Source: Klebsiella phage KP13-16
Direction: 5' to 3' (one strand)
Sequence record: OP617741.1
DNA length: 64,000 bases
The translations under genes were made by a program, and so were the position numbers. The notes beneath the pieces were generated by a model that ran no database searches, was not told the origin of the DNA, and was given only the letters and a program-made list of their open reading frames with translations. This document shows positions 1-64,000 of the stretch, one piece after another. Numbering within the stretch: the first letter of the stretch is position 1; each line of letters starts with the position of its first letter.

Positions 1-48
1 TTGCAGTAATCAAAGTATTCCATACGTCAAAAGAGATATGCTTAATCA

Positions 49-324
49 TTATTTTTCTCCAGATGTTTTAAGATCTTGTAAGATTTCTTTGCCTAGTAAT
101 GAAAGTCTTATACTATACCAACTAGATTTAAGTTTCAAACAATCACTACAAAATTCTACTAGACCTTTTTTATAGAGCACAGGGATTGATTTACAGTTTA
201 CCCTATCTACGGAGTATCTTACACTTCGATCTTCTTCACCTTTGAGACCATCACCTCTCATGAAGTATCTTGTACCAGAATTCATTCTACGTAAAGTGTA
301 GATTTGTGCATCTGATAATTTCAT
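49..324 (-). CDS. hypothetical protein (91 aa)
   Basis: ORF track; compact packing with neighbours; no recognisable motif. Confidence 0.35.
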   Translation of the reverse strand: MKLSDAQIYTLRRMNSGTRYFMRGDGLKGEEDRSVRYSVDRVNCKSIPVLYKKGLVEFCSDCLKLKSSWYSIRLSLLGKEILQDLKTSGEK

Positions 325-326
325 TA

Positions 327-632
327 TTAAGCTGCTCCATTACAGGTAAAGAAAAAGTCATAGAATTCGGCTATGATTCCATCATCCATATAATCCTCAA
401 TACCACCTAGAGCACCATCCTCTTCCCAATTATCAAGGCCAGCCCTAGCACCTTTAAGTGCACAAGCCCAAGCTATCGCATACTGATCTTCTGAACAGTT
501 ATTCTTAATCTCATTGGCGTATTCAAATATCTTTGTAGCAGAGATTTCAGTAGTGAACTCATTAAAGATATTAAATTCTTCACTTTTGAAAATGAAATCT
601 TCTGCTTGAAAACCCAGTGTACGTTTCATCAA
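327..632 (-). CDS. hypothetical protein (101 aa)
   Basis: ORF track; no recognisable motif. Confidence 0.35.
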   Translation of the reverse strand: MMKRTLGFQAEDFIFKSEEFNIFNEFTTEISATKIFEYANEIKNNCSEDQYAIAWACALKGARAGLDNWEEDGALGGIEDYMDDGIIAEFYDFFFTCNGAA

Positions 633-676
633 TAAGCCCTCTTATGTTTTGATGAACTGATTATGCCACATTCAAA

Positions 677-1252
677 TCAAAAAGCAACACCTTTTTTAAA
701 GTTTCTTTCTATTGCTAGAGATGCCCTTGGTTCAGCAAGACCTGTACCATACACGTAAGGGATACCTTTTGGTGAGATTCTTTCTCCAAAACTTCCTAAC
801 TCTAAGTCTCCGTACATCACATCATAACCAATATCTGTTTGAATGATGTCTGTTTTTAGATCAAACTCTAGGAAAAACAGAGACATTCTTTTAGCCCAGA
901 AAACTGAATAATCTACTGGACCTTTAGGGTTATAATCAAAAATTTCTAATTTTAAAAAGATGTTAAAATGAGTCTCATCAAGAATTGGTTCGTCTCTATA
1001 ACAAGGCGTCAATGCAATAAGCGGTTTAATCCCATCTGTTATCTCTCCATCTTTCTCTAGCTGAAGGAAAGATTGTTCTGCACTGGCAACGTATTGTTTA
1101 CCATTGTAGTGTGTCATTCTACGATCTACAACACCAGGTGGACAAGTCCACTTCATAATATCTGGGTCCACTAAGTATGGTACGCTTGATAAAACACAAT
1201 CTGTGCTATACCAATCAATAGCTTTTTGAATCAAGTCGAGGTTTATGTTCAT
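677..1252 (-). CDS. class II aminoacyl-tRNA-synthetase-like catalytic core protein (AsnA/AspRS-type, truncated)
   Basis: motif-2-like CYRDE...HFNIFLKLEIF (cf. AspRS CFRDE...EFTQIDVE) and motif-3-like GTGLAEPRASLAIER; only 191 aa. Confidence 0.4.
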   Translation of the reverse strand: MNINLDLIQKAIDWYSTDCVLSSVPYLVDPDIMKWTCPPGVVDRRMTHYNGKQYVASAEQSFLQLEKDGEITDGIKPLIALTPCYRDEPILDETHFNIFLKLEIFDYNPKGPVDYSVFWAKRMSLFFLEFDLKTDIIQTDIGYDVMYGDLELGSFGERISPKGIPYVYGTGLAEPRASLAIERNFKKGVAF

Positions 1253-1500
1253 GATCGATGACCTTCTTTAAACGCACGTTTTGTGATATCTGAGAACTTT
1301 TTAAGATCTGCAATCTTCATGTCAGGAAAGTTTTCTTCCATGAAACCTTCAATAGCACCGTATAAATCAGAGAGTTCTACCAACATCATAATGTAGCTAC
1401 CTTGTTGATGTGCATCTAGAAGTTCTTCTACTTCCTCCTGAATCTTACCTAATGATCCATAACGACGTTTTTCAATTTCTTTAATGTGATAACCAGCCAT
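1249..1500 (-). CDS. MazG-like nucleotide pyrophosphohydrolase domain protein
   Basis: 83 aa; EEVEELLDA and LVELSDLYG helices typical of MazG/dUTPase-like all-alpha NTP-PPase. Confidence 0.5.
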   Translation of the reverse strand: MAGYHIKEIEKRRYGSLGKIQEEVEELLDAHQQGSYIMMLVELSDLYGAIEGFMEENFPDMKIADLKKFSDITKRAFKEGHRS

Positions 1501-1512
1501 TTTTAATCTCCA

Positions 1513-2022
1513 TTATGTATCTGATTTTGGAACATAGAAATCATGGTCTTTATAGCTTGCAACCTTTTTCATTGATTTTAACCAAGCTACTCTTGTACCT
1601 CTCTTGACATAAAAGATAGCACCTTTAGTTCGGTCGTGCAATACCCTCAGAGAAGGATCTTCATTCTCTAATAAAATCAAAAATTTAGCTAAGTTTTTAG
1701 CTTTATTCCAGGTGTCTTTTTCATAAATTCTTACAGGACTTCCTGTTAAGTATGAAAATTGATTCTTTTGATAAACTACTTTTTTGATTTTAGAGGGGTA
1801 ATCTTCATGATTTTTCCTATTTAAAATTACATTACCTACCATCAACATACCTTTTTCACCCTCTCCACGTGCCTCAGCATACATAGAGCACGCCAGAACG
1901 AGCGTGGTTGAATCTTTCTTAGTGCAGGTGTGTAATGGCTTATCTTTACTTGAAGTGCTCGCAGCAGCGTTCTGAAGCGCTAGTATCGCTGTCAACAAAA
2001 TCATTGGCAGTTTCTTTAGCAA
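1513..2022 (-). CDS. SleB/CwlJ-family cell wall hydrolase with signal peptide
   Basis: N-terminal signal peptide (MLKKLPMILLTAILALQNAAA); MYAEARGEG...GNVILNR...QKNQFS matches Hydrolase_2 (SleB) signature. Confidence 0.65.
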   Translation of the reverse strand: MLKKLPMILLTAILALQNAAASTSSKDKPLHTCTKKDSTTLVLACSMYAEARGEGEKGMLMVGNVILNRKNHEDYPSKIKKVVYQKNQFSYLTGSPVRIYEKDTWNKAKNLAKFLILLENEDPSLRVLHDRTKGAIFYVKRGTRVAWLKSMKKVASYKDHDFYVPKSDT

Positions 2023-2040
2023 AAGTCCTCCTTATATTTT

Positions 2041-2072
2041 AAAAATAGTAAAGGGGCAATTAGCCCCTTTTA
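2041..2072 (-). terminator. rho-independent terminator hairpin after telA
   Basis: AAAGGGGC-aatta-GCCCCTTT stem followed by U-run on minus strand. Confidence 0.55.
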
Positions 2073-2086
2073 GTCAATATAAAATT

Positions 2087-3163
2087 TTATACACTACGTA
2101 ATGCATCCTCCATATCTACCAAAGATTTTTCAATTTTTTTGGCATTTTCTTTACGTACATTATTACCATTCTTATCAATCTCTACAACTTCTTTTATAGA
2201 ATTGATAATGACATTAGTAGCTTCTACCATAATATCTACATCAGCAATCCCTCTTTGATTTGCTTTAGCTGAATCTACCATATTTTGTCCTACCTGTTTA
2301 GCAGTTTCTTGAATTAAGTTGTTAGTAAAATCATCCATAACTTTTGCTTGAGCAATTTGTTGTCGCTGATTTTCTGCGTTTAATGCCAGGGACATTTTCT
2401 TTTCCCAGTATGGGATTGTTAACTCAAGAATATCATTGAACTTATTCACATTATTGAAGTTGGTAACTTGCATCATACGTATCTCTGGTGCAGCAATAGC
2501 ACTCAGTTGGTGCATTTTATTTACTTTATCTGCTTGTTTACTTAGTGCATTAACTTTCATTCGAGTTTCTTCGATTTGATCTACAGAGGCATTTGTATTA
2601 ATTAAGTTTTGTAGGTAACTCTCAGCTTGTTCAAGTGCATCATTAACAAGAATTTTATTTTGCTCCCACATACGAACTTCTTCAAGGTTTGCCTTATACA
2701 TAGATTCTAACCACTTACCTTCTTCTTCCATTTCAATAAGTTTCGTCTTAAGGTTAGCTGCAACATCTGTAATTTGTTTACGCACAGTAGTAAATTGAGC
2801 TTTCACTTCAGCTTTACGATCAATAAACTTATTACGTAAACTTTTTAAGAAACCAACTTTGCCATCAGCTAAAGAACCAATATCTACTTTTTCAGATAGG
2901 GCCATAATTTGAGTAAAGCCTTGTGCCATTACACCACTATCTGCAACAAGAGTTTTAGATAAGATTTGATTATTAATTTCCGATTGTTTTGAATTTTTAA
3001 CAATACCAAAATTTTGAATTTCACTCAATTCCATTGCATAAGTATTACCTTCTGCATCTTTTAAAATAGGTAAAGATTTTACAGGCTGAGTAAATGTTGT
3101 AGAGTTTTTGTTTGCAACATTTTCAGCAGCTTGTGTTTTATTGAATAGATTACCATATGACAT
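2087..3163 (-). CDS. telA: TelA (toxic anion resistance) family protein
   Basis: 358 aa coiled-coil protein; GFLKSL...KF, IPYWEKKMSLAL, QRGIADVDIMVE align to TelA/YceH blocks (GFLSKLP, IPLWKNQIVIAL, ERGIIDIETL). Confidence 0.65.
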   Translation of the reverse strand: MSYGNLFNKTQAAENVANKNSTTFTQPVKSLPILKDAEGNTYAMELSEIQNFGIVKNSKQSEINNQILSKTLVADSGVMAQGFTQIMALSEKVDIGSLADGKVGFLKSLRNKFIDRKAEVKAQFTTVRKQITDVAANLKTKLIEMEEEGKWLESMYKANLEEVRMWEQNKILVNDALEQAESYLQNLINTNASVDQIEETRMKVNALSKQADKVNKMHQLSAIAAPEIRMMQVTNFNNVNKFNDILELTIPYWEKKMSLALNAENQRQQIAQAKVMDDFTNNLIQETAKQVGQNMVDSAKANQRGIADVDIMVEATNVIINSIKEVVEIDKNGNNVRKENAKKIEKSLVDMEDALRSV

Positions 3164-3173
3164 AATTTAATCC

Positions 3174-4052
3174 TCAAAGTTTATCAATATCATTAATCAC
3201 GTTAAGCGCTTCAGAATCTAAAGTGCTACTCATTAAGGTTTGGATCTTAGCATACAAAAATGGAATTGTCATGTTTTTTAAGTTCTCGTATGCTTCAAGA
3301 TCTTTCTCAAGAAGTTGGTAAGTATTTTTTAATTGCAATTCTGAAATACTTATTAAACCACTTACTTGTTTTAATTTCTCTAATCTAACAGTTCCCTTAA
3401 AATCATCACTATTTATCATGTAAGTTGCAGCAACAATAGCACACTCCAGGTCACTTTTTAAATCCAAAATTTTAGCTTCTATAGATCTCATTTCTGATTT
3501 TAAAAACATGCTGGTGTTATATTTGGACTTGTTCTTAAATTGTTCCAAGTTTAATTTAATCTCTTGGATAACTTCGGTAATAATTTCCTGAGTTAACTTA
3601 AACTCCTCATTAGAACCTAAAATACGTGATAGTAGGCTAGGCTTCTTTTGCGGTCCCTTTAACTTGGAAACAGTCTGTTTTATATCATTGAAGAGGGTTT
3701 GTACTTGAAGTCTGCCACTAGTAAATTCCATTGCTAAATCTAACTCACATTGTGAAACTTCTTGATTGATGGTAGTGAGTTTCTTGAAGTTATTATCAAA
3801 ATTATCTATCCAGCTTATCACAGCATGGGTACTAATTTTAGCATCAATAGTTTGAATATCTTTTACTCGTGCATCAATTTGTTTTTCAGGGAAAACTGAT
3901 TTTATTTTAGTAACTTCGGGAACAGATACCGAATTGCCAAATATATTTTTATATGACATGTTTGATTCCTGTTTAGTTTGTTTTTGACTGTCAGAGAACA
4001 GATTAGAATAATCTTTTTGTTTATTGAAAAGGTTTTTATAGTCTGCACTCAT
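3174..4052 (-). CDS. TelA-like paralog / coiled-coil protein
   Basis: 292 aa; N-terminal YKNLFNK repeats as in neighbour; C-terminal block IPFLYAKIQ resembles TelA IPLW block. Confidence 0.35.
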   Translation of the reverse strand: MSADYKNLFNKQKDYSNLFSDSQKQTKQESNMSYKNIFGNSVSVPEVTKIKSVFPEKQIDARVKDIQTIDAKISTHAVISWIDNFDNNFKKLTTINQEVSQCELDLAMEFTSGRLQVQTLFNDIKQTVSKLKGPQKKPSLLSRILGSNEEFKLTQEIITEVIQEIKLNLEQFKNKSKYNTSMFLKSEMRSIEAKILDLKSDLECAIVAATYMINSDDFKGTVRLEKLKQVSGLISISELQLKNTYQLLEKDLEAYENLKNMTIPFLYAKIQTLMSSTLDSEALNVINDIDKL

Positions 4053-4065
4053 TTTAATCCCCTCC

Positions 4066-4092
4066 TAATAAAAGGTGGGCATCGGCCCACCT
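4066..4092 (-). terminator. terminator hairpin after terD
   Basis: GGTGGGC-atcg-GCCCACC stem plus U-run on minus strand. Confidence 0.55.
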
Positions 4093-4109
4093 AACAGTTT
4101 AAAATGATC

Positions 4110-4691
4110 TTATTGTACTTGGTAAAGTTCAATCCAGTCAGCAATACTCTTAGGGTATGCTGTACTAACGTTCTCTACTTCAAAACCCGTATCCGTGCGA
4201 TTAACAACCACAAACAAGATAGATGTATCATTACTTGAGAAAGTATTCATCTTAATTTCTGCAAGAAGTTCGTCTGTTTCATGATTAAGAATACGAACCG
4301 TGCCATCTTTCATTTGAGAAAGGTTCTGTTTACGTTCCTTAGCCTTATGAAGATCAACAATAATTGGAATATGTTTACCTTTTTCAGGAACTTTATCTAG
4401 GGTAATCAGGAGAGATTCACCGCCATCATCCCCATTTAAATCATCTCCAGAACTTTTGATTGCTGGAGTTTCCTGTTGGTTGAAGAAACAAAAGTGTTTA
4501 GAACCATCCACAGCCTTATTATCTTTGTCTACAATAACTGCAATTACATCAAGATCATAATCATAGCTCTTAAAGAAAGAACTCGTTTTCTCTGGTGCGT
4601 CCCAAGTCATTTCAACACGCAATACTTTCAAATCAGATGCTTGAAATTTATCTAGTGACAGCTTAGAACCTTTATCCAGACTTAAAACCAT
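4110..4691 (-). CDS. terD: TerD-family stress response protein
   Basis: 193 aa; MVLSLDKGSKLSLDK N-terminus, DYDLDVIAV, GDDLNGDDGGE motifs of TerD/TerE/TerZ. Confidence 0.8.
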   Translation of the reverse strand: MVLSLDKGSKLSLDKFQASDLKVLRVEMTWDAPEKTSSFFKSYDYDLDVIAVIVDKDNKAVDGSKHFCFFNQQETPAIKSSGDDLNGDDGGESLLITLDKVPEKGKHIPIIVDLHKAKERKQNLSQMKDGTVRILNHETDELLAEIKMNTFSSNDTSILFVVVNRTDTGFEVENVSTAYPKSIADWIELYQVQ

Positions 4692-4753
4692 AATATTTTC
4701 TCCTGTTTTCGAGATTAAAAAGTGGCACTATCTCCAATAGTGCCTTTAACTAA

Positions 4754-5335
4754 TTAGTTAGTAAAAACACCTACCCATTCTTGAAAACTCTTATCATAAA
4801 ACTCATTTACTTGATTGTAAATAAAAGTTCCATCTGCTTGTTTCTCAAATACACCAACAAGAAGCGACTCATCTGTAGAAGAACCTTTTTCAGAGATATT
4901 ACAAGAACCAATAGTTTTACCTGAGTCAAGGTCACGAAGAACAACACTAGCACCATCTACCTGAGCAAAACTCTGATTTCGTGCTCGTGCATTGTAGATA
5001 TAAACCAAAACTGGAATACGATCTCCGTCTGAAGACACATTTTCAAGATTAATATCCAGGAACTCATCAACACCATCACCAATACCAGTTTGATTATCAG
5101 GGGAGACGTTAATTGCTTTAGTCTGTTTTTGCCCCCAGTATGCAACTTCACTAGCTGATACAGCTTGCAGATTTTCATTCTTACAGACTGCGCCAAGAAC
5201 ATCCAGATCAAAATCATGTGAAGATGAATTGGTATTAGGATTCCAGGATAACTCTACACGAACTCGTTTTAGTGGAGTTTTGCCATCTTCTTTAACCATT
5301 GGCAATGAAGAACCTTTTTCCAGATTAAGTGACAT
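4754..5335 (-). CDS. terD: TerD-family stress response protein
   Basis: 193 aa; DFDLDVLGA, GDGVDE, RARNQSFAQVDGA align closely to E. coli TerD (DFDLDASAF, GDGDDE, QARRQSFGQVSGA). Confidence 0.85.
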   Translation of the reverse strand: MSLNLEKGSSLPMVKEDGKTPLKRVRVELSWNPNTNSSSHDFDLDVLGAVCKNENLQAVSASEVAYWGQKQTKAINVSPDNQTGIGDGVDEFLDINLENVSSDGDRIPVLVYIYNARARNQSFAQVDGASVVLRDLDSGKTIGSCNISEKGSSTDESLLVGVFEKQADGTFIYNQVNEFYDKSFQEWVGVFTN

Positions 5336-5402
5336 ATTTATTTCCTCTCTTAGTTATTCAGTTTAAATATTATATTCAAAGTAAAATTTAAAGTCAACTC
5401 TT

Positions 5403-6116
5403 TTAGGAGACCTTATTAATCCATGCTGCAAGTTCACCATCAATGATTGCATTATACATTTGCTCATCACTAATATTTAGATTGTTAAAATTAACAAATC
5501 CTACATTATCATAACGTTCAGCAATCTCACGAAGGAAAGTGAAGTAGCTATCTGGACCAACACCTACTGTCATCCAATATACAGGCTCATCTTTGATACT
5601 ATCAAGTAGTCGCAAAGTCTCAACCCGATCACTGTTAGAACCATCGGTAATAAAGAAAACAAGTGCGGGAATATCTGAATCTGTTACAGGGACAGTTTTG
5701 GCTTTACCAAAACCAAACAGACCTTTCTTCTCTTCTTTTCCAAAGTAATGATGATGAATGTCTTTCATCACTGGAGCATAATTAGTACCACCCCACTCGT
5801 TTTTATATTTACCCTTCATGATGACGTTGGAGATGTATCCACCATAGTTTTTAGGTGTTGCAGGTTCAACCTCCATTGAGCGAGTATGGAATAGCCAAGT
5901 ATCAATAGTACCATCATCATCCATATTTGCAGAGACTGGGAGGAGTCGATCAACCAACTCTTCAAATTGACCATTACGATAGAAATCTTCTGCTGATCCA
6001 CTTTTATCCAGTGCAAGCGCTACACGGAGACAAATATCCTTGCGTTGAACACCAGCTTTTTCCAGGGACAGTTTTACAGTCTCAGTACGTTTCTCAAGTG
6101 ATAGTTTATTACTCAT
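5403..6116 (-). CDS. vWA-domain protein (TerY-like) with TerD-like N-terminal leader
   Basis: MIDAS DxSxS motif (LALDKSGSA), FFITDGSNSD; N-terminal KLSLEKRTETVKLSLEK resembles TerD N-termini. Confidence 0.55.
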   Translation of the reverse strand: MSNKLSLEKRTETVKLSLEKAGVQRKDICLRVALALDKSGSAEDFYRNGQFEELVDRLLPVSANMDDDGTIDTWLFHTRSMEVEPATPKNYGGYISNVIMKGKYKNEWGGTNYAPVMKDIHHHYFGKEEKKGLFGFGKAKTVPVTDSDIPALVFFITDGSNSDRVETLRLLDSIKDEPVYWMTVGVGPDSYFTFLREIAERYDNVGFVNFNNLNISDEQMYNAIIDGELAAWINKVS

Positions 6117-6136
6117 ATTAGTGTTTCTCCTCTAAA

Positions 6137-6469
6137 TTAACAAATAAAGCCTGTTACAACTACATAATCAATATCTAAAGATTTTACATCTAAGATATCT
6201 TGATAGTCAATCTTATTTTTAAGATATTTTCCTACTTCACTATCCTGCACACCATATTTACTATACTCTTCCTTGTCAGCCCAAGTAGTCTCACCGTATA
6301 GCTTATAGTACCACCGTGTACAATTGTCAAGAATTTCTTCATTCTCTTCTGCATTAATATAGTGTCCATGAATGACGCTCAGATTTTTGATCTCTTCAGA
6401 ATCAGAAGTTTCAAGAACAAAAAGATCTGTTGTTTCTGGAATATTTTCATAGATAATTAAAAACTTCAT
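6137..6469 (-). CDS. hypothetical protein (110 aa)
   Basis: ORF track. Confidence 0.35.
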   Translation of the reverse strand: MKFLIIYENIPETTDLFVLETSDSEEIKNLSVIHGHYINAEENEEILDNCTRWYYKLYGETTWADKEEYSKYGVQDSEVGKYLKNKIDYQDILDVKSLDIDYVVVTGFIC

Positions 6470-6481
6470 TTCTCTTCCTTT

Positions 6482-6856
6482 TTAATCACAAGAACTTGAT
6501 GAACTAGAGTCACAACTCCCACTACTATAGCTTCCACCATCATCACTACTAGAATATGAACTCTGAATAATTGCATTATGCACGTAGGTATCATCAATGT
6601 CAACAGTTTTACTTGAAGAAATGTTCCTTACAGAATTTGCTATGGTACTTTTAACTCTTTGAGTTTCTATAAGATGCTTTTTCATAGCAGAGGGATCTGG
6701 AATTTTAGTCTGATAGACACCTCCTAAACACTCAGTCTTTTTCACAGTAGATTGTGAGACATTGATCTTATTTCCACTACCAAAGCTTACTACAGAAGCA
6801 CTGGAATTACTAGATTTAAAAAGAGATTTAAACCAAGTGAAAAATTTCTTAATCAT
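6482..6856 (-). CDS. hypothetical protein with Ser-rich low-complexity C-terminus
   Basis: ORF track; C-term SSYSSSDDGGSYSSGSCDSSSSSSCD; start trimmed to MIKKFF. Confidence 0.3.
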   Translation of the reverse strand: MIKKFFTWFKSLFKSSNSSASVVSFGSGNKINVSQSTVKKTECLGGVYQTKIPDPSAMKKHLIETQRVKSTIANSVRNISSSKTVDIDDTYVHNAIIQSSYSSSDDGGSYSSGSCDSSSSSSCD

Positions 6857-7118
6857 GGTCTTTTCCTTTGTAAACATTACCAAGATAAATGAGATTATCT
6901 TTTTTAATATGATCTGTCAACTCTTCTGGTGAAAAATTATAAGCATACCCTACACCACAAAGATAAACTGCATTGATCCCAACTTCTTTTACAAAAAGAT
7001 AGTGATCTGGAGCTGAAAGGAGTCTTCGTTGATTTGGCACTAACCAACAACCATCACCTTTACCTGTAAAGACATCACCAACTTCAAAAACATATTGTTC
7101 AACAATCTTCATCTTCAA
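6849..7118 (-). CDS. hypothetical protein (89 aa)
   Basis: ORF track. Confidence 0.3.
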   Translation of the reverse strand: MKMKIVEQYVFEVGDVFTGKGDGCWLVPNQRRLLSAPDHYLFVKEVGINAVYLCGVGYAYNFSPEELTDHIKKDNLIYLGNVYKGKDHD

Positions 7119-7302
7119 CCTCTTGACCTAATAATTGTTCATACCAATTGACATAATCTTTCGCCATTTCATATAAATTTTCCGCAGAGTTTTGCTCACT
7201 TTGTGAAAAATCTTCAATTGACTCTGCGTTGCCAATTGCATCAAGACATTGACGAAAATCACCTTCTGTATTTCTAAATTGGCAATAGCTCATGTTGGGC
7301 AT
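7099..7302 (-). CDS. hypothetical acidic protein (67 aa)
   Basis: ORF track. Confidence 0.3.
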   Translation of the reverse strand: MPNMSYCQFRNTEGDFRQCLDAIGNAESIEDFSQSEQNSAENLYEMAKDYVNWYEQLLGQEVEDEDC

Positions 7303-7348
7303 TTAACTCTCCTTTTAACCGTATCTAAAAAGCTTGTACGAATCATAG

Positions 7349-8599
7349 TTAATCCTCACACTTTAAAAGAAATTTATTATTAATAACTTTAAAATGAATC
7401 GTTTGATTATTCACTTTATTAATACTTTTATATACATCGCCTTCGGCAATCTTATGTTTGATTGAGGAATGGTCTGCTGATTTCAATGCATCTTGAATAG
7501 AATGATACTCATCAAAGAAGTATACGATATCTCCTTGTGGGACAGTTGTCAACCCGAGAGTTGCACAAAATTCTAAGAAATCACTATCATCCAGAAAACA
7601 TTTGTTATCAATGTCCCATACACGAAAAGCATAAAACTGATGTTCTTCCAACTCTTCACGATTCCCTTGAATACCAGGACCCATACACTCACCTTGAATA
7701 GCAAGTTGACGATTATGCTGTACACAATAATCTTTAAGACGTGCAGGAATATCATCTTTTAATGCTGCTTTCCAAAAATGTGACTCTGGATCAAATTTTA
7801 GTGCCAGATTACGGGAACAAACAGAAATTTGACCATCTTCCCATTGGAAAGGATAAGGCTTCACTTCTACAATATCAAGTTCTCCAGTCTCTGCATTCCA
7901 TTCACGTACCTCATCATCCACTTTTTCAACATAGAATTCAGGATTACTCATAAAAGCAATAGTTTGACTAGAACCATCTAACTTAAGTGATTTACGAAAA
8001 CCAACACCTTTCATCGTTTGGGAATACTTACCAAAAACATTTTGAATACGCTCTTCGTCTGTTTTTGGGATGACAATGGGAAAGTTTCCAGCAGATTTAC
8101 AGTTTTGCAACCCTGTGCCACCATTGCGTTCATCTGGTCTTTCGTATTTTGTTACGTTAAGAAACTCTTCAAGTCCATGACGAGATTCTTCTAGCTCCTC
8201 TAATAATTCTGCCATTGCAGTTTCTACTGAAATAGGATCATCATTATCTTGCCAGATAACAGTTAATAATTCATTCCAGAATGATGAAACTGGGAGTGCC
8301 AAACCTTGTGAAACAACGCCACGAAGTTTTTTAGTCCGAAGCCGAAAACGTTCAACATTTTTATCATCCACTTTGCAGGAACTTCCTGCTAAAAATGCAA
8401 ATTGTTTTGTTTGCACTGGGACGAAAGAATCAATTTCGAAGAAGACACAATAATCTCCGATTTGAAATTCTCCTTTCTTTACTACTACGTCCCAACCATC
8501 TACTGTAGCTTTTACAATAAGATCAGCACCTTCAATAGCTTCAATGTTGTTAATCTTACGGATAGTAACTAAACGACGACCTTCAGTAACTAAATTCAT
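7349..8599 (-). CDS. ATP-dependent RNA ligase with N-terminal OB-fold domain (Rnl-family)
   Basis: nucleotidyltransferase motif I KLDGSS (KxDG), downstream FYAFRVWDID and IQGECMG motif III/IV-like; N-terminal ~110 aa OB-like (Trbp111-type) domain. Confidence 0.55.
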   Translation of the reverse strand: MNLVTEGRRLVTIRKINNIEAIEGADLIVKATVDGWDVVVKKGEFQIGDYCVFFEIDSFVPVQTKQFAFLAGSSCKVDDKNVERFRLRTKKLRGVVSQGLALPVSSFWNELLTVIWQDNDDPISVETAMAELLEELEESRHGLEEFLNVTKYERPDERNGGTGLQNCKSAGNFPIVIPKTDEERIQNVFGKYSQTMKGVGFRKSLKLDGSSQTIAFMSNPEFYVEKVDDEVREWNAETGELDIVEVKPYPFQWEDGQISVCSRNLALKFDPESHFWKAALKDDIPARLKDYCVQHNRQLAIQGECMGPGIQGNREELEEHQFYAFRVWDIDNKCFLDDSDFLEFCATLGLTTVPQGDIVYFFDEYHSIQDALKSADHSSIKHKIAEGDVYKSINKVNNQTIHFKVINNKFLLKCED

Positions 8600-8671
8600 T
8601 TCAACCCCTCATTTTAAATGTGTTTCTCTCAACAAGACAAACTATAAAGCTTGTCTTAGTAAAAGTCAACA

Positions 8672-9037
8672 TTATTCTACTACAGGAACTTCAAAATTAA
8701 CTTCTACATCTTTTTCTTCATCCCAGAAGAACAACGACCATGTTCTAGGAACATCTACTTTAGCATTGGGCGATGTCCAGAATTCAACAAATGTGACGTT
8801 TTCCACTTGACCATCCATGCTTGAAGCAAAAACCATTTCTAAACGTTTCACAGGTATGACTTCACCTGCACCTGTTCCACAACAGGCAACAATTCCTTTT
8901 GGAAGAACCAGATCAGGAACTTTTAGGATTTGAATATTAGCCCCAGGATATCTTTTCTGAAGGAATGTTAAAGCATTTTCTTCATCTAGACTCCAAGCAT
9001 ATTCTTCCATTTCATCAAAAATATCATTCATATTCAA
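8672..9037 (-). CDS. hypothetical protein (121 aa)
   Basis: ORF track. Confidence 0.35.
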   Translation of the reverse strand: MNMNDIFDEMEEYAWSLDEENALTFLQKRYPGANIQILKVPDLVLPKGIVACCGTGAGEVIPVKRLEMVFASSMDGQVENVTFVEFWTSPNAKVDVPRTWSLFFWDEEKDVEVNFEVPVVE

Positions 9038-9045
9038 GCTTCCTT

Positions 9046-9072
9046 TTTAAACTAAAGCCCCTTTCGGGGCTA
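9046..9072 (-). terminator. terminator hairpin after terC
   Basis: AGCCCC-tttc-GGGGCT stem plus U-rich tail on minus strand. Confidence 0.5.
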
Positions 9073-9075
9073 ATC

Positions 9076-10053
9076 TCAAGCTTCTTTTTTCTCAGGAAAA
9101 ACCAGACTTGCAATAATACCCAAGGCCAGAGTCCCAAGCACAATACAAAGACTCACATTTGCTGAGATATCATGTGGCAAGAAAGACCATTTTGCATTTA
9201 GTGTCTCACCAAAAGGATGGTAAATCAGTTTAGCACCTACAAACACTAGAACTACAGCAACGGCTTTTTCCAGATGAACCAAGTATTTAACTGCTACACT
9301 CAGTACAAAGAACAGTGCACGGAGACCAAGAATTGCAAATAACATTGCAGAGTAAACCAGCAGAGGTTCTTGCGTCACACCAATTACAGCCGGGACAGAG
9401 TCAAAGGAGAAAATTACATCAGTAAACTCCACTACAAAGACACACAACAAAGCCGGAGTTGCATACTTGATCCCGTTCTTAATGGTGATAAATTTCTCGC
9501 CATCTAGAGCCGGATGAACAGGAAGAATCTTACCAACCAGACGAGTCGCCCAGTGTTTAGAGTAATCAACTTCATCTTCCTCATCATCACCGCCTTTGAT
9601 AATAGCCAGTGCAGACCATGCTACAATCAGACCGAACAGCACTTGGAAAAACCAGTGTAAATTAAAGATTGCCGTACCTGCTGCCACAAAGATACCTCGA
9701 AATACAATGGCACCAGCAATACCCCAAAGAAGAATCTTATGCTGTAAGTGTGTTGATTTGATCCCGAAGCTAGCGAATATTGCCATGAACACCATCAAGT
9801 TATCCACAGACAATGATTTTTCTAGCACATACCCACTCAGAAACAAAGAGGCAAATTCTTTGCCATACTCTACCCAAATAAAACCATAGTATGCAAATGC
9901 TAATGCGATCCAAAATGCAGACCAAGCCAATGCAGACTTAATACCGATCTCTTTATTTTCCTTGTGTCCAAAGAAATCTACAAGGATTGATAGTGCAAGA
10001 ACTCCAACAAGAACTGCAATATCCAGAAGGGGGAACCCAAAATGATGTGTCAC
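9076..10053 (-). CDS. terC: TerC-family integral membrane protein
   Basis: 325 aa multi-TM; conserved EKSLSVDNLMVF and EFTDVIFSFDSVPAV repeats typical of TerC/Alx. Confidence 0.75.
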   Translation of the reverse strand: MTHHFGFPLLDIAVLVGVLALSILVDFFGHKENKEIGIKSALAWSAFWIALAFAYYGFIWVEYGKEFASLFLSGYVLEKSLSVDNLMVFMAIFASFGIKSTHLQHKILLWGIAGAIVFRGIFVAAGTAIFNLHWFFQVLFGLIVAWSALAIIKGGDDEEDEVDYSKHWATRLVGKILPVHPALDGEKFITIKNGIKYATPALLCVFVVEFTDVIFSFDSVPAVIGVTQEPLLVYSAMLFAILGLRALFFVLSVAVKYLVHLEKAVAVVLVFVGAKLIYHPFGETLNAKWSFLPHDISANVSLCIVLGTLALGIIASLVFPEKKEA

Positions 10054-10081
10054 TATTTTACTCTCCTCAGTTTAAAATAAA

Positions 10082-10288
10082 TTATTTTTGCTTATCAAAA
10101 CAGTACATTGCGTTACTACCTGCATCATTATACACAATATAACAGAATTTTCCATTAATATCATCATTCATGATGTAAATCTTGTTAACAGCAGAGTAGC
10201 CGTTGTACACTCGTTCAACTGTAACGCTATCTTCAGCCATTGTCAAACTACAAAACAGGATCAGACAAAGAGCCATCATTATTTTCAT
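10082..10288 (-). CDS. small secreted protein
   Basis: 68 aa, N-terminal signal peptide. Confidence 0.3.
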   Translation of the reverse strand: MKIMMALCLILFCSLTMAEDSVTVERVYNGYSAVNKIYIMNDDINGKFCYIVYNDAGSNAMYCFDKQK

Positions 10289-10439
10289 TTAACACCTCAA
10301 TTATCGTTTGTTTACATTTACCACAACAAGTGGCGACTGGTATATATCTTTGCACATCCTCTAATGACTTGCAAGAAAAATCTTTTATAACTTTTTGTAG
10401 CATTTTGTCATTAATTTTATTACAAAGACATATAAACAT
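10248..10439 (-). CDS. bfd: BFD-like [2Fe-2S]-binding domain protein (bacterioferritin-associated ferredoxin-like)
   Basis: 63 aa; MFICLCNKINDKML...CKSLEDVQ...TCCGKC matches Bfd CxC...CxxC pattern. Confidence 0.6.
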   Translation of the reverse strand: MFICLCNKINDKMLQKVIKDFSCKSLEDVQRYIPVATCCGKCKQTIIEVLNENNDGSLSDPVL

Positions 10440-10458
10440 AAGACCGCCGTATATTTAA

Positions 10459-10725
10459 TTATGAAGAACCTAGAAATCCTTTCTTCCAAGGATCTGCTTC
10501 ACTGGAGTTTGGAGTATATTCACTTTCTTCTTCAACATAAAGTATACCCATAAACTCAAATGATCGGGTATCGCCTTTGTATGCTGGCTCTTTTTGAGTA
10601 ACAACCCAAGTTGTGACATTCTCACAAACTTTTTCCAACAGAAGGTGATAAGCCAATCGTGGAAGTTTAATAACACGTTTTTGATTTGTATAATGGATCA
10701 TATTTACCTCATTCATAAGTATCAA
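10459..10725 (-). CDS. hypothetical protein (88 aa)
   Basis: ORF track. Confidence 0.3.
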   Translation of the reverse strand: MILMNEVNMIHYTNQKRVIKLPRLAYHLLLEKVCENVTTWVVTQKEPAYKGDTRSFEFMGILYVEEESEYTPNSSEADPWKKGFLGSS

Positions 10726-11122
10726 AATTTTCTGTCTTTAAAGTTTTTTCTAAATTGTTTAACATCTCTTCAGAAATATTTTTACTTTCTTGCATTTTCA
10801 GAAAGACAATCATTGCTGCACGAAGAGAATTCTTATCATTAAAACTGATATCAGAATTATTAGTATCATAACATAACCAATAACTAGGCTCATCAGTAAT
10901 CATCGGGGCTGATACTGTGATGTTATTGTTGTAGATAATATCCCATGCATCTGCGGGATTATTACAAGGATTGAAAACAAGCAAAGATCCATCTTTCCAG
11001 TAGCATAGATTACTGTAATTTTCATCAAGATCCGCCCATTCAAGCTTAATGACGTCTCCAACTCTTTTATTAATCTCAAAATCACTCATTCTGCTGTAAT
11101 CAGTATTGCTCATAAGCTTCAT
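10709..11122 (-). CDS. hypothetical protein (137 aa)
   Basis: ORF track. Confidence 0.35.
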   Translation of the reverse strand: MKLMSNTDYSRMSDFEINKRVGDVIKLEWADLDENYSNLCYWKDGSLLVFNPCNNPADAWDIIYNNNITVSAPMITDEPSYWLCYDTNNSDISFNDKNSLRAAMIVFLKMQESKNISEEMLNNLEKTLKTENFDTYE

Positions 11123-11288
11123 CTTCTCTGTAAGTTAAGACTCTATCTTGTGAGATTAGAGCTTTTGTTTTAGCTTTTATTACCAATCTCTTACAACGAA
11201 AGAGTGTAGTGTGGTCTTCTGGCAACCACAAACTCATCGCAACATAAGCGCCATAGTAGTAAAAGAACTCTTGCCATACCTCTTTCAT
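11100..11288 (-). CDS. hypothetical protein (62 aa)
   Basis: ORF track. Confidence 0.25.
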   Translation of the reverse strand: MKEVWQEFFYYYGAYVAMSLWLPEDHTTLFRCKRLVIKAKTKALISQDRVLTYREDEAYEQY

Positions 11289-11297
11289 TATATCACC

Positions 11298-11681
11298 TTA
11301 ATTTATTGAATTTGATTGTGATTTTATTACTTCTGCATGTATGCACCAACCATTTTCATATCTCTGAAGCAAATATTTCTTATTCCAAGGGTTAAAAGAT
11401 AAAATCTCATTTTTGACTTTCTTAATAACCTTGTAAACTCCAAAAAGATTGGTGGTATCATGGAAATGGTTTAACATTTCATAGTGGCAAGATAACCATT
11501 CCACTTCACTCATCTTTTGCAACGGTTCATAAAATGAATGTGCACCATTATTTCCATTTACATGTTGGATAAGAAAATATGTATTCCCTCTCTTCAAATC
11601 TTCATAACCACCAAGAACAATGTTAAAATTGTAAATATTGTTCAGTACATGGATTTCTAAATCAGCTTTCCCACTTACCAT
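11298..11681 (-). CDS. hypothetical protein (127 aa)
   Basis: ORF track. Confidence 0.35.
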   Translation of the reverse strand: MVSGKADLEIHVLNNIYNFNIVLGGYEDLKRGNTYFLIQHVNGNNGAHSFYEPLQKMSEVEWLSCHYEMLNHFHDTTNLFGVYKVIKKVKNEILSFNPWNKKYLLQRYENGWCIHAEVIKSQSNSIN

Positions 11682-12141
11682 TAACTTTTCTCCATAAAAC
11701 TTGGTTATCAGATCCCCTAAAAGGTTTCTTTGTAGGAAGGTTTTTCACAAACTTCCCATCTATGATGACATCCACTGTATCCAGTATTTGAGCATAAAGC
11801 AAGTTATTTTTTATCTCTTGCATTGTTTGCCCACACCACAGCCAAATACTCTTTTCTGGCATCTCTTGTTTAACAGAATAGCAAAGCTTTAACACTGTGT
11901 CAAAATTTTTTCTTTCTAAAGGGTTTCCTCCCAAGATGCTTAACCCATTAATAAAAGGTTTTTTCAAATCTTTCAACAAGTTGTCTTGAAAATCTTTAGT
12001 AAAAGGTTGCCCATAGTTATAGTTCCATGTCTCTTTGTTGAAGCATCCTTCACAACCTTGTGAACACCCAGAAACAAAAAGGGAGCACCTGGCTCCCTCT
12101 CCATTAACCAAGTCACCAAAAATGTAACCTGAATAATTCAT
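11662..12141 (-). CDS. nrdG: anaerobic ribonucleotide reductase activating protein (radical SAM)
   Basis: 159 aa; CSQGCEGC (Cx3Cx2C) radical-SAM cluster motif near N-terminus, size and context next to nrdD. Confidence 0.85.
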   Translation of the reverse strand: MNYSGYIFGDLVNGEGARCSLFVSGCSQGCEGCFNKETWNYNYGQPFTKDFQDNLLKDLKKPFINGLSILGGNPLERKNFDTVLKLCYSVKQEMPEKSIWLWCGQTMQEIKNNLLYAQILDTVDVIIDGKFVKNLPTKKPFRGSDNQVLWRKVNGKWES

Positions 12142-12296
12142 TACTGCTCCCGATAGTCATCCAATGCATTTGCAATAGTTTCAATAGGATCATGTTCTTG
12201 ATTAATGATCTCATAAATGCTTTCTGCACTCGCATAGTAACCATCATCTCCAAAGTACCAAGCTAAGGCTGTCATAATTTCTTCATATGCACTCAT
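12141..12296 (-). CDS. small acidic hypothetical protein (51 aa)
   Basis: below ORF-track cutoff; strong RBS AGGAGG; stop overlaps nrdG start (TAATG). Confidence 0.3.
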   Translation of the reverse strand: MSAYEEIMTALAWYFGDDGYYASAESIYEIINQEHDPIETIANALDDYREQ

Positions 12297-12305
12297 AAAC
12301 ACCTC

Positions 12306-12596
12306 CTAATAACAGAACCTTGCACCACAAGTAGTACATACCGCACCACCTCTATGAGCACTACCCACGTTCAGATGAATGCAATCGGCAGCACCGTACC
12401 AAAGGTCATTATTCTTTTTATATGCTTCAATAATGGCAGAATAGCCATCTATATAGTTTTCTTTGCCATCAGTAAGATCTATATACTGAAAGTAGTTTTC
12501 ACCGATACCACGCATCCAGTTAATAGCTTCTAAGATAGTTTCAAACTCTCTATATCTCTCAAAAGTATCCATTAACTGGTAGTTAACAATCACCAT
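12306..12596 (-). CDS. hypothetical protein with C-terminal Cys cluster
   Basis: 96 aa; ends CTTCGARFCY. Confidence 0.35.
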   Translation of the reverse strand: MVIVNYQLMDTFERYREFETILEAINWMRGIGENYFQYIDLTDGKENYIDGYSAIIEAYKKNNDLWYGAADCIHLNVGSAHRGGAVCTTCGARFCY

Positions 12597-12600
12597 AAAA

Positions 12601-14721
12601 TTAAACCCTTATATGTTTTACACGTTGAACAACTTCCTGCATCTTCCCCTTGTTAAAAGGTCTACTGTTAGGTGCAGATAAGTAACCTGAGACTCTCCGA
12701 ATGACGTTGATCGTTCCTTCCTCAGTATTGCCACAATCAGGGCATTCAAAGCCTTCTGCTGTTGCTTTAAACTCTCCATGAAAGCCACACTTCAGACATT
12801 TATCAACAGGTTGATTAATCCCAAAGTAATGAATATTTTCATATCCATAGTCAATCAAAGCTTCCAAGCCTTTCATGTTATTTTTGAGATTTGGTGTCTC
12901 GACATAACCTATATTACCACCTGAACTGATAAAGTCAAACCCTGATTCAACATCCCATTTAGTAAAAGGATCAACTTGTTGGTCTACAGGAACATGGAAA
13001 GAGTTAGTCAAGTATTCTCTCTTGATAGTTCCAGGAAATTTCGCATTGATTTTACTGGCAAATTTATAACACAAAGACTCCGCTGGAGTTCCGTAGATAC
13101 CAAAACCAATACCTGTTTTCTTCTTATAAGCCTCTGCCATTTCTGACATAAGACTTAAAATCTTTTTCCCGTAAGCTTTATATTCCTCTAAACTACAATT
13201 TGGATAGAGAATTTGAATTGCTTCATATAACCCTACATAACCAAAACTTGCTGAAGCATAACCTTTGTAGAAAAGTTTGTCAATAGTTTCTTCAGGATCT
13301 AGTCTAGCTAATGCTCCTTCAACAAACATCACAGGATTTTGTTTTGCTTTAGTTCCCTTAAGGCGATTAATCCTCAACATATGTGCTTCATATGCTGTTT
13401 GCATATGCTTATAGAGTTCTTCCAGGAAAAGTTTACCACTACTGACAGAATCTTTAGCTATCATTGGTAAATTCAAAGAAACTACACCAAGATTAAATCT
13501 ACCATCATATTTCTCACCTTGTTCTGTAGCAAAATAAGAAAGGAAACTACGACATCCCATGCTAGTAACGTGACCTTTTGAAGATTTTGTAACCAGTTTA
13601 TTTCTAGGGACTGAAATAAAATCTGGGTAAATTCTTTCTGCACAACACTCCATTGCTAATTGTTTAAGGTCATAATTAGGATCACCAGGATTCATGTTGA
13701 CACCTTCTTCAAGGAAGAAAATTACTTTTGGGAACACAGGCGTTACTTTATCCTTACCTAAACCCTCTTTGTGGATTTTTAGATAGTTACGAGTAATCAT
13801 TCTACCAAATTCTGAGGTATCTAAACCAAGACTAATGGTGATAAATGGAGATTGTCCATTTACACTCATTAATGTGTTAACCTGGTAGATAAGAGTTTGC
13901 ATTGCATCGTAGACATCTTGCTCTGTAAGTTGCATTGCATTTATTTTGACTTCAGCACCAAATAAATTTCTAATAAGTTTTACATTTTTATTATAAGTCA
14001 GTTCTACATATTGCTTTAAACCTGTATCAATATGTGCGCAAGTTTGTCCACCATATTGGCTAGAGGCTACAGCCTGAATAATTTGTGTCAACACTGTAGT
14101 AGCAACACCAATTGATTTAGGTTTTTCAATGAAAGCATTTCCAATATGGAAACCATTTTCTAACATGTCTTGGTAATTAACGAGACAACAGTTGCTGAGA
14201 GGGCTGATTAGATAATCTAAGTCATGAATATGTCCAAAACCGCTTGTATGCCATTCTGAGAGGTCTTTAGGTAGTATTTGAGTCAATGCTACATGCTTAC
14301 TTAAAATCCCTGCTAAGAGGTCTCTATGAGTATTTACAACGTTACTGGGTTTGTTAGCATTCTCACGAGTAAATTCTTCTGCTGTTTGTTCTAAGAAGCC
14401 AGATATGTCATTATAAAGTTTCCCATTACCTTCACGGATTTTATCTCTGTCGTGCCTATACTCAATATAAGTTCTGGCTATGTCATATGTCTTTGGATTA
14501 GACATAAGGAAATCTTCAATCATTTTTTGAACATTTGAGACTGACTTATTCTCATTGAGATTTTTAACAATATATTCTGTAACCTCGTGAGCAACAAGTT
14601 CTGCTGTGATTGATAATGAAGAGTTAGCTAGTGCTGCTTGATATATTGCATTGTAAACTTTACGTTCATCAAATTGTTCTGTGCGCCCGTCGCGTTTTAT
14701 AATTTTATGTTGATACTGCAT
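12601..14721 (-). CDS. nrdD: anaerobic ribonucleoside-triphosphate reductase (glycyl radical enzyme)
   Basis: C-terminal glycyl radical motif RVSGYL, Zn-ribbon CPDCG...C; start trimmed to MQYQHKIIKRDG with RBS GGAGG (ORF-track start at 14748 reads through upstream hairpin). Confidence 0.9.
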   Translation of the reverse strand: MQYQHKIIKRDGRTEQFDERKVYNAIYQAALANSSLSITAELVAHEVTEYIVKNLNENKSVSNVQKMIEDFLMSNPKTYDIARTYIEYRHDRDKIREGNGKLYNDISGFLEQTAEEFTRENANKPSNVVNTHRDLLAGILSKHVALTQILPKDLSEWHTSGFGHIHDLDYLISPLSNCCLVNYQDMLENGFHIGNAFIEKPKSIGVATTVLTQIIQAVASSQYGGQTCAHIDTGLKQYVELTYNKNVKLIRNLFGAEVKINAMQLTEQDVYDAMQTLIYQVNTLMSVNGQSPFITISLGLDTSEFGRMITRNYLKIHKEGLGKDKVTPVFPKVIFFLEEGVNMNPGDPNYDLKQLAMECCAERIYPDFISVPRNKLVTKSSKGHVTSMGCRSFLSYFATEQGEKYDGRFNLGVVSLNLPMIAKDSVSSGKLFLEELYKHMQTAYEAHMLRINRLKGTKAKQNPVMFVEGALARLDPEETIDKLFYKGYASASFGYVGLYEAIQILYPNCSLEEYKAYGKKILSLMSEMAEAYKKKTGIGFGIYGTPAESLCYKFASKINAKFPGTIKREYLTNSFHVPVDQQVDPFTKWDVESGFDFISSGGNIGYVETPNLKNNMKGLEALIDYGYENIHYFGINQPVDKCLKCGFHGEFKATAEGFECPDCGNTEEGTINVIRRVSGYLSAPNSRPFNKGKMQEVVQRVKHIRV

Positions 14722-14737
14722 TATTCCTCCAAAATAA

Positions 14738-14760
14738 GAAGCCAGCATTAACTGGCTTAA
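14738..14760 (-). terminator. terminator/stem-loop between yqeY-like gene and nrdD
   Basis: AAGCCAG-ttaatgc-TGGCTT hairpin followed by U-rich tract on minus strand. Confidence 0.45.
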
Positions 14761-14805
14761 AAGTAGATCCTTATTTTAGCTTTTATTCTGGTTTCAAATC
14801 TTGAT

Positions 14806-15213
14806 TTAAATCAGATAAGTTTGAAGAATAGTCTTTGCTAATTGATTATCTACTGTTTTGCCAGCAGCTTTAGCAACCATGTTAATTTTACCCATGAAAC
14901 TCATAGTGATTTTATCACCATTCTGTACCGCAGTATCCAAGAAATCACGAATCTCTTCTTCACTCAACTGTGCAGGAAGATAACTTTCCATAAAAGCAAT
15001 TTCTTCTTCATACTGTTTCAGTTGTGCTTCATGACCTTCAAGACTTGCACGAGTAGATTTTACAGTAGACTTAATCAAGGCAATAGCATCTTCATCAGTT
15101 GAATTTTTATCTTGTGACAATTTTCCTAAAAGAAAGGTTAGAGTAGCAACCTTTTCTTTATCACCGGATTTACGAAAAGCAAGTTGGTCTTGTTTCATTT
15201 TCTCAATAATCAT
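14806..15213 (-). CDS. GatB/YqeY-domain protein
   Basis: helical ~135 aa; MKQDQLAFRKSGDKEKVATLTFLLGKL resembles YqeY N-terminus; start trimmed. Confidence 0.55.
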   Translation of the reverse strand: MIIEKMKQDQLAFRKSGDKEKVATLTFLLGKLSQDKNSTDEDAIALIKSTVKSTRASLEGHEAQLKQYEEEIAFMESYLPAQLSEEEIRDFLDTAVQNGDKITMSFMGKINMVAKAAGKTVDNQLAKTILQTYLI

Positions 15214-15845
15214 TAATATTCTCCTATTCCACAATAAAGAGTTTCTCTTGTATTATTTAAATCTTCAGAAACTCTATTAATTTCTTTTTGTAAGATATCC
15301 TTATACTGAGGATATTTTTCTATCAAAGTTAAACCTTGATTTATATACAACATTTGCCAAGCTCTATGTGCTTCAACAGGATCTGTGAAACCATGTATGG
15401 CAATATCATGAAACCTAGCCCTATATCGAGGTACTTTCTGATATTTATTTTTCTGTTCAGAAACTCCCAATGGTAAATTATTTTTAGAGTATCTTTTTAT
15501 AATATAATTATTTAAATCTTTACCTACAAAACCACAGGTGCTTGGAGAGTATATTTTACTAACCCCAGATAAGAGATCCTTGTCCAGTTCCTTTCCTTCC
15601 CAATCTTGGGTTTCCATCCAGGCACGAAAATTACCAAATGTCAACCATTCTTCACAAACACTACAACCTTTATAAGTAGGAAATCTTCTTTGGTAATTTT
15701 CACTATAACAACGCCTTAGCATATTCGTCCAACGATCATAATATGGATCTCGCCAAAATACAACTTCTTTACCATTCATACGTTTACTTTTTTGAGTTAT
15801 ATCTTCTAGATCATTGTATCCCTTACCAAAAAGTAATTTATTCAT
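15213..15845 (-). CDS. AP2-domain DNA-binding protein (homing-endonuclease-associated type), paralog of 20239-20901
   Basis: LPLGVS...KYQKVPRYRARF...GFTDPVEAHRAW = AP2 domain; N-terminal W..RW..M..RC..C..CEEW block shared with paralog. Confidence 0.5.
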   Translation of the reverse strand: MNKLLFGKGYNDLEDITQKSKRMNGKEVVFWRDPYYDRWTNMLRRCYSENYQRRFPTYKGCSVCEEWLTFGNFRAWMETQDWEGKELDKDLLSGVSKIYSPSTCGFVGKDLNNYIIKRYSKNNLPLGVSEQKNKYQKVPRYRARFHDIAIHGFTDPVEAHRAWQMLYINQGLTLIEKYPQYKDILQKEINRVSEDLNNTRETLYCGIGEY

Positions 15846-17134
15846 TACAATTCTATCTCAAGTAAGTAATCAAGTCTAACTTGACTCAGGTCAAAGACTA
15901 CAATCTCATCATTTCTCACCCCAGAGTATCCAGCCTTAGCCCAATAAGATTGGTATCCTTTTGGAGGGCGTTGACTTGTTGGTCCTGTTGGGGTATAAGC
16001 ATTTCCAACAGCCACTGAAACTAGAAACATGTAAACTTTTCCATTCCCCTGACCACCACCCGTATAATACATGTTATCACAATATTGGAGACTTTTTGAA
16101 GATTGATTTGCGAAATACAATCCTGTTGAGAACATGGCCCCTGCCTTAACACCAGGACTATCTTTAGGCATCATTAACCCTTTACAGAAAATAGATAACA
16201 AATTAGCTACACGTGTTCCGTGCCACAGTTCATGAACATTACCATACTCTGTGATAGCTTTATCAAATGGTGCTTGCTGATTTCCAAGATTAATTTTATA
16301 GATATTCTTAACTTTAGAACCCATGATGCGACCGCCGTGTTGGGCATTTTTACTTTCATTGTAGTAATTAACAATACGATCAATTGTAGCAGAATCTTCA
16401 ACATGAGAGATACCAAAATTAAAGATTTTTTCTACTTCAACTTCTTCTTTAGGTTTATCTTCCTGATTCTTTTTAAGTTCTTCAATAAGGTCTAATGTTT
16501 CCAGAAGTGCTTTACAGATTTCACGTTGTTCGTCAATGTTTTTGTGACTAAACAGCAAGTGACGTTTATCACGTGTAGTTGCAACTTTATTAGGAATAAG
16601 AACAAAATAAGAATCATTTAAAGTTAAGATCTCATCTTCACCTTTACCACTCTTTTCATATTCATCCAAAAGGGATTCAATATTACCAAGATGGATCATT
16701 GCTTCTTCCACAGCAGCTTTCTTTACAACTCCTAAAGGAGTCTTAAACAGACCATCTTTTTCATCATATTTAATGTTAGTAGAACTGGTGATATTATGGA
16801 TGTTTGCTTTAGCAATTGCTTGAATAAGATTACGACTTGTGTCGTCTTTACAATCAATTTGCTTAAGTGCAATGTCTACTACGTTAACTTTTTGAGTCAA
16901 CCCAGTTTCACCAGAGACAGCTTCTAGTTGTGCTTCTTTATAACCTTTCTTGATTTTAGATGCAACAAGACTGTCAAACTTCTTTTTACCACCAGAGTAG
17001 GAGGTAGTTTGAACCCCGCCACCTACCCGACCAAAACGAACTGCAATATTTCCAACGTCATCTAAGGTTGCTTCATAGAATTTATTGTTATTATTCTTTG
17101 AATCAAACATGATTAGCATTTTACTCTCAGACAT
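15845..17134 (-). CDS. poly(ADP-ribose) polymerase-like protein (WGR + PARP catalytic domain)
   Basis: N-terminal WGR (KFYEATL...RFGRVG); C-terminal PARP fold with H-Y-E triad context: LWHGTRVANLLSI..GL, GLYFANQSSKSLQYC, NDEIVVFDLSQVRLDYLLEI. Confidence 0.75.
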   Translation of the reverse strand: MSESKMLIMFDSKNNNNKFYEATLDDVGNIAVRFGRVGGGVQTTSYSGGKKKFDSLVASKIKKGYKEAQLEAVSGETGLTQKVNVVDIALKQIDCKDDTSRNLIQAIAKANIHNITSSTNIKYDEKDGLFKTPLGVVKKAAVEEAMIHLGNIESLLDEYEKSGKGEDEILTLNDSYFVLIPNKVATTRDKRHLLFSHKNIDEQREICKALLETLDLIEELKKNQEDKPKEEVEVEKIFNFGISHVEDSATIDRIVNYYNESKNAQHGGRIMGSKVKNIYKINLGNQQAPFDKAITEYGNVHELWHGTRVANLLSIFCKGLMMPKDSPGVKAGAMFSTGLYFANQSSKSLQYCDNMYYTGGGQGNGKVYMFLVSVAVGNAYTPTGPTSQRPPKGYQSYWAKAGYSGVRNDEIVVFDLSQVRLDYLLEIEL

Positions 17135-17149
17135 TTCACCCCCTGTTAA

Positions 17150-17175
17150 GTGAATAAAAGGGCTTTCGCCCTTAA
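17150..17175 (-). terminator. terminator hairpin upstream of PARP gene
   Basis: AAGGGC-tttc-GCCCTT hairpin; U-run on minus strand. Confidence 0.5.
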
Positions 17176-17609
17176 AGTTTTTCGAGAAGTTTCAACACAG
17201 CTTCTTTATCAAGAACAGTTGAACCGAGGAGTGCTTCAACCTCTTCAATTTGGAATACATCTCCAAGTTGGTGGGTATTGACTGGAGGACGGATCTTATC
17301 TTTGTGGTTCAGAAAAAGATCTTCTTCAAATCCATCTCGAACATATTTCCCTTTCAAATCTGTAATTTCAACAAGCTTAATCAACTTATGAAGTTTTTCA
17401 ACACGAAACTCAGGTGCTACTTTAGCTTCAACTTCTTCACGGAGGTCATCCAAAGAGCTTCGAACAGTATCAAGTTTCTCATAAACTTCTTCAAAGAAGC
17501 TAGAATCTAAAATATATTCCATATCTTTAAGAAACTCTTTGGGAGAGTTTTCAGCATACTCTTTAAGATCTTCAAACCAATCATTAATTTTATCAAACAG
17601 TGGATTCAT
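17172..17609 (-). CDS. hypothetical acidic helical protein (145 aa)
   Basis: ORF track. Confidence 0.35.
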   Translation of the reverse strand: MNPLFDKINDWFEDLKEYAENSPKEFLKDMEYILDSSFFEEVYEKLDTVRSSLDDLREEVEAKVAPEFRVEKLHKLIKLVEITDLKGKYVRDGFEEDLFLNHKDKIRPPVNTHQLGDVFQIEEVEALLGSTVLDKEAVLKLLEKL

Positions 17610-17636
17610 AAATTACTCCTCTAATTAGTACTACAA

Positions 17637-17996
17637 TTATACCTTTTCAAAATCAATATCATCGCAATCGTTGACATCTTCATAAACGTCACCAAAGTCT
17701 TTAATTGCATCTTTAATAATCTCCATATAGATTTGGTGGTCTCCCCAGTGACCTATGCTAAAGATAATCTTCTCCCCATCATAAATCTCTTTATAATCTA
17801 CAGAACATGAGTGTGTCATAAAGATGATCCTAGACTCTTTTGCAGTAACAAAACCTAACCAAAAATGGTTAAAATCTGAGGTAGAAATTTCTCCTTTAAT
17901 TCGAGTGAAATCTCGTAGAGCAGAATACACTGCCCCATAAACTTCTAAAGCTTTATCTTTTGAACAACAAACAAACACTTTATGATCAACACTCAC
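17637..17996 (-). CDS. hypothetical protein (119 aa)
   Basis: ORF track. Confidence 0.35.
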   Translation of the reverse strand: MSVDHKVFVCCSKDKALEVYGAVYSALRDFTRIKGEISTSDFNHFWLGFVTAKESRIIFMTHSCSVDYKEIYDGEKIIFSIGHWGDHQIYMEIIKDAIKDFGDVYEDVNDCDDIDFEKV

Positions 17997-18008
17997 AATA
18001 TGCCTCCC

Positions 18009-18656
18009 TTAAAAGGTCTGATTTAGCTCCGTTAGAGTCATAACAGAACCTTCTTGAGTCAGAATAAACTCATTGTCTCCAACAGAGTCAAGAGTATAAC
18101 TTCCTTTTGGTGTTTTTACAAGGAAAGAATCCACATTTACAGTAGTGAAACCAAAAGAATTTTCCTCAAAATATCCATTTTTAACCTCTGGAGTCAAACC
18201 AATGCAGATAGCATCACCTTTAACACATAAAGCTTTTACATTTTTAATGGTATATTTTTCACCTGTTGAATAGTAAACGGTAATGTCAGTTTTCTTACGA
18301 ACTGGGACTGGTTTACGCTTCTTGTGAAAACGTGGTTTTGCTACTTTAATTTCTTTATTCATTTCTTCTCCTAAAAGTGCATTAACAAATTCTTCTGGTT
18401 TAACATAATAGTATTCATTATTAGACATGGCATCTAAGTGCCATCCGGTGAGTGTAGTCCCGGCATTATGACTTACAAGACACCATATATCTTTTTCATC
18501 ATAACTATTGAAATTATTGAAAAATCTAATAAAATCTTTATAACTCCAGTCTTCTGAAACATCAAGAGAAAGAAATATTTTTCCTAAAATACTACGATAA
18601 TTATCTTCACCATAAAATTTAACAAATTCATTTTTTAAAACATAGCCTTTATACAT
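18009..18656 (-). CDS. hypothetical protein (215 aa)
   Basis: ORF track. Confidence 0.35.
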   Translation of the reverse strand: MYKGYVLKNEFVKFYGEDNYRSILGKIFLSLDVSEDWSYKDFIRFFNNFNSYDEKDIWCLVSHNAGTTLTGWHLDAMSNNEYYYVKPEEFVNALLGEEMNKEIKVAKPRFHKKRKPVPVRKKTDITVYYSTGEKYTIKNVKALCVKGDAICIGLTPEVKNGYFEENSFGFTTVNVDSFLVKTPKGSYTLDSVGDNEFILTQEGSVMTLTELNQTF

Positions 18657-18775
18657 ATTCTATTTACCTATACGATCAATTAAAGTTAAGTCCAATACCA
18701 CCGGAAGGAATAACAACCATCCAGGATAATCTTCTTGAAATAAGTGTCTTAAGACAATATAACTAATTACTGTAA

Positions 18776-19705
18776 TCACTTCTTATCTCCACTTTTACTT
18801 TTCATAATAGAGCTTAAAGATACAAGCGGGGTTTTGGGTACAGGTTTCTTTCTAGGGACATAATTTTTGACAAATGGATTAAGATTTTTAGCAATCTCTG
18901 GGATGGACATTCCTAAGAGTTTGCTTGCTTCTACCATTTTTGATCCCACCTCTTTTCCTACAATTACCATGTTATCTTTAGTATAACCTTGGGTTTGGTC
19001 TAACAGGATAAAGACTTTTTGAGACAGTTCAATTGTCTCTCCTGTTAATTTGCACTTAGTTCCTGAAAACTTAGCTTTAAACTCTGCAAAACTAACTGTA
19101 AACTCTTTCTTTTCCGCAGAGGCATGTTTAGCCATATCAGAATAGTAAGAGGCAATGCGTACATCTGGGGCAATCTGTTTATCTGACATCTTCAGGACTC
19201 CTTGATCATTACGGGATAGTTCAATTTTTTGTGTTAAGACACCATTCAAGTTATCATAAAAATTTGTATAGTCAATATCTTTAAAATAATTTTTATAAAC
19301 ATTAGATTCAAATTTAATTAAATGGTTGTATTTATAAGATAAAAACTTTTTATACCCTGGTGTAACTTTCTCTTGAACCACTCTCAAGATTGCTTCAGAT
19401 GTTTCATTGATCCTTACTACTTGTACTTCGGTTTTGTCAAGAGCATAATCTTTTATTCTATTTACTGCTGCTGAAGTTAAACAAACATTCCCTCGTTCAT
19501 AACCGAGTTTATCATCTAAACGTTCAATGGATATCTTATGTTTATCCTCATCAAAGGTAACACCAGTATAATCACACTTACCGTCATTCCGTAAGAAAAG
19601 TACTTTCATATCTTCAAGGGTTAATTTGAAATCAATACCACGCTTCCTGGCATCTTTTTTCTTAGATTCAAAACGTTTTTTGAGTTCTTGTTCGTCTAAC
19701 TTCAT
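18776..19705 (-). CDS. HNH-family putative homing endonuclease
   Basis: GKCDYTGV...SIERLDDKLGYERGNVCLTSAAVNRIK resembles phage HNH (CxxCG...SxDRID..GY..NV...N..K) variant; extended C-terminal DNA-binding-like tail. Confidence 0.45.
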   Translation of the reverse strand: MKLDEQELKKRFESKKKDARKRGIDFKLTLEDMKVLFLRNDGKCDYTGVTFDEDKHKISIERLDDKLGYERGNVCLTSAAVNRIKDYALDKTEVQVVRINETSEAILRVVQEKVTPGYKKFLSYKYNHLIKFESNVYKNYFKDIDYTNFYDNLNGVLTQKIELSRNDQGVLKMSDKQIAPDVRIASYYSDMAKHASAEKKEFTVSFAEFKAKFSGTKCKLTGETIELSQKVFILLDQTQGYTKDNMVIVGKEVGSKMVEASKLLGMSIPEIAKNLNPFVKNYVPRKKPVPKTPLVSLSSIMKSKSGDKK

Positions 19706-19714
19706 ATAGACCTC

Positions 19715-20230
19715 TTATTTGATCACAGTGGCATTTTCAGGGATTTCAGCTTCATCAAGTACATAGATGGTAACATTGTACCCGGCTTCACACAATGTCT
19801 TTTTGATAATATCTTCAACAGAAGACCACTCTGCTCCTCCAAGACCTGCACCAAGTTTGGGAAGTCCAATTTTAAGATCCTGATTTTCAAAAAGCATTAG
19901 CTGTTTAGACATAGCTTTGAAAGAAGATTCAAGCTTATCTAAATCTGTATTTGGTTTTCCATCCTCACGTTTCCACCAACCCCACCGTCCGTATAAATTA
20001 TAAATACTTAAATTATACAATGGAGAATGGGCATATGAGAAATCTCCAAATTTTTTAGGGTCTCCTTTAATAGTTGAATCATCTGCAATAGCGACTTCCG
20101 GGAAAGCTTTATCTAAAAGTGGGGCAATCCCACGTTTACGTGCATTAAAACAGTTACATTGTTGTGCAATAACATTTACTTCTCCACTTTTTGCAGCCAA
20201 TAACAAATCCATCACTTTATATTTCAACAT
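19715..20230 (-). CDS. macro domain protein, TARG1/OARD1/DarG-like ADP-ribose hydrolase
   Basis: NVIAQQCNCFNARKRGIAPLL, LPKLGAGLGGAEWSSVEDII and C-terminal ITIYVL parallel TARG1 blocks AHCISEDCRMGAGIA, MPRIGCGLDRLQWENV, ITVYTL. Confidence 0.6.
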   Translation of the reverse strand: MLKYKVMDLLLAAKSGEVNVIAQQCNCFNARKRGIAPLLDKAFPEVAIADDSTIKGDPKKFGDFSYAHSPLYNLSIYNLYGRWGWWKREDGKPNTDLDKLESSFKAMSKQLMLFENQDLKIGLPKLGAGLGGAEWSSVEDIIKKTLCEAGYNVTIYVLDEAEIPENATVIK

Positions 20231-20238
20231 ATTACCCC

Positions 20239-20901
20239 CTATAATTTTAATGTCTCTCTATTTAAACTTATATCTTCTTTTATATCTTGGATCCTATCAA
20301 GTAAGGCAGTTTCAACAACCTTATTAAAGTGTGCAGATTCTTTATATTTTTGTAAGCTTTCCTTGATTGCAATAATTTTATAATCTTGCCACTGTTTATG
20401 AGCAAGGTCTGGTGAGTTATGATAACCTAGATAAACAATCTTACCAGATACATGACAATAAGCTTGGAACCTATCCCTATGATGAGGCTTTTTCTTCTTT
20501 TTAAGACTTACCCCTAGTGGGAGGTGTCCTCTTGCAGATCTACTATCTGTTAATAGGCAGTTAATATAGTTCGGAACCATAACGCAAGTCTCTTTACTAT
20601 AAAGCTTATTACCTTTAATTAATATATCCTTATCAATGCATAAATTATCAAAATCCTTAGATATGGCCCAAGCTTTAAAATTTGAAAAGTATTTCCACTC
20701 TTCACTTACAGTACAACCTTCATAGACAAAATAATATGGATCTTTTTGTTTTAAATTATAACATCTTCTAAGAATGTCTTTCCATCGGCTATATATCGGA
20801 CAGAGCCAAATTTGCTTCCATTTACCATCTTCAAATCTATTTATAGAGACAGGGTCTACACTATCATTAATGCCATAGTTATGTACAAGTTTTTGTTTCA
20901 A
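20239..20901 (-). CDS. AP2-domain DNA-binding protein, paralog of 15213-15845
   Basis: LPLGVSLKKKKKPHHRDRFQAY...LGYHNSPDLAHKQW AP2 domain; shared N-terminal W..RW..ILRRCY..C..EEW block. Confidence 0.5.
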   Translation of the reverse strand: MKQKLVHNYGINDSVDPVSINRFEDGKWKQIWLCPIYSRWKDILRRCYNLKQKDPYYFVYEGCTVSEEWKYFSNFKAWAISKDFDNLCIDKDILIKGNKLYSKETCVMVPNYINCLLTDSRSARGHLPLGVSLKKKKKPHHRDRFQAYCHVSGKIVYLGYHNSPDLAHKQWQDYKIIAIKESLQKYKESAHFNKVVETALLDRIQDIKEDISLNRETLKL

Positions 20902-20915
20902 TCAAATCTCCAACT

Positions 20916-21299
20916 TTATAGACTAACTTGTTCTGCATCCTTCATCTCCATAAGTTTATCTAAATAATCTTTTGCCATCTTCTTATAATCTTCCGGGAAG
21001 TATTCACGATAGTAGTCTTCAAGAAGCATCATGATGCTTGGCTCTGGTCCACTTTCAATACTTGCACATTGCGGGCGCAAGTCGAAGAAATTCTTTTCTT
21101 TCTGTAACTTTGCTTCTTCGATTAACTTATCAACTTCTTTAATTTCAAGTTTAATCTTATGACAAGTTTTACTGAAATAACTTTGATCCATCTTTTTCCT
21201 GTTCACCGAACATTTTCGAAAGGAATGCAAATCTCTGATAAGTTCATTTCTAAAATTATTCAAAGCTATAACTAGTTTTTTGTTTTTATTCATTACCAA
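20916..21299 (-). CDS. hypothetical protein; paralog of 23683-23958
   Basis: shared block FR...VNRK.....FS.T......EI.E.DKLI...KL with ORF 23683-23958. Confidence 0.35.
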   Translation of the reverse strand: MVMNKNKKLVIALNNFRNELIRDLHSFRKCSVNRKKMDQSYFSKTCHKIKLEIKEVDKLIEEAKLQKEKNFFDLRPQCASIESGPEPSIMMLLEDYYREYFPEDYKKMAKDYLDKLMEMKDAEQVSL

Positions 21300-21532
21300 G
21301 GTGCCTCTTCTAATTGGGAATGGGAGATGCCCATCATATCTGCCAGATCGTCTTTTGTCAACAATTTTCTTTCAAACAAATTTGTAACCAGCAAAACAAA
21401 CATCTCACCTACGTTATTATTAGATTGCTCTAATAGTAACTGCTCAAGGTTAAAAGTTTTAGTATCACTATAATCCTCATTCGTAAGGAAGAAATGCTTT
21501 TGTTGTGGGTTTAGCATAGGTCTTTTCCTCAA
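21293..21532 (-). CDS. hypothetical protein (79 aa)
   Basis: ORF track. Confidence 0.3.
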   Translation of the reverse strand: MRKRPMLNPQQKHFFLTNEDYSDTKTFNLEQLLLEQSNNNVGEMFVLLVTNLFERKLLTKDDLADMMGISHSQLEEAPW

Positions 21533-21740
21533 ATCTCAGTTCGCCGTTAAGTTTTTCAATTCTATGTGGGAGAACATCCTGGCCCCACCAAGGCTTTTCA
21601 TGAATACGATAACTCCAGACTGTCATGAAAGAGTCTTCTTCAGTGCCTTCTCCTTTGATTCTAACAGTCTTATTATAGATATCCCGGATAGTAGCTTCTA
21701 TCCCATCTACTAAGACAATCTCATGAATTCTGTAAGGCAT
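21477..21740 (-). CDS. hypothetical protein (~87 aa)
   Basis: ORF track; start trimmed to MPYRIHE to limit overlap with nadR-like gene. Confidence 0.3.
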   Translation of the reverse strand: MPYRIHEIVLVDGIEATIRDIYNKTVRIKGEGTEEDSFMTVWSYRIHEKPWWGQDVLPHRIEKLNGELRFEEKTYAKPTTKAFLPYE

Positions 21741-21754
21741 CTGGTATTCATTAG

Positions 21755-23356
21755 TCACAAATATGCTCCAAGAATATGTTCTGAATAAACCTCTTCTAGA
21801 AAATCTTCCCAAAATTCCTTATCTACTGAAGAAGGATAATGAGAGTTTTCTGCTAAAATTTCAACTTCCTGTACAACCTTCTCAAGTTCTTCCTGAACCT
21901 CATTGAAAGGCATGTTACCAGTCTTAACAGATAAAATCAAGGGATTTTGTTCCATAGGATAAACAAGATCACCATGCTTATAAATGTTAATAAGTTGATA
22001 TCCACCACGAAGAGCGTGGCTCAGAGCTTTCCAATCCACACCTTGATTAGCCTCAGCCAAACGTGCTCTATCGCCATATTCTTCCCACAGTTTAAATAAA
22101 GACGTCTTCATTTCTTTTACTGAGACTGTTTGTTGAAACTTTCTTCCAAGAACTTCATAAAAGATTTGATTTACACCATTTTTATCCGTAGCAAAGATCC
22201 AATATGCAAACTCATTGAGTGGAAAATATTCTTTGAAATCACCAACCTTTTTAGAATCATCTATTGTTTTAATACATTCTACAACTTCACGTAATGCTGC
22301 AAGCCTGGAGCCTTTAATTCCATACTTAGATGCTTGTTTCCTTACATAACCAAAAAGCCCTGTCAGCTTTTTAGTATAAAAACGGTGACGATTGTCACGA
22401 ATATATTGCCACGTTTCAGAATTGGTTACGAGCTTACTATCTGTATCTTGCAAACGGAGAGGATCAGCCACCCACTCAACTTCTGGGGAAAGGTATAGCA
22501 CCATGTCGTAGAAGTTATGAGCTTCTTCAACAGCCAACGACATAAACATACCATCATTGTAGCTCACTTTACCAGCACAAATTGCAGAAAAATGTGTTAT
22601 AAGATTGGTTGTATCTGAAATATGCACCACATGTGCCTGATTTGAGTTACTAAATTCCTCAATACGGTGGATCATAGCAATCTTAAGATATGCTTCACGA
22701 TCCATTAAAAATTCACTGCCATTGTACATCTGTTCGCAAATATGCCGCCCTACTTCGGGTGTTGATGTTGTTCCATAGTGCTGTGCTAGAAGCTCAGTCA
22801 TAGTGGATTTGCCAGTGCTCTCAACACCAATGATAGCTACACGTTTTACAAAACGAGGACGAGCTTGATCTGAAAGATACTCGAAGTTATCACGTAGATT
22901 AGTACGAATACGTGTTGCAGAGATATCCACTCCTGTACGCTCTGCATCCAACACAACATGCTCCACCTCTGGGAAATGCTCAGAGAAGTACTCAGTATAC
23001 TCCGGCTCAGAAGAGAAAGCATGTGTCAACACTTCCCCTTCTGGGATTTTAGCACGAATCAACTCAGCATAAGCCTTACCACCTTCTGGATAACCAGGAA
23101 TATCAGACTCATCCACATAATCTACAATCACTTTGTGTTGTAACCCTGAGTCTTGAATTAAAGATTTAAGATCCAATAAACGCTGGGTTAAACCTAGACG
23201 GTCTTGCATCCAAGGTGTTTGAGTGTCGTTAAACTTCTGGTCAAACGACAGAAACAGGTATAGCCGATCAATACCTGAATCTACAGCCATACGAATGAAG
23301 TTGACGTGTCCTGCTGTCAGGGGTGCAAATTTACCTAAAATTAAGCCTACGTTCAT
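21755..23356 (-). CDS. nadR: NadR-like bifunctional NMN adenylyltransferase / ribosylnicotinamide kinase with C-terminal extension
   Basis: N-terminal GKFAPLTAGHVNFI (HxGH-type nucleotidyltransferase); central P-loop IIGVESTGKSTMTELLA of RNK domain; ~150 aa unassigned C-terminus. Confidence 0.75.
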   Translation of the reverse strand: MNVGLILGKFAPLTAGHVNFIRMAVDSGIDRLYLFLSFDQKFNDTQTPWMQDRLGLTQRLLDLKSLIQDSGLQHKVIVDYVDESDIPGYPEGGKAYAELIRAKIPEGEVLTHAFSSEPEYTEYFSEHFPEVEHVVLDAERTGVDISATRIRTNLRDNFEYLSDQARPRFVKRVAIIGVESTGKSTMTELLAQHYGTTSTPEVGRHICEQMYNGSEFLMDREAYLKIAMIHRIEEFSNSNQAHVVHISDTTNLITHFSAICAGKVSYNDGMFMSLAVEEAHNFYDMVLYLSPEVEWVADPLRLQDTDSKLVTNSETWQYIRDNRHRFYTKKLTGLFGYVRKQASKYGIKGSRLAALREVVECIKTIDDSKKVGDFKEYFPLNEFAYWIFATDKNGVNQIFYEVLGRKFQQTVSVKEMKTSLFKLWEEYGDRARLAEANQGVDWKALSHALRGGYQLINIYKHGDLVYPMEQNPLILSVKTGNMPFNEVQEELEKVVQEVEILAENSHYPSSVDKEFWEDFLEEVYSEHILGAYL

Positions 23357-23682
23357 GGGGTCTCCTTTGTCTAATCAGTTTGTATCTTAGATTACTATTA
23401 AGTAATTGTCAACTGTTAATTGGTTAATTAGGTATGTAGTTTGTTTTACACTTACAATGATACACCTCTAGGTAGGATAATCAAGGAAATAATAGTAAAT
23501 CGTATAACTACTATGGACATAGTATCCATAATACCTCCTATAAAAGAAAAGCTATCCGTCCCTTCCTATCTAACGATAGTCAGGAACGAATAGCTATAGA
23601 ATCTCCCCTCGCTTCGCTCGGCACCTTGTAGGGTTAGGGTAGCATATTTTTCAGCGAAAGTCAATATCCCTGAGACATTTAT

Positions 23683-23958
23683 TTAAGGCAGTGGAAAGTA
23701 AATTGTGTTGGACTCGTAATCGTAGTAGTATTGTATTCCAGTTTCACGAGATACACGTAGCGCCAGCTTAACTCCTGCAATGAGTTTGTCCATTTCAGCA
23801 ATCTCTTTACGGAAGCGTGTTACTGTGTGAGAGAATGCACTATGTGGCACCCATTTACGGTTTACACGATCACGTTTGAAGTGACGGAAATCTTCAATGA
23901 CGTTATTGCGCTGTTTACGCAGTACAGCCATCAGGTGGTAATACGGATGTTTGTTCAT
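23683..23958 (-). CDS. hypothetical protein; paralog of 20916-21299
   Basis: shared motif block with 20916-21299; GC-richer codon usage. Confidence 0.35.
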   Translation of the reverse strand: MNKHPYYHLMAVLRKQRNNVIEDFRHFKRDRVNRKWVPHSAFSHTVTRFRKEIAEMDKLIAGVKLALRVSRETGIQYYYDYESNTIYFPLP

Positions 23959-23969
23959 TATTTTACTCC

Positions 23970-24248
23970 TTACTTAGGGAACACAGAACCGGGGGTAGCT
24001 TCTTCCATTTGCAGAAGCTGTTCACACATACCATACACCTCTCCGTATGTGATCTCGGTTATACCTGTGTCGTCACAAATCATTTCACACAGTTTATTAA
24101 TGTCTATGCCACCGCAACGCTGCTCGGACTTACGCATCCCTTCACCTTCTTTCCAGTCAACTGGAGACTGGAGAAGAATCAGTTCTCCATTACCCAGTTC
24201 AACCAGGTAATCTGCAATATTTTCGCGTGGGGTATATTGTTCAGTCAT
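23970..24248 (-). CDS. hypothetical acidic protein (92 aa)
   Basis: ORF track. Confidence 0.35.
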   Translation of the reverse strand: MTEQYTPRENIADYLVELGNGELILLQSPVDWKEGEGMRKSEQRCGGIDINKLCEMICDDTGITEITYGEVYGMCEQLLQMEEATPGSVFPK

Positions 24249-24670
24249 TTTATCTCCTTAACAAAATCAGATGCACGATCAAACCAGAATGTGCAATGTT
24301 TTTCAGTGGCTTCTATTAAAGCATCAAATGCTTCTTGTGTCAACTCCACAGGGGTATACCGATTTGGACGCTCATAGTATAAACCAGTATAAGTCCTTTC
24401 AAAGTCTTTCTGGCGTTCTTTCAGGCCTTCCACGGTTAAGCCTACCATATACCCATCCTGTTTACTACCCCAGCCTGCTTCAGATTCGATAACAGGGATA
24501 CAGAAGCCATAAAAACGCTCTGTATCGCTCTCCACCGGGTTTTTAGCAGAAGCCGCACCGTTTTCCCATCCCTCTTTAAAAATCGTATACAGCTTCTCGT
24601 AGAGGCTTCTATTCGAGCCTTCTTTGTATGGGTGAAGTTCTTCAAACTTCGCACGAATAGTGTTTGTCAT
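24245..24670 (-). CDS. hypothetical protein (141 aa)
   Basis: ORF track. Confidence 0.35.
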   Translation of the reverse strand: MTNTIRAKFEELHPYKEGSNRSLYEKLYTIFKEGWENGAASAKNPVESDTERFYGFCIPVIESEAGWGSKQDGYMVGLTVEGLKERQKDFERTYTGLYYERPNRYTPVELTQEAFDALIEATEKHCTFWFDRASDFVKEIK

Positions 24671-24810
24671 AAAAGCTCCTTACTCCATTAATGAAAAAAT
24701 CAAACAAAGAATTTGTCCACCAATACAAATAAATCCTGCGGTAAGGTTATCAAAACCCCAAATGAAAACATTTGCTAAAATCATCAATAAAATATTAAGA
24801 CCAAACCACA

Positions 24811-25137
24811 TCATTCACCTCCTTTAGGGATGTATTGCGGCATAGGCATGTATGCCACTACAGGCTCCCAGTCAAAGTAGAAACGACCATTAATCACTGC
24901 AAACTTACCACTACCACCCTGTACAACTTGGCAAACACCGTATTCCCCATCAGCCATGATGACAACCCAGTTGCCGAATGGCATGTTGTGGATACCATCA
25001 ACATCAATCCAAGGATGTTGTAAACTGTAAATCTTGTTTACGACCTCTGTGAAGTCTGGATCATACAAACCGAGGTCATGCGCAATGTTCAACAACATTT
25101 CTTTGTACAGTTCTTCACGTGTCATAGATTCAGCCAT
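24811..25137 (-). CDS. hypothetical protein (108 aa)
   Basis: ORF track. Confidence 0.35.
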   Translation of the reverse strand: MAESMTREELYKEMLLNIAHDLGLYDPDFTEVVNKIYSLQHPWIDVDGIHNMPFGNWVVIMADGEYGVCQVVQGGSGKFAVINGRFYFDWEPVVAYMPMPQYIPKGGE

Positions 25138-25514
25138 TAGCGTACTTCCAAGCTTGGGATTAAGGTTTGTGGAGCAAAGATAACACGAGTGTGATCAACA
25201 CTCACCTGAGCACCATCAATTTGCTCAATGAAATAGGTGGTATCCGTAGAGAGTCCCATATAATGTTTCTTCACAGAACCGTTAGCCTTATCACGACAAG
25301 TGATGATCAGTGTACGATCAGTGCTACTGTTATCTTTCGCACAGTAACCTTCAATACGCATTAACTCTTTGTCTGTACGAGTGTTGATGAAGTGGGTGGA
25401 ACGCAACACTTCGAAGTTATCGCCAGCGGTGGCGATGTTACGACTTGCAACGTCAGCAGCTTGTTCACAACCAGCCAAACCCAAGCATAAAGCAATCAGC
25501 AGAATCTTTTTCAT
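25137..25514 (-). CDS. lipoprotein
   Basis: lipobox MKKILLIALCLGLAGCEQ. Confidence 0.5.
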   Translation of the reverse strand: MKKILLIALCLGLAGCEQAADVASRNIATAGDNFEVLRSTHFINTRTDKELMRIEGYCAKDNSSTDRTLIITCRDKANGSVKKHYMGLSTDTTYFIEQIDGAQVSVDHTRVIFAPQTLIPSLEVR

Positions 25515-25753
25515 TTTACTCTCCTTCTTTATTCACAATTTTGTAGTATGGAAGTTTCTTAATCAACTCTTCCGGTATACCGCTTTCAGACCAAGTGGCT
25601 CCACCGTCTGTAGAGGCGTAGCCCTTGTTGCCAACGTACTTACGCATGATAGCACGAAACATGTTTTGATAGATAGTCATTTACAAATACACCCACCAGA
25701 GAAAATACTACCATAACATTTCTCGCACATAACATCTTCAATAAATAATATTT

Positions 25754-26215
25754 TCATTTCTTCTTCCTCCTTTTAAGTTTGTTGTGACCACGACCTTTCG
25801 TGATACGGAAGTTGTAGTTCTCCTTCTCACGAGGCAGTGTAGGAGATCGTGGAGAGATACCTACCCAGTAGTCCATAGTATCAGCAGTGTAGCATCCTCC
25901 TGTGAACAAAGCAATAACCCTACCCTCTAGTGCAGAGTAATTGTCACATAAAACTACCGCTTTAACTTTCTGACGGTCTTTCCCCGTAGATGCTCCAATA
26001 ACACGCAACTCATCTTTTGTCTCACTTTCAAGAATCATCCATCCTTCATGCTGCCAATCATAGCCTTTGTCCCAACCAGCCATAGGGTAGCCATGCTCAT
26101 CGAAAATTTTACCATCTTCCATATAGAAGAACTCCTCGCTGGTAAAGTGACGGTTCTTAACACGTTTACCTTCACGCATTGCTTCTTGGGCTTGAGTCCA
26201 GGTTAATTCGTACAT
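25754..26215 (-). CDS. hypothetical protein with DUF2829-like N-terminal motif
   Basis: start trimmed to MYELTWTQAQEAMREGKRVKNRHF (RBS GAGAGG); resembles MxxFSEALEALKxGKKVRR motif of DUF2829. Confidence 0.35.
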   Translation of the reverse strand: MYELTWTQAQEAMREGKRVKNRHFTSEEFFYMEDGKIFDEHGYPMAGWDKGYDWQHEGWMILESETKDELRVIGASTGKDRQKVKAVVLCDNYSALEGRVIALFTGGCYTADTMDYWVGISPRSPTLPREKENYNFRITKGRGHNKLKRRKKK

Positions 26216-26216
26216 T

Positions 26217-26456
26217 TTACCCTCTCTTTTCAATTTTAGTAACATTACGAGGCCAGATGATATCTCTGCTATTATAACTAATTGTATCACCTCCTCGGAT
26301 GAAACGATAGTTATTTCCCCACCCTTGTTCCCAAGCGAGGGCAACTTTAAAACGTTCACCATCTTTTGTTTCTATAAAGAAAGTTTCTTCATAATCTGGG
26401 TTGTCATAAATATTATCACAAGCCTGCTCTGTACCACTAAAATTCTTAAAATCCAT
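26217..26456 (-). CDS. hypothetical protein (79 aa)
   Basis: ORF track; stop abuts next start. Confidence 0.3.
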   Translation of the reverse strand: MDFKNFSGTEQACDNIYDNPDYEETFFIETKDGERFKVALAWEQGWGNNYRFIRGGDTISYNSRDIIWPRNVTKIEKRG

Positions 26457-26458
26457 TA

Positions 26459-26836
26459 CTATACTCCTTTACAGAAGTTAACCACATCTTCATACGAGAG
26501 TCCAGCACGCTGGACCGCGTTCCGAATAGTTTCCTTTGCTGATTGAATGGCTTGCTCTTTTTCTTTCAAAAGTTGAGCGTTAGTTTTAACTTTACCAACC
26601 CAACCACCATAAGATTGCTGTCTGATTTCTGCAAACAGATGTTCTAATTCATTAGCTGGTTTAGCTATGAGTACTGGATTACCTACCTGAGTAATACTAT
26701 ACTCATAATATTCATTTTTACCAATACTTTTCAAGTACTTAATTGCATGTTCCGGGTTGTCTGCTTCAACATAGCCAAGATGCTTGATAGTACGGCCTTC
26801 GCAATCACCTTCAGTAGTTACTTTATAAATAGGCAT
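26459..26836 (-). CDS. hypothetical protein (~125 aa)
   Basis: ORF track; start trimmed to MPIYKVTT. Confidence 0.35.
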   Translation of the reverse strand: MPIYKVTTEGDCEGRTIKHLGYVEADNPEHAIKYLKSIGKNEYYEYSITQVGNPVLIAKPANELEHLFAEIRQQSYGGWVGKVKTNAQLLKEKEQAIQSAKETIRNAVQRAGLSYEDVVNFCKGV

Positions 26837-26924
26837 CTTTTCTCTCCTCTTGTTTGTATGCAACAATCTTAGCAAACTGAAAATTAAAGTCAATAGTTGA
26901 CATCAAATATTTTTAGAGTAAAAT

Positions 26925-27230
26925 GTGTGTATCTTAACCAAGAAAGCAGGTCAATCTCATAATGAGTACCTTTCAGGCATTTTGTATTCTTCTGATGCGT
27001 GTCGTGTGAAGCTGGCTGACCTTCGTCACAACATAGATATTCGTCGTTTAAAAGGTTTGCGAGAAAAAGACTTTGCAAGAATGCAAAAGTATCTTAAGAT
27101 GTACAAAACTATTGAGATGATGCTTGAATGGGATGTTTTGCATAGCCCAGCAGCTTACTTTTCTCTTGGGGATTATTATGAACATCGTGTTAGTCACATT
27201 GAGGAACTCTTGAATGATAAAGGCAACTAA
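26925..27230 (+). pseudogene. 5'-truncated HD-domain (SpoT/small alarmone hydrolase-like) remnant
   Basis: contains RVKLADLRHNIDIRRL (cf. SpoT KLADRLHNMRTL) but lacks upstream His-Asp half; sits at a strand-switch point. Confidence 0.35.
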
Positions 27231-27501
27231 AAACATTTCAGAAACTGTTGACGGTTATGGGATCATAATTGCTGTCCATGGTGACAATGAAAAGTGGTTA
27301 GCTTCTTTTGAGGAGGACGAAGACCGTAACATCCGTCTGGATGCACCAATCAAGGTTTTGCATCAAGTTGGTGAACAGAAAACATGCTTGAGGTCTTACA
27401 AAGAGTATAGTGTGACGAATGATCTAATAAAAATGCTTGACTTTGTAATTGAGTTGTTCGAAAATGCACCAAAAGACATCAAACGTGTACTTGCATTCTG
27501 A
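27214..27501 (+). CDS. hypothetical protein (95 aa)
   Basis: ORF track. Confidence 0.35.
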   Translation: MIKATKNISETVDGYGIIIAVHGDNEKWLASFEEDEDRNIRLDAPIKVLHQVGEQKTCLRSYKEYSVTNDLIKMLDFVIELFENAPKDIKRVLAF

Positions 27502-27512
27502 GGAGAACTAAA

Positions 27513-27782
27513 ATGTCCATTGGAAAACTTGAGGTTGGAGATTTACTTTTAACACAGACTTATAGTGGGAAAGAGATTGTTGAGATTTGCCAGTACCGTG
27601 GAGAGACAGGATCTTTAATGTATACGCTTTATCATCCAGATTTACTGTTAAAATCAAATCTTGAACGTTTTGTAAAAGATACAGATTCAATGCCATACTG
27701 TATGAGTATTGTTCGTAAGAGTAACGCAGAAAAATATCAATATATTATTGATATGATTTTAAAAAGTTCTCAGGAGGGATAA
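27513..27782 (+). CDS. hypothetical protein (89 aa)
   Basis: ORF track; RBS GGAGAAC. Confidence 0.35.
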   Translation: MSIGKLEVGDLLLTQTYSGKEIVEICQYRGETGSLMYTLYHPDLLLKSNLERFVKDTDSMPYCMSIVRKSNAEKYQYIIDMILKSSQEG

Positions 27783-28249
27783 TGGCTATTCCAGATTATG
27801 CAGATCAACGTTCCTACAACCGTTTTCGTAAAAGTTTTGTAGGTAGTTTTCATGGTGAAAATGGCAGTAGTTATAGGATGTATTGGAGTCCTGAATGTAA
27901 CACACAACCAACTAAGATGGTCTTTAGCTCAGGTGCTCCAATTTGTGCATACTGTGGTCATGAAGGTTTACCTTTACAACCTTATATTGAAGAAGGTGAT
28001 TATCAGGTTTACGGTTATGCTTGTGTATGTAAAGGTGCCATGGATGAAGAAGCTTGGCAACAAGAACAAGCTACATTGATAAGCAACCATCAAAAAGAAA
28101 TGGAACTACTTTTAGAACGTAAACCCAAAACAAATCCTGCTGTGATTAAGGGTTTAATTAATACTCTGACTCGTCGTCTCCAAGAAGCTGAAACTTTAGA
28201 TGACGTCAACACAATCTTAGATAAATTAAAATCTATTCACGAAGATTGA
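27782..28249 (+). CDS. hypothetical Cys-rich protein (155 aa)
   Basis: ORF track; CAYCGHEG...CVCKG. Confidence 0.35.
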   Translation: MAIPDYADQRSYNRFRKSFVGSFHGENGSSYRMYWSPECNTQPTKMVFSSGAPICAYCGHEGLPLQPYIEEGDYQVYGYACVCKGAMDEEAWQQEQATLISNHQKEMELLLERKPKTNPAVIKGLINTLTRRLQEAETLDDVNTILDKLKSIHED

Positions 28250-28275
28250 TTTTTATTTAAATTCAGGAGTTTATT

Positions 28276-28644
28276 ATGAATGGTTACTATGTACCGATTA
28301 AAGTTCAGATTGTACAAGATAAAGATCTGATTAAACAAGAGTTTGATTCCATTAACCCAGATGGGCGTTATAGTTTAAATGAGTTATTCCCTGGTGTTAC
28401 TTCTGGGAAATTTGTCAAAATTGATAGTTTCTTTATCAATGAAGATGATGAACAAATCCTTACTGTTTCTTTCTTCAGGGATGGTGGTCAAGGTACACCT
28501 TACAAAGAAGTTTTATGCAAACAAGAAGCAAAACTTTGCATGGACCACAGTAAACGTAAATTTTATATTGACACTCGTTTTGGTGTGTATTATCTTTCTA
28601 AAGGGGATTTAGACATCGTTCATAAGTTGAAGAGTAGAAAATAA
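28276..28644 (+). CDS. hypothetical protein (122 aa)
   Basis: ORF track; RBS AGGAG. Confidence 0.35.
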   Translation: MNGYYVPIKVQIVQDKDLIKQEFDSINPDGRYSLNELFPGVTSGKFVKIDSFFINEDDEQILTVSFFRDGGQGTPYKEVLCKQEAKLCMDHSKRKFYIDTRFGVYYLSKGDLDIVHKLKSRK

Positions 28645-28865
28645 TGAATCAAAATACTTTTGTTTGTCCGGGAATGATTGTAAAACTACCATATAAGCTA
28701 GGTGATTCCGTAGTGTATGCTCACTGTGTAGTTGTTCAAGTTTTTAGGTATACAGTTGATATGGAAAATCTTAAAACACGAAATATTTTCCCTGTTGACA
28801 TTTCTTCACTTAGGCAACACGGTGAATTAATTGGCTATAGTTATAAGGAAAAATGGAATGATTAA
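28644..28865 (+). CDS. hypothetical protein (73 aa)
   Basis: ORF track; ATGA overlap. Confidence 0.3.
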   Translation: MNQNTFVCPGMIVKLPYKLGDSVVYAHCVVVQVFRYTVDMENLKTRNIFPVDISSLRQHGELIGYSYKEKWND

Positions 28866-28952
28866 ACCTTTAGAGTATCATGGGACGAATAAACCTTACA
28901 CAGCAATGGATTTAATCCTTGCTAAACAAAAACTTATGAATGAGGTAAAATA

Positions 28953-29108
28953 ATGAAATTACTTATTACTGATATCCGTGCATTTGAAAATTACGGTGCT
29001 GCTTTATCCTGCTTAGGTGCATATTCTGTTGGTGATATTTTAGAATACAATGAACATATGCCAATCTTTGAAATCTTAATTGAAAGAGGCTGGGTGGCTA
29101 AAGTATGA
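28953..29108 (+). CDS. small hypothetical protein (51 aa)
   Basis: below ORF-track cutoff; translationally coupled (ATGA) to next gene. Confidence 0.25.
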   Translation: MKLLITDIRAFENYGAALSCLGAYSVGDILEYNEHMPIFEILIERGWVAKV

Positions 29109-29302
29109 TAACTTTATCTGGTTGGGTTGTAGTTGCTACTTTGAATGGTAAGCAAGAAATAGACCAAGCACAAATTTATAAAACTCCTGCAGAATGTTAT
29201 GTAGCTTTGCATTGGCCTACTACTCAAGGAGATAAAGCTTCATATGATTGTTTTTATATTGAAGGTAAGCCCGTCAAATTAGAAGTTAAGGAGATAAAAT
29301 GA
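29105..29302 (+). CDS. hypothetical protein (65 aa)
   Basis: ORF track. Confidence 0.3.
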   Translation: MITLSGWVVVATLNGKQEIDQAQIYKTPAECYVALHWPTTQGDKASYDCFYIEGKPVKLEVKEIK

Positions 29303-29493
29303 GTATTGTTAGCAAAGAGACACTTGATTATATTAAGAAAAAACGTTCAGATGCTTTAGCTAGAACCTATTATGAAAACAAATATCATAATGCAATGCGT
29401 GGTTTAGATTCAGCAATTGCTATCTTAGAGCAAATTGAGCATACCACACAAGGTTTGTCTATTGAGACTAAAATTACATTGAGTAAGGATTAG
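29299..29493 (+). CDS. hypothetical protein (64 aa)
   Basis: ORF track. Confidence 0.3.
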   Translation: MSIVSKETLDYIKKKRSDALARTYYENKYHNAMRGLDSAIAILEQIEHTTQGLSIETKITLSKD

Positions 29494-29501
29494 GAGGAAA
29501 T

Positions 29502-29750
29502 TTGACTAAAGAAAATATTCAAGAGAACACTATTGACTTCTCTGCACACATCTATGATAGTCCACATTTTGATGCCTGGCGTTATTCAGTTAAAACTTCT
29601 CCAGATTTTCCTGATGTTGTCGTCCTTTCATATGAAGAATTTAATGAAAACTTAAAAGACTATGTAAGTAATGGTGAGATCTCTTTTGATCTTGAAACAT
29701 GGAATAAAATTCAACATGCTGTAGATGTTTTATTCAAAAACAATAAGTGA
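29502..29750 (+). CDS. hypothetical protein (82 aa)
   Basis: ORF track. Confidence 0.3.
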   Translation: MTKENIQENTIDFSAHIYDSPHFDAWRYSVKTSPDFPDVVVLSYEEFNENLKDYVSNGEISFDLETWNKIQHAVDVLFKNNK

Positions 29751-29758
29751 GGAACTAA

Positions 29759-31111
29759 ATGAGTAAAGAATTTGTTATTGAGACTGTATTAAATACATTT
29801 AAATATGAAAAAGCTCTTTTCAAAGAGTGTAATATGATGATTGCAGGCGGTGTTTTTACTTCCCTTTTTACCAAGAAAGAAGTAAATGATGTTGATTGCT
29901 ATTTTCGATCTAAAGCTGATCTTGTTCGCTTTCTGAATTATATTTCTGAGTACGGCGATAATCGTTTTTGTATCTCTATTACTGATAAATCTGTGACGTT
30001 GGTTGGTGGAAGTGTACCAATTCAATTGATCTATTTTAAGTATTTTGAAGATCTTCAAGATGTTTTCAACACTTTTGACTTCACAATCTCAATGTGTGGA
30101 TATGATTTCAAAACTGAAAAACTAGAATATCATCCTGATTTCTTTAGTGATTTATCACAACGCCGTCTGAGTTTTAATAAAAATACAGCATATCCTTTGG
30201 TTAGTGCTTTACGTGTAAATAAATTTAAAGATCGTGGGTATCAGATTTCTCGTAGTGAAATGATTAAGCTTCTTTTAACTGTTTCACAGCTTGAAATTAA
30301 AACACCCCGCCAGTTTATTGAGCAGATTGGTGGTTTCTATGGCAACAGTGCTTTGGCTGCGCTTTCCAAACTGGATGATAAAGATTTTGATCTTGAAAAA
30401 GGTCTGAAGGTCTTGCATGAATCTTCTGAAGGAAGTAACCCAGAAATCAATAAAGTTATTTCTAAACCTAACGAATCTAAGCTTGCTGTTCATCAACTTG
30501 CTCGCTTGATTGATTCAGATAATCCATTAGAGGGTGGTTGGTATCGAGAAGATAATGTGGCCTATTATAAATCTAAATATGGTCGTCATAGTATTCCTTT
30601 GGATATTGCTTTGCTGTTTGCACCTCAAAATGAAGTCTTTGAAAATGTAAACCCAGAAGAGCCTACTAGTGGAATGTTTTATAAATGGGTGCATAAAACA
30701 GAGAATCCAAATATCTTTAAATCTATTCACCGAGATTCTTTCTTATACGAACTGGGTAAAGATGCCGTAGATGAGCAATCTGGCTTATTCTTCTGCAAGG
30801 ATACAGATATTAAAGACCACTACTTTGCAAATCGTGAAGGCGTTGTTATGTTGATGTGTCTTGCAGAAATTAAAGATCGAACGGCTCACAGATCTAATGA
30901 ACTTCGTTTCACTAAGGTTAAAGTTCTGAGTGTTGTTAATGAGCCTTATGTCAAATCTCCTGACCTGTCTACTGTAGATATTAGTAGTAAATTTAATATC
31001 AAAGTCTCAGAGAATCATTGTCGAAATGAAGAACTGGATTTGGAAGATTTGCCTGAAGAAAATGAAGGGAGTACTGTTGAACCCCTCAGTGTAACCGGAC
31101 CAGTGTTTTGA
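29759..31111 (+). CDS. putative pol-beta-superfamily nucleotidyltransferase-fold protein (450 aa)
   Basis: N-terminal MIAGGVFTSLFTKKEVNDVDCYF (GG..x9..DVD) and downstream FDFTISM resemble hG[GS]..Dh[DE]h plus third-Asp strand of minimal/CD-NTase-type nucleotidyltransferases; rest unassigned. Confidence 0.3.
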   Translation: MSKEFVIETVLNTFKYEKALFKECNMMIAGGVFTSLFTKKEVNDVDCYFRSKADLVRFLNYISEYGDNRFCISITDKSVTLVGGSVPIQLIYFKYFEDLQDVFNTFDFTISMCGYDFKTEKLEYHPDFFSDLSQRRLSFNKNTAYPLVSALRVNKFKDRGYQISRSEMIKLLLTVSQLEIKTPRQFIEQIGGFYGNSALAALSKLDDKDFDLEKGLKVLHESSEGSNPEINKVISKPNESKLAVHQLARLIDSDNPLEGGWYREDNVAYYKSKYGRHSIPLDIALLFAPQNEVFENVNPEEPTSGMFYKWVHKTENPNIFKSIHRDSFLYELGKDAVDEQSGLFFCKDTDIKDHYFANREGVVMLMCLAEIKDRTAHRSNELRFTKVKVLSVVNEPYVKSPDLSTVDISSKFNIKVSENHCRNEELDLEDLPEENEGSTVEPLSVTGPVF

Positions 31112-31248
31112 TAATCAAAAATTAGCGGTCTAGAAAGCAATATGAGAGGTTTTTAGAGAGAAGATATCCGTATGGGTTACTTTAAACTAAAACCTCTCAA
31201 AATCGTTTCTAGGTGTCTTAAATTTGATCTGTAGTTTTAAAGGAAAAT

Positions 31249-31533
31249 ATGAGACGATTAACAGATAGAGAACAGATAGAATTCCTTATGGCTTACTTAC
31301 CTTCTGTAGGACATACAAAAGGTACACCATTTGAAGAGGCAACTCTTACTCTGGATAGTGGAAGACCTTTTGACATCTACTCTATGAAAGAAATTTTAGA
31401 GCTTTTGCACCATATGAACATAGTTGCTGCAACAGGTGCTGTATCACCCACAGATAAATTTGTTTATATTTGGTTAAAGCATCATGGAATTATTGATGCG
31501 TTTTCTTACCTAAATGAACATATAAATAGTTAG
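31249..31533 (+). CDS. hypothetical protein (94 aa)
   Basis: ORF track. Confidence 0.3.
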   Translation: MRRLTDREQIEFLMAYLPSVGHTKGTPFEEATLTLDSGRPFDIYSMKEILELLHHMNIVAATGAVSPTDKFVYIWLKHHGIIDAFSYLNEHINS

Positions 31534-31720
31534 TAACCACTATACCTATATGTTGTGTGTTTTGTCTTTTACAGACACTATAAAAGTCATGAACTTTGAT
31601 CGGGCTGGAAGCCTTGGTATCTCTGGCCTGGAAGCAAAACAGTATTAGGATGGAGTATAGTACCCTCCCAGAAATTATAATAATTATAATTAATCATATT
31701 AATATTAAGTAAGGAGTTAG

Positions 31721-33001
31721 ATGAGTAAGATAGAATATGAAACATCTTATGAAAGGATCCTAAGATTAGATAATAAAAGAATTGGTCAGATGTACCCTAT
31801 AATCTTCAGAGGAAGAAAAGATGGGTGTCATGATATTGTAGAAAATATCTTAGGGTTAATTACAGATCATACTACTAAGCAGAAAGAGATTGAGTGTTAC
31901 AGAACTTTACTTTATAATCTAGTTTATTCTTATTGTTACAAAGGTTATGAAGGTATAGTTTTTTCTTCTAATAAAAATAATTTTAAGAGTTATTATGTAC
32001 TGAATGGAACTAAACATAAAACTAAAATTTATTATGATGGATCCAGAAGATTCTTGGACAAGATGAAAAACCTAGGATACCTAACTTCAGCCCCAGGTGG
32101 GAGTTTAGGTGTACATGGATACAAACCAGGTTATATTCTTTTCACTGATAAGTTCAAAAGAGAAGTTGGAGAATATGATCTTGTAGAGATCGTTCCAGAA
32201 AAGAATTTAGTCCGTATGAGAAACAGAAAAACAGGAGAGTATATGATCTTTAAGGAAACAGATGAAGTCATTGAAATGATAAAGTTGACTCGTGAGTATA
32301 ACCAGATGATGGAACAATGGAATGTTGAACTCAATGGTGTCCCTATCAACAGTGACATTTATCGTCTCTTTCTGGACTCTATGGATTACTATGCAAGATG
32401 GCATGGTGAATTCCAGATTATTCCTTCTGAACAACGGCAGGATATAACGTTTGATTTAAATCCTACTAAAGAGATTGACTTTCAGGCTAGTCACATCACC
32501 ATTATGTATGCTATGAAAGGTCTTCAGATCACTGATTCAGATCCTTATGATCCTCAAAAGGTTATGGCAAATATTGACTTGGATGAGGTGGACTTCAATG
32601 GTTGTAGTCTCACTAGAAAAGATCTTAAAACCTTTGTCATGATGATGATCAATTGTAAATCTCATACCTCTGCTGTCAAAGCACTTGCAAACGAGGAATC
32701 TTTGAGTTATAAGTATGGGAAAGGTCATACTTTCTATAGCAGTATCCTTCTTGCTCTCGAAATGATCCACCATGAGATCTCTGATTTATTCTATGTTCCT
32801 GGCTTCTCTATGACGTTGATGAAACAAGAATCCGAGGTTATGGCAGAGATTTTAAGAAAATGTGTAGAAAATGAGTTGCCTGTTCTACCAATTCATGATA
32901 GTGTTGTCTGCATGGAAGAACATGTGAGAGAGGTCAATCAAATCATGCTTGACAGTTTCTTTGAAAAGTGGCATGTTCAATGTACAACTAAGATTAAGTG
33001 A
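31721..33001 (+). CDS. hypothetical protein (426 aa), AT-rich island
   Basis: ORF track; preceded by very AT-rich promoter-like tract with ATTATAAT repeats. Confidence 0.4.
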   Translation: MSKIEYETSYERILRLDNKRIGQMYPIIFRGRKDGCHDIVENILGLITDHTTKQKEIECYRTLLYNLVYSYCYKGYEGIVFSSNKNNFKSYYVLNGTKHKTKIYYDGSRRFLDKMKNLGYLTSAPGGSLGVHGYKPGYILFTDKFKREVGEYDLVEIVPEKNLVRMRNRKTGEYMIFKETDEVIEMIKLTREYNQMMEQWNVELNGVPINSDIYRLFLDSMDYYARWHGEFQIIPSEQRQDITFDLNPTKEIDFQASHITIMYAMKGLQITDSDPYDPQKVMANIDLDEVDFNGCSLTRKDLKTFVMMMINCKSHTSAVKALANEESLSYKYGKGHTFYSSILLALEMIHHEISDLFYVPGFSMTLMKQESEVMAEILRKCVENELPVLPIHDSVVCMEEHVREVNQIMLDSFFEKWHVQCTTKIK

Positions 33002-33011
33002 GGTATTTACT

Positions 33012-33521
33012 ATGGTGAGTATTAAATTAGATACATATGCAGTTCGTCAGTTGTTCCCAGAAGGAACTCAAGCTTATGTAGATTTGCAACAATCAGTTAT
33101 TTCAAATATTGCTAAAGACCTTATCATTAAGGATACTGGCAATAAAGTTCGTAAACTGATTCAAGACGAAATCAATGCTTATGGACTAGTTGTTCCTGAT
33201 GTATCAGACATTGTCAAGAAAGAAGTCGATACTTGGTTCGAATCCCGTGGTTATGGCTCTGTTTATTATAATGTGTCAAATGTCTTTAAAGGACGTATGC
33301 AAGAAGCAGCAGATCGTGAAGCACGTGCAACTATTGACGCTGTTATCAGTGATGTAATTAAAACCGCTACTGATAGAGCAATGAAAGATATTGAATACAA
33401 AATCGAAGCTGCTACTCAACGTATTGAGAAAATCATTGTTGATCGTGTTAACCAGAGCTTTGCTTCAATCATCGATCAGGCTGTAGCAGAGAAAATCAAG
33501 AAAGCTATCCCAGGATTATAA
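33012..33521 (+). CDS. hypothetical protein (~170 aa)
   Basis: ORF track; start moved to ATG 33012 (MVSIKLD) after RBS GAGGT to avoid overlap. Confidence 0.35.
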   Translation: MVSIKLDTYAVRQLFPEGTQAYVDLQQSVISNIAKDLIIKDTGNKVRKLIQDEINAYGLVVPDVSDIVKKEVDTWFESRGYGSVYYNVSNVFKGRMQEAADREARATIDAVISDVIKTATDRAMKDIEYKIEAATQRIEKIIVDRVNQSFASIIDQAVAEKIKKAIPGL

Positions 33522-33655
33522 ACTAGAGTGCAAAATAACACGTCTAGAATCAAATCTGAGGTGTTTAATATCTAAAAATGAGTTACCCTACAGCTTAAAA
33601 TAATAACGTCTTATAATCGCTTATAGAAGCTTTAAAATAATATAGGAGTTAATTA

Positions 33656-33838
33656 ATGAGTAAGACTAAAGTTTGTGTAAGTTCATTTGATAACCCAAAA
33701 ATTGCTGCTTGTGGTGGCCCCTATAATGACTTTTACATTACACCCTATTGTAGGGAAGTAATTACATGCAAAAAATGTCGTAAAACAAAAGAGTTTAAGA
33801 ACTTACCAAATGCTCATGCAAAGGGGTTTAAGAAATGA
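33656..33838 (+). CDS. small Cys-rich protein (60 aa)
   Basis: ORF track; CVSS...CGGP...CKKCRK zinc-ribbon-like. Confidence 0.3.
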   Translation: MSKTKVCVSSFDNPKIAACGGPYNDFYITPYCREVITCKKCRKTKEFKNLPNAHAKGFKK

Positions 33839-34245
33839 ATAAAACTATTGAAACTTGGATTAAAAATGTAAAAACATACCCTCCTGCTGAGATCTTCTTT
33901 GAAAAGTATGGAAAAGAGGCCAAATCAGAGAAAAGAATCCAGGATCTTTGTGAAGAAGTTTATCGGTTTTGCTTCCCTGAAGGAGAGAAGAATCCATTAT
34001 CAGATCTTTCTCAATCATATCGAGAACTTGAAGTAGCTTATATTCTTGGTTTTGAGGGAATGAAGAAAGAATATCTTCAAAAGGTTAAAGATAAATTTCT
34101 TGAAGATGCCAAGTATGCTATTAAAGCATTAGACAACCTCTTCAAAAAAGATCAATTACTTCAAAAATATTATGTAGACTGGAAACTTAAATATTCTGAA
34201 TTGGAAACAGAAGTATATAAAATGACTAAGGGGTATTTGCAATGA
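33835..34245 (+). CDS. hypothetical protein (136 aa)
   Basis: ORF track. Confidence 0.35.
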   Translation: MNKTIETWIKNVKTYPPAEIFFEKYGKEAKSEKRIQDLCEEVYRFCFPEGEKNPLSDLSQSYRELEVAYILGFEGMKKEYLQKVKDKFLEDAKYAIKALDNLFKKDQLLQKYYVDWKLKYSELETEVYKMTKGYLQ

Positions 34246-34484
34246 AAGTTATTATTACAGCAGAGGCACGTGTTCATCTTTCTAAAATTGTAGAAATGAG
34301 TGAAGAAGATTATGAAAAATATAAAGAAATTGTTGTTGATTCTACGGGTTTAACTTATAGAGAAATAGATCAAGAGATTGCAAAACTCGCAGATAAATAT
34401 GATTTTGGTTATGGTGACGATATAGAGGACATGGAAGACCCGGAAGAGGTTACTTTTCAGGTTTTTAAAGAGGGTTCAAATTGA
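34242..34484 (+). CDS. hypothetical acidic protein (80 aa)
   Basis: ORF track. Confidence 0.3.
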   Translation: MKVIITAEARVHLSKIVEMSEEDYEKYKEIVVDSTGLTYREIDQEIAKLADKYDFGYGDDIEDMEDPEEVTFQVFKEGSN

Positions 34485-37400
34485 AAAAATTTTCACCTAC
34501 AAAAGAGCAAAAAGAATCTTTAAATGTTTTTGAAATTGAACAGATTCTAAAGATTTCAGCAAAGGCTGGTACAGGTAAGGCCCAACCACTCACAGCAGTA
34601 GTAAAAACCCCAAACGGGGATGTAGAATTAGGAAAAATTAATATTGGAGATTCTGTATTTAGAAAAGATGGCAGTATTGGTAAAGTAACAGGAGTTTTTC
34701 CTCAAGATGGACTTCAACCAACATATAAAGTAACGTTTCGAGATGGATCTAGTACAGAATGTAATGGTGAGCACATTTGGAGTGTATATGGAGGGAAATA
34801 TAAGGATAAAATTGTTAACAGAACTTTAAATGAAATGCTTGAAAAAGGCTTATATAATTCTCTGGGAGATATGAAGTATAAGATTCCTATGGCAGAACCA
34901 GTCCAATATCAAACAAAAGCCTTTGATATTGATCCATATGTTTTAGGAGTTTTAATTGGTGATGGCTATCTTTGTGGAACAACACCAGCGTTTAGTGTAG
35001 GAGAAAAAGATAAAGAAATCTTAGAGTTGGTTCAAAAAATTTATCCAAATTGGATTTATGGGAAACATATTACAGGTAAAAATTGTATCCAGTATAGTAT
35101 CTCAGAGCCAACGAAAGGTAGAGTAAATAATATTAAAAATAAAATAGAAAATCTTGGTTTAAATGTAAAATCAAGCTTTAAATTTATACCTAATGAGTAT
35201 TTATATGGAGATGTCCGCCAAAGAATCCAATTACTTAGAGGGTTAATGGATACAGATGGAAGTTGCGTTAAAAATAGAACAAGTTTTACATCAACATCAA
35301 AAAACTTAATATTAGACTTAAAGACTCTTGTTCAAAGTCTTGGTGGAACAGCCATTGAAACTTATGTAGATGTGAGGAGTGAAAATTCATGTTATACATT
35401 GAATATTAAAACTCCAATGTGTCCTTTTAAGGTTAAAAGTAAAGCTTCACTTTGGACTAAAAGCAGTAAAAATCCTCCATCAAGATATATCAAGAGTGTT
35501 GAGTATGTAGGTGAAAAAGAACAAGTCTGTATCTCCGTTGACAGCGATGACCAATTATATTTAACAGATGAGTTTATTGTTACACATAATACATCAACAC
35601 TTAAATTTATTGCTGAATCTCATCCTGAGTTGACTTTCTTATATGTAGCTTTTAATAAGAGTATGGCAAACGATGCAGCCAAGAAGTTCCCAGATAACGT
35701 GCATGTTATGACCATTCATTCACTGGCATATCGTAACATTGGTAAGCACTATGCTCATAAATTGACTCGCCCAACTGGTCGTTATATTAATATGGCTGGG
35801 ACAGGATCTGAGATTGCACAACATTACGGTATTTTTGATATGAAAGACCATAATGGGGCGGTCTTGACTAAAAATTATCTTGGATTAATTGTAAAAGATA
35901 CAGTTAATACTTTTGAAAGGTCTGATAAAGATAAAATTACAGAATTTCATATTCCTAAGTTCCATATGGATGATGTCAAACGTCGATTTGCTCTTAAAGA
36001 ATCTAAAGTTAAAAAGGAAATTTTGAGTGTTGCTAAAAAACTTTGGGAAGATCGTTGTGACAAAGAGGAACGAATCCTTTGCACACATGATACTTATCTA
36101 AAACTGTATCAGATGAGTAAACCTAAGTTTGAAACTTATGACTGTGTTCTGATTGACGAAGCACAGGATACTAGTGATGTAATGATTTCACTTTTCTCTA
36201 ATATTAAACCTAAAATCGTCTATGTTGGTGATAAACACCAATGTGTTTCTGGAGAAACTGTACTTGAGACACCTTGTGGTAATAAGCTTATGCAAGATCT
36301 TTCCATAGGAGATGAAGTAAAATCTTACAGAAACGGTCAACAAGTCTATCGTAGAGTGTTGAATAAAACTTTATCAAATCGTACAGAAGGATTAAGTGTT
36401 GCTACTCGGAATGGTAATATCCTAGATATGACACTAAATCATAAAATTTGGGCTACCAGTTTTAATTTACAAGAAAAACAGATGATTGTATATCTTATGT
36501 GGAGAAAAGACCTTGGATTCCGTGTTGGTATTACCAATAAGATAAAAGATAGTTATGGTAATATTAGTTTTGGTCAGAGAACTTTACATGAACGTGCACA
36601 AAAATTTTGGATTCTAGATGTTGTAGCTAATCGTGAGGAAGCTCTTGAAAAAGAACTTACATATAGCTTACAGTATGGTATCCCAATGTGCGTATATGAA
36701 GCAAAATCACGAGGTCTGAATCAAGATCGTATTAATAACATTTTTAAAATTTTTGGCAAAAATGGTTTCATTTTATTATCAGAAAAAGATTACTCTTTTG
36801 AATACCCGCATTGGCACAATATCAATTCACGCTCAGTTAACCGTAAAATGTTAACAGTACATTTGACAGCACATTGTGTCAAAGGTAGCCAAGTTTCTTT
36901 TGAGTGGACAGAGGAAGACATGCCAATTACTTCTACTTTAGAAGATGCTGGAATTAAAGTTACATATGCTAAAAAGAGTGGAAGATTTCGTGTACGTAAA
37001 TGGTTTAGTAGCTACATTGAAGCATTAGAGTTTTCTAATGATATTTGTGATTTAGTACCTTATGCATCAATTACAGAGCGAATGGCCTACACATCTGAGC
37101 ACAAGTTAAATTTATTACCTGCGGCTTGTCTGTTTGAAGGGATGTCTGTACTAATAGATGATGGATGTGGAAATACTGTAATAGATGAGATTATCTCTAT
37201 TACCCCACATAAAGGTGAGTATTTTGATATTGAAGTAGAAGATACTGCTAATTTCTTTGGTAATGGAATTCTTAGCCATAACTGCATTTACGGTTGGCGT
37301 GGATCAGTTAACGCTATGGAGAAAATCAGTGCACCAGAAGTTAAATTAACTCAATCATTCCGATTTGGTAAAGATATTGCAGATGTAGCAAAATTGATTA

Positions 37401-38077
37401 TTGATGAAGAGGTAACAGGACTGGAATCTATTAAGTCAATTGTTGGTGAGATTGATCCTAATAAGCCTTATACTGTCCTTTATCGTAAGAATGTGACCTT
37501 AATTTTTGAAGCACTTGAGATGATTGCAAGAGGTGAGAAAATCTTCCTGAATATTGATGTAAGGGACTTTGTCTCTATGCTCGAATCTGCTCTATATCTT
37601 CACAATAAACAAATTAAGAAGGTTAAACATGAGCTTATTGTACCATACGCAACATGGGGAGATTTAGTCAATGAAGCACAATCTGATCCAAGTATGGGTA
37701 AACTCGTTAAAATTGTCCAGGAAGGTCGTGCTCAAGAAGTTATCAACAATTTAAACTTTAGTGAAAAGAGTGAAGCGACTGCTGATGTTATTTTGACAAC
37801 TAGCCATAAAGCGAAGGGTCTTGAATGGGATCAGGTTGTCCTTGCAGATGATTTTAAGTCTTGTTATGACAGTAAAGGTAAACTTCAGAAAGTTGACCAA
37901 GAAGAAGATAACCTACTTTATGTAGCTTGTACTCGTGCACGTAAAGTCCTGAAACCAAACAGTGTTGTTGAAGAAAAATTTCTGTTAAAAGGAATCCCTA
38001 TCCCTTATAAAATTGCACATTTTGGTGTAGGCGATAGTGAAAGTATTGACCAATTTTTTGTTACTGAGGAGCAATAA
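34481..38077 (+). CDS. UvrD/PcrA-like SF1 DNA helicase interrupted by two inteins (extein ~514 aa)
   Basis: Walker A reconstituted as AKAGTGK|TSTL across intein 1; motif III reconstituted as VGDKHQ|CIYGWRGS across intein 2; C-terminal ILTTSHKAKGLEWDQVVL and LLYVACTRARKVL (motif VI-like). Confidence 0.7.
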   Translation: MKKFSPTKEQKESLNVFEIEQILKISAKAGTGKAQPLTAVVKTPNGDVELGKINIGDSVFRKDGSIGKVTGVFPQDGLQPTYKVTFRDGSSTECNGEHIWSVYGGKYKDKIVNRTLNEMLEKGLYNSLGDMKYKIPMAEPVQYQTKAFDIDPYVLGVLIGDGYLCGTTPAFSVGEKDKEILELVQKIYPNWIYGKHITGKNCIQYSISEPTKGRVNNIKNKIENLGLNVKSSFKFIPNEYLYGDVRQRIQLLRGLMDTDGSCVKNRTSFTSTSKNLILDLKTLVQSLGGTAIETYVDVRSENSCYTLNIKTPMCPFKVKSKASLWTKSSKNPPSRYIKSVEYVGEKEQVCISVDSDDQLYLTDEFIVTHNTSTLKFIAESHPELTFLYVAFNKSMANDAAKKFPDNVHVMTIHSLAYRNIGKHYAHKLTRPTGRYINMAGTGSEIAQHYGIFDMKDHNGAVLTKNYLGLIVKDTVNTFERSDKDKITEFHIPKFHMDDVKRRFALKESKVKKEILSVAKKLWEDRCDKEERILCTHDTYLKLYQMSKPKFETYDCVLIDEAQDTSDVMISLFSNIKPKIVYVGDKHQCVSGETVLETPCGNKLMQDLSIGDEVKSYRNGQQVYRRVLNKTLSNRTEGLSVATRNGNILDMTLNHKIWATSFNLQEKQMIVYLMWRKDLGFRVGITNKIKDSYGNISFGQRTLHERAQKFWILDVVANREEALEKELTYSLQYGIPMCVYEAKSRGLNQDRINNIFKIFGKNGFILLSEKDYSFEYPHWHNINSRSVNRKMLTVHLTAHCVKGSQVSFEWTEEDMPITSTLEDAGIKVTYAKKSGRFRVRKWFSSYIEALEFSNDICDLVPYASITERMAYTSEHKLNLLPAACLFEGMSVLIDDGCGNTVIDEIISITPHKGEYFDIEVEDTANFFGNGILSHNCIYGWRGSVNAMEKISAPEVKLTQSFRFGKDIADVAKLIIDEEVTGLESIKSIVGEIDPNKPYTVLYRKNVTLIFEALEMIARGEKIFLNIDVRDFVSMLESALYLHNKQIKKVKHELIVPYATWGDLVNEAQSDPSMGKLVKIVQEGRAQEVINNLNFSEKSEATADVILTTSHKAKGLEWDQVVLADDFKSCYDSKGKLQKVDQEEDNLLYVACTRARKVLKPNSVVEEKFLLKGIPIPYKIAHFGVGDSESIDQFFVTEEQ
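34580..35590 (+). mobile_element. intein 1 (337 aa) in helicase P-loop, with LAGLIDADG homing endonuclease domain
   Basis: block A-like AQPLTAVVKTPNGDVELGKINIGDSVF starting with Ala; two LAGLIDADG motifs (YVLGVLIGDGYL, LLRGLMDTDGSC); C-terminal IVTHN followed by Thr+1; length divisible by 3. Confidence 0.65.
36242..37282 (+). mobile_element. intein 2 (347 aa) in helicase motif III
   Basis: canonical block A CVSGETVLETPCGNKLMQDLSIGDEV, block B TLNHKIW, C-terminal GILSHN followed by Cys+1; central insert domain of unrecognised type. Confidence 0.65.
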
Positions 38078-38079
38078 AA

Positions 38080-38325
38080 ATGCGATTAATTTCCCCATAC
38101 CCAAGGCCACAAAAGCCAGGTAGAGCCTACTATGAATCTGTGTATAAAGATTGTGTTATGGTTTATGCAGAAGATTTGGCAATTGGTGATACCCTCCGCT
38201 ATGGAGGGATTGTTGAAAGTGTAGTCGTTTATAGACAGACAGGAAAGGTTCAATTTTCTATAGCAGGAAAATCTAATAATATTGAAATTTCTGTTGGGTC
38301 AATGATAAATCTTAAGGTGAATTAA
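38080..38325 (+). CDS. hypothetical protein (81 aa)
   Basis: ORF track. Confidence 0.3.
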   Translation: MRLISPYPRPQKPGRAYYESVYKDCVMVYAEDLAIGDTLRYGGIVESVVVYRQTGKVQFSIAGKSNNIEISVGSMINLKVN

Positions 38326-38805
38326 ATGAGTAATGAAATATTAATTGAAGTGAATAATGAGTTAGTAGCAACTATCGATAAGTGTCGTGAAATTGTCAAC
38401 TGTCCGAAGGGTATAGATTTGCAGGACCATCTGCGACAGTTGGCTGCGGAGAATATGGCGCTATCGAAGGATGCTCAGCGTTATCGCTTTATCAGAGAAA
38501 GGGACATGTTCGGTTCAGACAATGAATCTGGATTGTTGAGTTGGGAGGAACTCACCGAGCTTGAGTGCAAAGAATTCGATGATGCACTTGATGCAAGAAT
38601 TAACCATCCAAATACTGGTTTTATAGAGTTTGACGCCAAGCTGCAAGCTCGCGAAACCCTCGCCACCGATCGGATCCTAGCCGGGATTAAGGCTGATGGG
38701 GTAGAGGAGTTTGCAAAGTACATCTCACTCTATAATAGCGGTGCTAAACATCATACGATTAATTTTGCAAAACATCTGCGTGAGGGTCTGACAAATGAAT
38801 TTTAA
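38326..38805 (+). CDS. hypothetical protein (159 aa), GC-richer codon usage
   Basis: ORF track; noticeably higher GC than flanks. Confidence 0.35.
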   Translation: MSNEILIEVNNELVATIDKCREIVNCPKGIDLQDHLRQLAAENMALSKDAQRYRFIRERDMFGSDNESGLLSWEELTELECKEFDDALDARINHPNTGFIEFDAKLQARETLATDRILAGIKADGVEEFAKYISLYNSGAKHHTINFAKHLREGLTNEF

Positions 38806-39142
38806 TTTTAAGTCAGGTACTGGTAAGATTACTATCAATGGACAGGATTATATTGGTGGTAATATGTATATTAATGGTGATAAAGTTGTGATAGATGGAA
38901 AAGTTATCATGGATAGTCTTGTTGGAGACCTAAATATCACTATTCATGGAGACGTCGATAAGCTTGAGACGGGTTCAGGAGATGCTACTATTTACGGAAA
39001 TGTTGAGAGTGCTTCGACCATGAGCGGAGATCTTTTTTGTGAAACAGTTAAAGGAGATGCAAGCACTATGTCAGGGGATATCAATGCTAAGACAATTCAT
39101 GGTAAAGCTAAATCAATGTCTGGAGATATTAACTATAAATGA
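38795..39142 (+). CDS. small protein with tandem GD/MSGD beta-strand repeats
   Basis: repeated STMSGDLF / STMSGDIN / KSMSGDIN and GDxxIxG units; bactofilin/beta-helix-like repetitiveness. Confidence 0.35.
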   Translation: MNFNFKSGTGKITINGQDYIGGNMYINGDKVVIDGKVIMDSLVGDLNITIHGDVDKLETGSGDATIYGNVESASTMSGDLFCETVKGDASTMSGDINAKTIHGKAKSMSGDINYK

Positions 39143-39816
39143 ATAAAGTCATCTATTGTATGTATGACGGATCTGGAATAGCAGGATTGCCATGGGCAGA
39201 AGCAGGATTTAACGTCTATTGCTTTAATGCCGATGAAGGTGATCATGGTGAATACTTCATTAAAATGCAACACCCTAATCTTCATTATATTAATATCTGG
39301 ATTGATAAAGATTTTAGACTAAAAGTAAAAGATATGGGAATACCTGATCCTAATTTTATTTTTGCTTTCCCAGACTGTACTAATGTTGCTGTAAGCGGTG
39401 CTCAACATGAAAAGACATCTGAACAAAAGAATGATGTAGTCCGTTCAGCTAAGTATGTAGAGTGGCTAGGTAATTATTATAATTGTCCTTGGATTGTCGA
39501 GAATCCTGTTTCTCAATTAGCAACTAAGTGGAGAAAACCAAATTCATATTTTGACCCGTATGAGTACGGCGGCTATCTCACAGGTGAAGAAGAACAGTTT
39601 CATCCAAAAATGCCAAAGTTTGATGCTTATACTAAGAAAACATCTCTTTGGTATGGAAATGGCTTTAAAGTTCCACCTAAGAAGCCAGTGCAACACATTG
39701 GCTATTGTTGGTCTTGGAGACATCTAGGCGGGAAGGGCAAGAAAACTAAAATTTTACGTTCTTTAACTCCACGTGGATGGGCGAAGGCTGTTTTTGAAAG
39801 TAACTCAGGATTGTGA
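39139..39816 (+). CDS. short C5-cytosine DNA methyltransferase-like protein (225 aa)
   Basis: motif I-like CMYDGSGIAG, motif IV-like FPDC, motif VI IVENPV; lacks a full-size target recognition region. Confidence 0.4.
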   Translation: MNKVIYCMYDGSGIAGLPWAEAGFNVYCFNADEGDHGEYFIKMQHPNLHYINIWIDKDFRLKVKDMGIPDPNFIFAFPDCTNVAVSGAQHEKTSEQKNDVVRSAKYVEWLGNYYNCPWIVENPVSQLATKWRKPNSYFDPYEYGGYLTGEEEQFHPKMPKFDAYTKKTSLWYGNGFKVPPKKPVQHIGYCWSWRHLGGKGKKTKILRSLTPRGWAKAVFESNSGL

Positions 39817-39980
39817 TATTTTATTGATCAGAGCTTTTATATTTTGACTTAAAAATCTGCACAAGAGAAGGCTTCACCTAAAATCTATGAGAAATTACGG
39901 TCTAGCTTTCTTTATATTAGGTGTATATTTAGTTTAAATAAAGTTTCATGTTAAAAGCATGTTCGATCTAGCATTTTTGA

Positions 39981-40225
39981 CATTTCGGATTTTAAAATCC
40001 ATAATTTTTTAGTGAAAAGTCAATTCCATGTTTTTAAAAGTGACATTTACAATGCAATGCAGTATAGCAAATACAGATTTTTATTCAAAATGTTTAATAT
40101 TCAAACCGTTTTAAATTTTATGAAAATTTTTTGTGGCAAATCGGGAAAAATTTGTAGCATTTTGGACATCCCTATTTTCAAAATCCATAATTTTCTGGTT
40201 CACATCATACCCATGTTTTTATCCA
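39981..40225 (+). repeat. imperfect ~60-bp direct repeat pair in AT-rich intergenic region
   Basis: ACATTTCGGATTTTAAAATCCATAATTTTTT...CCATGTTTTTA (39981-40045) vs ACATCCCTATTTTCAAAATCCATAATTTTCT...CCATGTTTTTA (40161-40225). Confidence 0.5.
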
Positions 40226-40251
40226 GGCAGTTTCTTGGGAATATCTCTAAG

Positions 40252-40330
40252 TGAGAATGGTTCTCATTTGAGAAGTTGAATGATAATCATTCTCATTTAT
40301 AAAACGAAATAAGACTCATTCGCATTTGCG
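40252..40330 (+). promoter_or_regulatory. cluster of Fur-box-like palindromic operators overlapping a sigma70-like promoter
   Basis: TGAGAATggTTCTCA (40252-40266); TTGAAT(40276-81)-GATAATCATTCTCATT-TATAAA(40298-40303), box 15/16 to Fur consensus core AATGATAATCATTATC; third half-site AGACTCATTCGCATT. Confidence 0.5.
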
Positions 40331-40583
40331 GAATGACGGGCAGGTTCGGTGTTTGTCTCGCGATTCCCGTTACCCCTCGCCATGTAGAAATAATAACATA
40401 ACCAACACTAGGATCAAGCGTCTTTACATTTCTTTACAAAACTATTCAAGGCGAGCTACCGGCGATTCACCTTCCGACCTGGCCCCCGCGCCTGGTACGT
40501 TAGCCCCGCCTTTTCGCCGTGGGGTGGCGTGTCCTCTTCTTTATGGATACATTATGCCCCATTCCCTGGGGCGTGTCAACACA

Positions 40584-40793
40584 TTAAACACCATATTTGA
40601 TAAAATCCCTGGCGGCTTGTGTAGGCTGATATTCTACGCCGTAAGCGTCATCCACCTGCACAAGAAAACCTTTCTTAATCAAGCCCGTTATTGCCCGGCG
40701 AGCTGCTGTATAACTGGTGAAATGTGAATCATTGCTAAAAGTGAAACCGTGTTTAATAGCTATTTCAAGAGTGAGTTTTTCTGTTTTGGTCAT
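40584..40793 (-). CDS. small hypothetical protein (69 aa), GC-rich
   Basis: ORF track; coherent composition; possible winged-helix-like. Confidence 0.35.
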   Translation of the reverse strand: MTKTEKLTLEIAIKHGFTFSNDSHFTSYTAARRAITGLIKKGFLVQVDDAYGVEYQPTQAARDFIKYGV

Positions 40794-40898
40794 TGTCCGA
40801 TCCTCGTTATGCCTCCACCGTGGCGGCTTGTTAATTACTATATACTAATGAAGGGAAAACGCAAGCGAAAAATTTAGAAAAATATTTGCATCCAAGTA

Positions 40899-40927
40899 TT
40901 GACGGGAAGATCAAGAGGGACTATTAT
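40899..40927 (+). promoter_or_regulatory. sigma70-like promoter
   Basis: TTGACG-N17-TATTAT upstream of ORF 40991. Confidence 0.4.
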
Positions 40928-40990
40928 TCACTACACAAGGCGAGGCGATAGGCGCACCGTGAGAGCAACGATAACCAGGAAGAAAAGAAA

Positions 40991-41212
40991 ATGGCAACAT
41001 TACACGTAGTAGTTTATAAGCACGCGGTAACGGGCGATGATATGATCCAGGTGCTTGTTAATGGCTTTTGTGAAATGGAACGAGAAGGCGATTTCAACGG
41101 TTATTGCATTGTGTGTGCTTTCCTTGATTCCCTGGTTGAAATGTGTGTTATCACTCATGAGCAGCGCGAAGCGAAGATCAACCGCCTGAAAAAACTTTTA
41201 GATATCGAATAA
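40991..41212 (+). CDS. hypothetical protein (73 aa)
   Basis: ORF track. Confidence 0.35.
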   Translation: MATLHVVVYKHAVTGDDMIQVLVNGFCEMEREGDFNGYCIVCAFLDSLVEMCVITHEQREAKINRLKKLLDIE

Positions 41213-41219
41213 AAACCGC

Positions 41220-41278
41220 TTGACAGATTCGCACAGTAACGTATAATTCACTTCATAGGCAGCGGGAATGGTTCCCGC
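41220..41278 (+). promoter_or_regulatory. PeSL-like cassette: consensus sigma70 promoter + stem-loop
   Basis: TTGACA(41220-25)-N16-TATAAT(41242-47) followed by hairpin GCGGGAA-tgg-TTCCCGC (41262-41278). Confidence 0.55.
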
Positions 41279-41301
41279 GCCGATATAAAGAGATTTGAAA
41301 A

Positions 41302-41592
41302 ATGAAAATTTCAGAGAACAAAGATTTAATTTTCACCGTTAAAAATTATATCCGCCACCCGTATGAATTTGGCGGATATCCGAAAATTTTAATTATGCGT
41401 GATGGTAGTTGCCTTTGTTCAAAGTGTACGCATGAAAATTTTCCCCGCCTATTGGAAGAATTAAGAGATGAGAGTGATCTAGCATGGATGCCCGCGGACG
41501 TGGATGTTTTCTGGGAAGGTGCGGATTTCCCGTGTGGTAATTGCCAGACTCCGATCCATAGTGCATATGGAGATCCCGAAGAAGAAGAATAA
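41302..41592 (+). CDS. hypothetical Cys-rich protein (96 aa)
   Basis: ORF track; CLCSKCTHE...CGNCQ. Confidence 0.35.
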   Translation: MKISENKDLIFTVKNYIRHPYEFGGYPKILIMRDGSCLCSKCTHENFPRLLEELRDESDLAWMPADVDVFWEGADFPCGNCQTPIHSAYGDPEEEE

Positions 41593-41595
41593 ATA

Positions 41596-41652
41596 TTGAC
41601 AAGCATCTAAAAGATAGTAAACTGTTAATCAAAGGGCGGGAATGGTTCCCGC
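41596..41652 (+). promoter_or_regulatory. PeSL-like cassette: TTGACA + same stem-loop
   Basis: TTGACA(41596-41601) and identical hairpin GCGGGAATGGTTCCCGC (41636-41652) in 5' leader of next ORF. Confidence 0.5.
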
Positions 41653-41672
41653 CAAAACAAAGAGAGAAAATT

Positions 41673-41834
41673 ATGATTGCTATGAATACCCGCGAAGCCG
41701 CTCGCAACGTAGCCCGTAAAGTTAATGCCGTTGCACCTGCTAAATTGAAAGCACCAGTGAAAGGCGAAAACGGCTGGATCTTCCCTGGCTTGTCTCATGC
41801 CGACAACAAAGGCACTTTGAGCCTGAAAAAATAA
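41673..41834 (+). CDS. small hypothetical protein (53 aa)
   Basis: below cutoff; RBS AGAGAG. Confidence 0.3.
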   Translation: MIAMNTREAARNVARKVNAVAPAKLKAPVKGENGWIFPGLSHADNKGTLSLKK

Positions 41835-41835
41835 G

Positions 41836-41872
41836 TTGACTTTTCGTTATAGCGCCTTATAATGGGCGCTAT
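41836..41872 (+). promoter_or_regulatory. sigma70-like promoter with inverted repeat flanking -10
   Basis: TTGACT-N16-TATAAT(41858-63); TATAGCGCC / GGCGCTATA palindrome around -10; first 15 nt identical to promoter at 42841. Confidence 0.5.
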
Positions 41873-41898
41873 AGAGAAGAGAAACCAGGAGTAGAAAA

Positions 41899-42051
41899 AT
41901 GAAAATGTATAACGTGGTAGTAGTGAACAATAAAACAGGCGTCAAAGTGATCATGAATGCTTCACCGTTAACCCATTTAGAAGGTTGCACTATGTTAGCT
42001 AAACTAACCAAATACACCTGGCGAACAGAAAAATTAGAAGAAATTTGTTGA
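41899..42051 (+). CDS. small hypothetical protein (50 aa)
   Basis: below cutoff; RBS GGAG; stop overlaps next TTGACT. Confidence 0.3.
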   Translation: MKMYNVVVVNNKTGVKVIMNASPLTHLEGCTMLAKLTKYTWRTEKLEEIC

Positions 42052-42085
42052 CTTTCTGTGATGCCTCTTTATAATAAGGGGCATT
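42048..42085 (+). promoter_or_regulatory. sigma70-like promoter with inverted repeat flanking -10
   Basis: TTGACT(42048-53)-N16-TATAAT(42070-75); ATGCCTC...GGGGCAT imperfect palindrome. Confidence 0.45.
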
Positions 42086-42120
42086 GAAGAGAGAAGCCAA
42101 ACAATCTAACGAGGTGTAAA

Positions 42121-42342
42121 ATGGTTACATTCGCAATTATTTCTCTGGTAGCTGGTAACGTGTTTATTAATGACACTTTCCCGGCGGATGATAGCAAACC
42201 TGGCGAGATCAGCACAGTTTATGCAGATTGTAAAGCCGCCGAACGTATGTTATCACCTTGCTTGCTGATGAGTGAACGCGACGACGGGAAGATCGTATTC
42301 ACGAACGTGGAAACATGGTATCAATTGGTAGTAGAAAAATGA
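42121..42342 (+). CDS. hypothetical protein (73 aa)
   Basis: ORF track. Confidence 0.35.
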   Translation: MVTFAIISLVAGNVFINDTFPADDSKPGEISTVYADCKAAERMLSPCLLMSERDDGKIVFTNVETWYQLVVEK

Positions 42343-42488
42343 ATCCTAAGCATAAAATGATGATGGAAGCAAGCCGTTTCATCAATAAAACAGAAAAAAG
42401 AAAATGTTTTGTTTTATGTCTTACAACGCTTGCAATTGGTTTAGTGTGTGTTATTATTACTTACACGAACATTGAAGCAGGAAATTAA
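42339..42488 (+). CDS. small membrane protein (49 aa)
   Basis: below cutoff; one predicted TM segment; ATGA coupling. Confidence 0.3.
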   Translation: MNPKHKMMMEASRFINKTEKRKCFVLCLTTLAIGLVCVIITYTNIEAGN

Positions 42489-42490
42489 AA

Positions 42491-42835
42491 ATGGCTAAAA
42501 ATATTAATAAAGCAGAAAAAAGTTTTGTTAAATTGTCGGATGTTGAATGCGTACATATTAATGCACGCCGATGGTTTCAACGTTCATATGGTAATACATA
42601 CTTTTCTTTAAAAGTAGACGTAGAAGTTAACGGACAGATTATTAATATTGTTAATGTGCCTTTTGAGTATGGTTATGGGGATCATTATGATTCTGTAGCT
42701 TTAAAAGAATTTAAAGAAGCTGTTATATTAGATGAAAAATTGGAGGACTACTGCTATTTATCACGTGCCCTTAAAGAATCTGGTATTTTAGTTTATAATC
42801 ATTGCTCTGATGTAGACCGTAAAAAAGATTTATAA
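42491..42835 (+). CDS. hypothetical protein (114 aa)
   Basis: ORF track. Confidence 0.35.
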   Translation: MAKNINKAEKSFVKLSDVECVHINARRWFQRSYGNTYFSLKVDVEVNGQIINIVNVPFEYGYGDHYDSVALKEFKEAVILDEKLEDYCYLSRALKESGILVYNHCSDVDRKKDL

Positions 42836-42840
42836 TTTAT

Positions 42841-42880
42841 TTGACTTTTCGTTATGCCCTGTTAGAATATAGGGCATAGA
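42841..42880 (+). promoter_or_regulatory. sigma70-like promoter with inverted repeat flanking -10
   Basis: TTGACT-N16-TAGAAT(42863-68); TATGCCCT / AGGGCATA palindrome. Confidence 0.45.
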
Positions 42881-42913
42881 GAAAAGAAATAACACTAACC
42901 AGGAATATCTAAA

Positions 42914-43114
42914 ATGACTAAATCTACTTTTGACTTTTCAAAAATGGTTGTTGAATCTACCGAATCCTTGAAAGGATTCAGAAAAGAAAGCGGCTATTAT
43001 AAATCATTGTCACTTGTTGGTTTACATGATAATCAAATTAAATCATTTGCCGAGATCCGCCATTATGCAACAAAAGCAACTACGTTTGTTTTTGGATTCA
43101 TTCCCCTATCTTAG
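42914..43114 (+). CDS. hypothetical protein (66 aa)
   Basis: ORF track. Confidence 0.3.
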   Translation: MTKSTFDFSKMVVESTESLKGFRKESGYYKSLSLVGLHDNQIKSFAEIRHYATKATTFVFGFIPLS

Positions 43115-43319
43115 GTTTATATGGTCAAGTAGGCGCAAAGGCTGGCGGTTATGGTTATAATAGATCTGAAGCAGCTATTTCTCAGGCAGCAAGAAAATTT
43201 AATATTGATGTCCCTAGCTGGTGCGATCAGCAAACATTATTAGAAGAACTTGCAAAATATTTAGGTTTAGAGGTATATTCTGTAATTGAAACAAATGCTT
43301 AAAACTTAAAGGTAGCATT

Positions 43320-43610
43320 ATGTTAAAACAGGCGAAAACTTATGTATTGAGTAAGTTTATTAAACGGGTATTAAATGACCCAGTTTATAAAACTTACTAC
43401 TGTTACAAAATACTTGATAACAAAGGTGATTATTTAATTTCTTCTGTGATGTGCCATGAGCAAGCGATGATCTTTGAAATAGGTTTAAGACAAAAGAAAG
43501 TTTTAAACGAAATAATTTCATTTGAAATTATTGCTCAAGGCGGCGAAGATGAAGTAACAGAAGAAAAATATCATGAAGAAAATTATATTAAACAAACATT
43601 GGAAGATTAA
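43320..43610 (+). CDS. hypothetical protein (96 aa)
   Basis: ORF track. Confidence 0.35.
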   Translation: MLKQAKTYVLSKFIKRVLNDPVYKTYYCYKILDNKGDYLISSVMCHEQAMIFEIGLRQKKVLNEIISFEIIAQGGEDEVTEEKYHEENYIKQTLED

Positions 43611-43612
43611 AG

Positions 43613-43744
43613 ATGCAAAGCAAAAATTTTGAAAAGATTAAGAGCAGTAAGCAACGTTTAGAATGTAATGAGACAGATGAACGCCGGGAGCGTAGTAATA
43701 AACGCAATAAGCCGCAGCGTAAGCGTTTTAATTGGGAAGAATAG
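43613..43744 (+). CDS. small basic protein (43 aa)
   Basis: below cutoff; TAAAGATG coupling. Confidence 0.25.
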   Translation: MQSKNFEKIKSSKQRLECNETDERRERSNKRNKPQRKRFNWEE

Positions 43745-43877
43745 GGAAACCTATTAATAAAGATTAAAGCCTCTTAGAATGGATTTTAGGGGCTTTAAAT
43801 TTGATTTAAATTTTTCTTGCTTTTTCCATTTTGTTGATCTATTCTCTTAATCAGGCAAACAAAGAGAGATTTACAAA

Positions 43878-44138
43878 ATGGAAACATTAAACATTTTAAA
43901 TGATAGATTCTGTTTTGATTTAATAGGTCTGTTAATTATTTCACCTGTAACTATTATTTACGCTATCCTAACTTTTAAAGGTCTAACTATGAAACAAAAT
44001 GTAATGAAGATCCACACTAACACCGGATCTACAATTGTTACCCCGTTTCATTTTGCAATGAAAAGCCGTTGCAAACGTCTTAAAAGTGAGTTAAAATCTA
44101 ACACAAATACAGGTTTTAAACGTTGGGGTAAAATCTAA
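43878..44138 (+). CDS. hypothetical protein (86 aa)
   Basis: ORF track. Confidence 0.3.
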   Translation: METLNILNDRFCFDLIGLLIISPVTIIYAILTFKGLTMKQNVMKIHTNTGSTIVTPFHFAMKSRCKRLKSELKSNTNTGFKRWGKI

Positions 44139-44440
44139 TGAAAGCGAATGATTCTTTTTTCTTCTCAGAATGTAAAGATCATGTTTTAGTTGACATTCAG
44201 TCATTTTCTAATACTATGAATTTTAGATTCACTAGTGAAAGAATAGTTGACAAAGGTCTATTGTTGACTATTACAACAAAGAAAGAAAAAGGTTGTTTTG
44301 AATTAAATTATAAGCTTTCACAAGACAATCAATTATTAGCCCAGGATGGCGGGAAAAATATTCCACCGAAAGATCTATTCTATGTCATTAGTGACATTGT
44401 TAATGATGCTTTTTCTTGCGAGATAAGATTAACAGCTTAA
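44138..44440 (+). CDS. hypothetical protein (100 aa)
   Basis: ORF track. Confidence 0.35.
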   Translation: MKANDSFFFSECKDHVLVDIQSFSNTMNFRFTSERIVDKGLLLTITTKKEKGCFELNYKLSQDNQLLAQDGGKNIPPKDLFYVISDIVNDAFSCEIRLTA

Positions 44441-44487
44441 AAAGAAAGTCAATAGCTTTTCCAATTATTTTTCATTTTTGCGTTATG

Positions 44488-44580
44488 CAAAAAAGTGAAT
44501 TTAAAGACTTCTCACACAAGATGATTAAGGGTATGGCAAACGGCTAGAACCTCTTAGAATGCGTTTTAGAGCGTTTTACG
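44488..44580 (+). repeat. repeated intergenic element copy (CAAAAAAGTGAAT ... CCTCTTAGAATG)
   Basis: shares 13-mer CAAAAAAGTGAAT and 12-mer CCTCTTAGAATG with 46531-46635; 12-mer also at 43770. Confidence 0.5.
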
Positions 44581-44795
44581 GGGTATTGACTTTTACCGAA
44601 AGGCTCAAAACGTCATATAGTTAGTTTCATCGTGCGATTGTTGCGGTACGAAATTACATGGCGACCGCTACAAATGGGACAATGCTGGATTAAAATAATG
44701 TGCATTATTTACGCCCTGGGGCTTGATCTCCCTGGGGCGTTTTGCTATCCTTATTTTGTGGCGGCAATGATGCCAACCACTAACGAGGATTTAAC

Positions 44796-45095
44796 ATGGA
44801 ACCTTTACAACTTCTTTCCACTTTACGCGCTATTGCCAACAACACTTTGATCGCTTGCCAGCGCCAGGAGTTTAAACCGGAATTCATCTATAAGAATCAT
44901 AACCAGCAGTTAGCCACCATTGAACAGGCGATCAGCGGTTACAATATGGGGGCAAAGGTTAACGCGAAATATAAAGCGGAGATCAAGAAAATAATGCTTG
45001 CACCAATGAAAGATAAGAATTATTATCTTATCTCAGAACAAGTAAAGCAAGGCGTAAATAAATTATCAAGCGCTATTGACTTTATGAAACGATAA
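44796..45095 (+). CDS. hypothetical protein (99 aa)
   Basis: ORF track. Confidence 0.35.
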   Translation: MEPLQLLSTLRAIANNTLIACQRQEFKPEFIYKNHNQQLATIEQAISGYNMGAKVNAKYKAEIKKIMLAPMKDKNYYLISEQVKQGVNKLSSAIDFMKR

Positions 45096-45140
45096 ACTAC
45101 AAAGGCGGCAGCAATGCCACCAATGTTAGACAGGTGAAAA

Positions 45141-45434
45141 ATGTTACAATCTAACAAAAATTTAAAATTACGTCAATCCCTCGTAAACATGGCGATCAAT
45201 GTCGAGCCGTACAAACGAAAGGAACCTAAGCAAGATATGCGAGGGAGAAAAATCACTTGGACAGATCAACAGGTATTAGAGATCCGCGCCCTACATAAAT
45301 TTACAGCAATGAAACCAGCGGAGATCGCAGAAAAATATAATACAACAAAAGGCGCGATCACCTATTTACTAACATATAATACTCGTGTACTCTTAGAGCC
45401 AGAAAGAAAACATTTACCAATTGAGGCGAAATAA
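45141..45434 (+). CDS. hypothetical protein with HTH-like C-terminus (97 aa)
   Basis: KPAEIAEKYNTTKGAITYLL resembles helix-turn-helix. Confidence 0.35.
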   Translation: MLQSNKNLKLRQSLVNMAINVEPYKRKEPKQDMRGRKITWTDQQVLEIRALHKFTAMKPAEIAEKYNTTKGAITYLLTYNTRVLLEPERKHLPIEAK

Positions 45435-45741
45435 AATGGCTAAAGTATTGAATAGTAAACAATTGTCTGATACAATCTCAATTACTGAATGCACAGATGG
45501 ATTCTGGCTATATGACGAAACGCGCGGGATGAATCTGTCAATGCGGGCAAAGAGCAGCGAGGCGGCATTATTTGAGGCGCTGGAATATTACCAGGAGCGT
45601 TTCCAGGAAGTGCAAAACAATTACAACAGCCTTAAAGCGAAAGTAGATCATTTTGTCGGGCAGGTGGTAGATCATGATTGCGGTGATTATTATTGCAATC
45701 GTTGCGGATCATCCAGTGAGATAGAATATCACGGCAATTAA
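45421..45741 (+). CDS. hypothetical protein (106 aa)
   Basis: ORF track; C-terminal CGDYYCNRCG. Confidence 0.35.
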   Translation: MRRNKMAKVLNSKQLSDTISITECTDGFWLYDETRGMNLSMRAKSSEAALFEALEYYQERFQEVQNNYNSLKAKVDHFVGQVVDHDCGDYYCNRCGSSSEIEYHGN

Positions 45742-45817
45742 CAGCACTTTTTGCTAAAACAGAATATCTCTTTGTGTTATTATCTTTATAGAAAGAAAAT
45801 TAACCGGAGAGAAGAAA

Positions 45818-45955
45818 ATGGGACTTGTAACAGCTTTTATTATCTTTGTTGTTTTAAGCGCTGTATTTGGTGGCGGAAAAGGCAAGAAAGGCAAACGTAA
45901 GAGCCGCGCTGGATCTGGTCAGAATGGCTATGTTTACTCTCATAAAAATCATTAA
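45818..45955 (+). CDS. small membrane peptide (45 aa)
   Basis: RBS GGAGAGAAG; hydrophobic N-terminus then Lys/Gly-rich tail. Confidence 0.3.
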   Translation: MGLVTAFIIFVVLSAVFGGGKGKKGKRKSRAGSGQNGYVYSHKNH

Positions 45956-45969
45956 TAGGAATAATTATC

Positions 45970-46212
45970 ATGAATGCTGTAGATATCTTTTTAGCGGCTT
46001 ATGTTAAAGCAATGTTGTGGAGTAGTAGCGGCACAGACCAGGACGGCGAAGATCTGGAAAGTCTGGAAGGGTTCGAACTTTCCACCGAATCGCTGAAAAA
46101 AGCTAAAGAAGATTGCGAATCATTCTTATTTGCATCAAAAGCGCTTTTCGCTGATTTGCCTACCTGGTACGGGAAAGGCGACGGCGGGATCTATGCTTAT
46201 CTCAGAGCATGA
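45970..46212 (+). CDS. hypothetical protein (80 aa)
   Basis: ORF track. Confidence 0.35.
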   Translation: MNAVDIFLAAYVKAMLWSSSGTDQDGEDLESLEGFELSTESLKKAKEDCESFLFASKALFADLPTWYGKGDGGIYAYLRA

Positions 46213-46379
46213 TTAATGAGATTGATTCTCGTTATTCAATGGCGCTTGAATATCAAGCACAAGCACAATACTTACAGCTTGATATTGAAGAGCAACAAGA
46301 TCAAGACGCTTTTTGGGAACACCAGGACGCTCAAGCGGATTTTGATGCAAAACTCAATATGTATTATAACGAATATTAA
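46209..46379 (+). CDS. small acidic/Gln-rich protein (56 aa)
   Basis: protein-like composition; preferred over overlapping ORF-track 46216-46482 frame. Confidence 0.3.
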   Translation: MINEIDSRYSMALEYQAQAQYLQLDIEEQQDQDAFWEHQDAQADFDAKLNMYYNEY

Positions 46380-46530
46380 TACAACAGGGGGCCGCTATGG
46401 TTCCCCGCTTTTTATCCAAATAAAAACCATTTCAAATAGGGCGCACAAAGCGCCCTTTCTTTTTGCCTGTTATTCTCAATAACCCTTAATAGCGTGAATC
46501 ATAGATTCTGCCTATTGAAATCATTCACAG

Positions 46531-46635
46531 CAAAAAAGTGAATAAATCGCGTTATAAGGTTTTCTAAGCTAGATTGACTAACTACCAGGGGTAAGCGGTA
46601 AACCTCTTAGGATGGCTTACAGGAGCTTTAAGGGC
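46531..46635 (+). repeat. repeated intergenic element copy (CAAAAAAGTGAAT ... CCTCTTAGGATG)
   Basis: see 44488-44580; includes ATTCAC-n9-GTGAAT inverted repeat. Confidence 0.5.
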
Positions 46636-46927
46636 CATATGACTATACAAAACAGAGCTTATTTTACAATTTTTGATTGAAATTAATTAAATAATAACTA
46701 TTATCATCTAAGTATGTATAATTATTCACTTTATTGCATAAGTAAGATCAATTCTCATTAACTCTAACCTTCCTAACCTTATTCAATTCTATGTAATAAA
46801 CTTTATATTAATTAGAAAACTAATCATTTATTATTTATAAATTGCGAAGCAATAAATAACGGTTCCCGATTGCAACATTTATTTAAATTATGTTATTATA
46901 AACAATTAAAACTAATAGGAAGTATTT

Positions 46928-47410
46928 ATGGCACTATTGAAAACAGATCACATTATTAAAACTTTTGAGAATTGGTATATTTGCAAATGTGAACTTTGTA
47001 ATGATTTATTTGCTATAACTATTGATGGAAGAAGAAAAAGTTATTGCTCTTGTAGTCTAAGTATAAGTAAGTTAAATAATAAACAAAATATTGTTTATAT
47101 ATTAGAAAACGGACAATCTTTTTATAAAATAGGCTTATCCTCTAAATCAAGTTTAGATTATAGAATAAAGGTTATAAACGAGGGATTTATTAAGTTAAAT
47201 TTAAAACCATTTTATTGTATTAAAACCTTAAATATTAAATCAAGATCTATTGCATATTCTATAGAGAGAATGCTTTTATATTCATTTAAAGATTTAAAAG
47301 CCTTTCCTATTAAACCTTATATTTTTGAAGGTCAAAGAGAAATAATTAAAGATTTAAATATATTTGCTTTAAATAATAGAATAAAAACTTTAATTTCTCT
47401 TTTCAAATAA
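46928..47410 (+). CDS. T5orf172/GIY-YIG-superfamily domain protein with N-terminal zinc-finger-like motif
   Basis: IVYILENGQSFYKIGLSSKSSLDYRIK resembles GIY-x10-YIG/T5orf172 core; CKCELC...CSCS; extremely AT-rich gene. Confidence 0.4.
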   Translation: MALLKTDHIIKTFENWYICKCELCNDLFAITIDGRRKSYCSCSLSISKLNNKQNIVYILENGQSFYKIGLSSKSSLDYRIKVINEGFIKLNLKPFYCIKTLNIKSRSIAYSIERMLLYSFKDLKAFPIKPYIFEGQREIIKDLNIFALNNRIKTLISLFK

Positions 47411-47439
47411 AAATGTTCGCGACGAAGTTTTAACGAGGA

Positions 47440-47620
47440 GCGAACATATATAGAGTAAAGTAACACCCTCCCTTTGGTCGTGAGTTCCTCTCTATATTGT
47501 TCGCTTGAGAACATTATGAGAGAATATCTCACCTTATAAATTATCGAACAATATAGAGAGTGATCCTAAAAGCTTTCAGTTGAAAGCTTTAAGTCTCCCT
47601 TTACTCTATATATGTTCGTT
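47440..47620 (+). repeat. nested perfect inverted repeats (potential ~180-nt cruciform/structured RNA)
   Basis: CGAACATATATAGAGTAAAG (47441-60) / CTTTACTCTATATATGTTCG (47599-618); inner CTCTATATTGTTCG / CGAACAATATAGAG; plus AAAGCTTTCAGTTGAAAGCTTT palindrome. Confidence 0.55.
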
Positions 47621-47929
47621 TTCTGAATGATTGCAAGTGCAATCAATTGCTACGCAATCAAATATGTTCGATAATGCTTTGTCAAGAATATAATGGATAA
47701 TGTTATAAATAAATATCTTTACTTTTAATAAAATTTGCCTGTTTACAGGTGGGCATAGCCCATCCCGGAAGGGACAAAATTTATGTGTGCAAATCCATTA
47801 AAATACTAAACAAGATTTTGATTGACTTTGTCAATTTGATGCGGGCATCAACTTAGCGAATAGCTAAGCATTGTTTTCTCTTTTCACTTGACAAGGCACC
47901 TTTTCAAAAATTTTTTCTTATGCGTAAAC

Positions 47930-48120
47930 GCAAATGAGATTTATTCTCACTTGACCATGAATGAGAATTATTCTAAATCTGATAATAATTCGTATTTGTT
48001 ATTGATTGCGCGATGTCGCAGAGCCGACAGAAAGCGCGAGGATCCTACGTGTAACAGTTATCAAACAGGCGGTTGACCTGTTATAAAGCTTGATTGATAA
48101 TCATTCTCATTCAAGATTTG
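47930..48120 (+). promoter_or_regulatory. second cluster of Fur-box-like palindromic operators overlapping sigma70-like promoters
   Basis: AATGAGAtttATTCTCA (47933-49); TTGACC(47951-56)-AATGAGAATTATTCTAAAT; TTGATT(48090-95)-GATAATCATTCTCATTC-AAGATT nearly identical to 40276-40303. Confidence 0.5.
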
Positions 48121-48149
48121 TTTTAGAGCAGAACTTGCAGAAAATGTCA

Positions 48150-48520
48150 AGAATCTGGGAGGAAATATATTTTTTATTTTGCTTGATATTTTAAAATTAT
48201 CAGGGTTCAAAATCTGGCACAACTTCGGCTATTAAGCACTGAGGACATAGAGCTTGAGCACTGTGGATGTAAATCCTAGAAGTAGATATATTCTGGGAGG
48301 GTTATGCCTTTTGTTAATTGAATCAATACTTTATAGATATTAAGGTTGCGTAAAGCAACTCAGACGTGAACGTCCATTATATTTTCTGGGAGGATATTTT
48401 AAAGATGGTGCCCCTGTTTTTAATTCTGAAATTTGGGGGAGGGGTGTAAAATTGAGTGGAAAACAGAGGTTAGTCAAATTGACTATTAATTAGTGGTTAA
48501 ATTGACTATTAATGAATAAT
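48150..48520 (+). repeat. short dispersed repeats in ~1-kb non-coding tract
   Basis: TCTGGGAGG x3 (48150, 48290, 48386) plus TTTGGGGGAGGGG; tandem AAATTGACTATTAAT x2 (48474-48512). Confidence 0.45.
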
Positions 48521-48634
48521 TATTCAGGGGTGTTTGATGGTAAGCAGGTTAGATGTTTATGCTATCGACACATTAGAGGAATATGTTTAAGAAATGTCAT
48601 TTTATCGACATATTGATGAGAATAGTAACTAATC

Positions 48635-49012
48635 TTATTTGGTATATGACGGGCAGATCTGGTGGTTGTTTCGTGTAGCATCAGCAACATATAAAATCTC
48701 ATTAAAAGATGAGAAGATGTTTTCATCTCGGAATGTAAAATCTACACCTTTATACGTGGTATCTAAGGGATAGAATTTATGATGTGATACACCCTCAGAA
48801 TAATGGATTATATCACCTTTAATAAGATAAGGTTGCAAGCGCTCTAAGAATTCTTCATGAAATTCTTCACTAAGATTGGTAACATAGGTATTGGGCAAAG
48901 GTAACTTTTTAATAACCATTGGCCTAGATACCTTCTCAAATGGGATCGTGTACCAATTACGCTCGCCATTACGTTGACGTGGTTCTACTGCAAAAATTTT
49001 AAAATCAGACAT
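48635..49012 (-). CDS. hypothetical protein (~125 aa)
   Basis: ORF track; start trimmed to MSDFKIF. Confidence 0.35.
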   Translation of the reverse strand: MSDFKIFAVEPRQRNGERNWYTIPFEKVSRPMVIKKLPLPNTYVTNLSEEFHEEFLERLQPYLIKGDIIHYSEGVSHHKFYPLDTTYKGVDFTFRDENIFSSFNEILYVADATRNNHQICPSYTK

Positions 49013-49250
49013 TTTGTTCTCCTGTTTTATTTTCAAGGTAAGCATCAATCACTCCGTACACACTAGAGTAATCCATGTCAGGGTACACATTTAAAATATT
49101 GTTGTAACAGTCTGAGGTTGTTTTATTTTTAGACTTTTTAGTCCCAAAAACAGTAAAATAGCTCTTACATGTCATTCGTGCTTGTTTAACCTGTTTACGA
49201 TCCCCGGTATCTTCAAAATTTAATTCTTTAATCATGGTTGTCATCTCCAC
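49005..49250 (-). CDS. hypothetical protein (81 aa)
   Basis: ORF track. Confidence 0.3.
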   Translation of the reverse strand: MEMTTMIKELNFEDTGDRKQVKQARMTCKSYFTVFGTKKSKNKTTSDCYNNILNVYPDMDYSSVYGVIDAYLENKTGEQNV

Positions 49251-49582
49251 TTTCTCATGGATTGCATACTGTTTTCCATCTCATCAATAAGAGTCTGTTC
49301 GTCAGGTGCAATACAATCCCAGATTGGTTGAAGCATTTCAAACCAACTGTCGATAGAGGTGTTTACCACAACAATTACATAGTTACCTTTAGGATCAACA
49401 TAGTGAACCAATCCAGTTGTACCATGACAATACTTACCATGATCATTTTTGCAATATGCAATCACTTTCCCTTGTTGAGCAAAAGACAGGACATCTTTCC
49501 AACCAGGATGCTGAAGACAAAGTGGTGAATAGTTTGGCACCTTAAAACAACTCTTATCTTTTGTATGATATTCTAATTTCAT
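49241..49582 (-). CDS. hypothetical Cys/His-rich protein (113 aa)
   Basis: ORF track. Confidence 0.35.
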   Translation of the reverse strand: MKLEYHTKDKSCFKVPNYSPLCLQHPGWKDVLSFAQQGKVIAYCKNDHGKYCHGTTGLVHYVDPKGNYVIVVVNTSIDSWFEMLQPIWDCIAPDEQTLIDEMENSMQSMRKWR

Positions 49583-49806
49583 TCTTTATCCTTATACCAA
49601 ACAAGAACTACAAAAGGAACCCAAGAACTAGCCCAACCCATAATTGCAGCTAATACCAGTGCAGCAGACCAATTCCATACCAGATCAAATCCCAGAATGT
49701 ATTTAAGTCCAAGATAAGTCACTCCCCAAGAGATAAATGAGGAAACCATCATCAAAATTAGACTATTAATAGCAAAAACAACACCTTTCATCTTATAACT
49801 CCTCAT
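49579..49806 (-). CDS. small two-TM membrane protein
   Basis: 75 aa, two hydrophobic helices. Confidence 0.4.
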   Translation of the reverse strand: MRSYKMKGVVFAINSLILMMVSSFISWGVTYLGLKYILGFDLVWNWSAALVLAAIMGWASSWVPFVVLVWYKDKE

Positions 49807-49818
49807 TATGTTTTAAAC

Positions 49819-50241
49819 TCATTTATCAAGCCTCTCCAAAAGAATCTTAATTTCTTCAAGATCTACATCTTGCCAACTTTGTTGTATGAAGTCAAGTGTT
49901 CCACGAGAATTTTTACGTGTAGTGGTACATTTTCCACCTGATGCTAATCTATCTGAAATATTCTTAATGAGTTCATCTTTTGAACTCTTAGTCAAACAGC
50001 TATCGAAGCTCCCATGAAGGACGCCTTTAATTAATCCCATATTGTCACCAAACATTATGATGTTATGGTAAACTATAGAACCTCTAAGACCTTCTTCAGT
50101 ATTGAAGATTGAGTCTTTGTCAAACTTAACTAAAGGAGTTCCATCAATAGCTCTTTTATAGACTTGAGTAGATCTGCACTCCTCAATGTCAAATAGCCAT
50201 TTAAACAGATTGTTTACAACACTTTTACCTAAGCTTCTCAT
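49819..50241 (-). CDS. hypothetical protein (140 aa)
   Basis: ORF track. Confidence 0.35.
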   Translation of the reverse strand: MRSLGKSVVNNLFKWLFDIEECRSTQVYKRAIDGTPLVKFDKDSIFNTEEGLRGSIVYHNIIMFGDNMGLIKGVLHGSFDSCLTKSSKDELIKNISDRLASGGKCTTTRKNSRGTLDFIQQSWQDVDLEEIKILLERLDK

Positions 50242-50440
50242 GTAGATTTTCTCTTACTTTACGTATAATGTGATTGGGTATAAACAATAAAACAAGAATA
50301 AAAGGCCATATAATTATGCAAATTGTACTATAGAGAGCTTTTAATAATAAAGACCCTCCATCCTTGATCATCATAACAGAAATAAATTCAATAACACCTA
50401 AAACTAAACCTGTAAAAAGATAGATCTGTAATATCTGCAC
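50225..50440 (-). CDS. small two-TM membrane protein
   Basis: 71 aa hydrophobic. Confidence 0.4.
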   Translation of the reverse strand: MQILQIYLFTGLVLGVIEFISVMMIKDGGSLLLKALYSTICIIIWPFILVLLFIPNHIIRKVRENLHEKLR

Positions 50441-51591
50441 TATTCTTTACCTTCTGCAATACGAAGGAGTTTAACAACACCTTCAATTTCTCGTCTTGGT
50501 TTAGAGTATAGACGACGCTTATGCTTTGTCAAGAATGATTCCAGAAAATCTAGTGGTTTAAATGACAAAATCTGTTCTACTTGGTGATCAACATCATAGG
50601 AATTCTGAACCATACGATAAACAGCTTGTTTTACAGTCACTGGAGTCCAACCTTTCGCAATGGCAGTCTCGGTCACAACACGCCTCTTACCTTCAGACCA
50701 ACCTTCATTAATTGGGTAAGCATTTTCACCGTATTTCTTTTCAAACAACTCTACGGCTTTGTCTGCTAACTGGTCTTCTTCGTCTTCTGTGCGGGAATAG
50801 CTATAAAATGAACTGTTTTTCTTCCTACGACCACTAAACAGAGCAAGATCATCATAGTTTTCTAGGGCAAGTTGTGCCAGCAGTTCAATGTCATCACTTT
50901 CTGACAGAAGGTTGTTAGCATTGTACTTGAGTTCATATTCATTAACAGAATCACGATCCCGGTCTAACACAAAAGTCTCTGGTTTGAAGTCATAATCGAA
51001 CTTATATTTACCATTTCTTAACGTGGTTACATACAAACCATTTACAAACAGTGTACACTCTTGGTTGTTTGAGTCTTTTGCATAAGCTTTCCCACGAGAA
51101 TTCTCAATAATGATATCTCGTGATGTTGTAGGGGCATAGTTATCTTTAATTTCATCCATAGCCCAAGAAGGGATGTTGTAGATATTGACCTCAACGTAGT
51201 CTTCTCCACCTTCAAGGCACCCTTCGTCAATCTCAATAGCTAAAACCTTTGATTCAAACATATCATCGTAAACAAATTTTGGTTTCCATCGGTCTACTCC
51301 GTTCAGCACCTCAATTTCTGCACCTTCACGAAGTAAAACAAGAAAGCCCAACTTCATACCTTCACCAAACTTTCCAATTGTAGTTGGATCCTCTTTTTTA
51401 GAGGATTTTCCCATCAAAAGTGCGTTAACAGGGATCTTACCACCATGAGAGATAATATGCAAACTATCGTGTTTAAAGTTAACATCAAACTTACCTGTGT
51501 CGATAGCATTTTGCAGTAATTCACGAGCACCCTGCCACCAGGACCAGTGTGAGACATAATCTTCTGTAAGACTAAGTTTAACTAATTTCAT
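50440..51591 (-). CDS. GHKL-superfamily ATPase-like protein (Hsp90/MutL/MORC-type Bergerat fold)
   Basis: N-box ARELLQNAIDTG, G1-like ISHGGKIP, G2 box IGKFGEGMKLGF. Confidence 0.45.
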   Translation of the reverse strand: MKLVKLSLTEDYVSHWSWWQGARELLQNAIDTGKFDVNFKHDSLHIISHGGKIPVNALLMGKSSKKEDPTTIGKFGEGMKLGFLVLLREGAEIEVLNGVDRWKPKFVYDDMFESKVLAIEIDEGCLEGGEDYVEVNIYNIPSWAMDEIKDNYAPTTSRDIIIENSRGKAYAKDSNNQECTLFVNGLYVTTLRNGKYKFDYDFKPETFVLDRDRDSVNEYELKYNANNLLSESDDIELLAQLALENYDDLALFSGRRKKNSSFYSYSRTEDEEDQLADKAVELFEKKYGENAYPINEGWSEGKRRVVTETAIAKGWTPVTVKQAVYRMVQNSYDVDHQVEQILSFKPLDFLESFLTKHKRRLYSKPRREIEGVVKLLRIAEGKE

Positions 51592-51604
51592 ATCTTTCCT
51601 TATC

Positions 51605-52225
51605 TTATCCTAACATTGGGAGGAATAACCTGTTGTTACTCAGAATTAACTCTTTTTGAATAAGTCCATAAATGACAAAGGCATGACCACACTTCTTATC
51701 TTCTGCATGGATCACATCGAAGTAAGTCATACCCAGTTCCTGATAGTAGTACCCATCAAAATCAAGTAATGCGATCTTATCACCACTGGCTACACGAGTC
51801 CATAAATCTTTAAATGTTTCTGTCTTGACGACTGCACGTGCGTACATAGGGAAGTAGAGATTCCTTCGTGCTGAGATGTAGTCTAATTTTTTGCCATCCC
51901 AAATACTATACAAAGGTTTTCTGCCTTTTCCCATAGGATATCTTTCCGCTCTCCAGTTAGCCCAACCTGTTTTAGCCCACTTATAATACTCTTCAGTAGG
52001 GTTTCCATTTTCATCTACGTGTTCTTCATAGACTTTACTGAATTGCCAAGCGTTTTCCATGTTCTTTGCTACAATACCATTATACATGGGAATGTCACGA
52101 AGATAGAAAGGGCTAAGTTGCTGTCCATAACCTTCTTTATCACGGCTTGTAGTGTTGACTACTTTAAATCCCTCTGGAACTTTATCACGCATACCAACTA
52201 CAATGAGATTATCAAACTTCATCAT
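51605..52225 (-). CDS. hypothetical protein (206 aa)
   Basis: ORF track. Confidence 0.35.
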   Translation of the reverse strand: MMKFDNLIVVGMRDKVPEGFKVVNTTSRDKEGYGQQLSPFYLRDIPMYNGIVAKNMENAWQFSKVYEEHVDENGNPTEEYYKWAKTGWANWRAERYPMGKGRKPLYSIWDGKKLDYISARRNLYFPMYARAVVKTETFKDLWTRVASGDKIALLDFDGYYYQELGMTYFDVIHAEDKKCGHAFVIYGLIQKELILSNNRLFLPMLG

Positions 52226-52457
52226 TATCTCCGTAGTTATTATGATAGTATTGGATAGCCTCCTCTAGGTCCATTCCACACATACCTGTTTCATTGATAC
52301 TCACAGTATATTTATTCTGATATCGCTCGACAACATTACCTTCCTCGTCATGTCGTGTCCACCAACCTCCTCCTGGGATAACAGTAACCACATTATTCAG
52401 TATGAAATCAAACATCTGTTCTTTAGTTAGTTTCATCAGTTTTCTCCGTAATCTCAT
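52212..52457 (-). CDS. hypothetical protein (81 aa)
   Basis: ORF track. Confidence 0.3.
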   Translation of the reverse strand: MRLRRKLMKLTKEQMFDFILNNVVTVIPGGGWWTRHDEEGNVVERYQNKYTVSINETGMCGMDLEEAIQYYHNNYGDNDEV

Positions 52458-52692
52458 CCAAGAAGCCTAGAAGTGCCTTACCTGTTTCATCACAATTCTT
52501 CATTGATCGTTCAAGATTCATCGTTATGAGTTCTCTGACACTCGGATCCTCACTATTGTCAAACTTCCACATGTGACTAAACACTTCATATTGTGCCTCG
52601 CTGACTAAGACGTTCTCAATTAATCTCATTAAAGTATTACGCTGCCGTTTTGTGATCATATTACCACCATAAACACTGATAATACTTACCAA
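52423..52692 (-). CDS. hypothetical protein (89 aa)
   Basis: ORF track. Confidence 0.3.
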   Translation of the reverse strand: MVSIISVYGGNMITKRQRNTLMRLIENVLVSEAQYEVFSHMWKFDNSEDPSVRELITMNLERSMKNCDETGKALLGFLDEITEKTDETN

Positions 52693-53131
52693 ATAAAACT
52701 AAACCTTCTTCAACTTTAGTTCTATATAGGGCTTCATCAACCTTGTAACGAGAGTATTCATTCTCGTTTGTTGCTTTTATGTTGACTGAAACATTACCAT
52801 CTTCTCTCTGTTGGGTTACATGATTGAATTTAAACGCATAATCTTTTAGATTAGGTTCATTCTTAGTATTAAAAGCATAGATCATTTTATCAATAATTTC
52901 AATCCAAAGTTTCGAACCTTCCTCTAGTTGTTCATCTGAATAATTTCCTTGATGTTCTGGATAGAGATCACCTAAAACAAGACTTGGTACACCTACCCAA
53001 TCTTTACGAGAAGGGTGTGTGATAACTTCTTTAAATTTTTTCAGTGCAGAGAGTATAATTGGATTAAGGGTGCTATCTAAGCTCCAAGTGTCTTTTACAC
53101 CAAACTGAATACCTTTACGATTCATATACAT
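52661..53131 (-). CDS. hypothetical protein (156 aa)
   Basis: ORF track. Confidence 0.35.
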   Translation of the reverse strand: MYMNRKGIQFGVKDTWSLDSTLNPIILSALKKFKEVITHPSRKDWVGVPSLVLGDLYPEHQGNYSDEQLEEGSKLWIEIIDKMIYAFNTKNEPNLKDYAFKFNHVTQQREDGNVSVNIKATNENEYSRYKVDEALYRTKVEEGLVLFGKYYQCLWW

Positions 53132-53231
53132 TATTCTTTCTCCTTCTCTTTTTCTTCATTTTGTTTCTGCATTCTTTCACGTAAGATTTTAGCTTGTTCT
53201 TCTGTTAAAGGTCCATAACTCATAAATTACC

Positions 53232-53480
53232 TCACAGGATTAAATATAGAATAAAGACTATAGCAAGAAAAATCCAAATAGTCTTACCAGAAACTTTAGA
53301 TCGTTTAGTTTCATAACTAAGACCAGTTCCATGTGCACCGATTGTATTCTTTACTCCATCTTTGTTGATATTTGAAGTAAACCATCCTGCCCGAACACTG
53401 GTTGAATTAATACCTTTCTTCCCAAGATTGATGTAAACTCCAGGTAGTATTTTAATACGTTGTCTAAATCTGAATCCCAT
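53232..53480 (-). CDS. DUF4236-like protein with C-terminal TM anchor
   Basis: MGFRFRQRIKILPGVYINLGKKGINSTSV matches DUF4236 N-terminal motif; C-terminal hydrophobic helix. Confidence 0.45.
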   Translation of the reverse strand: MGFRFRQRIKILPGVYINLGKKGINSTSVRAGWFTSNINKDGVKNTIGAHGTGLSYETKRSKVSGKTIWIFLAIVFILYLIL

Positions 53481-53488
53481 AATTTTCC

Positions 53489-53767
53489 TTAAGATTTATT
53501 CCACTTTTTAAGTAATTTAGATGCAAGTTGATAATTACCATTTGCATGACCATCTGTCTTTGCGGCTTCCCGAAGATAGGGTAGAGATTGTTCAAGAACA
53601 TCTGCAAGTTCAGGAGAAATAGCGATAACTTTGGCAAGCTCTTTCGTTTCTGCCTCACAAATAGGTTGGCATGAAGTAAAACCAGGACCAAGGCGCTCAA
53701 AACTTCCTTTTCGAATAACACGATGTTCATCACCAAACTGTTTATATTCCCACTTTTCTTTAGTCAT
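53489..53767 (-). CDS. hypothetical protein (~92 aa)
   Basis: ORF track; start trimmed to MTKEKWEYK. Confidence 0.3.
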   Translation of the reverse strand: MTKEKWEYKQFGDEHRVIRKGSFERLGPGFTSCQPICEAETKELAKVIAISPELADVLEQSLPYLREAAKTDGHANGNYQLASKLLKKWNKS

Positions 53768-53777
53768 TTTATACACC

Positions 53778-54104
53778 TTAGAATTCGTTATTGTAACCTT
53801 TGTACATCCCAGTATTGGCAATTGCATCTTTGATTAATCCATCAAAGAGTTTTACAAACTGAGTGGCTGTTGAATTATAATCCCAATAATAGTCAGCAGT
53901 ATCATTATAAGCACCGACACACAAAGAAGATCCGTTTCCGAAGTTTTCATGTTCAATAAATAGATAATCATTAAAGAATTGTTTTAGTTTCTGGTTATCA
54001 GTCTCAATGAAACGCCCCCAACCACAATAAGGACCTTCATCATCACCTAAACCACGAATTTCATTAACAAACTCATTTTTCTTAATTTTGTACTTTATTT
54101 TCAT
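53778..54104 (-). CDS. hypothetical protein (108 aa)
   Basis: ORF track. Confidence 0.35.
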   Translation of the reverse strand: MKIKYKIKKNEFVNEIRGLGDDEGPYCGWGRFIETDNQKLKQFFNDYLFIEHENFGNGSSLCVGAYNDTADYYWDYNSTATQFVKLFDGLIKDAIANTGMYKGYNNEF

Positions 54105-54429
54105 ATTTTATTTTTGCCCATTCGATTGCCGCAAGTATCACATCACAATGACATGCCACTTCTTTGTTCGGCTGTTTACAGAAGCATACAAGGTCTTTAC
54201 CATCTAAGTCAAGCAGATCTTGAATAGTAATTTTACCTGTACGGATTTGTTGCCACAACCACACTCGGTATTGTTCAATAACCTCAGCACGATTTGAACC
54301 GTCTTTATTCAATCTAAATTTATTAGCAAACTTAGATCCCTTCAAACCAAGATGGGGCATAGCTCGCCCCATATATTCAGCATTCTCAGGGATCACTTTA
54401 CCGATGTGGTAAAAGTTTAATACTCTCAT
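54082..54429 (-). CDS. DUF4326-like protein
   Basis: GKDLVCFCKQPNKEVACHCDVIL matches DUF4326 C.C....CH..vL signature. Confidence 0.4.
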   Translation of the reverse strand: MRVLNFYHIGKVIPENAEYMGRAMPHLGLKGSKFANKFRLNKDGSNRAEVIEQYRVWLWQQIRTGKITIQDLLDLDGKDLVCFCKQPNKEVACHCDVILAAIEWAKIKYENKVQN

Positions 54430-54490
54430 TTCTTCCTCTTAAAGATAACGTCTGTTGCCCAGATAATCAACAGAAAGATAAATACACTTA

Positions 54491-54736
54491 CTATGATATT
54501 AACTGTCTCCCAGTCCATACGTCACCTCCAGGATCTGTTGAGATTAAATTATACTCAATACCCTCTATGATTGCTACATCTTTTTCATAGATAACCAACC
54601 ATTTATCATCGACACAAGAGGGTTTACAGATAGGTGTGTAACCTAATAATGCCGTCATAGTGTCTACTGCAAGTCTTCTGGTATTGAACTCTTTTACAAC
54701 TATGTCTTTCTCAGATTTAATAGTGCATGTTAACAT
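54491..54736 (-). CDS. small protein, paralog of 54804-55025
   Basis: shared FNTR..AV.TM.ALL...DKWLV.YEK block. Confidence 0.35.
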   Translation of the reverse strand: MLTCTIKSEKDIVVKEFNTRRLAVDTMTALLGYTPICKPSCVDDKWLVIYEKDVAIIEGIEYNLISTDPGGDVWTGRQLIS

Positions 54737-54803
54737 AAAACCTCCTAAAGTGTTATACTACTATTTTACCGTAGTATTGACCTTAAGAGGTTAAGAATCA
54801 TCC

Positions 54804-55025
54804 CTATTGTGAATTATCTGTTAATTTTTCAGCATCGTCTGCTTCAGCCCTAGTAAACTCCCCATCCATAATGATAGAGGTCTCTTTTTCGTAAGAGACT
54901 AACCATTTATCCTGCATCTTGTTTATCTGAAATTTATCTTCCAGCAACGCAGACATTGTTGAAACTGCTTTGCTCCTGGTATTGAAGATTTTTCCTACAA
55001 CTTCTCTCTGATTAATTATTTCCAT
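54804..55025 (-). CDS. small protein, paralog of 54491-54736
   Basis: shared block as above. Confidence 0.35.
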   Translation of the reverse strand: MEIINQREVVGKIFNTRSKAVSTMSALLEDKFQINKMQDKWLVSYEKETSIIMDGEFTRAEADDAEKLTDNSQ

Positions 55026-55031
55026 TAGATC

Positions 55032-55700
55032 TCACTCAATATTTAAACGTTTACACATACGTTGAACTTGAATAGGTGAATATTCACCACCATTACGTGC
55101 TTTGATCCCTTTCTTGTTAAAGTTATCTGCAATCTGTGCATAGGTTAAACCAATGGAGCGCATGGTGTCAAGCTTTTCTTTGTACTGCTCTGCAAAATTT
55201 GTAGCAGATTTGGCAAGACGTTGACCGAACACTTTACTACTTTTGTTTCTGTGTACCGCAGCACCAATAAGAACACCTTTTGATTTAGCAACACTCAGGG
55301 CTGCTTTGGTTCGGGATGAGATAGCTCGTGCCTCTTCCTCTGCCATTACAGACATAATCTGAATAACCATGTTAGTGGCACTTGGCATTGTAGCAATTCG
55401 TACATTGATTCGGTTTAACAGGTGGCTGACAGACTCTACCTGACGACCAAGACGGTCAACTTTAGAAACCAGAAGAGTTGAGCCAGTCTCCTCGCAGAGT
55501 TTAACTGCCTTTACTAGCTCTTTACGCTCAGTCCAGATAGACTTACCGGAATATGTCTCTGAAAACTCTGCAATTACTTCTGCCCCTGGAATCTGTTTAA
55601 GGAAACATTGGATATCATGGTCCTGTGAACCAAAACCATACTGATTACCTTCAACTTTTTCTTTAGAAAGACGTTTGTAAACTACAAATTTCTCTGACAT
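55032..55700 (-). CDS. serine recombinase (resolvase/invertase family)
   Basis: VVYKRLSKEK...GNQYGFGSQDHDIQ catalytic Ser region, LLVSKVDRLGRQV motif, C-terminal HTH. Confidence 0.7.
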   Translation of the reverse strand: MSEKFVVYKRLSKEKVEGNQYGFGSQDHDIQCFLKQIPGAEVIAEFSETYSGKSIWTERKELVKAVKLCEETGSTLLVSKVDRLGRQVESVSHLLNRINVRIATMPSATNMVIQIMSVMAEEEARAISSRTKAALSVAKSKGVLIGAAVHRNKSSKVFGQRLAKSATNFAEQYKEKLDTMRSIGLTYAQIADNFNKKGIKARNGGEYSPIQVQRMCKRLNIE

Positions 55701-55769
55701 TTTAAAACTCCGATTTGTTCTGTTCTTGTTATGTAGTTTGGCCTAGTCTCAGACTTTTGTCAAGTCTAA

Positions 55770-55797
55770 AAATGAAAAAAGCACCCGAAGGTGCTTG
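55770..55797 (-). terminator. strong rho-independent terminator
   Basis: AAGCACC-ttcg-GGTGCTT (UUCG tetraloop) followed by UUUUUCAUUUUU on minus strand. Confidence 0.65.
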
Positions 55798-55806
55798 TAT
55801 AAAGTT

Positions 55807-56025
55807 TTAGGTTGTCGTTGGTGTCTCAGATTCCAGTGTGGTTTCTACTACAGTCAGTGTGTTAGGATCAATCGTTACACCGAAAGCCCTTTGAAGAAGA
55901 ACTGCTGCAACTTGTTTAGCTTGGTCTTCTGTTGCTGCATAGACACCTACACCACGTCTGGTATTTGAACCAGAATCAATATAACAAACTTCAAAATACA
56001 TGATATTTTCCTTTTTAGTGATCAC
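55807..56025 (-). CDS. hypothetical protein (72 aa)
   Basis: ORF track. Confidence 0.3.
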   Translation of the reverse strand: MITKKENIMYFEVCYIDSGSNTRRGVGVYAATEDQAKQVAAVLLQRAFGVTIDPNTLTVVETTLESETPTTT

Positions 56026-56044
56026 TATAGTATTTTAACATATT

Positions 56045-56551
56045 TCACACAAAATAGAAAGTATCTTCTAGTCCTAATCTGTTCTTTCTGTCCCAGATGT
56101 AGTAACAGTATTCTGTCATATCATTTCTGCTACCTTTAAATTTTGGTCTTTTTGTTAAAGTAATTAGTGCATCTGGTTTATTAGCATTCCAGAATTCTTT
56201 ACGTTTCTTAGAACCAAGAAAATTAGCTCTTTGAAGGTAGATTATCACATCTGCTTCAGTAAAGCTCTTTTCAAGAAAAGGTACAGATAAGCTGAATGGC
56301 GGATTTGTTATAATGCAATCAACGTGTTCAAATTTTGTAGTTAAATAATCTACACCTTCACTCAACTCTGCCCATTGCGATCCTTCTGGCATATACTTAT
56401 AAAAAGATTTAGCTTCACCACGACAAGGTTCAAGATAAGTCCAATCCTGTCTCATAGGGATTACTTCAAAAAGATCTAGGACAGTATATTCTGGAGTGGG
56501 GTAATATTCGTTACTAGGTTTGTCATAATTATTTGCCAACATCACCTCCAT
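56045..56551 (-). CDS. small amino-methyltransferase-like protein (N6-adenine/N4-cytosine DNA MTase-type motifs)
   Basis: motif X YYPTPEYTV, motif I WTYLEPCRGEAKSF, motif IV DCIITNPPF; only 168 aa, no recognisable TRD. Confidence 0.45.
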   Translation of the reverse strand: MEVMLANNYDKPSNEYYPTPEYTVLDLFEVIPMRQDWTYLEPCRGEAKSFYKYMPEGSQWAELSEGVDYLTTKFEHVDCIITNPPFSLSVPFLEKSFTEADVIIYLQRANFLGSKKRKEFWNANKPDALITLTKRPKFKGSRNDMTEYCYYIWDRKNRLGLEDTFYFV

Positions 56552-57107
56552 AAATCTTTCTAAACTCTGTCAAAACCTCTTCCCTACTTCTATCTCTAAT
56601 ATTGATACATGGTATATGAAGACTCTTTGCAAGATTCCAGGCAGTAGCCGTGCCACCTTCCACACGTTCGATATTATACTGGTCAAAATTAAAATCAGCA
56701 CAAGCAATAAGGATTTCAGATGGTGTGTTTAAGTCTAAACCTAAAACTTGATGGATATTCCTCTGGTGGAGTTTAAGAGCACCTTGAGTCAATCTATTAA
56801 AAGCTGGATGGATCTTTTTCACATATTCCAATGTCTCATCTGGCATAGGTAAGACAATTTCATCACCAATTAAAGCACTTCCACCTTTAAAGTTCTCCCA
56901 AGGAATATAAATTTCAGGTTTTAAGTATGTACCTTCTCTAAATCCAAGTTCTCCTGCCGTATCAGCACCATTTGCTTTACCAGAACGAATAATATATCCA
57001 TGTTGAGCAAAATATTTAGCAATTCCAAATAGAGTTAAATATTCTTTCTCTGAAATATTCCTACTCCCCACTAAAGTAAAATATTTATTCATATTAATCA
57101 AATCCAA
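56529..57107 (-). CDS. DprA/SLOG-like Rossmann-fold protein
   Basis: LVGSRN...YIIRSGKANGADTAGELG resembles DprA GSR...SGlArGIDaaAH core. Confidence 0.4.
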   Translation of the reverse strand: MDLINMNKYFTLVGSRNISEKEYLTLFGIAKYFAQHGYIIRSGKANGADTAGELGFREGTYLKPEIYIPWENFKGGSALIGDEIVLPMPDETLEYVKKIHPAFNRLTQGALKLHQRNIHQVLGLDLNTPSEILIACADFNFDQYNIERVEGGTATAWNLAKSLHIPCINIRDRSREEVLTEFRKIYGGDVGK

Positions 57108-57372
57108 TCACCTGAGATTTAGGTTGATTTAACCAATACTCAATTCCACCAAAAGACCCAGGTTTCCACTCGGTAGGTTTATATATGGGATTTTCCCTTT
57201 TCCGTAACTCTTTAATTATTTCTTCAAGTTCTACTTTGGATTCAACCTCGACTTTATCCTCTTCTCTATCTTTTGCTATAAAAGATTCTACAAAACTCTT
57301 ATCTTCTGTCTCTATTTCATATGTGACTGAAATATCACCAATAAGCCGAGTAATTTTTACTTTATATATCAT
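57094..57372 (-). CDS. hypothetical acidic protein (92 aa)
   Basis: ORF track. Confidence 0.3.
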   Translation of the reverse strand: MIYKVKITRLIGDISVTYEIETEDKSFVESFIAKDREEDKVEVESKVELEEIIKELRKRENPIYKPTEWKPGSFGGIEYWLNQPKSQVIGFD

Positions 57373-58145
57373 TCTTCATCTTCTCCTGTGATATAATGAT
57401 TAATATTATCGCCATCTAACCATGTGAAACACAATTTACCATTAAATACTGAGCCTGTATCTGTATAAATCCTATTTTCAATGTGCAATGGTTTTTCTAC
57501 ATAGGAGTGTCCATGGAAAACATAATCAATACCCAAGACAGGTTTAACTTTACCAGAACCTTTTGGATTTTCTTTATGGTAAAAGAAAGCTTCTAAGGTA
57601 TTACGATCCCACATTAAAGACTCTCTGCCTTTGTCAGTTTTTAGCATTGATAAAACTTGATCCCAAGTAGTGTCAAGATACTCAAACCCTACAGACTCAT
57701 ATTTACAAGGAATTCCACCATGAATGAATCCTAGTTTTTTACCTCTGTGGTGGACTTCAAGTACAATAGGTTTCTGATTAAGCCATTTACACAAAACTTC
57801 CATTCCAGACTCACCCACTTCATCTAAGACACTATGTCCACCATTCTGATACCAACAATGATACCAGTTTCGGTCTGATAAAGCATCCATCATCATCTTC
57901 TCATGGTTTCCTAAAACCATGTATCGATTTTCTTTCTGAGTAAACTCTACAAACATCTTTAGATTTTCTTTTCCGCGATCACCTAAATCACCGAGAGAAA
58001 TAACTACATCAGAATCTTTGATGCCGAGTCTTTTACAGCCCTCCTTATAGAGGGCATGCATACCATGAACATCAGAGATGATGTAAAGATCTTTCTCATC
58101 AGGAATTATCAGTTTCTGATAGAACGGTTGGTAATTTTGAAGCAT
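57369..58145 (-). CDS. calcineurin-like metallophosphoesterase (lambda Ser/Thr phosphatase / ApaH-like)
   Basis: LYIISDVHGM, SLGDLGDRG, VLGNHE motifs; start trimmed to MLQNYQPF (RBS AGGAGA). Confidence 0.7.
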   Translation of the reverse strand: MLQNYQPFYQKLIIPDEKDLYIISDVHGMHALYKEGCKRLGIKDSDVVISLGDLGDRGKENLKMFVEFTQKENRYMVLGNHEKMMMDALSDRNWYHCWYQNGGHSVLDEVGESGMEVLCKWLNQKPIVLEVHHRGKKLGFIHGGIPCKYESVGFEYLDTTWDQVLSMLKTDKGRESLMWDRNTLEAFFYHKENPKGSGKVKPVLGIDYVFHGHSYVEKPLHIENRIYTDTGSVFNGKLCFTWLDGDNINHYITGEDEE

Positions 58146-59013
58146 CTGAATGTTTCTCCTGAATCTCAACAAGTTTACTGTGAAGTTTAATTTTAAGATC
58201 TGACTTAAGTGATTTTTCTTTTGCAATAACACCAAACGCTTGTAGGTTATCCAAAATGTCTTTCTTGCTTAAGATTTCTAAGCATCGTTTCGCATCACCT
58301 TGAATTTTTATATTCAAGCACTCACCTTTTAAAGTTTCTCCATCACTAGAGAATACTTGAAGGAAGCCATCTTTAAAGAGTGCTAATGTAGCTGTTTCTG
58401 CAATAATCTGATCATCGTCATCTTCCTTATCTAGAATTTCAGATTTAACATCTTCATTAACAGGTTCCTCACCAAAGATATACTTAACCAACTCCTCTTT
58501 GGTCATCTCTTCAGCTTTTTCTTTCGTCAGTTCTTCTGGTTCTTCATCCAAATGTTCAATGAAAAGCTCTCCACCAGTAAAAACATCACGTTTAATTGCT
58601 ACTTTAACTGCATCTTCAGCAGATGCCCCAGCATCCATAGCAGATAAGGCAAAATCTGCACCAGAACCAATAGCATAATACTCAGCCCCAACAATTTCAT
58701 AGCAACGTTTACCACCTTCGTACATGAAGATAACTCCATCAGTAAAGACAACAATACCAGTGAAATCTTCATCGTCGATATTTTCAGGAATAAAAACTTG
58801 TACATGTGGTGACTCACCCTGGACAACTTGTGCATCACTCCATTCTTCAAACCACTTAAAGAATTGAAGTACACTGGAGAGTCTACCTGCACCACCAACT
58901 AAACAACCATTAATCTTTCTTACTTTTTTTAGATTTGTTTGATCAATACGATCACCCCAACTAACTTGACCGTCTGAAACCATCACCCCATTACGTGTTG
59001 CAATTGTAGTCAT
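58099..59013 (-). CDS. HslV/proteasome-beta-like Ntn-hydrolase domain protein with acidic C-terminal extension
   Basis: MTTIATRNGVMVSDGQVS (Thr2 nucleophile), AIGSGADFALSAMDAG (cf. HslV IGSGGPYAQAAARAL); extra ~150 aa Glu/Asp-rich tail. Confidence 0.55.
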   Translation of the reverse strand: MTTIATRNGVMVSDGQVSWGDRIDQTNLKKVRKINGCLVGGAGRLSSVLQFFKWFEEWSDAQVVQGESPHVQVFIPENIDDEDFTGIVVFTDGVIFMYEGGKRCYEIVGAEYYAIGSGADFALSAMDAGASAEDAVKVAIKRDVFTGGELFIEHLDEEPEELTKEKAEEMTKEELVKYIFGEEPVNEDVKSEILDKEDDDDQIIAETATLALFKDGFLQVFSSDGETLKGECLNIKIQGDAKRCLEILSKKDILDNLQAFGVIAKEKSLKSDLKIKLHSKLVEIQEKHSDASKLPTVLSETDNS

Positions 59014-59052
59014 TGTACTCTCCTCTTTATGGGAGTCCTTTCCCTTGTTAAT

Positions 59053-59514
59053 TTATTCCTCTTCAATATAACTTAAGAGTTCCCACATACCTTTTTTATA
59101 CTTCAAGAGATACTCTAAAGCACGTACTGTATCTTTGTCTGCCACGATACTGCCTGTAACAAGATTAGACTTATTTAAATCACCTAAATCTCTAACTAAA
59201 GATGCTTTTTTAAATGCTACGTCAGAAAGAACAAGTAACCTGACATCATCAATATCTATAAGTAAGCTTTCATCTTCTTTATAAGCTAAATCAAGGATAG
59301 CTTCAGATAAATTCTGGTGTTGATTATCTTTCAAGTAGTATTGTGAAACAATATCCTTACCGAATACAAATTTATGCAGTAAATCCTCTGTTCTCAAGAA
59401 AATTTCACGCATAATTATATTATCCCTGATATAAGCATATTCATTAGGTTTTACTAGGCCAAATCTATAAGCCTCGTCAATTTTCTCCTTATCTATAGTT
59501 GCATATGTTGCCAT
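59053..59514 (-). CDS. hypothetical protein (153 aa)
   Basis: ORF track. Confidence 0.35.
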   Translation of the reverse strand: MATYATIDKEKIDEAYRFGLVKPNEYAYIRDNIIMREIFLRTEDLLHKFVFGKDIVSQYYLKDNQHQNLSEAILDLAYKEDESLLIDIDDVRLLVLSDVAFKKASLVRDLGDLNKSNLVTGSIVADKDTVRALEYLLKYKKGMWELLSYIEEE

Positions 59515-59521
59515 CTATACC

Positions 59522-60268
59522 TCATGCATAAAGTTCTGTGATGAGTTTAGAGAGTTCACTACGTTGGTTTTCATCGGTTGTTAATTTAACATAGTGGATA
59601 AGTTCTTGAGTACTTTCTACAAACCCATCTTCGGCTTGTTCTGTTACTTTAGAAATCAAATCTGAGAAACCATCATCGCGTTTCTTGACAGAATATCGCT
59701 GCCGTGAATCTCCACAAACAACCACTCGACTACCCTCACCTGCACGTTCGAGCACAAGTTTCATTGTATTAGGTGAGAATGTTTGTCCTTCATCCACAAT
59801 AATAATACAGTTATCAAAAGTTGTACCAAGCAGATAGTTTGGGATTGTAAATTCAAGTTTTGTACCTTCATCACTTTCTAACTTACCTTTAGATACAAAA
59901 TTCAGGAAAATTCTTTTCATTTCAGAGAAATGGACAGCTAACTTATCCTGGACTTCTCCTTTAAGATAGCCGATCATATCATCGCCAGCTTCTGTAGGGT
60001 TTTTAATAAACACAATTTTGCGGTAATGTCCCTGTTTAAGATCCATCAAAGCTTTCCATACAGCAGTTGAAGTCTTACCAGTCCCAGAAGGACCATCAAC
60101 AATGGTTAAGTCATGATTATTCATACCGTAGACAATCTCACTCTGTGCTTCACTAGGAACGAACCAATCTAGCTTCCAGTCATTGTTTACTACAGCCTTT
60201 TCCTGGTATGCACTATGAACTTTCACTGCTTTACGATCAATACGATCACGACGATTTTGCTTAGGCAT
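59522..60268 (-). CDS. phoH: PhoH-family ATPase
   Basis: P-loop VDGPSGTGKTSTAV, DEGQ (Walker B IIVDEGQ), typical 248 aa. Confidence 0.85.
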   Translation of the reverse strand: MPKQNRRDRIDRKAVKVHSAYQEKAVVNNDWKLDWFVPSEAQSEIVYGMNNHDLTIVDGPSGTGKTSTAVWKALMDLKQGHYRKIVFIKNPTEAGDDMIGYLKGEVQDKLAVHFSEMKRIFLNFVSKGKLESDEGTKLEFTIPNYLLGTTFDNCIIIVDEGQTFSPNTMKLVLERAGEGSRVVVCGDSRQRYSVKKRDDGFSDLISKVTEQAEDGFVESTQELIHYVKLTTDENQRSELSKLITELYA

Positions 60269-60345
60269 ACTACTCTCCTTTTGTTATGCCCACCAAACTA
60301 GTGGGCTAATTAACTTATATCAAATCTTCAATCAGAAGTCAAGCT

Positions 60346-60840
60346 TTACCATCTAGAATAGATGCCTTTTGTGTAAACATTCCACTCTGCATTTCTTCTG
60401 TTCAGTACACCTTGATTAAATTTACCTTGAGATTTATTCCAAGCTTTCCATGCAGCCTCTAAAGTTCTGTATGAGGTTGGCAAACCATTAACCATCTTAA
60501 CAACAGATGAATTCTTAAACCCACTTATCCCAATGTTATAGCAAAGCATGACTAAAGCATCAAACTGAGACTGAGAAATTTTAACCTTAATACTTGAATT
60601 AACTGCATCCACATAAGGTTTGATTTTAACATCATATAGTGCATTAGCTTGTTCTACTGTGATCCCATTCTTATATTTATCCCATTCAGCCTGTGAAATC
60701 AAATAACCATACCCAATAGTAGCACCCTTAACCCAGGATTTAATAGGTGCGGATTTAATTCCTTTCTGATCATCATAAGGTTGTGTTGACAACACTTCTA
60801 TACTTTTTAGGAGGTTTTCACCTTTCTCACTTAAGTTCAT
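60346..60840 (-). CDS. GH24 lysozyme (phage endolysin, P22/T4 type)
   Basis: LLKSIEVL (catalytic Glu region), SQSQFDALVMLCYNIGISGFKNSSVVKMVN (cf. P22 NQNQYDALCSLIFNIGKSAFAGSTVLRQLN). Confidence 0.75.
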   Translation of the reverse strand: MNLSEKGENLLKSIEVLSTQPYDDQKGIKSAPIKSWVKGATIGYGYLISQAEWDKYKNGITVEQANALYDVKIKPYVDAVNSSIKVKISQSQFDALVMLCYNIGISGFKNSSVVKMVNGLPTSYRTLEAAWKAWNKSQGKFNQGVLNRRNAEWNVYTKGIYSRW

Positions 60841-60848
60841 GTATTACC

Positions 60849-61250
60849 TCAATGTACCAGTTTCTTTTCTTGATTATGAATTAGATGTTTAGCAAGCTCA
60901 ATAAAATGTTCATGAGTTGAGTCTTCTAATTTATAAGAGATCTCCATACCTCTTTTCATGATTTCATAATCCTCTTCTGTAATCGTAGCCTTAATAAGCT
61001 TAATACCTTCAGTTAAGAACCACTCGCGAAGTTTAGGATTTTTTGCTTTTTCAATACCCTGTTTGATATTTTCAATGGTAACTTCAACTTCAGCTAGGTA
61101 ATCTCTTGCTTCTTCCACTGTAAAATCTGAAGCATCTTTATATGCCCTTTGGAGTTCTAGGTAATCCTCTAGTGATCGTTCTAACTCTGCTCTTACTGCC
61201 TCATAAGAGATAGTAAGTTGGTCTTCTAAAATTTTATCAAAGTCTGACAT
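60849..61250 (-). CDS. hypothetical helical protein (133 aa)
   Basis: ORF track. Confidence 0.35.
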   Translation of the reverse strand: MSDFDKILEDQLTISYEAVRAELERSLEDYLELQRAYKDASDFTVEEARDYLAEVEVTIENIKQGIEKAKNPKLREWFLTEGIKLIKATITEEDYEIMKRGMEISYKLEDSTHEHFIELAKHLIHNQEKKLVH

Positions 61251-61390
61251 TATTCTTCACCTTTATCCAACTGCTCAAACAGTTTATGTTCTACGCTACC
61301 AGCTTTTTTAGGTTTAGTTTTGTTAACTTTGGAACGCAGTTCTTTAGACATTTCAATTGCCATCATTTTACGACGAGTTTTACCTTTCAT
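61250..61390 (-). CDS. small basic protein (46 aa)
   Basis: below cutoff; MKGKTRRK...; stop overlaps next start (TAATG). Confidence 0.3.
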   Translation of the reverse strand: MKGKTRRKMMAIEMSKELRSKVNKTKPKKAGSVEHKLFEQLDKGEE

Positions 61391-61400
61391 ATCTTTCCCC

Positions 61401-61676
61401 TTAAATATCAAACTTAATTGCTTTTTCTAACTCTTCAAATCCACCGATGTAATCCATTTCACCAAAACTATCACAGAAAATTTGTGGTACTGTTCTTGGA
61501 ATTACTCCAAACTCTTGACAGAATTCAAGGAGTTCTTCTTTTGTGGTGTCAACTCCAATTTGTTTGTAAGTGTATTTCTTTCCTTTTGCATCCAGTAGAT
61601 TCTTCGCTGCCGTACAGAACTTACAGTTTTCTTTGCCATAAACTAAATAACTCATCAAGTCTCCTATGTTAATCAA
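61401..61676 (-). CDS. nrdC: glutaredoxin (NrdC/NrdH-like thioltransferase)
   Basis: 91 aa; CKFC active site, ...VPQIF...IGGF glutaredoxin fold signature; adjacent to nrdAB. Confidence 0.75.
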   Translation of the reverse strand: MINIGDLMSYLVYGKENCKFCTAAKNLLDAKGKKYTYKQIGVDTTKEELLEFCQEFGVIPRTVPQIFCDSFGEMDYIGGFEELEKAIKFDI

Positions 61677-62793
61677 ATTTCAATTTAGATAAAAAGTCTT
61701 CTGTGACATTAGTATCTAAACTACCAGTTAAATATGAATCTAATTCCCTTTCTTGTGGTGTAACCTGCACCATATTTGAATTAAGATAACTACTAATCCA
61801 GCTTATTGGGTTTCTTGTAGTTTGGAATGGTAATTCTAACCCTACTGCTCGTGCTCTTTGTTCTGCGATATATTCAACATAATTTTTAAGGATCTGCGAG
61901 TTTAAACCAATCAGAGAACCATCCTTAAATAAATAATCTGCCCAATCTTTTTCTTGATTAACACATTCTAAGAATAGTGCTTCACATTCTTCTTTATGAT
62001 CTTCAGCAACACGTGCCATTAAATCACCTTCATTACCATTCTGGAATTGTTTGATGATATACTGAGTTCCAGATAGATGCAGTGCTTCATCACGAGCAAT
62101 AAGTTTGATGATACTCGCATTACCTGTCATTAAACGTAGCTGATCAAATGCAAAAGAGCAAGCAAAGCTGACGTAGAATCGAATAGCCTCAAGTGCGTTA
62201 ACAGAGTGCATACAAAGATACAGTGCTCTAGCATGTGTATATGGATCTACTTTATCACCATACTCTTTTTTAATGTTAAGCTTGTACAGAGTATCATATG
62301 CTTCAGATACAGATTTTGCCCTAGCCATAATCTCTTTAGATGTCAAAATATTATCAAGGATTTCTGTTGGATTTGGGAAAGCATTTCTCAGAATATGAGT
62401 GTAACTTCTTGCATGAATTGTTTCACTAAATGTCCAAGTTTCAATCCAGTTTTCAAGGGCTGGGTCAGAGACAATTGGTAGGAATACCGCATTTGGTCCA
62501 CGTCCTTGAATACTATCTAAGAGTGTTTGATATTGCAAGTTCGATGTGAAGATGTGCTTTTCATGTGCTTCAAGACTTTTAAAATCTGATGCATCCTTTG
62601 AAACGTTAATCTCCTCCGGTCGCCAGAAAAAACCTAGTTGCTTGGTTGTAAGCTTTTCAAATTTTGGGTGGCGTTGCTGGTCAAATCTGGCAACGTTTAC
62701 TGATTCACCAAAGAACATTGGTTGTTTCATAAAATCAAAGGTATTTTTATTAAATGCTGTGAAACTCAATTTTATCTCCCATAATATGCCCAC
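61669..62793 (-). CDS. nrdB: ribonucleotide reductase class Ia beta subunit
   Basis: near full-length alignment to E. coli NrdB (PMFFG..VNVARYDQQ, EKHIF.SNL.YQTLLDSIQGR, NALEAIRFYVSFACSFAF, ARDEALH); first codon in track is GTG. Confidence 0.9.
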   Translation of the reverse strand: MGILWEIKLSFTAFNKNTFDFMKQPMFFGESVNVARFDQQRHPKFEKLTTKQLGFFWRPEEINVSKDASDFKSLEAHEKHIFTSNLQYQTLLDSIQGRGPNAVFLPIVSDPALENWIETWTFSETIHARSYTHILRNAFPNPTEILDNILTSKEIMARAKSVSEAYDTLYKLNIKKEYGDKVDPYTHARALYLCMHSVNALEAIRFYVSFACSFAFDQLRLMTGNASIIKLIARDEALHLSGTQYIIKQFQNGNEGDLMARVAEDHKEECEALFLECVNQEKDWADYLFKDGSLIGLNSQILKNYVEYIAEQRARAVGLELPFQTTRNPISWISSYLNSNMVQVTPQERELDSYLTGSLDTNVTEDFLSKLKFD

Positions 62794-62803
62794 CGAAGTG
62801 GGC
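62788..62803 (-). promoter_or_regulatory. UUCG-tetraloop hairpin between nrdA and nrdB
   Basis: mRNA GCCCAC-UUCG-GUGGGC overlapping nrdB initiation region. Confidence 0.45.
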
Positions 62804-62813
62804 TTTTAAAAAT

Positions 62814-64000
62814 TTAAATCGCACAAGAATCACAATGTTCAGGTTCTTGAGGTTTAGTCTCTTCTGAAGGTTTGCTTACCTCTTGTTTTTCTTCTTGGAT
62901 ATTCCCGTCCTCAGTTTCATGATAATAGAGTGTCTTAATACCATGAGCTTTAGCAAAAACAATATCCTTAATAATCACAGCAAGTGGAAGTTTACTATCT
63001 TTAAAAGTATGTGGTTTGTAAGGAGTATTTGTTGAGATTGATTGGTCAACAAATTTTTGCATAATTGCTGCTAGTTCAAGATATGATCTACAGCTATGCA
63101 TATCCCATTTGTACTCATACACATCTTTCAGTTTAGAGACTTCTGGAACAAGCTGTTTAACCGTCCCACTCTTACTGGATTTAAACGACAGTGCAGATCT
63201 TGGTGGTTCGATACCATTTGTTGCATTGCTTACTTGTGAGCTTGATTCTGATGGCATTAATGCACTAAGTGTACAGTTCCTTAAACCATGAACCTTAATC
63301 TCCTCTCGTAATGCATCCCAATCTAACTGTAATTCAGCATCATGTAAGTTGTCAACCTTTTTCACATAACGATCTACAGGCATCACACCATCAAAGTAAG
63401 TTGTCTTATCAAATTCTTTAGCTGCACCACGCTCTTTAGCTAGTTCCAATGACGCAGTAAGTAATGCATATTGAATCTTTTCAAATAATTCATGGGTTAC
63501 TGTTTTAGCTTTTCTGTCAGAGTAACGCAAACCTTTTTTAGCTAAGAAGTATGCGTAGTTGATAACACCAACGCCAAGATTTCGCCAGTCTTTTCCTTTT
63601 TCAGCAGCTTTAACAGGATAATTCTGGTAGTCTAGGAGGTTATCCAATGCTCTGACAATAATCTTAGCCAAGCGAAGAATTTCTTCATATTTATCTACTT
63701 CACCAAGGTTAAATGCTGCTAATGTACATGTTGAAACTAATCCATCACCTTCATAAATATTATTCATTGGTGAGGTAGGCAATGTGATTTCTACACACAA
63801 ATTAGACTGTTTAATCGGAGCTTTATATTTATTGAAAGGACCAGTGTCATTAACTGTGTCAACATTCATAATATAAATTCTTCCTGTTTGAGATCGTTCC
63901 AGTAAGAGATTTTTCCAAGCTTCAAATGCTGGCATGGTTTTCTTCTTCACATTAGGATCATTTTCAAGTTGAACATAAAGTTGTTCAAATTTATCCTGAT
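62814..64000 (-). CDS. nrdA: ribonucleotide reductase class Ia alpha subunit (3' portion; gene continues past window end)
   Basis: C-terminal ...EHCDSCAI tail, PSESSSQVSNATNGIEPP (cf. NrdA C-terminal catalytic region); ORF open to window edge. Confidence 0.85.
   Translation of the reverse strand, partial: QDKFEQLYVQLENDPNVKKKTMPAFEAWKNLLLERSQTGRIYIMNVDTVNDTGPFNKYKAPIKQSNLCVEITLPTSPMNNIYEGDGLVSTCTLAAFNLGEVDKYEEILRLAKIIVRALDNLLDYQNYPVKAAEKGKDWRNLGVGVINYAYFLAKKGLRYSDRKAKTVTHELFEKIQYALLTASLELAKERGAAKEFDKTTYFDGVMPVDRYVKKVDNLHDAELQLDWDALREEIKVHGLRNCTLSALMPSESSSQVSNATNGIEPPRSALSFKSSKSGTVKQLVPEVSKLKDVYEYKWDMHSCRSYLELAAIMQKFVDQSISTNTPYKPHTFKDSKLPLAVIIKDIVFAKAHGIKTLYYHETEDGNIQEEKQEVSKPSEETKPQEPEHCDSCAI

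Follow-up and report, generated by a model that had tools for sequence, protein, structure and literature searches.

The Ter genes of virulent and jumbo phages have been discussed previously (PMC7824862, PMC9796965), and the cluster of Klebsiella phage vB_KpM_FBKp34 (Stephanstirmvirinae), with gp124 as TerC, gp131 as vWA, gp132/133 as TerD and gp135 as TelA, was published by Estrada Bonilla et al. in 2021 (PMC8386662); TelA2 (gp134), SleB, HAD and PRTase_3 are not named within the conserved set of that publication. Superinfection exclusion has been proposed for phage Ter systems (PMC7824862), and the authors of the PhiPsa374 study regarded the Ter function as unknown and tellurium resistance as unlikely (PMC9796965). 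In the literature we found no experiments on phage Ter genes. On the bacterial side, terC of K. pneumoniae has a role in Zn, Mn, Te and phage resistance, the minimal functional unit is TerC plus TerD, and TerB is part of a proposed TerC-TerB core (PMC12054061).

In the present work, we analyse a window of 64,000 nucleotides from Klebsiella phage KP13-16 (OP617741.1), in which the original prediction had described a complete and unusual Ter set (TelA x2, TerD x2, vWA, TerC) interleaved with functional partners. We will show that the cluster is a Ter core and that a single one of the listed partners is consistently conserved beside it. In the identity of the cluster, and in the separation of its real from its incidental partners, we have high confidence. 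The features are the following.

677..1252, minus strand: minimal class II aaRS-like catalytic core, 191 aa (structure prediction)
1249..1500, minus strand: 83-aa all-alpha NTP pyrophosphatase-like protein (MazG/HisE superfamily; weak PRA-PH match)
1513..2022, minus strand: secreted SleB-type cell-wall hydrolase (Hydrolase_2; PF07486, 9.5e-20), with a signal-peptide-like N-terminus, MLKKLPMILLTAILALQNAAAS, seen in the translation
2050..2070, minus strand: terminator-like hairpin 3' of TelA (consensus scan; terminator annotated here in FBKp34)
2087..3163, minus strand: TelA, 358 aa (PF05816, 8e-35; PHROG 5890 'tellurite resistance', 1.6e-61)
3174..4052, minus strand: TelA2 (name coined here), TelA-associated long-helical protein (AF2 model, family search)
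4073..4092, minus strand: strong terminator-like hairpin 3' of the TerD pair (8-pair stem, 6 GC pairs, T-run; FBKp34 terminator annotated there too)
4110..4691, minus strand: TerD-b, 193 aa (PF02342, 4.1e-32; 2KXT match, 9e-16)
4754..5335, minus strand: TerD-a, 193 aa, TerD domain with Ca2+ motif (PF02342, 4.7e-26)
5369..5397, minus strand: sigma-70-like promoter TTGACT-17-TATAAT upstream of the TerD pair (11/12 consensus matches; FBKp34-annotated promoter coincides)
5403..6116, minus strand: TerF-type vWA protein (PF10138, 2.6e-38; MIDAS-type motif intact, DKSGS ... TDG, read from the translation)
6137..6469, minus strand: 110-aa protein upstream of vWA (PHROG 4658, 7e-20)
6482..6883, minus strand: 133-aa Ser-rich ORF (weak Pfam DUF7206, 5e-5, below cut-off)
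7349..8599, minus strand: DraRnl-type RNA ligase, N-terminal OB domain (TIGR02306, 5e-67; PF21189 and PF09414)
8672..9037, minus strand: 121-aa protein beside TerC (PHROG 27498, 3.5e-26)
9056..9071, minus strand: terminator-like hairpin directly 3' of TerC (consensus scan: 6-pair stem, 5 GC pairs; pattern match only)
9076..10053, minus strand: TerC/Alx-family integral membrane protein, 325 aa (PF03741, 5e-41; NCBIfam TIGR03718, TerC/Alx, 5e-96, above cut-off)
10248..10439, minus strand: Bfd-like [2Fe-2S] protein, 63 aa (Fer2_BFD PF04324, 2e-11)

The Ter cluster is contiguous phage DNA. All listed ORFs are present at these coordinates, every one on the minus strand, and the window is collinear with FBKp34 across the whole 64 kb; in the region itself the nucleotide identity is 97.6% over 83% of the length, the gene order is unchanged, and the Ter proteins are 98-100% identical at the amino acid level. 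The Ter block has a phage-like GC content (33.6% vs 35.6% for the entire window, which is uniform at 31-42%), and a matching arrangement is found in independent assemblies, namely the metagenomic loci L014, L015 and L016. Bacterial contamination or a chimeric assembly, in favour of which there is not a single point, is already refuted by the collinearity, the uniform GC and the independent assemblies, and we regard it as practically impossible. With the profile matches and this collinearity, the claim of a phage-borne Ter-type membrane/stress module holds, while its description as unusual does not, the cluster being published for the nearly identical FBKp34 and Ter genes being known from other virulent and jumbo phages. 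A tblastn search of 50,697 phage records with the window proteins found TelA in 124, TerD in 34, vWA in 241 and TerC in 174; since each family is rare among these records and yet all four lie inside 8 kb of the window, their clustering is non-random.

Counting matches above the Pfam/NCBIfam thresholds as confirmed families, the profile searches recover TerC, the vWA protein, both TerD proteins and TelA, as predicted; the ORF at 3174-4052 remained without a match. TerC shares 47-48% identity with its ter-operon counterpart on Klebsiella/IncHI2 plasmids and 87% with the TerC of Phapecoctavirus, and a search for a riboswitch upstream of it found none. The vWA protein is kept in all six of the Ter loci compared below. 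For both TerD proteins there is a match to 2KXT, the solved structure of K. pneumoniae TerD (2e-17 for TerD-a); in the alignment DNQTGIGDGVDE of TerD-a stands opposite DNRTGEGDGDDE, and the Ca2+-site motif is retained. None of the region's ten largest proteins matched a PADLOC defence model.

TelA itself is thus confirmed, but the second TelA is not. The ORF at 3174-4052 had been taken for a divergent TelA paralog; the Pfam scan is blank, none of the 27 representatives that its family has among 1.84 billion proteins searched matches TelA, hhalign with an alignment of TelA gives a probability of 37%, and the AF2 model (all-helical, pLDDT 81.5) finds generic helical bundles as fold matches. TelA2 is probably a phage-restricted helical family separate from TelA. 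It is always located immediately upstream of TelA (XbC2, XaC1, L014, L015, L016), and it is the fastest-evolving member of the block. The TerD-b/TelA2 segment, which covers the C-terminal two-thirds of TerD-b, has diverged by recombination in surrounding DNA that is 95-100% identical. It is a recombination hotspot, an incremental new detail, and its rapid recombination-driven divergence is compatible with a conflict interface for these two proteins.

Across six related loci, i.e. FBKp34, ESCO5, XaC1 and the metagenomic L014, L015 and L016, the common skeleton is TerC … vWA–TerD–TerD–TelA2–TelA–SleB … HAD–PRTase_3. A Pfam scan of 20 ORFs, of which 19 span 327-11681 and one lies at 49-324, yielded no TerB, and the Ter-linked PRTase_3 (PF15610, 1.5e-52) and HAD phosphatase-like genes lie beyond the window edge, just past position 1 as located in FBKp34; in ESCO5 they adjoin TerC upstream. 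The window holds, therefore, a Ter core and not the complete set that had been announced. It should be noted that the absence of TerB counts against the mechanism proposed at the end of this text, as does the negative PADLOC scan. The SleB-type hydrolase adjoins TelA downstream in FBKp34, L014, L015 and L016 and occupies an equivalent slot in ESCO5, and it is the sole partner listed in the original prediction that is consistently conserved beside the Ter block; the conserved partners missed there are TelA2, HAD and PRTase_3.

With the plasmid and chromosomal terZABCDEF (+terWXY) and telAB/klaAB systems of Enterobacteria (R478, Klebsiella virulence plasmids), the cluster shares the TerC, TerD-domain, TerF-type vWA and TelA families, and in TerC plus the TerD paralogues it has an equivalent of the minimal functional unit that has been reported. 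It differs from them in lacking TerB, TerW/X/Y, kinase/phosphatase and ATP-grasp genes, in having TelA in the same cluster with a phage-specific TelA2, in its phage-like composition, and in its division into several short transcription units instead of one operon. The yceCDEFGH envelope-stress operon of Bacillus subtilis likewise combines TerD paralogues, TerC and TelA without TerB under envelope-stress control; it is, however, bacterial, regulated by ECF sigma factors, and without vWA, TelA2, SleB and PRTase_3. Among phages, Phapecoctavirus (ESCO5), Otagovirus (PhiPsa374/267), Caulobacter jumbo phages and Acinetobacter ME3 carry the same four Ter families (PMC7824862, PMC9796965), but in a different gene order and with identities of 20-40% except for TerC. 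The ESCO5 genome has HAD–PRTase–phosphatase–TerC and SleB in the same NrdDG-to-primase slot, and BLASTP (E 1e-3) found no homologue of TelA2 or of the second TerD in ESCO5 or PhiPsa267. Xanthomonas jumbo phage XaC1 has a collinear TerD–TerD–TelA2–TelA block (XaC1_431-434; 76/70/56/65% amino acid identity, with 3.2 kb aligning at ~69% nucleotide identity) and, 1.5 kb upstream of it, a vWA gene, whereas its 349-kb genome belongs to another lineage and TerC, SleB, HAD and PRTase_3 are absent within 10 kb. The Ter cluster is already known, and the new details, including this block common to a Xanthomonas jumbo phage, are incremental.

The short transcription units of the Ter genes are delimited by putative host-type promoter and terminator signals; the consensus promoter matches are barely above shuffled sequence (49 found vs 39 ± 6 expected).

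We now turn to the interleaved genes, whose identities as OB-fold RNA ligase, Bfd-like ferredoxin and secreted SleB-type hydrolase were borne out by profiles and that of the class II aaRS-like core by structure prediction. The MazG assignment of the 83-aa ORF is weakly supported at the superfamily level: the PRA-PH match (15.5 bits) is under the 21.3 cut-off, it recurs in 26 of 32 homologues, and the family has invariant acidic residues (E22, E23, E26, D29, E42, D45). That all these genes form one integrated functional module with Ter could be argued from their co-directional arrangement inside 10 kb and from comparative genomics tying Ter to nucleotide-metabolite and nucleic-acid-processing genes, but gene-neighbourhood comparison separates the RNA ligase, the aaRS-like pair and Bfd, and so already contradicts this reading, which we consider very improbable. 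The RNA ligase is missing from FBKp34, L014, L015, L016 and the ESCO5 slot; window 7315-8620 stands where FBKp34 has 428 bp of small ORFs (gp126-127), the ligase's nearest homologues, at 79% aa identity, come from Rak2-like jumbo phages and are distant from the TelA genes there, and in other phages the ligase is 33-150 kb from Ter genes. It is a strain-specific cassette and no Ter partner. The aaRS-like/NTP-PPase pair makes up a two-gene module of its own. In L002, L005, L011 and L013 the 83-aa gene either neighbours the aaRS-like gene or is fused to its upstream side; the pair recurs in five unrelated phage contexts with Ter genes absent within 7-10 kb, and it is not in the Ter slot of ESCO5, L015 or L016. 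Bfd, found among the compared loci only in the closest relatives FBKp34 and L014, while the corresponding slots of ESCO5, L015 and L016 yielded no homologue, is not conserved with the skeleton, and terminator-like hairpins divide the units. The ligase, the aaRS-like/NTP-PPase pair and Bfd are unrelated auxiliary genes sharing a hypervariable early-gene region. As for the smaller ORFs, the 121-aa protein has homologues directly 3' of TerC in ESCO5 (46% identity) and one gene further in L014 (88%) and none in L015 or L016, the 110-aa protein is kept in FBKp34 and L014, and the 133-aa ORF (window 6489-6857) is extra relative to FBKp34, with a homologue in L014.

Two other explanations deserve weight. 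The module could consist of metal-homeostasis auxiliary genes that tune Mn/Zn/Ca for phage enzymes (anaerobic RNR, nucleases) and exclude no competitors, or TerC could metalate or help export the SleB-type hydrolase. The membership of TerC in the TerC/Alx metal-homeostasis subfamily, the Ca2+-binding motif in TerD, the secreted hydrolase as the most consistently linked non-Ter gene, and the Mn export and secreted-enzyme metalation by TerC proteins in literature cited in PMC12054061 all speak for this. XaC1, however, retains TerD–TerD–TelA2–TelA with TerC and SleB missing within 10 kb, TelA, TelA2 and vWA are left without an obvious role, and the fast TelA2 divergence is unexplained. Nor are SleB-type hydrolases known to require a metal, and we judge this explanation unlikely, at roughly one chance in five. 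Somewhat less probable still is counter-defence, in which phage Ter mimics, titrates or poisons the host plasmid Ter system (or its nucleoside-like signal) that restricts phages in Klebsiella. A terC with 47-48% identity is present in 1,054 Klebsiella plasmid records, Klebsiella phage plaques are smaller with host terC (PMC12054061), and the quickly diversifying TerD-b/TelA2 segment would suit an arms-race interface. Against this, phages of E. coli K-12, Pseudomonas syringae, Xanthomonas and Caulobacter, hosts in which no ter operon was demonstrated here, also carry homologous clusters, and a full set, equipped with a membrane component and metabolite enzymes of its own, resembles a working system, not a decoy.

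The most likely role of phage Ter would instead be membrane/metal protection or superinfection exclusion. The Ter proteins would be made early in infection, as judged solely from the consensus promoter matches, and may form a membrane-associated complex resembling the bacterial/plasmid ter/telA product. In it, TerC would be an inner-membrane exporter of divalent metal (Mn/Zn), both TerD proteins, with their Ca2+ motif, and the vWA protein, with its MIDAS, cytoplasmic metal-dependent sensor/adaptor proteins, and TelA and TelA2 long-helical sub-membrane proteins, with PRTase_3/HAD possibly yielding a nucleoside-like ligand. The analogy for the physical complex and the metabolite comes from comparative genomics reportedly presented by Anantharaman et al. 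in 2012. This mechanism as a whole, a membrane-associated Ter complex protecting the infected cell, is put forward tentatively, with slightly less than even credence. Its net effect would be to shield the inner membrane and metal balance of the infected cell from secondary phages, pore-forming colicins and oxidising or metal stress. Such shielding is the phenotype known for plasmid ter; for the phage it would amount to superinfection exclusion and envelope protection, by which its own burst may be secured.

The ORFs from 49 to 14,748 are all on the minus strand, and the GC content stays between 31 and 42% along the whole 64-kb window. The original prediction placed a Ter gene set in this region, together with RNA ligase, Bfd, SleB, MazG and aaRS-like partners, and overall it proved to be largely correct. 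The curated Pfam and NCBIfam thresholds form the basis of the confirmed assignments. The TerD, TelA, TerC and vWA families were all recovered above them, as were the RNA ligase with its OB domain, the Bfd-like [2Fe-2S] protein and the secreted SleB-type protein:

1513-2022, minus: SleB-type (Hydrolase_2) protein, Pfam, signal-peptide-like N-terminus
2087-3163, minus: TelA, PF05816, 120.9 bits (cut-off 30)
4110-4691, minus: TerD-b, PF02342, 4e-32; match to the solved K. pneumoniae TerD structure (2KXT), 9e-16
4754-5335, minus: TerD-a, PF02342, 5e-26; match to 2KXT, 2e-17
5403-6116, minus: TerF-type vWA protein, PF10138, 132.6 bits (cut-off 29.4)
7349-8599, minus: DraRnl (DRB0094)-type RNA ligase, TIGR02306, 226 bits (cut-off 151)
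9076-10053, minus: TerC/Alx-family integral membrane protein, PF03741, 5e-41; TIGR03718, 321.8 bits (cut-off 246.4)
10248-10439, minus: Bfd-like [2Fe-2S] protein, Pfam

TerD-a keeps the segment DNQTGIGDGVDE, paired with DNRTGEGDGDDE in the 2KXT alignment, which we take to be the Ca2+-binding site of TerD. The translated vWA protein displays the pattern DKSGS…T…TDG (residues DxSxS…T…D), which can be read as an intact MIDAS site. The RNA ligase matches PF21189 and PF09414, has an N-terminal OB domain, and carries the KxDG nucleotidyl-transferase motif as LKLDG.

The count of two TelA proteins was overstated. The second ORF, here called TelA2 (3174-4052), gives a BLASTP E value of 0.32 against TelA and an hhalign probability of 37%, and neither the protein itself nor any of 26 relatives drawn from 1.84 billion representatives has a TelA match in Pfam. 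By these comparisons, TelA2 is not demonstrably a paralogue of TelA. It is a long-helical protein (predicted model with pLDDT 81.5), and its gene is always located directly upstream of TelA.

The description of the set as complete also went too far. There is no Pfam match to the TerB family in the 20 ORFs scanned (19 spanning 327-11681 and the one at 49-324), and the PRTase and HAD genes are outside the window. Klebsiella phage vB_KpM_FBKp34 places both of them two small ORFs past position 1. Its gp142 is a PRTase_3 protein (PF15610, 1.5e-52), and its gp141 is HAD-like with a weak match (E 0.016). Both genes are kept in Phapecoctavirus ESCO5 and in three metagenomic contigs with TelA2 homologues (L014, L015 and L016). 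The ten largest proteins of the region gave no significant match to the PADLOC 2.0 defence models, the match of TerC to a 2TM effector (E 0.008) being non-significant.

The region shows 97.6% identity over 83% of its length to FBKp34 (Stephanstirmvirinae), and outside it the window remains collinear with that genome. Judged from this collinearity, the region is contiguous phage DNA and not a chimera or a contaminant. No tRNA genes were found, and Rfam (E ≤ 1) returned no RNA family in positions 1-12,000, which means that no yybP-ykoY Mn riboswitch was detected upstream of TerC.

The same cluster has been described in FBKp34, with terC as gp124, terF-vWA as gp131, terD as gp132/133 and telA as gp135 (Estrada Bonilla et al. 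2021, PMC8386662, section 3.5), and according to that work such Ter sets are known from virulent phages. The genes terC/terD/terF/telA have also been reported in a virulent Pseudomonas phage, with their function called unknown, in the PhiPsa374 paper (PMC9796965). The presence of the cluster in a phage is thus real but not new, its core having already been published, and it cannot be called unusual for a virulent phage. A literature search from 2020 onwards on tellurite resistance, anti-phage activity and TerD found no paper.

To separate conserved from accidental neighbours, the window was compared with six loci, namely those of FBKp34, ESCO5, the Xanthomonas jumbo phage XaC1 and the three metagenomic contigs. 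The contigs have a common order, TerC … vWA–TerD–TerD–TelA2–TelA–Hydrolase_2 … HAD … PRTase_3. ESCO5 resembles the window in that HAD–PRTase–phosphatase–TerC, TelA, vWA, a TerD-like protein and SleB occupy the same NrdDG-to-primase slot. The RNA ligase gene is absent from all three contigs and from the ESCO5 slot, and in FBKp34 428 bp (gp126-127) stand in place of window 7315-8620. Rak2-like jumbo phages carry its nearest relatives (79% amino acid identity), at a distance of about 150 kb from their TelA genes, and in Klebsiella phage 05F01 the RNA ligase is 33 kb from the vWA gene. Bfd occurs only in FBKp34 and L014 among the compared loci.

The remaining partners are an aaRS-like gene and a putative NTP pyrophosphatase (NTP-PPase) gene, which form a pair in the window and in other phage contexts:

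677-1500, minus: the pair in the window
9202-10606: the pair in phage context L002
9747-10558: the pair in phage context L005
6735-7588: the pair in phage context L011
6753-7756: the pair in phage context L013

The 191-aa ORF at 677-1252 (minus) has the class II catalytic core fold and motifs 1-3. It gave no Pfam or NCBIfam match, and a single-sequence PDB search was empty. Among its 142 homologues, of about 190 aa each, the class II motifs TPCYRDE and GTGLAEPR are near-invariant, and the family profile matches SerRS at 1.4e-5. Together these observations make it a minimal class II core, with all 191 aa belonging to the catalytic core and no tRNA- or anticodon-binding domain among them. The aaRS-like label therefore holds for the fold and not at the family level, and the public annotations of the gene disagree (SerRS, HisRS or hypothetical).

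The 83-aa ORF at 1249-1500 (minus), originally called MazG, reaches 15.5 bits against PRA-PH, below the Pfam cut-off of 21.3, and searches of the PDB with the single sequence or the family profile returned nothing. A weak PRA-PH match is seen in 26 of its 32 homologues (best E 1.7e-4), and the acidic residues E22, E23, E26, D29, E42 and D45 are invariant. These form paired ExxE…ExxD motifs, presumably the metal-binding motif of the MazG/HisE all-alpha NTP pyrophosphatase superfamily. On these two grounds the protein is probably an all-alpha NTP pyrophosphatase, an assignment that applies to the superfamily level only.

In four unrelated phage contexts (L002, L005, L011 and L013) the two genes lie side by side or are fused, and in a fifth (L012) a single gene separates them. 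In none of the five is there a Ter Pfam match within 7-10 kb of the pair, and the Ter slots in ESCO5, L015 and L016 lack the pair. A tie of the pair to RNA repair was considered and discarded; RlaP is near it in two of the five contexts and absent in the other three. The two genes are tightly coupled: their start and stop codons frequently overlap, and in L002 they are fused. Amino acid conservation of the pair is 42-54% across large phages that are unrelated, one of them a 349-kb Vibrio phage.

Since the RNA ligase, the aaRS-like/NTP-PPase pair and Bfd are not tied to Ter, the particular mix of interleaved partners is for the most part a chance product of a hypervariable early-gene region. 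That part of the original prediction was mostly wrong, with the SleB-type hydrolase as the partner that stands. On the evidence of gene order, the genuine conserved Ter partners are TelA2, the SleB-type hydrolase, HAD and PRTase_3.

Some further differences from FBKp34 can be mentioned. Besides 7315-8620, small indels or replacements are located at 10440-10525 and 10832-11069, and these changes mark the early-gene region as a mosaic of swappable cassettes. The identity also steps down, being 98.5% in positions 1-6488 and 93.5% in positions 8621-10439. The NrdD ORF encodes 715 aa in the window (12601-14748) and 1005 aa in FBKp34 (16776-19793 of locus L001); an in-frame segment of about 900 bp in the latter (about 18369-19269), without counterpart in the window, resembles an intein or another kind of insertion. 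A 133-aa ORF (6482-6883), missing in FBKp34 and found in L014, is extremely rich in Ser, Asp and Cys at its C-terminus (…SSYSSSDDGGSYSSGSCDSSSSSSCD) and matches DUF7206 weakly. The 369-bp extra segment at 6489-6857 has no exact flanking direct repeat of at least 8 bp. A 68-aa ORF (10082-10288), kept in FBKp34 and L014, has a signal-peptide-like N-terminus (MKIMMALCLILFCSLTMA); it sits immediately upstream of TerC and shares 41 nt with the 3' end of the Bfd gene.

We now consider how the conserved genes have moved. XaC1 has a collinear TerD–TerD–TelA2–TelA block with 76/70/56/65% amino acid identity and about 69% nucleotide identity across 3.2 kb, which suggests that distant phage lineages have exchanged the cassette. 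The Rak2-like phage XbC2 retains only the TelA2→TelA pair. The TerC of the window (9076-10053) is 87% identical to the TerC of E. coli Phapecoctavirus phages (ESCO5 locus L007, 4303-5277), compared to 65% for NrdD and 20-40% for the other Ter proteins, but only 47-48% identical to plasmid TerC. It therefore belongs to a clade circulating among phages, and the 87% value indicates either a recent exchange or an unusually strong constraint. The idea that TerC was recently acquired from the host was rejected, given the plasmid identity of only 48% and a GC content of 39% in the 2-kb window with TerC.

The comparison with L014 gives 95-100% nucleotide identity over vWA, TerD-a, TelA and SleB, dropping to 63-81% at window positions of about 4570-3300, i.e. 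the C-terminal two-thirds of TerD-b together with the whole of TelA2. We read this divergence as an allelic swap or a diversification hotspot. Because the drop is confined to TerD-b/TelA2, this pair is the variable component, and it is probably the one that specifies interactions. These evolutionary details (the XaC1 cassette, the TerC clade and the TerD-b/TelA2 swap) are new, though incremental.

The following transcription signals were identified, several of which match the positions of features annotated in FBKp34:

9071-9056, minus: terminator-like hairpin after TerC
5397-5369, minus: sigma-70-type promoter upstream of the TerD pair, 11/12 consensus
4744-4724, minus: terminator-like hairpin after TerD-a
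4092-4073, minus: terminator-like hairpin after TerD-b
2070-2050, minus: terminator-like hairpin after TelA

This arrangement suggests that the cluster consists of several short units read by the host RNA polymerase, and the Ter genes may be expressed early in infection.

As to function, the Ter proteins would form a membrane-associated complex, with TerC as the exporter of metal ions, Ca2+/MIDAS sensor-adaptors in the TerD pair and the vWA protein, helical sub-membrane proteins in TelA and TelA2, and PRTase_3/HAD as the source of a nucleoside-like ligand. Such a complex could guard the inner membrane and the metal balance of the infected cell, and shut out competing phages or colicins. By analogy, this effect would reproduce the reported phenotypes of plasmid ter and of terC in K. 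pneumoniae (PMC12054061), and a role of phage Ter genes in excluding competitors agrees with a proposal in PMC7824862. A metal-homeostasis auxiliary function, possibly in service of the secreted SleB hydrolase, seems unlikely to us. A role in countering the Ter system of the host is quite improbable, even though such systems are common on Klebsiella plasmids.

A more novel reading, which we consider rather unlikely, joins several elements. The vWA–TerD–TerD–TelA2–TelA genes, TerC, the secreted SleB-type hydrolase and PRTase_3/HAD might constitute a phage-specific membrane-conflict system, exchanged horizontally among phage lineages, that serves to exclude superinfecting phages or to counter abortive infection. 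The co-swapped, fast-diversifying TerD-b/TelA2 would determine its specificity, and TelA2 would represent a family of TelA partners not named before. Apart from the Ter genes, this reading takes the 83-aa NTP-PPase and the minimal class II aaRS core as a possible widespread phage module of two enzymes, which would make or edit a product of the aminoacyl-adenylate type.

The window brings no new kind of system, and its modest interest rests on the role of Ter genes in phages and on a sharper definition of the conserved cassette. The comparison splits a conserved phage Ter skeleton (TerC, vWA, two TerD, TelA2, TelA, SleB, HAD and PRTase_3) from its passengers, and it picks out a compact four-gene cassette common to a 140-kb Klebsiella phage and a 349-kb Xanthomonas phage. 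Few bacterial stress genes are as widespread as the Ter genes. For assigning function to their proteins, a Klebsiella phage that carries this cluster and is amenable to genetics would be a reasonable model.

Follow-up and report, generated by a model that had tools for sequence, protein, structure and literature searches.

Analysis of a 64,000-nt window from Klebsiella phage KP13-16 (OP617741.1) indicated that the gene at 15845..17134 is, judged by its sequence, a real and complete PARP1-3-type enzyme whose product is very probably catalytically active. The reading frame is uninterrupted from ATG to stop and has exactly the ends given in the original prediction. Three Pfam domains were detected in the encoded protein: PARP (E 3.6e-23, 82.5 bits, cutoff 26.7), PARP_reg (E 2.2e-8, 34.7 bits, cutoff 26.8) and WGR (E 3.3e-7, 30.8 bits, cutoff 22). 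PHROG 23333 matched end to end (E 5.2e-52, residues 6-428), and together with its length this places the protein among the compact prokaryotic and phage PARPs of about 400-450 aa. These domain matches are far above chance. The gene had been described as a phage-encoded minimal PARP composed of a WGR and a catalytic domain. Both domains passed the Pfam thresholds, and the gene does lie in the genome of a phage, a relative of Klebsiella phage FBKp34; however, a helical regulatory domain (HD/PARP_reg) is also present, giving the full PARP2/3 module. The predicted protein is only the conserved WGR-HD-ART core, PARP2-like minus the N-terminal tail. The coordinates of all features are listed in the table.

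Features of the KP13-16 PARP gene and its surroundings (positions in the window)
Feature	Position	Strand	Basis
PARP gene, 429 aa	15845..17134	-	ORF, three Pfam domains, PHROG 23333, exact match to UYL04435.1
WGR domain, residues 6-69, predicted nick/5'-phosphate sensor	16928..17119	-	Pfam WGR
HD/PARP_reg, residues 102-227, predicted autoinhibitory	16454..16831	-	Pfam PARP_reg, E 2.2e-8
ART domain, residues 249-429, H305-Y340-E410	15848..16390	-	Pfam PARP, residue-by-residue PARP1 alignment
PARP 3' tract, putatively recombinant	15848..16228	-	sliding identity profile against FBKp34
HNH homing-endonuclease gene	15213..15845	-	PHROG 953, E 1e-61
145-aa acidic protein (UYL04436.1), candidate clade-specific PARP partner	17172..17609	-	
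Macrodomain protein, putatively DarG/TARG1-like, may erase ADP-ribose	19715..20230	-	PDB, PADLOC, PHROG 335
NadR-type NMN adenylyltransferase/ribosylnicotinamide kinase (residues 1-308), in-frame fusion with a nucleotidyltransferase-like part	21755..23356	-	
Sigma-70-like promoter candidate, heading the macrodomain...PARP...YqeY string	21333..21361	-	TTGACA-17-TATGAT, 11/12
Terminator-like hairpin past YqeY, end of the predicted unit	14739..14758	-	

With the single protein sequence, human PARP1 was matched in the PDB (E 1e-17), while WGR alone or WGR plus HD gave no match as single sequences, so that a profile was needed. The family profile matched human PARP2 (1.6e-39) and PARP1 (1.9e-37), in both cases from WGR to ART, and scored these two above PARP3 and PARP4, the solved chains being of unequal length. 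A Foldseek search with an AlphaFold (AF2) model of the protein (pLDDT 86.3) returned PARP1 WGR-CAT and PARP2 on DNA breaks as best matches (E ~1e-25). The top profile and fold matches were thus PARP2 and PARP1, and not members of a different ART clade. Despite these full-length matches, identity to the human proteins is just ~20-23%. KP13-16 PARP shares with them the H-Y-E triad, the HD core leucines and most DNA-break contacts, but it lacks an N-terminal tail, zinc fingers and a BRCT domain, its WGR is shorter by ~20 residues ahead of the conserved Tyr, and its setting includes no known HPF1 or PARG partners.

The motifs quoted in the original prediction were all located in the protein: RFGRVG (F34-G35-R36), LWHGT (H305), GLYFANQSS (Y340) and NDEIVVFD...YLLEIEL (E410). 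Residues H305, G306, Y340, K347, S348, Y351 and E410 align with PARP1 H862, G863, Y896, K903, S904, Y907 and E988, respectively, and showed no variation among 59 homologs. Replacement of the catalytic Glu or His, as in a pseudo-PARP, was therefore not found. The protein accordingly combines three features of PARP clade 1, namely the ART fold with H-Y-E triad and NAD+-site residues, an HD immediately N-terminal of the ART, and a WGR with DNA-break contact residues.

This conservation bears on the possibility that the gene is an inactive or dispensable passenger, a pseudo-PARP spread by horizontal transfer. The gene is indeed accessory, being missing from most Stephanstirmvirinae, and its surroundings are mosaic and contain homing endonucleases. 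However, the catalytic and NAD+-site residues are all invariant, the clade stays conserved to ~50% identity, and the gene is intact although a diverged allele has apparently taken the place of its 3' third. A dN/dS of 0.145 was obtained against FBKp34, with a second value of 0.094, and the gene is under purifying selection. A passenger role is thereby largely refuted and appears highly improbable.

A clear WGR motif had been predicted. RFGRVG is present, but the Trp is replaced by Phe (Tyr in most relatives), a conservative swap at the position of PARP2 W151. We mapped the WGR residues to the PARP2 contacts (Obaji 2018) by hmmalign and found 8/10 DNA-break contacts to be identical. The mapped positions retained are N15, N16, N17, K18, Y20, F34(W), R36, Q42, K60 and Y65, while the equivalent of PARP2 K179 is lost (L56). 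N17, K18, Y20, G35, R36, K60 and Y65 are invariant among the 59 homologs. Y65 corresponds to the 5'-phosphate-sensing Tyr (PARP2 Y201), and PARP2 mutants in R153 and Y201, the equivalents of R36 and Y65, lose DNA activation. Counting against break activation are the loss of the K179 equivalent, the Phe in place of W151 and the lack of a zinc finger or basic N-terminal extension by which the phage protein could find DNA. In the AF2 model, the HD helices extend over residues 139-225, and the invariant L149 and L210 align with L713 and L768 of the hydrophobic HD core of PARP1. The conserved HD and DNA-break contacts argue for break-gated rather than constitutive activity.

Based on these features, we propose with moderate confidence that KP13-16 PARP consumes NAD+ as a (poly)ADP-ribosyl transferase of the PARP1/2/3 clade that is switched on by DNA nicks or breaks. 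The protein would be made in infected Klebsiella from a host-RNA-polymerase (sigma-70-type) promoter, along with the macrodomain protein. The WGR would dock on nicks or 5'-phosphorylated ends, which may be those of phage DNA cut by nucleases, of host DNA undergoing degradation or of intermediates in replication and recombination. Upon docking, the autoinhibitory HD would unfold and the ART would use NAD+ and attach ADP-ribose either to PARP itself and proteins close by or to the end of the DNA. The macrodomain could then reverse the mark, and the nearby NadR-type gene could replenish NAD+. Candidate purposes are the protection or repair of phage DNA ends or the reprogramming of host proteins at DNA. 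ADP-ribosylation of targets and use of NAD+, both part of the original prediction, are what we infer, and our literature search found no experiment on any phage PARP.

Phage T4 offers a different precedent, since its Alt, ModA and ModB proteins are also NAD+-dependent ADP-ribosyl transferases that act during infection. By analogy, KP13-16 PARP might serve host takeover at an early stage of infection by ADP-ribosylating host proteins such as translation factors or RNA polymerase, with DNA binding merely localising the enzyme. Such a role has been proposed for jumbo-phage PARPs (Iyer et al. 2021) and would suit the position of the gene among early-type genes, adjoining an Srd-like/HNH 'anti-sigma factor' gene and behind the sigma-70-like promoter candidate. 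However, the T4 enzymes are R-S-E, cholera-toxin-like mono-ADP-ribosylating proteins without WGR or HD, and they have no homology to the H-Y-E protein KP13-16 PARP beyond the ART superfamily. The R-S-E motif is absent from KP13-16 PARP, and no Pfam or PHROG match to the Alt/Mod families was obtained. With no known target and a conserved autoinhibitory HD and DNA-break contacts that favour break-gated activity, we consider a takeover function rather improbable.

The H-Y-E triad is no guarantee of polymer synthesis, because PARP3 is a mono-transferase despite this triad and PARP4 chains in the PDB carry the name mono-ADP-ribosyltransferase. In addition, the position of PARP1 Y986, which is implicated in chain elongation, is occupied in KP13-16 PARP by an Asn that is invariant in the homologs. 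The enzyme could thus be a PARP3-like mono-ADP-ribosyl transferase that acts mainly on one site in a protein or on the terminal phosphates of the DNA end itself, so that phage or host DNA ends would be capped and no PAR chains built. The conserved nick/5'-phosphate contacts of the WGR fit this possibility, as does a macrodomain in the predicted unit that is a candidate member of the DarG/TARG1 class, which includes DNA-ADP-ribose erasers. Moreover, PARP2 is reported to modify DNA besides proteins (PMC8190142). Three observations speak for polymer formation instead: the family profile ranks PARP2 and PARP1 over PARP3 and PARP4, albeit with differing chain lengths; two bacterial relatives make PAR; and the fungal Pyl1-type proteins share N-D-E with the phage protein while Pyl1 makes poly(ADP-ribose). 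Mono-transfer therefore seems unlikely to us, though it is the alternative that we take most seriously.

The bacterial relatives are HaPARP of Herpetosiphon aurantiacus and CdPARP of Clostridioides difficile CD160, which are likened to KP13-16 PARP by their WGR-PARP_reg-PARP architecture and a WGR motif of the YGR/FGR type. PAR synthesis in vitro has been seen with the two enzymes, HaPARP being dependent on DNA. They are chromosomally encoded and paired with PARG, whereas the phage enzyme belongs to a lytic phage of an enterobacterium. Pyl1-related fungal proteins from Yarrowia spp., Smittium, Coemansia, Hesseltinella and Trichomonascus are 44-58% identical to KP13-16 PARP, about twice the value of human PARPs, and have WGR, HD and ART motifs, including N-D-E, in common with it. 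The Yarrowia Pyl1-type proteins are 57% identical across the aligned 61% of the query. Unlike the phage protein, they carry a low-complexity/coiled-coil insertion of ~200-240 residues within the HD, and the fungal proteins are eukaryotic nuclear proteins. Pyl1 of Yarrowia lipolytica binds dsDNA and has been proven to be a polymerase that PARylates itself. As Pyl1 is among the closest named relatives and has the same N-D-E, the product of the proposed break-activated phage enzyme is probably a chain. In vitro, however, Pyl1 does not depend on DNA, and at telomeres it acts on Ku70/80; DNA dependence is thus not universal in the subfamily.

Among the closest relatives of KP13-16 PARP is gp111 (QQV91759.1) of Klebsiella phage vB_KpM_FBKp34, an ortholog with 94% aa identity. 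Like the window's gene, it is flanked by the 145-aa gene on one side and the YqeY/NrdD genes on the other, and it is annotated as 'poly [ADP-ribose] polymerase' with the same three domains noted, while UYL04435.1 is labelled 'hypothetical protein' in the KP13-16 record and the text of the FBKp34 paper is silent on gp111. The two genes differ in their 3' third, which has ~76% nt identity compared to 97-100% elsewhere. This tract adjoins the HNH endonuclease gene, whose start overlaps the PARP stop (TAATG), which is 33% identical to a paralog at 20239..20901, and which stands in place of FBKp34 gp112, a gene missing from the window. As a lead, the 3' end of PARP may have been swapped for a diverged allele through an HNH-endonuclease-linked recombination tract.

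On the other side of PARP lies the gene for the 145-aa protein, which of 50,697 phage records is confined to the two from Klebsiella phages that carry PARP. In 8/9 clade genomes checked, it precedes PARP in the same orientation, and the family comprises 12 clusters in 5.8 billion proteins. A fold search with its AF2 model (pLDDT 88.6) gave no match. In 30 other viral loci, PARP is followed by a gene of another family; homology between this family and the 145-aa family was rejected (hhalign probability 0.2%).

PARP is part of one predicted transcription unit with the putatively DarG-like macrodomain gene. FBKp34 has annotated a promoter and a terminator at the places equivalent to the two sites listed in the table. 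Since promoter-like sites in a consensus scan were overall not above shuffles, the promoter candidate is weak evidence. The macrodomain matched BT1257 (1e-6), SCO6735 (2e-4) and TARG1 (0.015) in the PDB and DarG in PADLOC (3.2e-8, macro part only), with Pfam Macro below the cutoff (E 0.026). A function as dedicated PARP eraser is weakened by the occurrence of the family in 662 phage records compared to 15 for PARP and by its location near PARP in 16/144 loci. The macrodomain could just as well be a DarG-like orphan enzyme that counters defence, comparable to phage NADARs; FBKp34 gp012, a NADAR (DUF1768), is unmatched in the window. No PARG families turned up among the recurrent PARP neighbours.

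The NadR-type gene, located 4.6 kb upstream of PARP, encodes a fusion covered by PHROG 3462 and 388. The product matched PDB 9x6f (1.8e-50), NadR 1lw7 (1e-29) and TIGR01526 (1.5e-48), and its C-terminal part equals FBKp34 gp101, the NadR part being absent from FBKp34. NadR, PnuC and Nudix genes lie immediately upstream of PARP in one relative (L144), and NadR/PnuC, NadE or PncA/PncB adjoin PARP in some. A general linkage of PARP to NAD+ salvage was rejected on finding it at only ~7/144 loci and the NadR part missing in FBKp34, and an occasional association was retained; an 'orotate phosphoribosyltransferase' beside PARP in phage 05F01 is a ComF-like PRTase_3 and no evident NAD+ enzyme. The link of PARP to both macrodomain and NAD+ genes is thus weak. 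The neighbouring genes also bear on whether NAD+ consumption itself could be the main effect, leading to host shutdown, superinfection exclusion or interference with NAD+-dependent immunity. Activated PARPs are strong NAD+ consumers, and NAD+ is a central battleground of phage defence. However, KP13-16 itself has an NAD+ synthesis gene of the NadR type, and the NAD+ genes beside PARP in relatives fit NAD+ supply and not destruction. Dedicated NADases would be a simpler route, and the conserved regulation by WGR and HD would serve no need. NAD+ depletion as the main function therefore appears very unlikely. Identity with a known anti-phage defence protein was rejected, as no PADLOC match to PARP was significant (only WGR_XIII, E 0.0039, 13.7 bits).

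As had been predicted, such proteins are rare outside eukaryotes: relatives were found in 15/50,697 phage records and at 57 loci in 185,579 bacterial and archaeal species genomes. IMG/VR contains 78 loci, and 309 clusters (E<=1e-30), nearly all of 400-450 aa, were obtained among 1.84 billion representatives. A host origin of the gene was rejected, as no Enterobacteriaceae relative was found and matches in bacterial genomes were at most 40% identical. In a first NJ tree the phage clade of the window and the fungal clade appeared as exclusive sisters, a grouping discarded for a bootstrap of only 3%; the fungal clade is nested, with 72-78% NJ bootstrap support for its joining the phage clade. More speculatively, PARP and the 145-aa protein might form a two-component break-triggered module that marks, bridges or shields phage DNA ends against RecBCD, restriction or CRISPR, with a DarG-like eraser and with the Pyl1-type PARPs horizontally acquired from this lineage of phages and bacteria. 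We regard this combination as a whole as doubtful; if true, poly(ADP-ribose) signalling would be at work inside a bacterial cell.

PARP1-3 are central DNA-damage sensors in eukaryotes and drug targets. Phage PARPs have been catalogued before (Perina 2014; Iyer 2021; Iyer 2022), and with the FBKp34 ortholog annotated as PARP this kind of gene is already known; a 2021 review counted just two bacterial PARPs with in vitro assays. New leads are the upstream 145-aa gene, the downstream gene in 30 viral loci, the Pyl1 grouping and the HNH-linked tract. The conserved neighbour genes provide concrete candidates for PARP partners, and the connection with Pyl1 of fungi is relevant to the movement of PARPs among viruses, bacteria and eukaryotes. 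Since residues for catalysis and break sensing are conserved and the phages are isolated and culturable, Klebsiella phage PARP is a tractable system that combines phage genetics with a well-studied host and is suited to studying break-activated ADP-ribosylation in a cell without chromatin, HPF1 and PARG. The culturable PARP-bearing Klebsiella phages are FBKp34, 05F01 and KP13-16, the last of which has seen therapeutic use.

The PARP gene is an ATG-to-stop ORF of 429 codons, and every motif quoted in the original prediction was found in this minus-strand ORF. Its G+C content of approximately 35% equals that of the flanking DNA. The product had been described as a minimal PARP consisting of a WGR and a catalytic domain. 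Both domains were recovered by Pfam, but a helical regulatory domain (PARP_reg, HD) was identified as well, all three above the curated cutoffs. With this third domain, the description as a 'minimal' PARP of two domains does not hold. As judged by its domain content, it is a complete WGR-HD-ART module (ART, ADP-ribosyltransferase domain), common to PARP1, PARP2 and PARP3. The phage family PHROG 23333 covers it end to end (E 5e-52). The dN/dS ratio of the gene was 0.145 (dS 0.30) compared to Klebsiella phage vB_KpM_FBKp34 and 0.094 compared to Klebsiella phage 05F01.

Features of the window (nucleotide positions), the PARP protein (residues) and related loci
Feature	Position	Strand	Remarks
NadR-type NMN adenylyltransferase/ribosylnicotinamide kinase, fused in frame to nucleotidyltransferase-like part	21755..23356	-	
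Best sigma-70-like site on minus strand	21361..21333	-	11/12 match
127-aa ORF	between NadR-type gene and HNH endonuclease	-	
HNH endonuclease	20239..20901	-	PHROG 953
Macrodomain protein	19715..20230	-	
HNH/Srd-like protein	18776..19705	-	
Three small ORFs	between HNH/Srd-like gene and PARP	-	
145-aa gene	17172..17609	-	38 nt upstream of PARP
Hairpin	17140..17172	-	GGGC-GAAA-GCCC, then TTTTATT
PARP	15845..17134	-	
WGR	residues 6-69		Pfam E 3.3e-7
PARP_reg (HD)	residues 102-227		Pfam E 2.2e-8
PARP catalytic	residues 249-399		Pfam E 3.6e-23
Second HNH endonuclease	15213..15845	-	PHROG 953; directly after PARP
YqeY	14806..15234	-	
Terminator-like hairpin	14758..14739	-	
NrdD	12601..14748	-	715 aa; after YqeY
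Active site	H305-G306		PARP1 H862-G863
Active site	Y340		PARP1 Y896
Active site	K347-S348		PARP1 K903-S904
Active site	Y351		PARP1 Y907
Active site	E410		PARP1 E988
WGR contact	N15		PARP2 N127; 58/59
WGR contact	N16		PARP2 N128; variable
WGR contact	N17		PARP2 N129; invariant
WGR contact	K18		PARP2 K130; invariant
WGR contact	Y20		PARP2 Y132; invariant
WGR contact	F34		PARP2 W151; Y/F/W in 58/59
WGR contact	R36		PARP2 R153; invariant
WGR contact	Q42		PARP2 Q159; 42/59
WGR contact	L56		PARP2 K179; contact lost
WGR contact	K60		PARP2 K183; invariant
WGR contact	Y65		PARP2 Y201; invariant
~200-230 aa family	L008 11349-12011; L009 1517-2143; L018 3587-4279; L027 11319-11906; L017 11296-11922; L079 11339-12244		24 more viral loci

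Residues corresponding to the PARP1 active site were identified by phmmer alignment to human PARP1, with V687 in its catalytic fragment as the reference for numbering. All seven are invariant in an alignment of the window PARP with 58 homologs of 40-79% identity (59 sequences), in agreement with the predicted H-Y-E catalytic site. A replaced catalytic His or Glu, as in a pseudo-PARP, was looked for, and both residues are kept. The position of PARP1 Y986 is occupied by N408, an Asn likewise invariant across the alignment. An AlphaFold2 model built from this alignment (mean pLDDT 86.3, pTM 0.75) had its best Foldseek PDB matches to PARP1 WGR-CAT on a DNA double-strand break (7s6h, 8g0h, 4dqy; E 1e-25 to 1e-24, TM 0.61-0.66) and also to PARP2 on DNA (7aeo, 6x0l). 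When the alignment profile was compared to PDB sequences, human PARP2 ranked top (E 1.6e-39), followed by PARP1 WGR-CAT (1.9e-37), and the match extended from the WGR domain through the C-terminal strand. The gene product is very probably a functional enzyme.

The PARP2 WGR residues touching a nick have been catalogued, and activation by DNA is lost in the N127A, R153A and Y201F mutants (Obaji et al. 2018, PMC6294510). These contacts were placed on the window PARP by hmmalign with the alignment profile, and conservation was scored over the 59 homologs (see table). In the HD, two leucines without variation in the alignment, L149 and L210, fall opposite L713 and L768 of PARP1. These are hydrophobic-core positions at which mutation deregulates PARP1. 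Because the WGR contacts and the HD leucines are conserved, the phage protein is predicted to be a nick/5'-phosphate-gated enzyme. The most likely mechanism would be PARP2-like, DNA-break-triggered and NAD+-dependent ADP-ribosylation: the WGR domain would dock on nicked or 5'-phosphorylated DNA, docking would relieve autoinhibition by the HD, and the freed ART would use NAD+ to ADP-ribosylate, probably with polymers, PARP itself and neighbouring targets.

The identical protein sequence is deposited for Klebsiella phage KP13-16 as UYL04435.1, under the label 'hypothetical protein'; this phage has been isolated and was employed in a therapy study (PMC10241881). In contrast, the orthologous gp111 of FBKp34 (Stephanstirmvirinae; 94% nucleotide identity to the window), with the same three domains, is recorded as 'poly [ADP-ribose] polymerase', and the 05F01 ortholog (78% identity) as 'ADP-ribosylation'. 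The text of the FBKp34 paper does not mention the gp111 PARP. PARP genes were previously recorded in Aeromonas phage Aeh1 and Cellulophaga phage phi4:1 (Perina et al. 2014); jumbo-phage PARPs were noted and suggested to act like T4 ARTs, but adding polymers (Iyer et al. 2021), and the PART/PARP family ranks with the commonest ART families of viruses (Iyer et al. 2022). The phage PARP is hence a known kind of gene, with the annotation of an ortholog already in existence. The bacterial HaPARP and CdPARP produce PAR in vitro, HaPARP in a DNA-dependent manner. No experimental study of a PARP from a phage was found in full-text literature searches. With culturable Klebsiella phages and conserved, uncharacterised neighbour genes, the role in infection is open to test.

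The rarity expected outside eukaryotes was borne out. A tblastn search of 50,697 phage records recovered PARP from only 15: two Klebsiella phages, Xanthomonas phages XacN1 and Xoo-sp13, Stenotrophomonas phages CM1 and RAS14, Cellulophaga phages phi4:1/phi17:2 with variants, and two uncultured jumbo phages. A scan of IMG/VR gave 78 loci, most on contigs of 60-570 kb. Among 185,579 species genomes, 57 loci of at most 40% identity occurred in Armatimonadota, Acidobacteriota, Planctomycetota, mycobacteria, some megaplasmids and a few others, and none in Enterobacteriaceae. Its occurrence is accordingly rare and sporadic, and the Klebsiella host was not its source. When 1.84 billion cluster representatives were searched exhaustively with phmmer, 309 proteins reached E<=1e-30. 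Near-identical PARP genes on contigs of ~70-140 kb labelled Klebsiella pneumoniae (P0277, P0279) and a 99%-identical fragment in an 'Actinobacteria bacterium' MAG (P0009) probably represent phage contigs inside bacterial assemblies or bins.

In a search of 5.8 billion proteins, Pyl1-type PARPs of fungi (Yarrowia spp., Smittium, Coemansia, Dipsacomyces, Hesseltinella, Trichomonascus, Linderina; P0032, P0033, P0042-P0044, P0048, P0050, P0051, P0053, P0056, P0092) were 44-58% identical to the window PARP, whereas human PARPs reached only ~20-23%. Yarrowia sequences have HD motifs in common with the phage protein, but these are split by a long low-complexity insertion. For Pyl1 of Yarrowia lipolytica, auto-PARylation is proven; Ku70/80 is a further target, and in vitro the enzyme does not depend on DNA (PMC12412787). 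The word 'horizontal' is absent from that paper. In a neighbor-joining tree rooted on human PARP1, the fungal clade was sister to the window's clade before bootstrapping. Bootstrap support was 3% for an exclusive grouping of the two, 99% for fungal monophyly, 100% for nesting at least four nodes deep, and 72% and 78% for a fungal sister group including the window sequence or any window-clade member, respectively. The nesting of the fungal clade among phage/bacterial sequences suggests transfer, possibly horizontal, between this pool and fungi.

The product of the 145-aa gene (UYL04436.1) is acidic and had no match in Pfam, PHROG or NCBIfam. In 50,697 phage records its family occurs only in FBKp34 and 05F01, both Klebsiella PARP carriers, and in eight of nine clade genomes examined a homolog precedes PARP by 15-530 nt on the same strand. 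A set of 5.8 billion proteins contained only 12 clusters of the family; every one lies on phage-like contigs, and three of these contigs agree in length with PARP-bearing ones. Conservation is seen in a module of ~80 residues at the C-terminus, in which an IRPP motif is invariant, and the protein diverges faster than PARP (38% vs 78% identity). It is a candidate partner, regulator or substrate of PARP. The hairpin separating the two genes sits just before a strong Shine-Dalgarno-like AGGGGG and may be an attenuator or RNA-stabilising element. Clustering of the genes flanking the 78 IMG/VR loci revealed an unannotated ~200-230 aa family downstream of PARP in 30 loci, usually on its strand and within 4-800 nt, with the N-terminal motif F-[ST]-AFD-[VI]-TK-x-LR. 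This family had no Pfam or PHROG match and was not found in the window; comparison showed it to be unrelated to the 145-aa family.

The sigma-70-like site and the terminator-like hairpin enclose the genes from the 127-aa ORF through YqeY, and FBKp34 has a promoter and a terminator annotated at equivalent positions. Since promoter-like sites in the window overall are no more frequent than in shuffles, an early-type promoter from which macrodomain and PARP are transcribed together is a plausible conjecture at most. The macrodomain matched BT1257 (1e-6), SCO6735 (2e-4) and TARG1 (0.015) in the PDB and the macro part of DarG in PADLOC (3.2e-8), but Pfam Macro at E 0.026 only. Its family occurs in 662 phage records and close to PARP in 16 of 144 loci, and is thus a common phage gene. 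The protein could be an eraser of the PARP mark or, by analogy to phage NADARs, which have been shown to act as counter-defence, an orphan DarG-like counter-defence enzyme.

The NadR-type part comprises residues 1-308 of a 533-aa ORF; the rest is homologous to gp101 of FBKp34 ('putative thioredoxin'; PHROG 388 nucleotidyltransferase). The NadR module is missing from FBKp34, where unrelated genes take its place. The ORF could be a real fusion or give two products via an internal start. At L144, encoding a 55%-identical relative, NadR-like, PnuC (a nicotinamide riboside/NMN transporter) and Nudix genes lie directly upstream of PARP (7014-9905), just behind an ORF with a Cas12f1-like TNB domain (TnpB-like). 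An NAD synthase gene is close to PARP at L145, and PncA, NMNAT and NAPRTase genes are located within 6 kb at the bacterial locus L003. In a jackhmmer survey, NAD+ genes were near PARP in only ~7 of 144 loci; the association is suggestive and not general.

In this region, and over the first ~850 nt of PARP itself, window and FBKp34 share 97-100% identity, a level regained at YqeY. Over the last ~380 nt of PARP (16228..15848), encoding the ART core, identity is ~76%. This tract directly abuts the second HNH gene, which overlaps the PARP stop codon (TAATG), takes the place of FBKp34 gp112 and is a paralog (33% identical) of the other HNH gene, the two flanking the macrodomain-to-PARP segment. The tract looks like a homing-endonuclease co-conversion tract, and the chimeric gene retains all catalytic residues. 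NrdD has 1005 aa in FBKp34 (L001 11277-14294), of which residues 179-475 are without counterpart in the window; this suggests that FBKp34 carries an intein or another insertion there. The window also encodes tellurite-resistance-type proteins (two TerD, TerC, TelA, vWA-TerF-like), class I and class III ribonucleotide reductases, PhoH, RNA ligase, DUF4326 and DUF4236, and 05F01 carries a ComF-like PRTase_3 gene near its PARP.

Follow-up and report, generated by a model that had tools for sequence, protein, structure and literature searches.

Klebsiella phage KP13-16 carries genes for a predicted PARP and a SCO6735-like macrodomain protein beside a NadR–RlaP recombination chimera

The genome of Klebsiella phage KP13-16 is FBKp34-like in its backbone. 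In the 64,000-nucleotide stretch of record OP617741.1 analysed here (the window), open reading frames (ORFs) for a PARP (15845-17134), a macrodomain protein (19715-20230) and a NadR-like protein (21755-23356) lie within 7.5 kb, all on the minus strand. The question raised by this locus is whether the three genes form one co-evolved island for counter-defence and ADP-ribose signalling, as proposed in a preliminary description, in which NadR would refill an NAD+ pool drained by NADases of the host (or by PARP activity), and the macrodomain would erase the marks of host DarT. Profile searches with each ORF identified a PARP, a macrodomain family and, in the third frame, NadR (residues 1-308) followed by RlaP (residues 309-533); components of all three kinds have already been described in phages (PMC7824862, PMC13464706, PMC13309987). 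The region is interpreted, with moderate confidence, as a mosaic block of early accessory genes in which a PARP/macrodomain writer/eraser pair stands beside a NadR recombination scar.

The NadR-like ORF (533 aa) is an in-frame fusion. Its residues 1-308 (22433-23356, minus strand) share 97.7% identity with residues 1-308 of the 355-aa KP2025 NadR, and are homologous to Bas30_86 of the NARP3 system (best PDB match 9x6f, E = 1.8e-50; query residues 3-308 to chain residues 10-304 of 357). They comprise a full NMN adenylyltransferase (NMNAT) domain and a ribosylnicotinamide kinase (RNK) truncated in its LID region, with NMNAT motifs as well as the Walker A/B motifs of the RNK present (GKFAPLTAGH at residue 8, ISATRIR at 145, GVESTGKST at 177 and VVHISDTT at 243) and, as in other phage NadRs, no HTH domain. 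The kinase ends at position 135 of 164 in the AAA_28 profile, 291 of 325 in TIGR01526 and residue 304 of 357 in Bas30_86, and is thus short of about 47-50 C-terminal residues. Residues 309-533 (21755-22431, minus strand) are the C-terminal helical portion only of RlaP (RNA-ligase-associated Pol-beta nucleotidyltransferase, PF10127), matching phrog_388 at 3.3e-70 over positions 119-338 of the 351 in the profile; the nucleotidyltransferase N-terminus that forms the catalytic part of intact RlaP (positions 1-118) is missing. This portion is essentially identical to FBKp34 gp101, and has 100% identity with the C-terminal two-thirds of the intact 318-aa RlaP carried by relatives; RlaP is broken in both FBKp34 (by an in-frame stop) and KP13-16 (by the chimera). 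In an AF2 model, pLDDT was 85-93 for the NMNAT domain and below 50 for residues 291-358.

The protein alignment changes parent at 'DTDSK|L', and megablast places the switch from FBKp34-like to KP2025-like sequence at 22432-22441 (minus strand), where nucleotide comparison found a 10-nt microhomology, GATAGTAAGC, common to the nadR and RlaP parents. In the mosaic map of the window the FBKp34-like segment 10010-22441 is followed by a KP2025-like segment (22432-25680) and a further FBKp34-like one (26934-29643). None of the best 120 of 687 homologues covers more than 62% of the chimeric ORF, the parent types being NadR proteins of about 355 aa and RlaP proteins of about 318 aa; no other NadR–RlaP fusion was found among these 120 or the cluster members listed, and a length of 533 aa was confined to the KP13-16 protein among 40 cluster members and 15 listed proteins. 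The ORF is therefore a one-off recombination chimera and not, as had been supposed, a bifunctional NMNAT/RNK: the NMNAT domain and Walker motifs are present, the kinase is truncated, and the remainder is RlaP. A patch of about 4.3 kb (right-hand boundary approximate) from a KP2025/KP13-26-type phage would have taken the place of resident DNA. Its left crossover, at the microhomology, would have fused nadR (first 925 nt) in frame to resident RlaP (last 687 nt), with loss of the last ~47 kinase residues, of the catalytic N-terminus of RlaP and of pnuC, which lay downstream. The NMNAT domain may, at most, still work (NMN + ATP to NAD+); the truncated kinase could be active despite its lost end, because all NR-site residues of Bas30_86 named in PMC13464706, which run up to D275, precede the break. 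A promoter-like site (TTGACA-17-TAAGAT; 23384-23412, minus strand) was matched just upstream of the chimeric ORF.

Because the junction inside this ORF is also a mosaic boundary, the adjacency of the three genes is a recombination scar and not an evolved module, and the proposed island is largely refuted. In its favour are the close spacing on one strand, the intact NMNAT domain, the NAD/ADP-ribose cargo (NadR, PnuC and two DUF4326 genes) that KP2025-type phages hold in the corresponding slot, and the fact that NadR/PnuC (NARP3) is an established anti-Sir2-HerA system (PMC13464706). Against this, the adjacency was made by a single patch recombination and the fusion is specific to KP13-16 among the homologues compared. 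Relative to NARP3 (Bas30_86 with the PnuC Bas30_87) and to H. influenzae and E. coli NadR, the chimera has a shortened kinase and a foreign RlaP fragment attached; PnuC, the partner needed in the NARP3 pathway (PMC13464706), is encoded 0.75 kb downstream of nadR in KP2025 and was found nowhere in the window. NadR occurred within 10 kb of PARP at 0 of 43 viral PARP loci, and FBKp34, the closest relative, has a native full NAD salvage island (NAMPT–PRS–NadR–PnuC) in another part of its genome, about 65 kb away. One co-evolved three-gene island is accordingly judged highly improbable.

The proposed ADP-ribosyl writer, in contrast to the NadR claim, held up. The 429-aa product of 15845-17134 was confirmed at the sequence level as a genuine WGR–regulatory–catalytic PARP, its three domains all exceeding the curated Pfam cut-offs: WGR (residues 6-69, 16928-17119, motif RFGRVG at residue 33; PF05406, 30.8 bits, 3.3e-07, cut-off 22), the helical regulatory domain (residues 102-227, 16454-16831; PF02877, 34.7 bits, 2.2e-08, cut-off 26.8) and the ART catalytic domain (15848-16390; Pfam PARP, 3.6e-23). 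The 'LWHGSR / GIYFAD / YNEYIVYD' motifs of human PARP1 align to the KP13-16 protein (phmmer against PARP1 catalytic fragments, 1.1e-17), and the triad H305/Y340/E410 is intact and unchanged across 36 homologues. The protein is 94% identical to the FBKp34 'poly [ADP-ribose] polymerase' and 44-57% identical to fungal PARPs, the Yarrowia-clade proteins matching at 57% over 61% of the query; Yarrowia Pyl1 is an active PARP (PMC12412787). With PARP1-3-type enzymes (Herpetosiphon aurantiacus PARP, C. difficile CD160 PARP, Pyl1, human PARP2/3) it has in common the domain architecture, the H-Y-E triad and the S-K-S…Y NAD+ site; it differs from them in being a predicted enzyme of a lytic Klebsiella myophage and in having neither zinc fingers nor a BRCT domain, a PARP2/3-like minimal architecture. 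PARPs are rare among phages (15 of 50,697 records), and our literature search found no experiments on any phage PARP. Among the ORFs scanned no PARG gene was detected, and the nearest candidate eraser is the macrodomain protein.

This stand-alone protein (171 aa; 19715-20230, minus strand) had been described as an eraser of TARG1/DarG type, matching TARG1 block by block. Its membership of the TARG1/DarG (ALC1-type) clade was confirmed: the ORF matches phrog_335 at 1.1e-42 (a Pfam scan gave no match), its AF2 model (pLDDT 95) has TARG1, BT1257 and DarG as top Foldseek matches, and PADLOC DarG is matched at 3.2e-08. The finer assignment did not survive. The family profile searched against PDB ranked BT1257 (9.5e-22) and SCO6735 of S. 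coelicolor (4.7e-17) above TARG1 (3e-14) and DarG (5e-10), and the TARG1 catalytic residues K84 and D125 are both absent, aligning to R82 and G131, although the TARG1-like C-terminus ('VTIYVL') is present; on alignment, loss of this Lys/Asp pair is the result that the preliminary description had itself named as counting against its reading. A TARG1-type macrodomain was rejected on these two grounds, the missing dyad and the stronger SCO6735 family match, and the protein belongs to the SCO6735/BT1257 subclass, with which it shares fold, Asn26, the Gly-rich loop and 'VTIYVL', and from which it differs in being phage-encoded and PARP-linked. It resembles AdfM (PhiKZ gp104; PMC13309987), as described there, in being a stand-alone phage macrodomain, but it lacks the catalytic Lys of DarG and (by description) AdfM, and the DarT-binding domain of DarG.

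Codon 82 (19985-19987, minus strand), at the position of SCO6735 Q85, TARG1 K84 and DarG K80, is CGG (Arg) in KP13-16 and CAG (Gln) in FBKp34, the sole nucleotide difference between the two genes over 516 nt. Gln was found in 41/41 other family members, in 20/20 PARP-linked viral macrodomains and in FBKp34 and 05F01; in all, the KP13-16 protein alone has Arg, against Gln in 63/63 relatives compared. In SCO6735, which reverses protein and thymidine-DNA ADP-ribosylation in vitro, Q85A and Q85E abolish activity (PMC9411070). Since this essential Gln is replaced, the KP13-16 eraser may be inactive or altered.

The PARP and macrodomain genes, 2.6 kb apart, keep their order in FBKp34-like phages (identical in FBKp34 and L052-L054), and the linkage recurs in 05F01 (about 5 kb apart), related Logan contigs and one IMG/VR phage clade. 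In the IMG/VR set, 20 of 43 PARP loci carry a Gln-type ALC1-clade macrodomain gene on the PARP strand, 66-2862 bp downstream and separated by a varying number of genes; because these 20 form one clade (PARP pairwise identity 63-100%), independent support for linkage amounts to about two lineages. No macrodomain gene was found within 10 kb at the closest non-Klebsiella PARP relatives (L007-L013, L015). The macrodomain family occurs in 662 phage records compared with 15 for PARP, and its role is therefore mainly PARP-independent. In other phages the genes found between PARP and macrodomain include a DenV-like glycosylase and UvdE, and an ATP-dependent DNA ligase and an SbcD-like phosphoesterase adjoin PARP; such neighbourhoods suggest a tie to DNA repair, not to counter-defence. 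Within the KP13-16 window the PARP neighbours are nucleotide-metabolism and homing endonuclease genes, with no repair genes.

In the favoured model, the two genes would be a plausible writer/eraser pair in one predicted early transcription unit. The WGR domain would bind DNA nicks or ends arising from phage replication, recombination, repair or host-DNA breakdown, relieving the autoinhibition by the helical domain; DNA is known to activate bacterial PARPs (PMC8120803). With host NAD+ as substrate, the enzyme could then attach ADP-ribose to acidic residues (its own and those of proteins associated with DNA ends) or to DNA termini, and the SCO6735-like family would strip protein-proximal and/or base-linked DNA ADP-ribose. 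A serious competitor, which we hold possible but do not favour, is that the macrodomain protein acts apart from the PARP as an AdfM-like anti-DarT2 factor, stripping thymidine-linked ADP-ribose from phage DNA. The abundance of the family in PARP-less phages and the DarG match agree with this, a phage macrodomain has been shown to be an anti-DarT2 factor (PMC13309987), SCO6735, which among characterised proteins is its closest relative, removes DarT marks efficiently and relieves DarT toxicity (PMC9411070), and macrodomain alleles swap as cassettes in near-identical phages (48% identity, against at least 90% for PARP), as expected of arms-race genes. The gene order kept in two phage lineages, R82 and the missing DarT-binding C-terminal domain (NCBIfam DarG, 27 bits, cut-off 250) speak against it.

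It is unlikely that the PARP instead serves host takeover in the manner of T4 Alt/ModA/ModB, modifying host RNA polymerase or translation machinery early while the macrodomain limits collateral modification of phage proteins. PMC7824862 had put forward such a role for the PARPs of phages, and the role would suit the early sigma-70-type promoter region and the adjoining Srd-like anti-sigma-type gene, but the WGR and autoinhibitory helical domains, absent from Alt/Mod enzymes, imply activation by nucleic-acid breaks, and the repair-gene neighbourhoods of other phage PARPs argue likewise. PMC7824862 also proposed a link by which the macrodomain would be a Poa1p-like ADP-ribose-1''-phosphate phosphatase, one of a set of RNA-repair proteins that includes RlaP and RNA ligase. 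The database label 'phosphatase', the ancestral order RlaP – three small genes – macrodomain, the RNA ligase gene in the window and the presence of Poa1p among both profile (4.4e-09) and fold matches are in keeping with this; yet Poa1p ranks under BT1257, SCO6735, TARG1 and DarG, no Tpt1/KptA-type 2'-phosphotransferase came to light among the ORFs scanned, and RlaP is broken in FBKp34 and KP13-16 with the macrodomain gene intact in both, making this reading improbable.

The writer/eraser unit of the favoured model would start at the best sigma-70-like promoter match (TTGACA-17-TATGAT, 11/12; 21333-21361, minus strand) and end at a terminator-like hairpin after YqeY (14739-14758, minus strand), the homologous FBKp34 positions having an annotated promoter and terminator, respectively. 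Behind the promoter-like site the order is hyp127 – HNH220 – macrodomain – Srd/HNH309 – three hypotheticals – PARP – HNH210 – YqeY. Co-transcription from this one site is weakly supported, because promoter-like sites were in total no commoner than in shuffled sequence. HNH220, an HNH-like homing-endonuclease-type gene directly upstream of the macrodomain gene (220 aa; 20239-20901, minus strand; phrog_953, 1.3e-72), is 100% identical in nucleotides to FBKp34 and absent from relatives with a 48%-identical, 181-aa macrodomain allele; the two genes form an allele cassette. The Srd-like/endonuclease VII-type HNH protein between macrodomain and PARP (309 aa; 18776-19705, minus strand; phrog_3118, 1.9e-45; phrog_1400, 1.2e-19) keeps its position in FBKp34-like contigs. 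A second HNH-like gene (210 aa; 15213-15845, minus strand; phrog_953, 1e-61) abuts the PARP stop codon, where FBKp34 has a different 155-aa gene. The RNA ligase gene of the window lies at 7349-8599.

The three ORFs, each labelled 'hypothetical protein' in GenBank, belonged to a minus-strand gene block; upstream of it, at approximately 26.9 kb, lay a divergent early-promoter region where the GC skew switches. The nearest complete genome in the phage collection was that of vB_KpM_FBKp34 (Stephanstirmvirinae), with 96.7% nucleotide identity over window 15000-22441. The block opened with the 533-aa chimeric ORF (21755-23356), followed by small ORFs, an HNH-like gene of 220 aa (663 nt, phrog_953; 20239-20901), the macro ORF (171 aa, 516 nt; 19715-20230), an Srd/HNH-like gene of 309 aa, three hypothetical genes, the PARP gene (15845-17134), a second HNH-like gene of 210 aa (phrog_953; 15213-15845), YqeY and NrdD. 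The macro and PARP genes were thus flanked by two paralogous HNH-like genes. Scanning of the window for promoters and terminators gave no enrichment over shuffled sequence, and only top-scoring sites coinciding with FBKp34 annotations were used. These were the best minus-strand sigma-70-like site (21361-21333), upstream of macro and PARP, and a minus-strand terminator-like hairpin downstream of both (14758-14739). At the far end of the block, the window NrdD was without a stretch of about 0.9 kb that is inserted in its FBKp34 counterpart (window 12609-14193 versus 2713-5199 in L001, the FBKp34 backbone locus).

The 533-aa ORF was divided by PHROGs profiles into an NMNAT family part (residues 1-318, 1.3e-102) and a phrog_388 nucleotidyltransferase part (residues 306-532), the latter, RlaP-derived, covering positions 119-338 only of the 351 in the profile. 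The megablast subject switched inside the ORF, from FBKp34 (up to window 22441) to KP2025/KP13-26 (from 22432), the phages carrying the NadR-parent sequence. In the protein alignment, residues 1-308 corresponded to the first 308 of the 355 aa of KP2025 NadR, and at 'DTDSK|L' the match passed to gp101 of FBKp34, which represents the C-terminal portion of a nucleotidyltransferase of RlaP type. At the crossover the 10-nt sequence GATAGTAAGC was common to both parents. KP2025-like sequence extended from window 22432 to at least 25680, and FBKp34-like backbone was clear again from 26934. A NadR–RlaP fusion was sought as a family, and no protein spanned both halves among the best 120 of 687 homologues; the length of 533 aa was seen only for the KP13-16 protein among the cluster members compared. 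Intact RlaP genes of 318 aa hold this position in relatives, and in FBKp34 an in-frame stop after codon 64 breaks the RlaP gene in two (gp100/gp101, L001 12460-13416).

The preliminary description had read this ORF as a bifunctional NadR-like NMN adenylyltransferase/ribosylnicotinamide kinase (NMNAT/RNK). The NMNAT domain was complete (GKFAPLTAGH at residue 8 and ISATRIR at residue 145, representing the (H/T)xGH and ISxTxxR motifs), but the RNK domain was not, its alignment stopping at position 304 of 357 in Bas30_86 (PDB 9x6f; the NadR-like enzyme of NARP3), 291 of 325 in TIGR01526 and 135 of 164 in AAA_28. The RNK domain lacked the latter half of the LID, the final strand and the C-terminal helix, the terminal 47 aa of the NadR parent having been replaced. 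The RlaP (PF10127) part was devoid of the N-terminal Pol-beta-type catalytic core, and the 'GSHLYG…DTD' segment of FBKp34 gp100 was absent. In the AF2 model the NMNAT domain was confidently predicted (pLDDT 85-93, residues 1-140) and the kinase core moderately so, with values below 50 at residues 291-358. A domain-level label such as "NadR, rebuilds NAD+" for this ORF would mis-annotate a recombination scar. On related phage contigs (protein P0192, 667 aa, from a contig of 143,888 bp), NadR carried an intein-like insertion of roughly 250-310 aa, starting directly after the kinase P-loop 'GVES' and ending near 'ITGN|CGKST'.

The three genes had been described as looking like a combined island of counter-defence and ADP-ribose signalling. 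None of 43 IMG/VR PARP loci contained NadR within 10 kb of PARP, and the proximity of NadR in KP13-16 was a by-product of one patch recombination; judged by gene neighbourhoods, NadR is not part of a module with PARP and macro. PnuC, with which NadR forms the published NARP3 counter-defence (PMC13464706), was not found in the 64-kb window either (best E-value 0.81 in tblastn with the KP2025 PnuC); in KP2025, pnuC was located 0.75 kb downstream of nadR. In FBKp34, genes for NAMPT, PRPP synthetase, NadR, PnuC, RNA ligase and a SIR2-family protein were found at 109.5-121.4 kb (L051), the first four within 109.5-115.6 kb; this NadR shared only 39% identity with the chimera. KP2025-type phages carried NadR, PnuC, two DUF4326 genes and a helicase (5794-8105 in the KP2025 locus L002) in the interval bounded by the divergent early promoters and YqeY, and the equivalent slot in FBKp34-type phages was occupied by RlaP, macro and PARP. 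These gene contents mark the slot as a hotspot of cargo related to NAD and ADP-ribose. Elsewhere in the window, a DUF4326 protein (Pfam 3.5e-18) was encoded at 54082-54429 on the minus strand, with adjoining small ORFs resembling the KP2025 DUF4326 region; a connection of DUF4326 with NAD+/ADP-ribose systems is predicted by Iyer et al. (2021, PMC7824862).

The PARP assignment was borne out, since all three Pfam domains, in canonical order, scored above their gathering cut-offs (PARP (PF00644) 82.5, PARP_reg 34.7 and WGR 30.8 bits, against 26.7, 26.8 and 22, respectively) and the H-Y-E triad was present, H305, Y340 and E410 aligning to H862, Y896 and E988 of PARP1 and being unchanged across 36 homologues. 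In phmmer searches the phage PARP matched human PARP1 catalytic fragments (1.1e-17), and its alignment with PARP2 spanned WGR to ART. PARPs were rare in phages, with tblastn matches in 15 of 50,697 phage records: FBKp34 (94%), 05F01 (78%), four Xanthomonas/Stenotrophomonas jumbo phages (33-34%), seven Cellulophaga phage records and two uncultured megaphages. The large protein collection contained many further relatives, encoded by contigs of about 140 kb. The closest cellular homologues were, unexpectedly, fungal (P0102-P0126): a Yarrowia protein matched the C-terminal 61% of the query at 57% identity, and proteins of Smittium, Coemansia and Hesseltinella matched it in full length at 44-49%, which may point to horizontal gene transfer linking phage-like and fungal lineages. 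The Yarrowia PARP Pyl1 is experimentally active (PMC12412787). Phage PARPs have been recognised in computational work (Iyer et al. 2021, PMC7824862), and no experimental work on them, enzyme assays included, was found in the literature searched.

The macro ORF gave no Pfam match at E ≤ 0.01 and was therefore classified by PHROGs (phrog_335 'phosphatase', 1e-42), PDB profile and fold searches. A family profile built from 42 homologues, with reference proteins left out, was searched against PDB and matched BT1257 (9.5e-22), SCO6735 (4.7e-17), TARG1 (3e-14), DarG (5e-10) and Poa1p (4e-09); every match at E ≤ 0.01 was an ALC1-type macrodomain, and none was of the MacroD or PARG type. The AF2 model had a pLDDT of 95, and the top 17 Foldseek matches were to TARG1, BT1257, DarG, Poa1p and SCO6735. 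The agreement of profile and fold searches upheld the earlier placement in the TARG1/DarG (ALC1-type) clade, together with the TARG1-like, 'ITVYTL-like' C-terminus. A narrower assignment to TARG1 did not hold, as the catalytic dyad Lys84/Asp125 of TARG1 was absent on alignment, the aligned residues being R82 and G131. Family members had Q and G/A/S at these two positions, with Gln in 41 of the 41 other members at the position of TARG1 K84, DarG K80 and SCO6735 Q85, and N26 was invariant. In SCO6735, likewise, Q85 replaces the Lys and N27 is conserved, whereas the KP13-16 macro keeps the Asn (N26) but has R82. DarG, in contrast, combines a catalytic Lys80 with a C-terminal DarT-binding domain, whereas the KP13-16 macro, 171 aa long, carries a residue other than Lys at the catalytic position. 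The NCBIfam DarG equivalog scored 27.3 bits against a cut-off of 250, and the PADLOC DarG match was confined to positions 1-145 of 329, which form the macro part. Placed in the scheme of five subclasses of PMC6397177, the macro family is SCO6735-like; the KP13-16 protein itself, with its R82, probably belongs there too and is not TARG1-like or DarG. The DarTG counter-factor AdfB of ICP1 was also considered as a homologue and rejected, being a DarT binder of 77 aa.

The Arg82 codon (19985-19987, minus strand) was created by a CAG-to-CGG change, the sole nucleotide difference from FBKp34 in the 516-nt macro gene. The neighbouring 663-nt HNH-like gene was identical to that of FBKp34, and flanking genes differed by 1.6-3.8%. 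R82 was present in both the GenBank record and a 137,268-bp Logan assembly (SRR21837335) to which the window was 100% identical, although both probably derive from the same reads and are hence not independent. Either substitution of the SCO6735 Gln, Q85A or Q85E, abolished activity towards DNA as well as protein substrates (PMC9411070). If the PARP–macro pair is functional, the natural Q82R/Q82 pair of KP13-16 and FBKp34 offers a ready active-site comparison for the SCO6735-type mechanism. Relatives with a PARP at least 90% identical carried a different macro allele of 181 aa, 48% identical and without the HNH-like gene (9001-9546 in L052, an FBKp34-like Logan contig). The order RlaP … macro … PARP … YqeY was kept in FBKp34-like contigs, even in those with this allele, which indicates that the macro was swapped as a cassette beside a conserved PARP and suggests homing-endonuclease-associated cassette exchange.

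With the NadR leg and the 'island' set aside, the PARP and the ALC1-clade macro remained from the preliminary description as a real pair of proteins that are plausibly linked. A Gln-type ALC1-clade macro was found 66-2862 bp downstream of PARP on the same strand in 20 of the 43 IMG/VR loci; reading these as 20 independent co-occurrences was rejected, as all belonged to one clade with PARPs of about 500 aa (63-100% identity). Within 10 kb of PARP, no macro was found in the clade of about 420 aa, the one closest to the window, and the macro family occurred in 662 phage records, so that most members work without a PARP. In the 500-aa clade (IMG/VR loci L023-L047), PARP and the macro followed each other in a conserved order with zero to five genes between them, among these a DenV-like pyrimidine-dimer glycosylase (Pyr_excise), UvdE, radical SAM and HNH genes. 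For the 420-aa clade, as for Cellulophaga phages, the genes beside PARP included an ATP-dependent DNA ligase and an SbcD-like phosphoesterase (Metallophos). Ten PARP-flanking ORFs scanned from six 420-aa-clade loci gave ligase, Metallophos and HNH genes, and no PARG or ARH erasers.

These repair-gene neighbours, together with the WGR/autoinhibitory architecture and the fact that bacterial PARPs depend on DNA (PMC8120803), favour a DNA-lesion or DNA-end role for phage PARPs over a purely counter-defence one, a preference derived from neighbourhoods outside the KP13-16 genome. Under the DNA-lesion reading, the PARP would act while phage DNA is being replicated and repaired, marking proteins at nicks or ends or capping the termini, and the macro would reset the mark, in a cycle mechanistically akin to eukaryotic PARP1-3/TARG1; Q82R in KP13-16 would be a natural active-site variant of the eraser. 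The structural and evolutionary statements on PARP, macro and chimera are held with high confidence, and the writer/eraser mechanism is tentative, with chances somewhat short of even. The full proposal, of a virus-encoded, DNA-lesion-triggered ADP-ribosylation cycle that is related to fungal PARPs by horizontal transfer and has a variant eraser in KP13-16, is more doubtful still, at perhaps one chance in a few. If functional, the pair would represent the first studied poly(ADP-ribose)-type signalling in a bacteriophage, and a tractable system on the Klebsiella/E. coli scale for what a minimal WGR-PARP senses and modifies. Phage PARPs and macros (PMC7824862), NARP3 (PMC13464706) and the phage macrodomain AdfM (PMC13309987) are of kinds already known; new here are the chimera, the Q82R active-site change, the cassette-like exchange of macro alleles and the PARP–repair-gene–macro synteny in one phage clade. 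Since KP13-16 appears by name in a phage-therapy paper (PMC10241881), it is of some practical use to know which accessory genes it carries intact.

Further features were observed elsewhere in the window. A tellurite-resistance-type Ter cluster (TelA, two TerD, a vWA-TerF-like protein and TerC; 2087-10053, minus strand) had an RNA ligase gene (7349-8599) embedded in it. A 192-aa ORF (56529-57107, minus strand) had a weak match to DNA_processg_A (DprA/SLOG-type fold; E-value 6.6e-05, below the gathering score), and a UvrD-like helicase of 1198 aa (34481-38077, plus strand) was interrupted by intein-type elements, with matches to Hint, Intein_splicing and LAGLIDADG.
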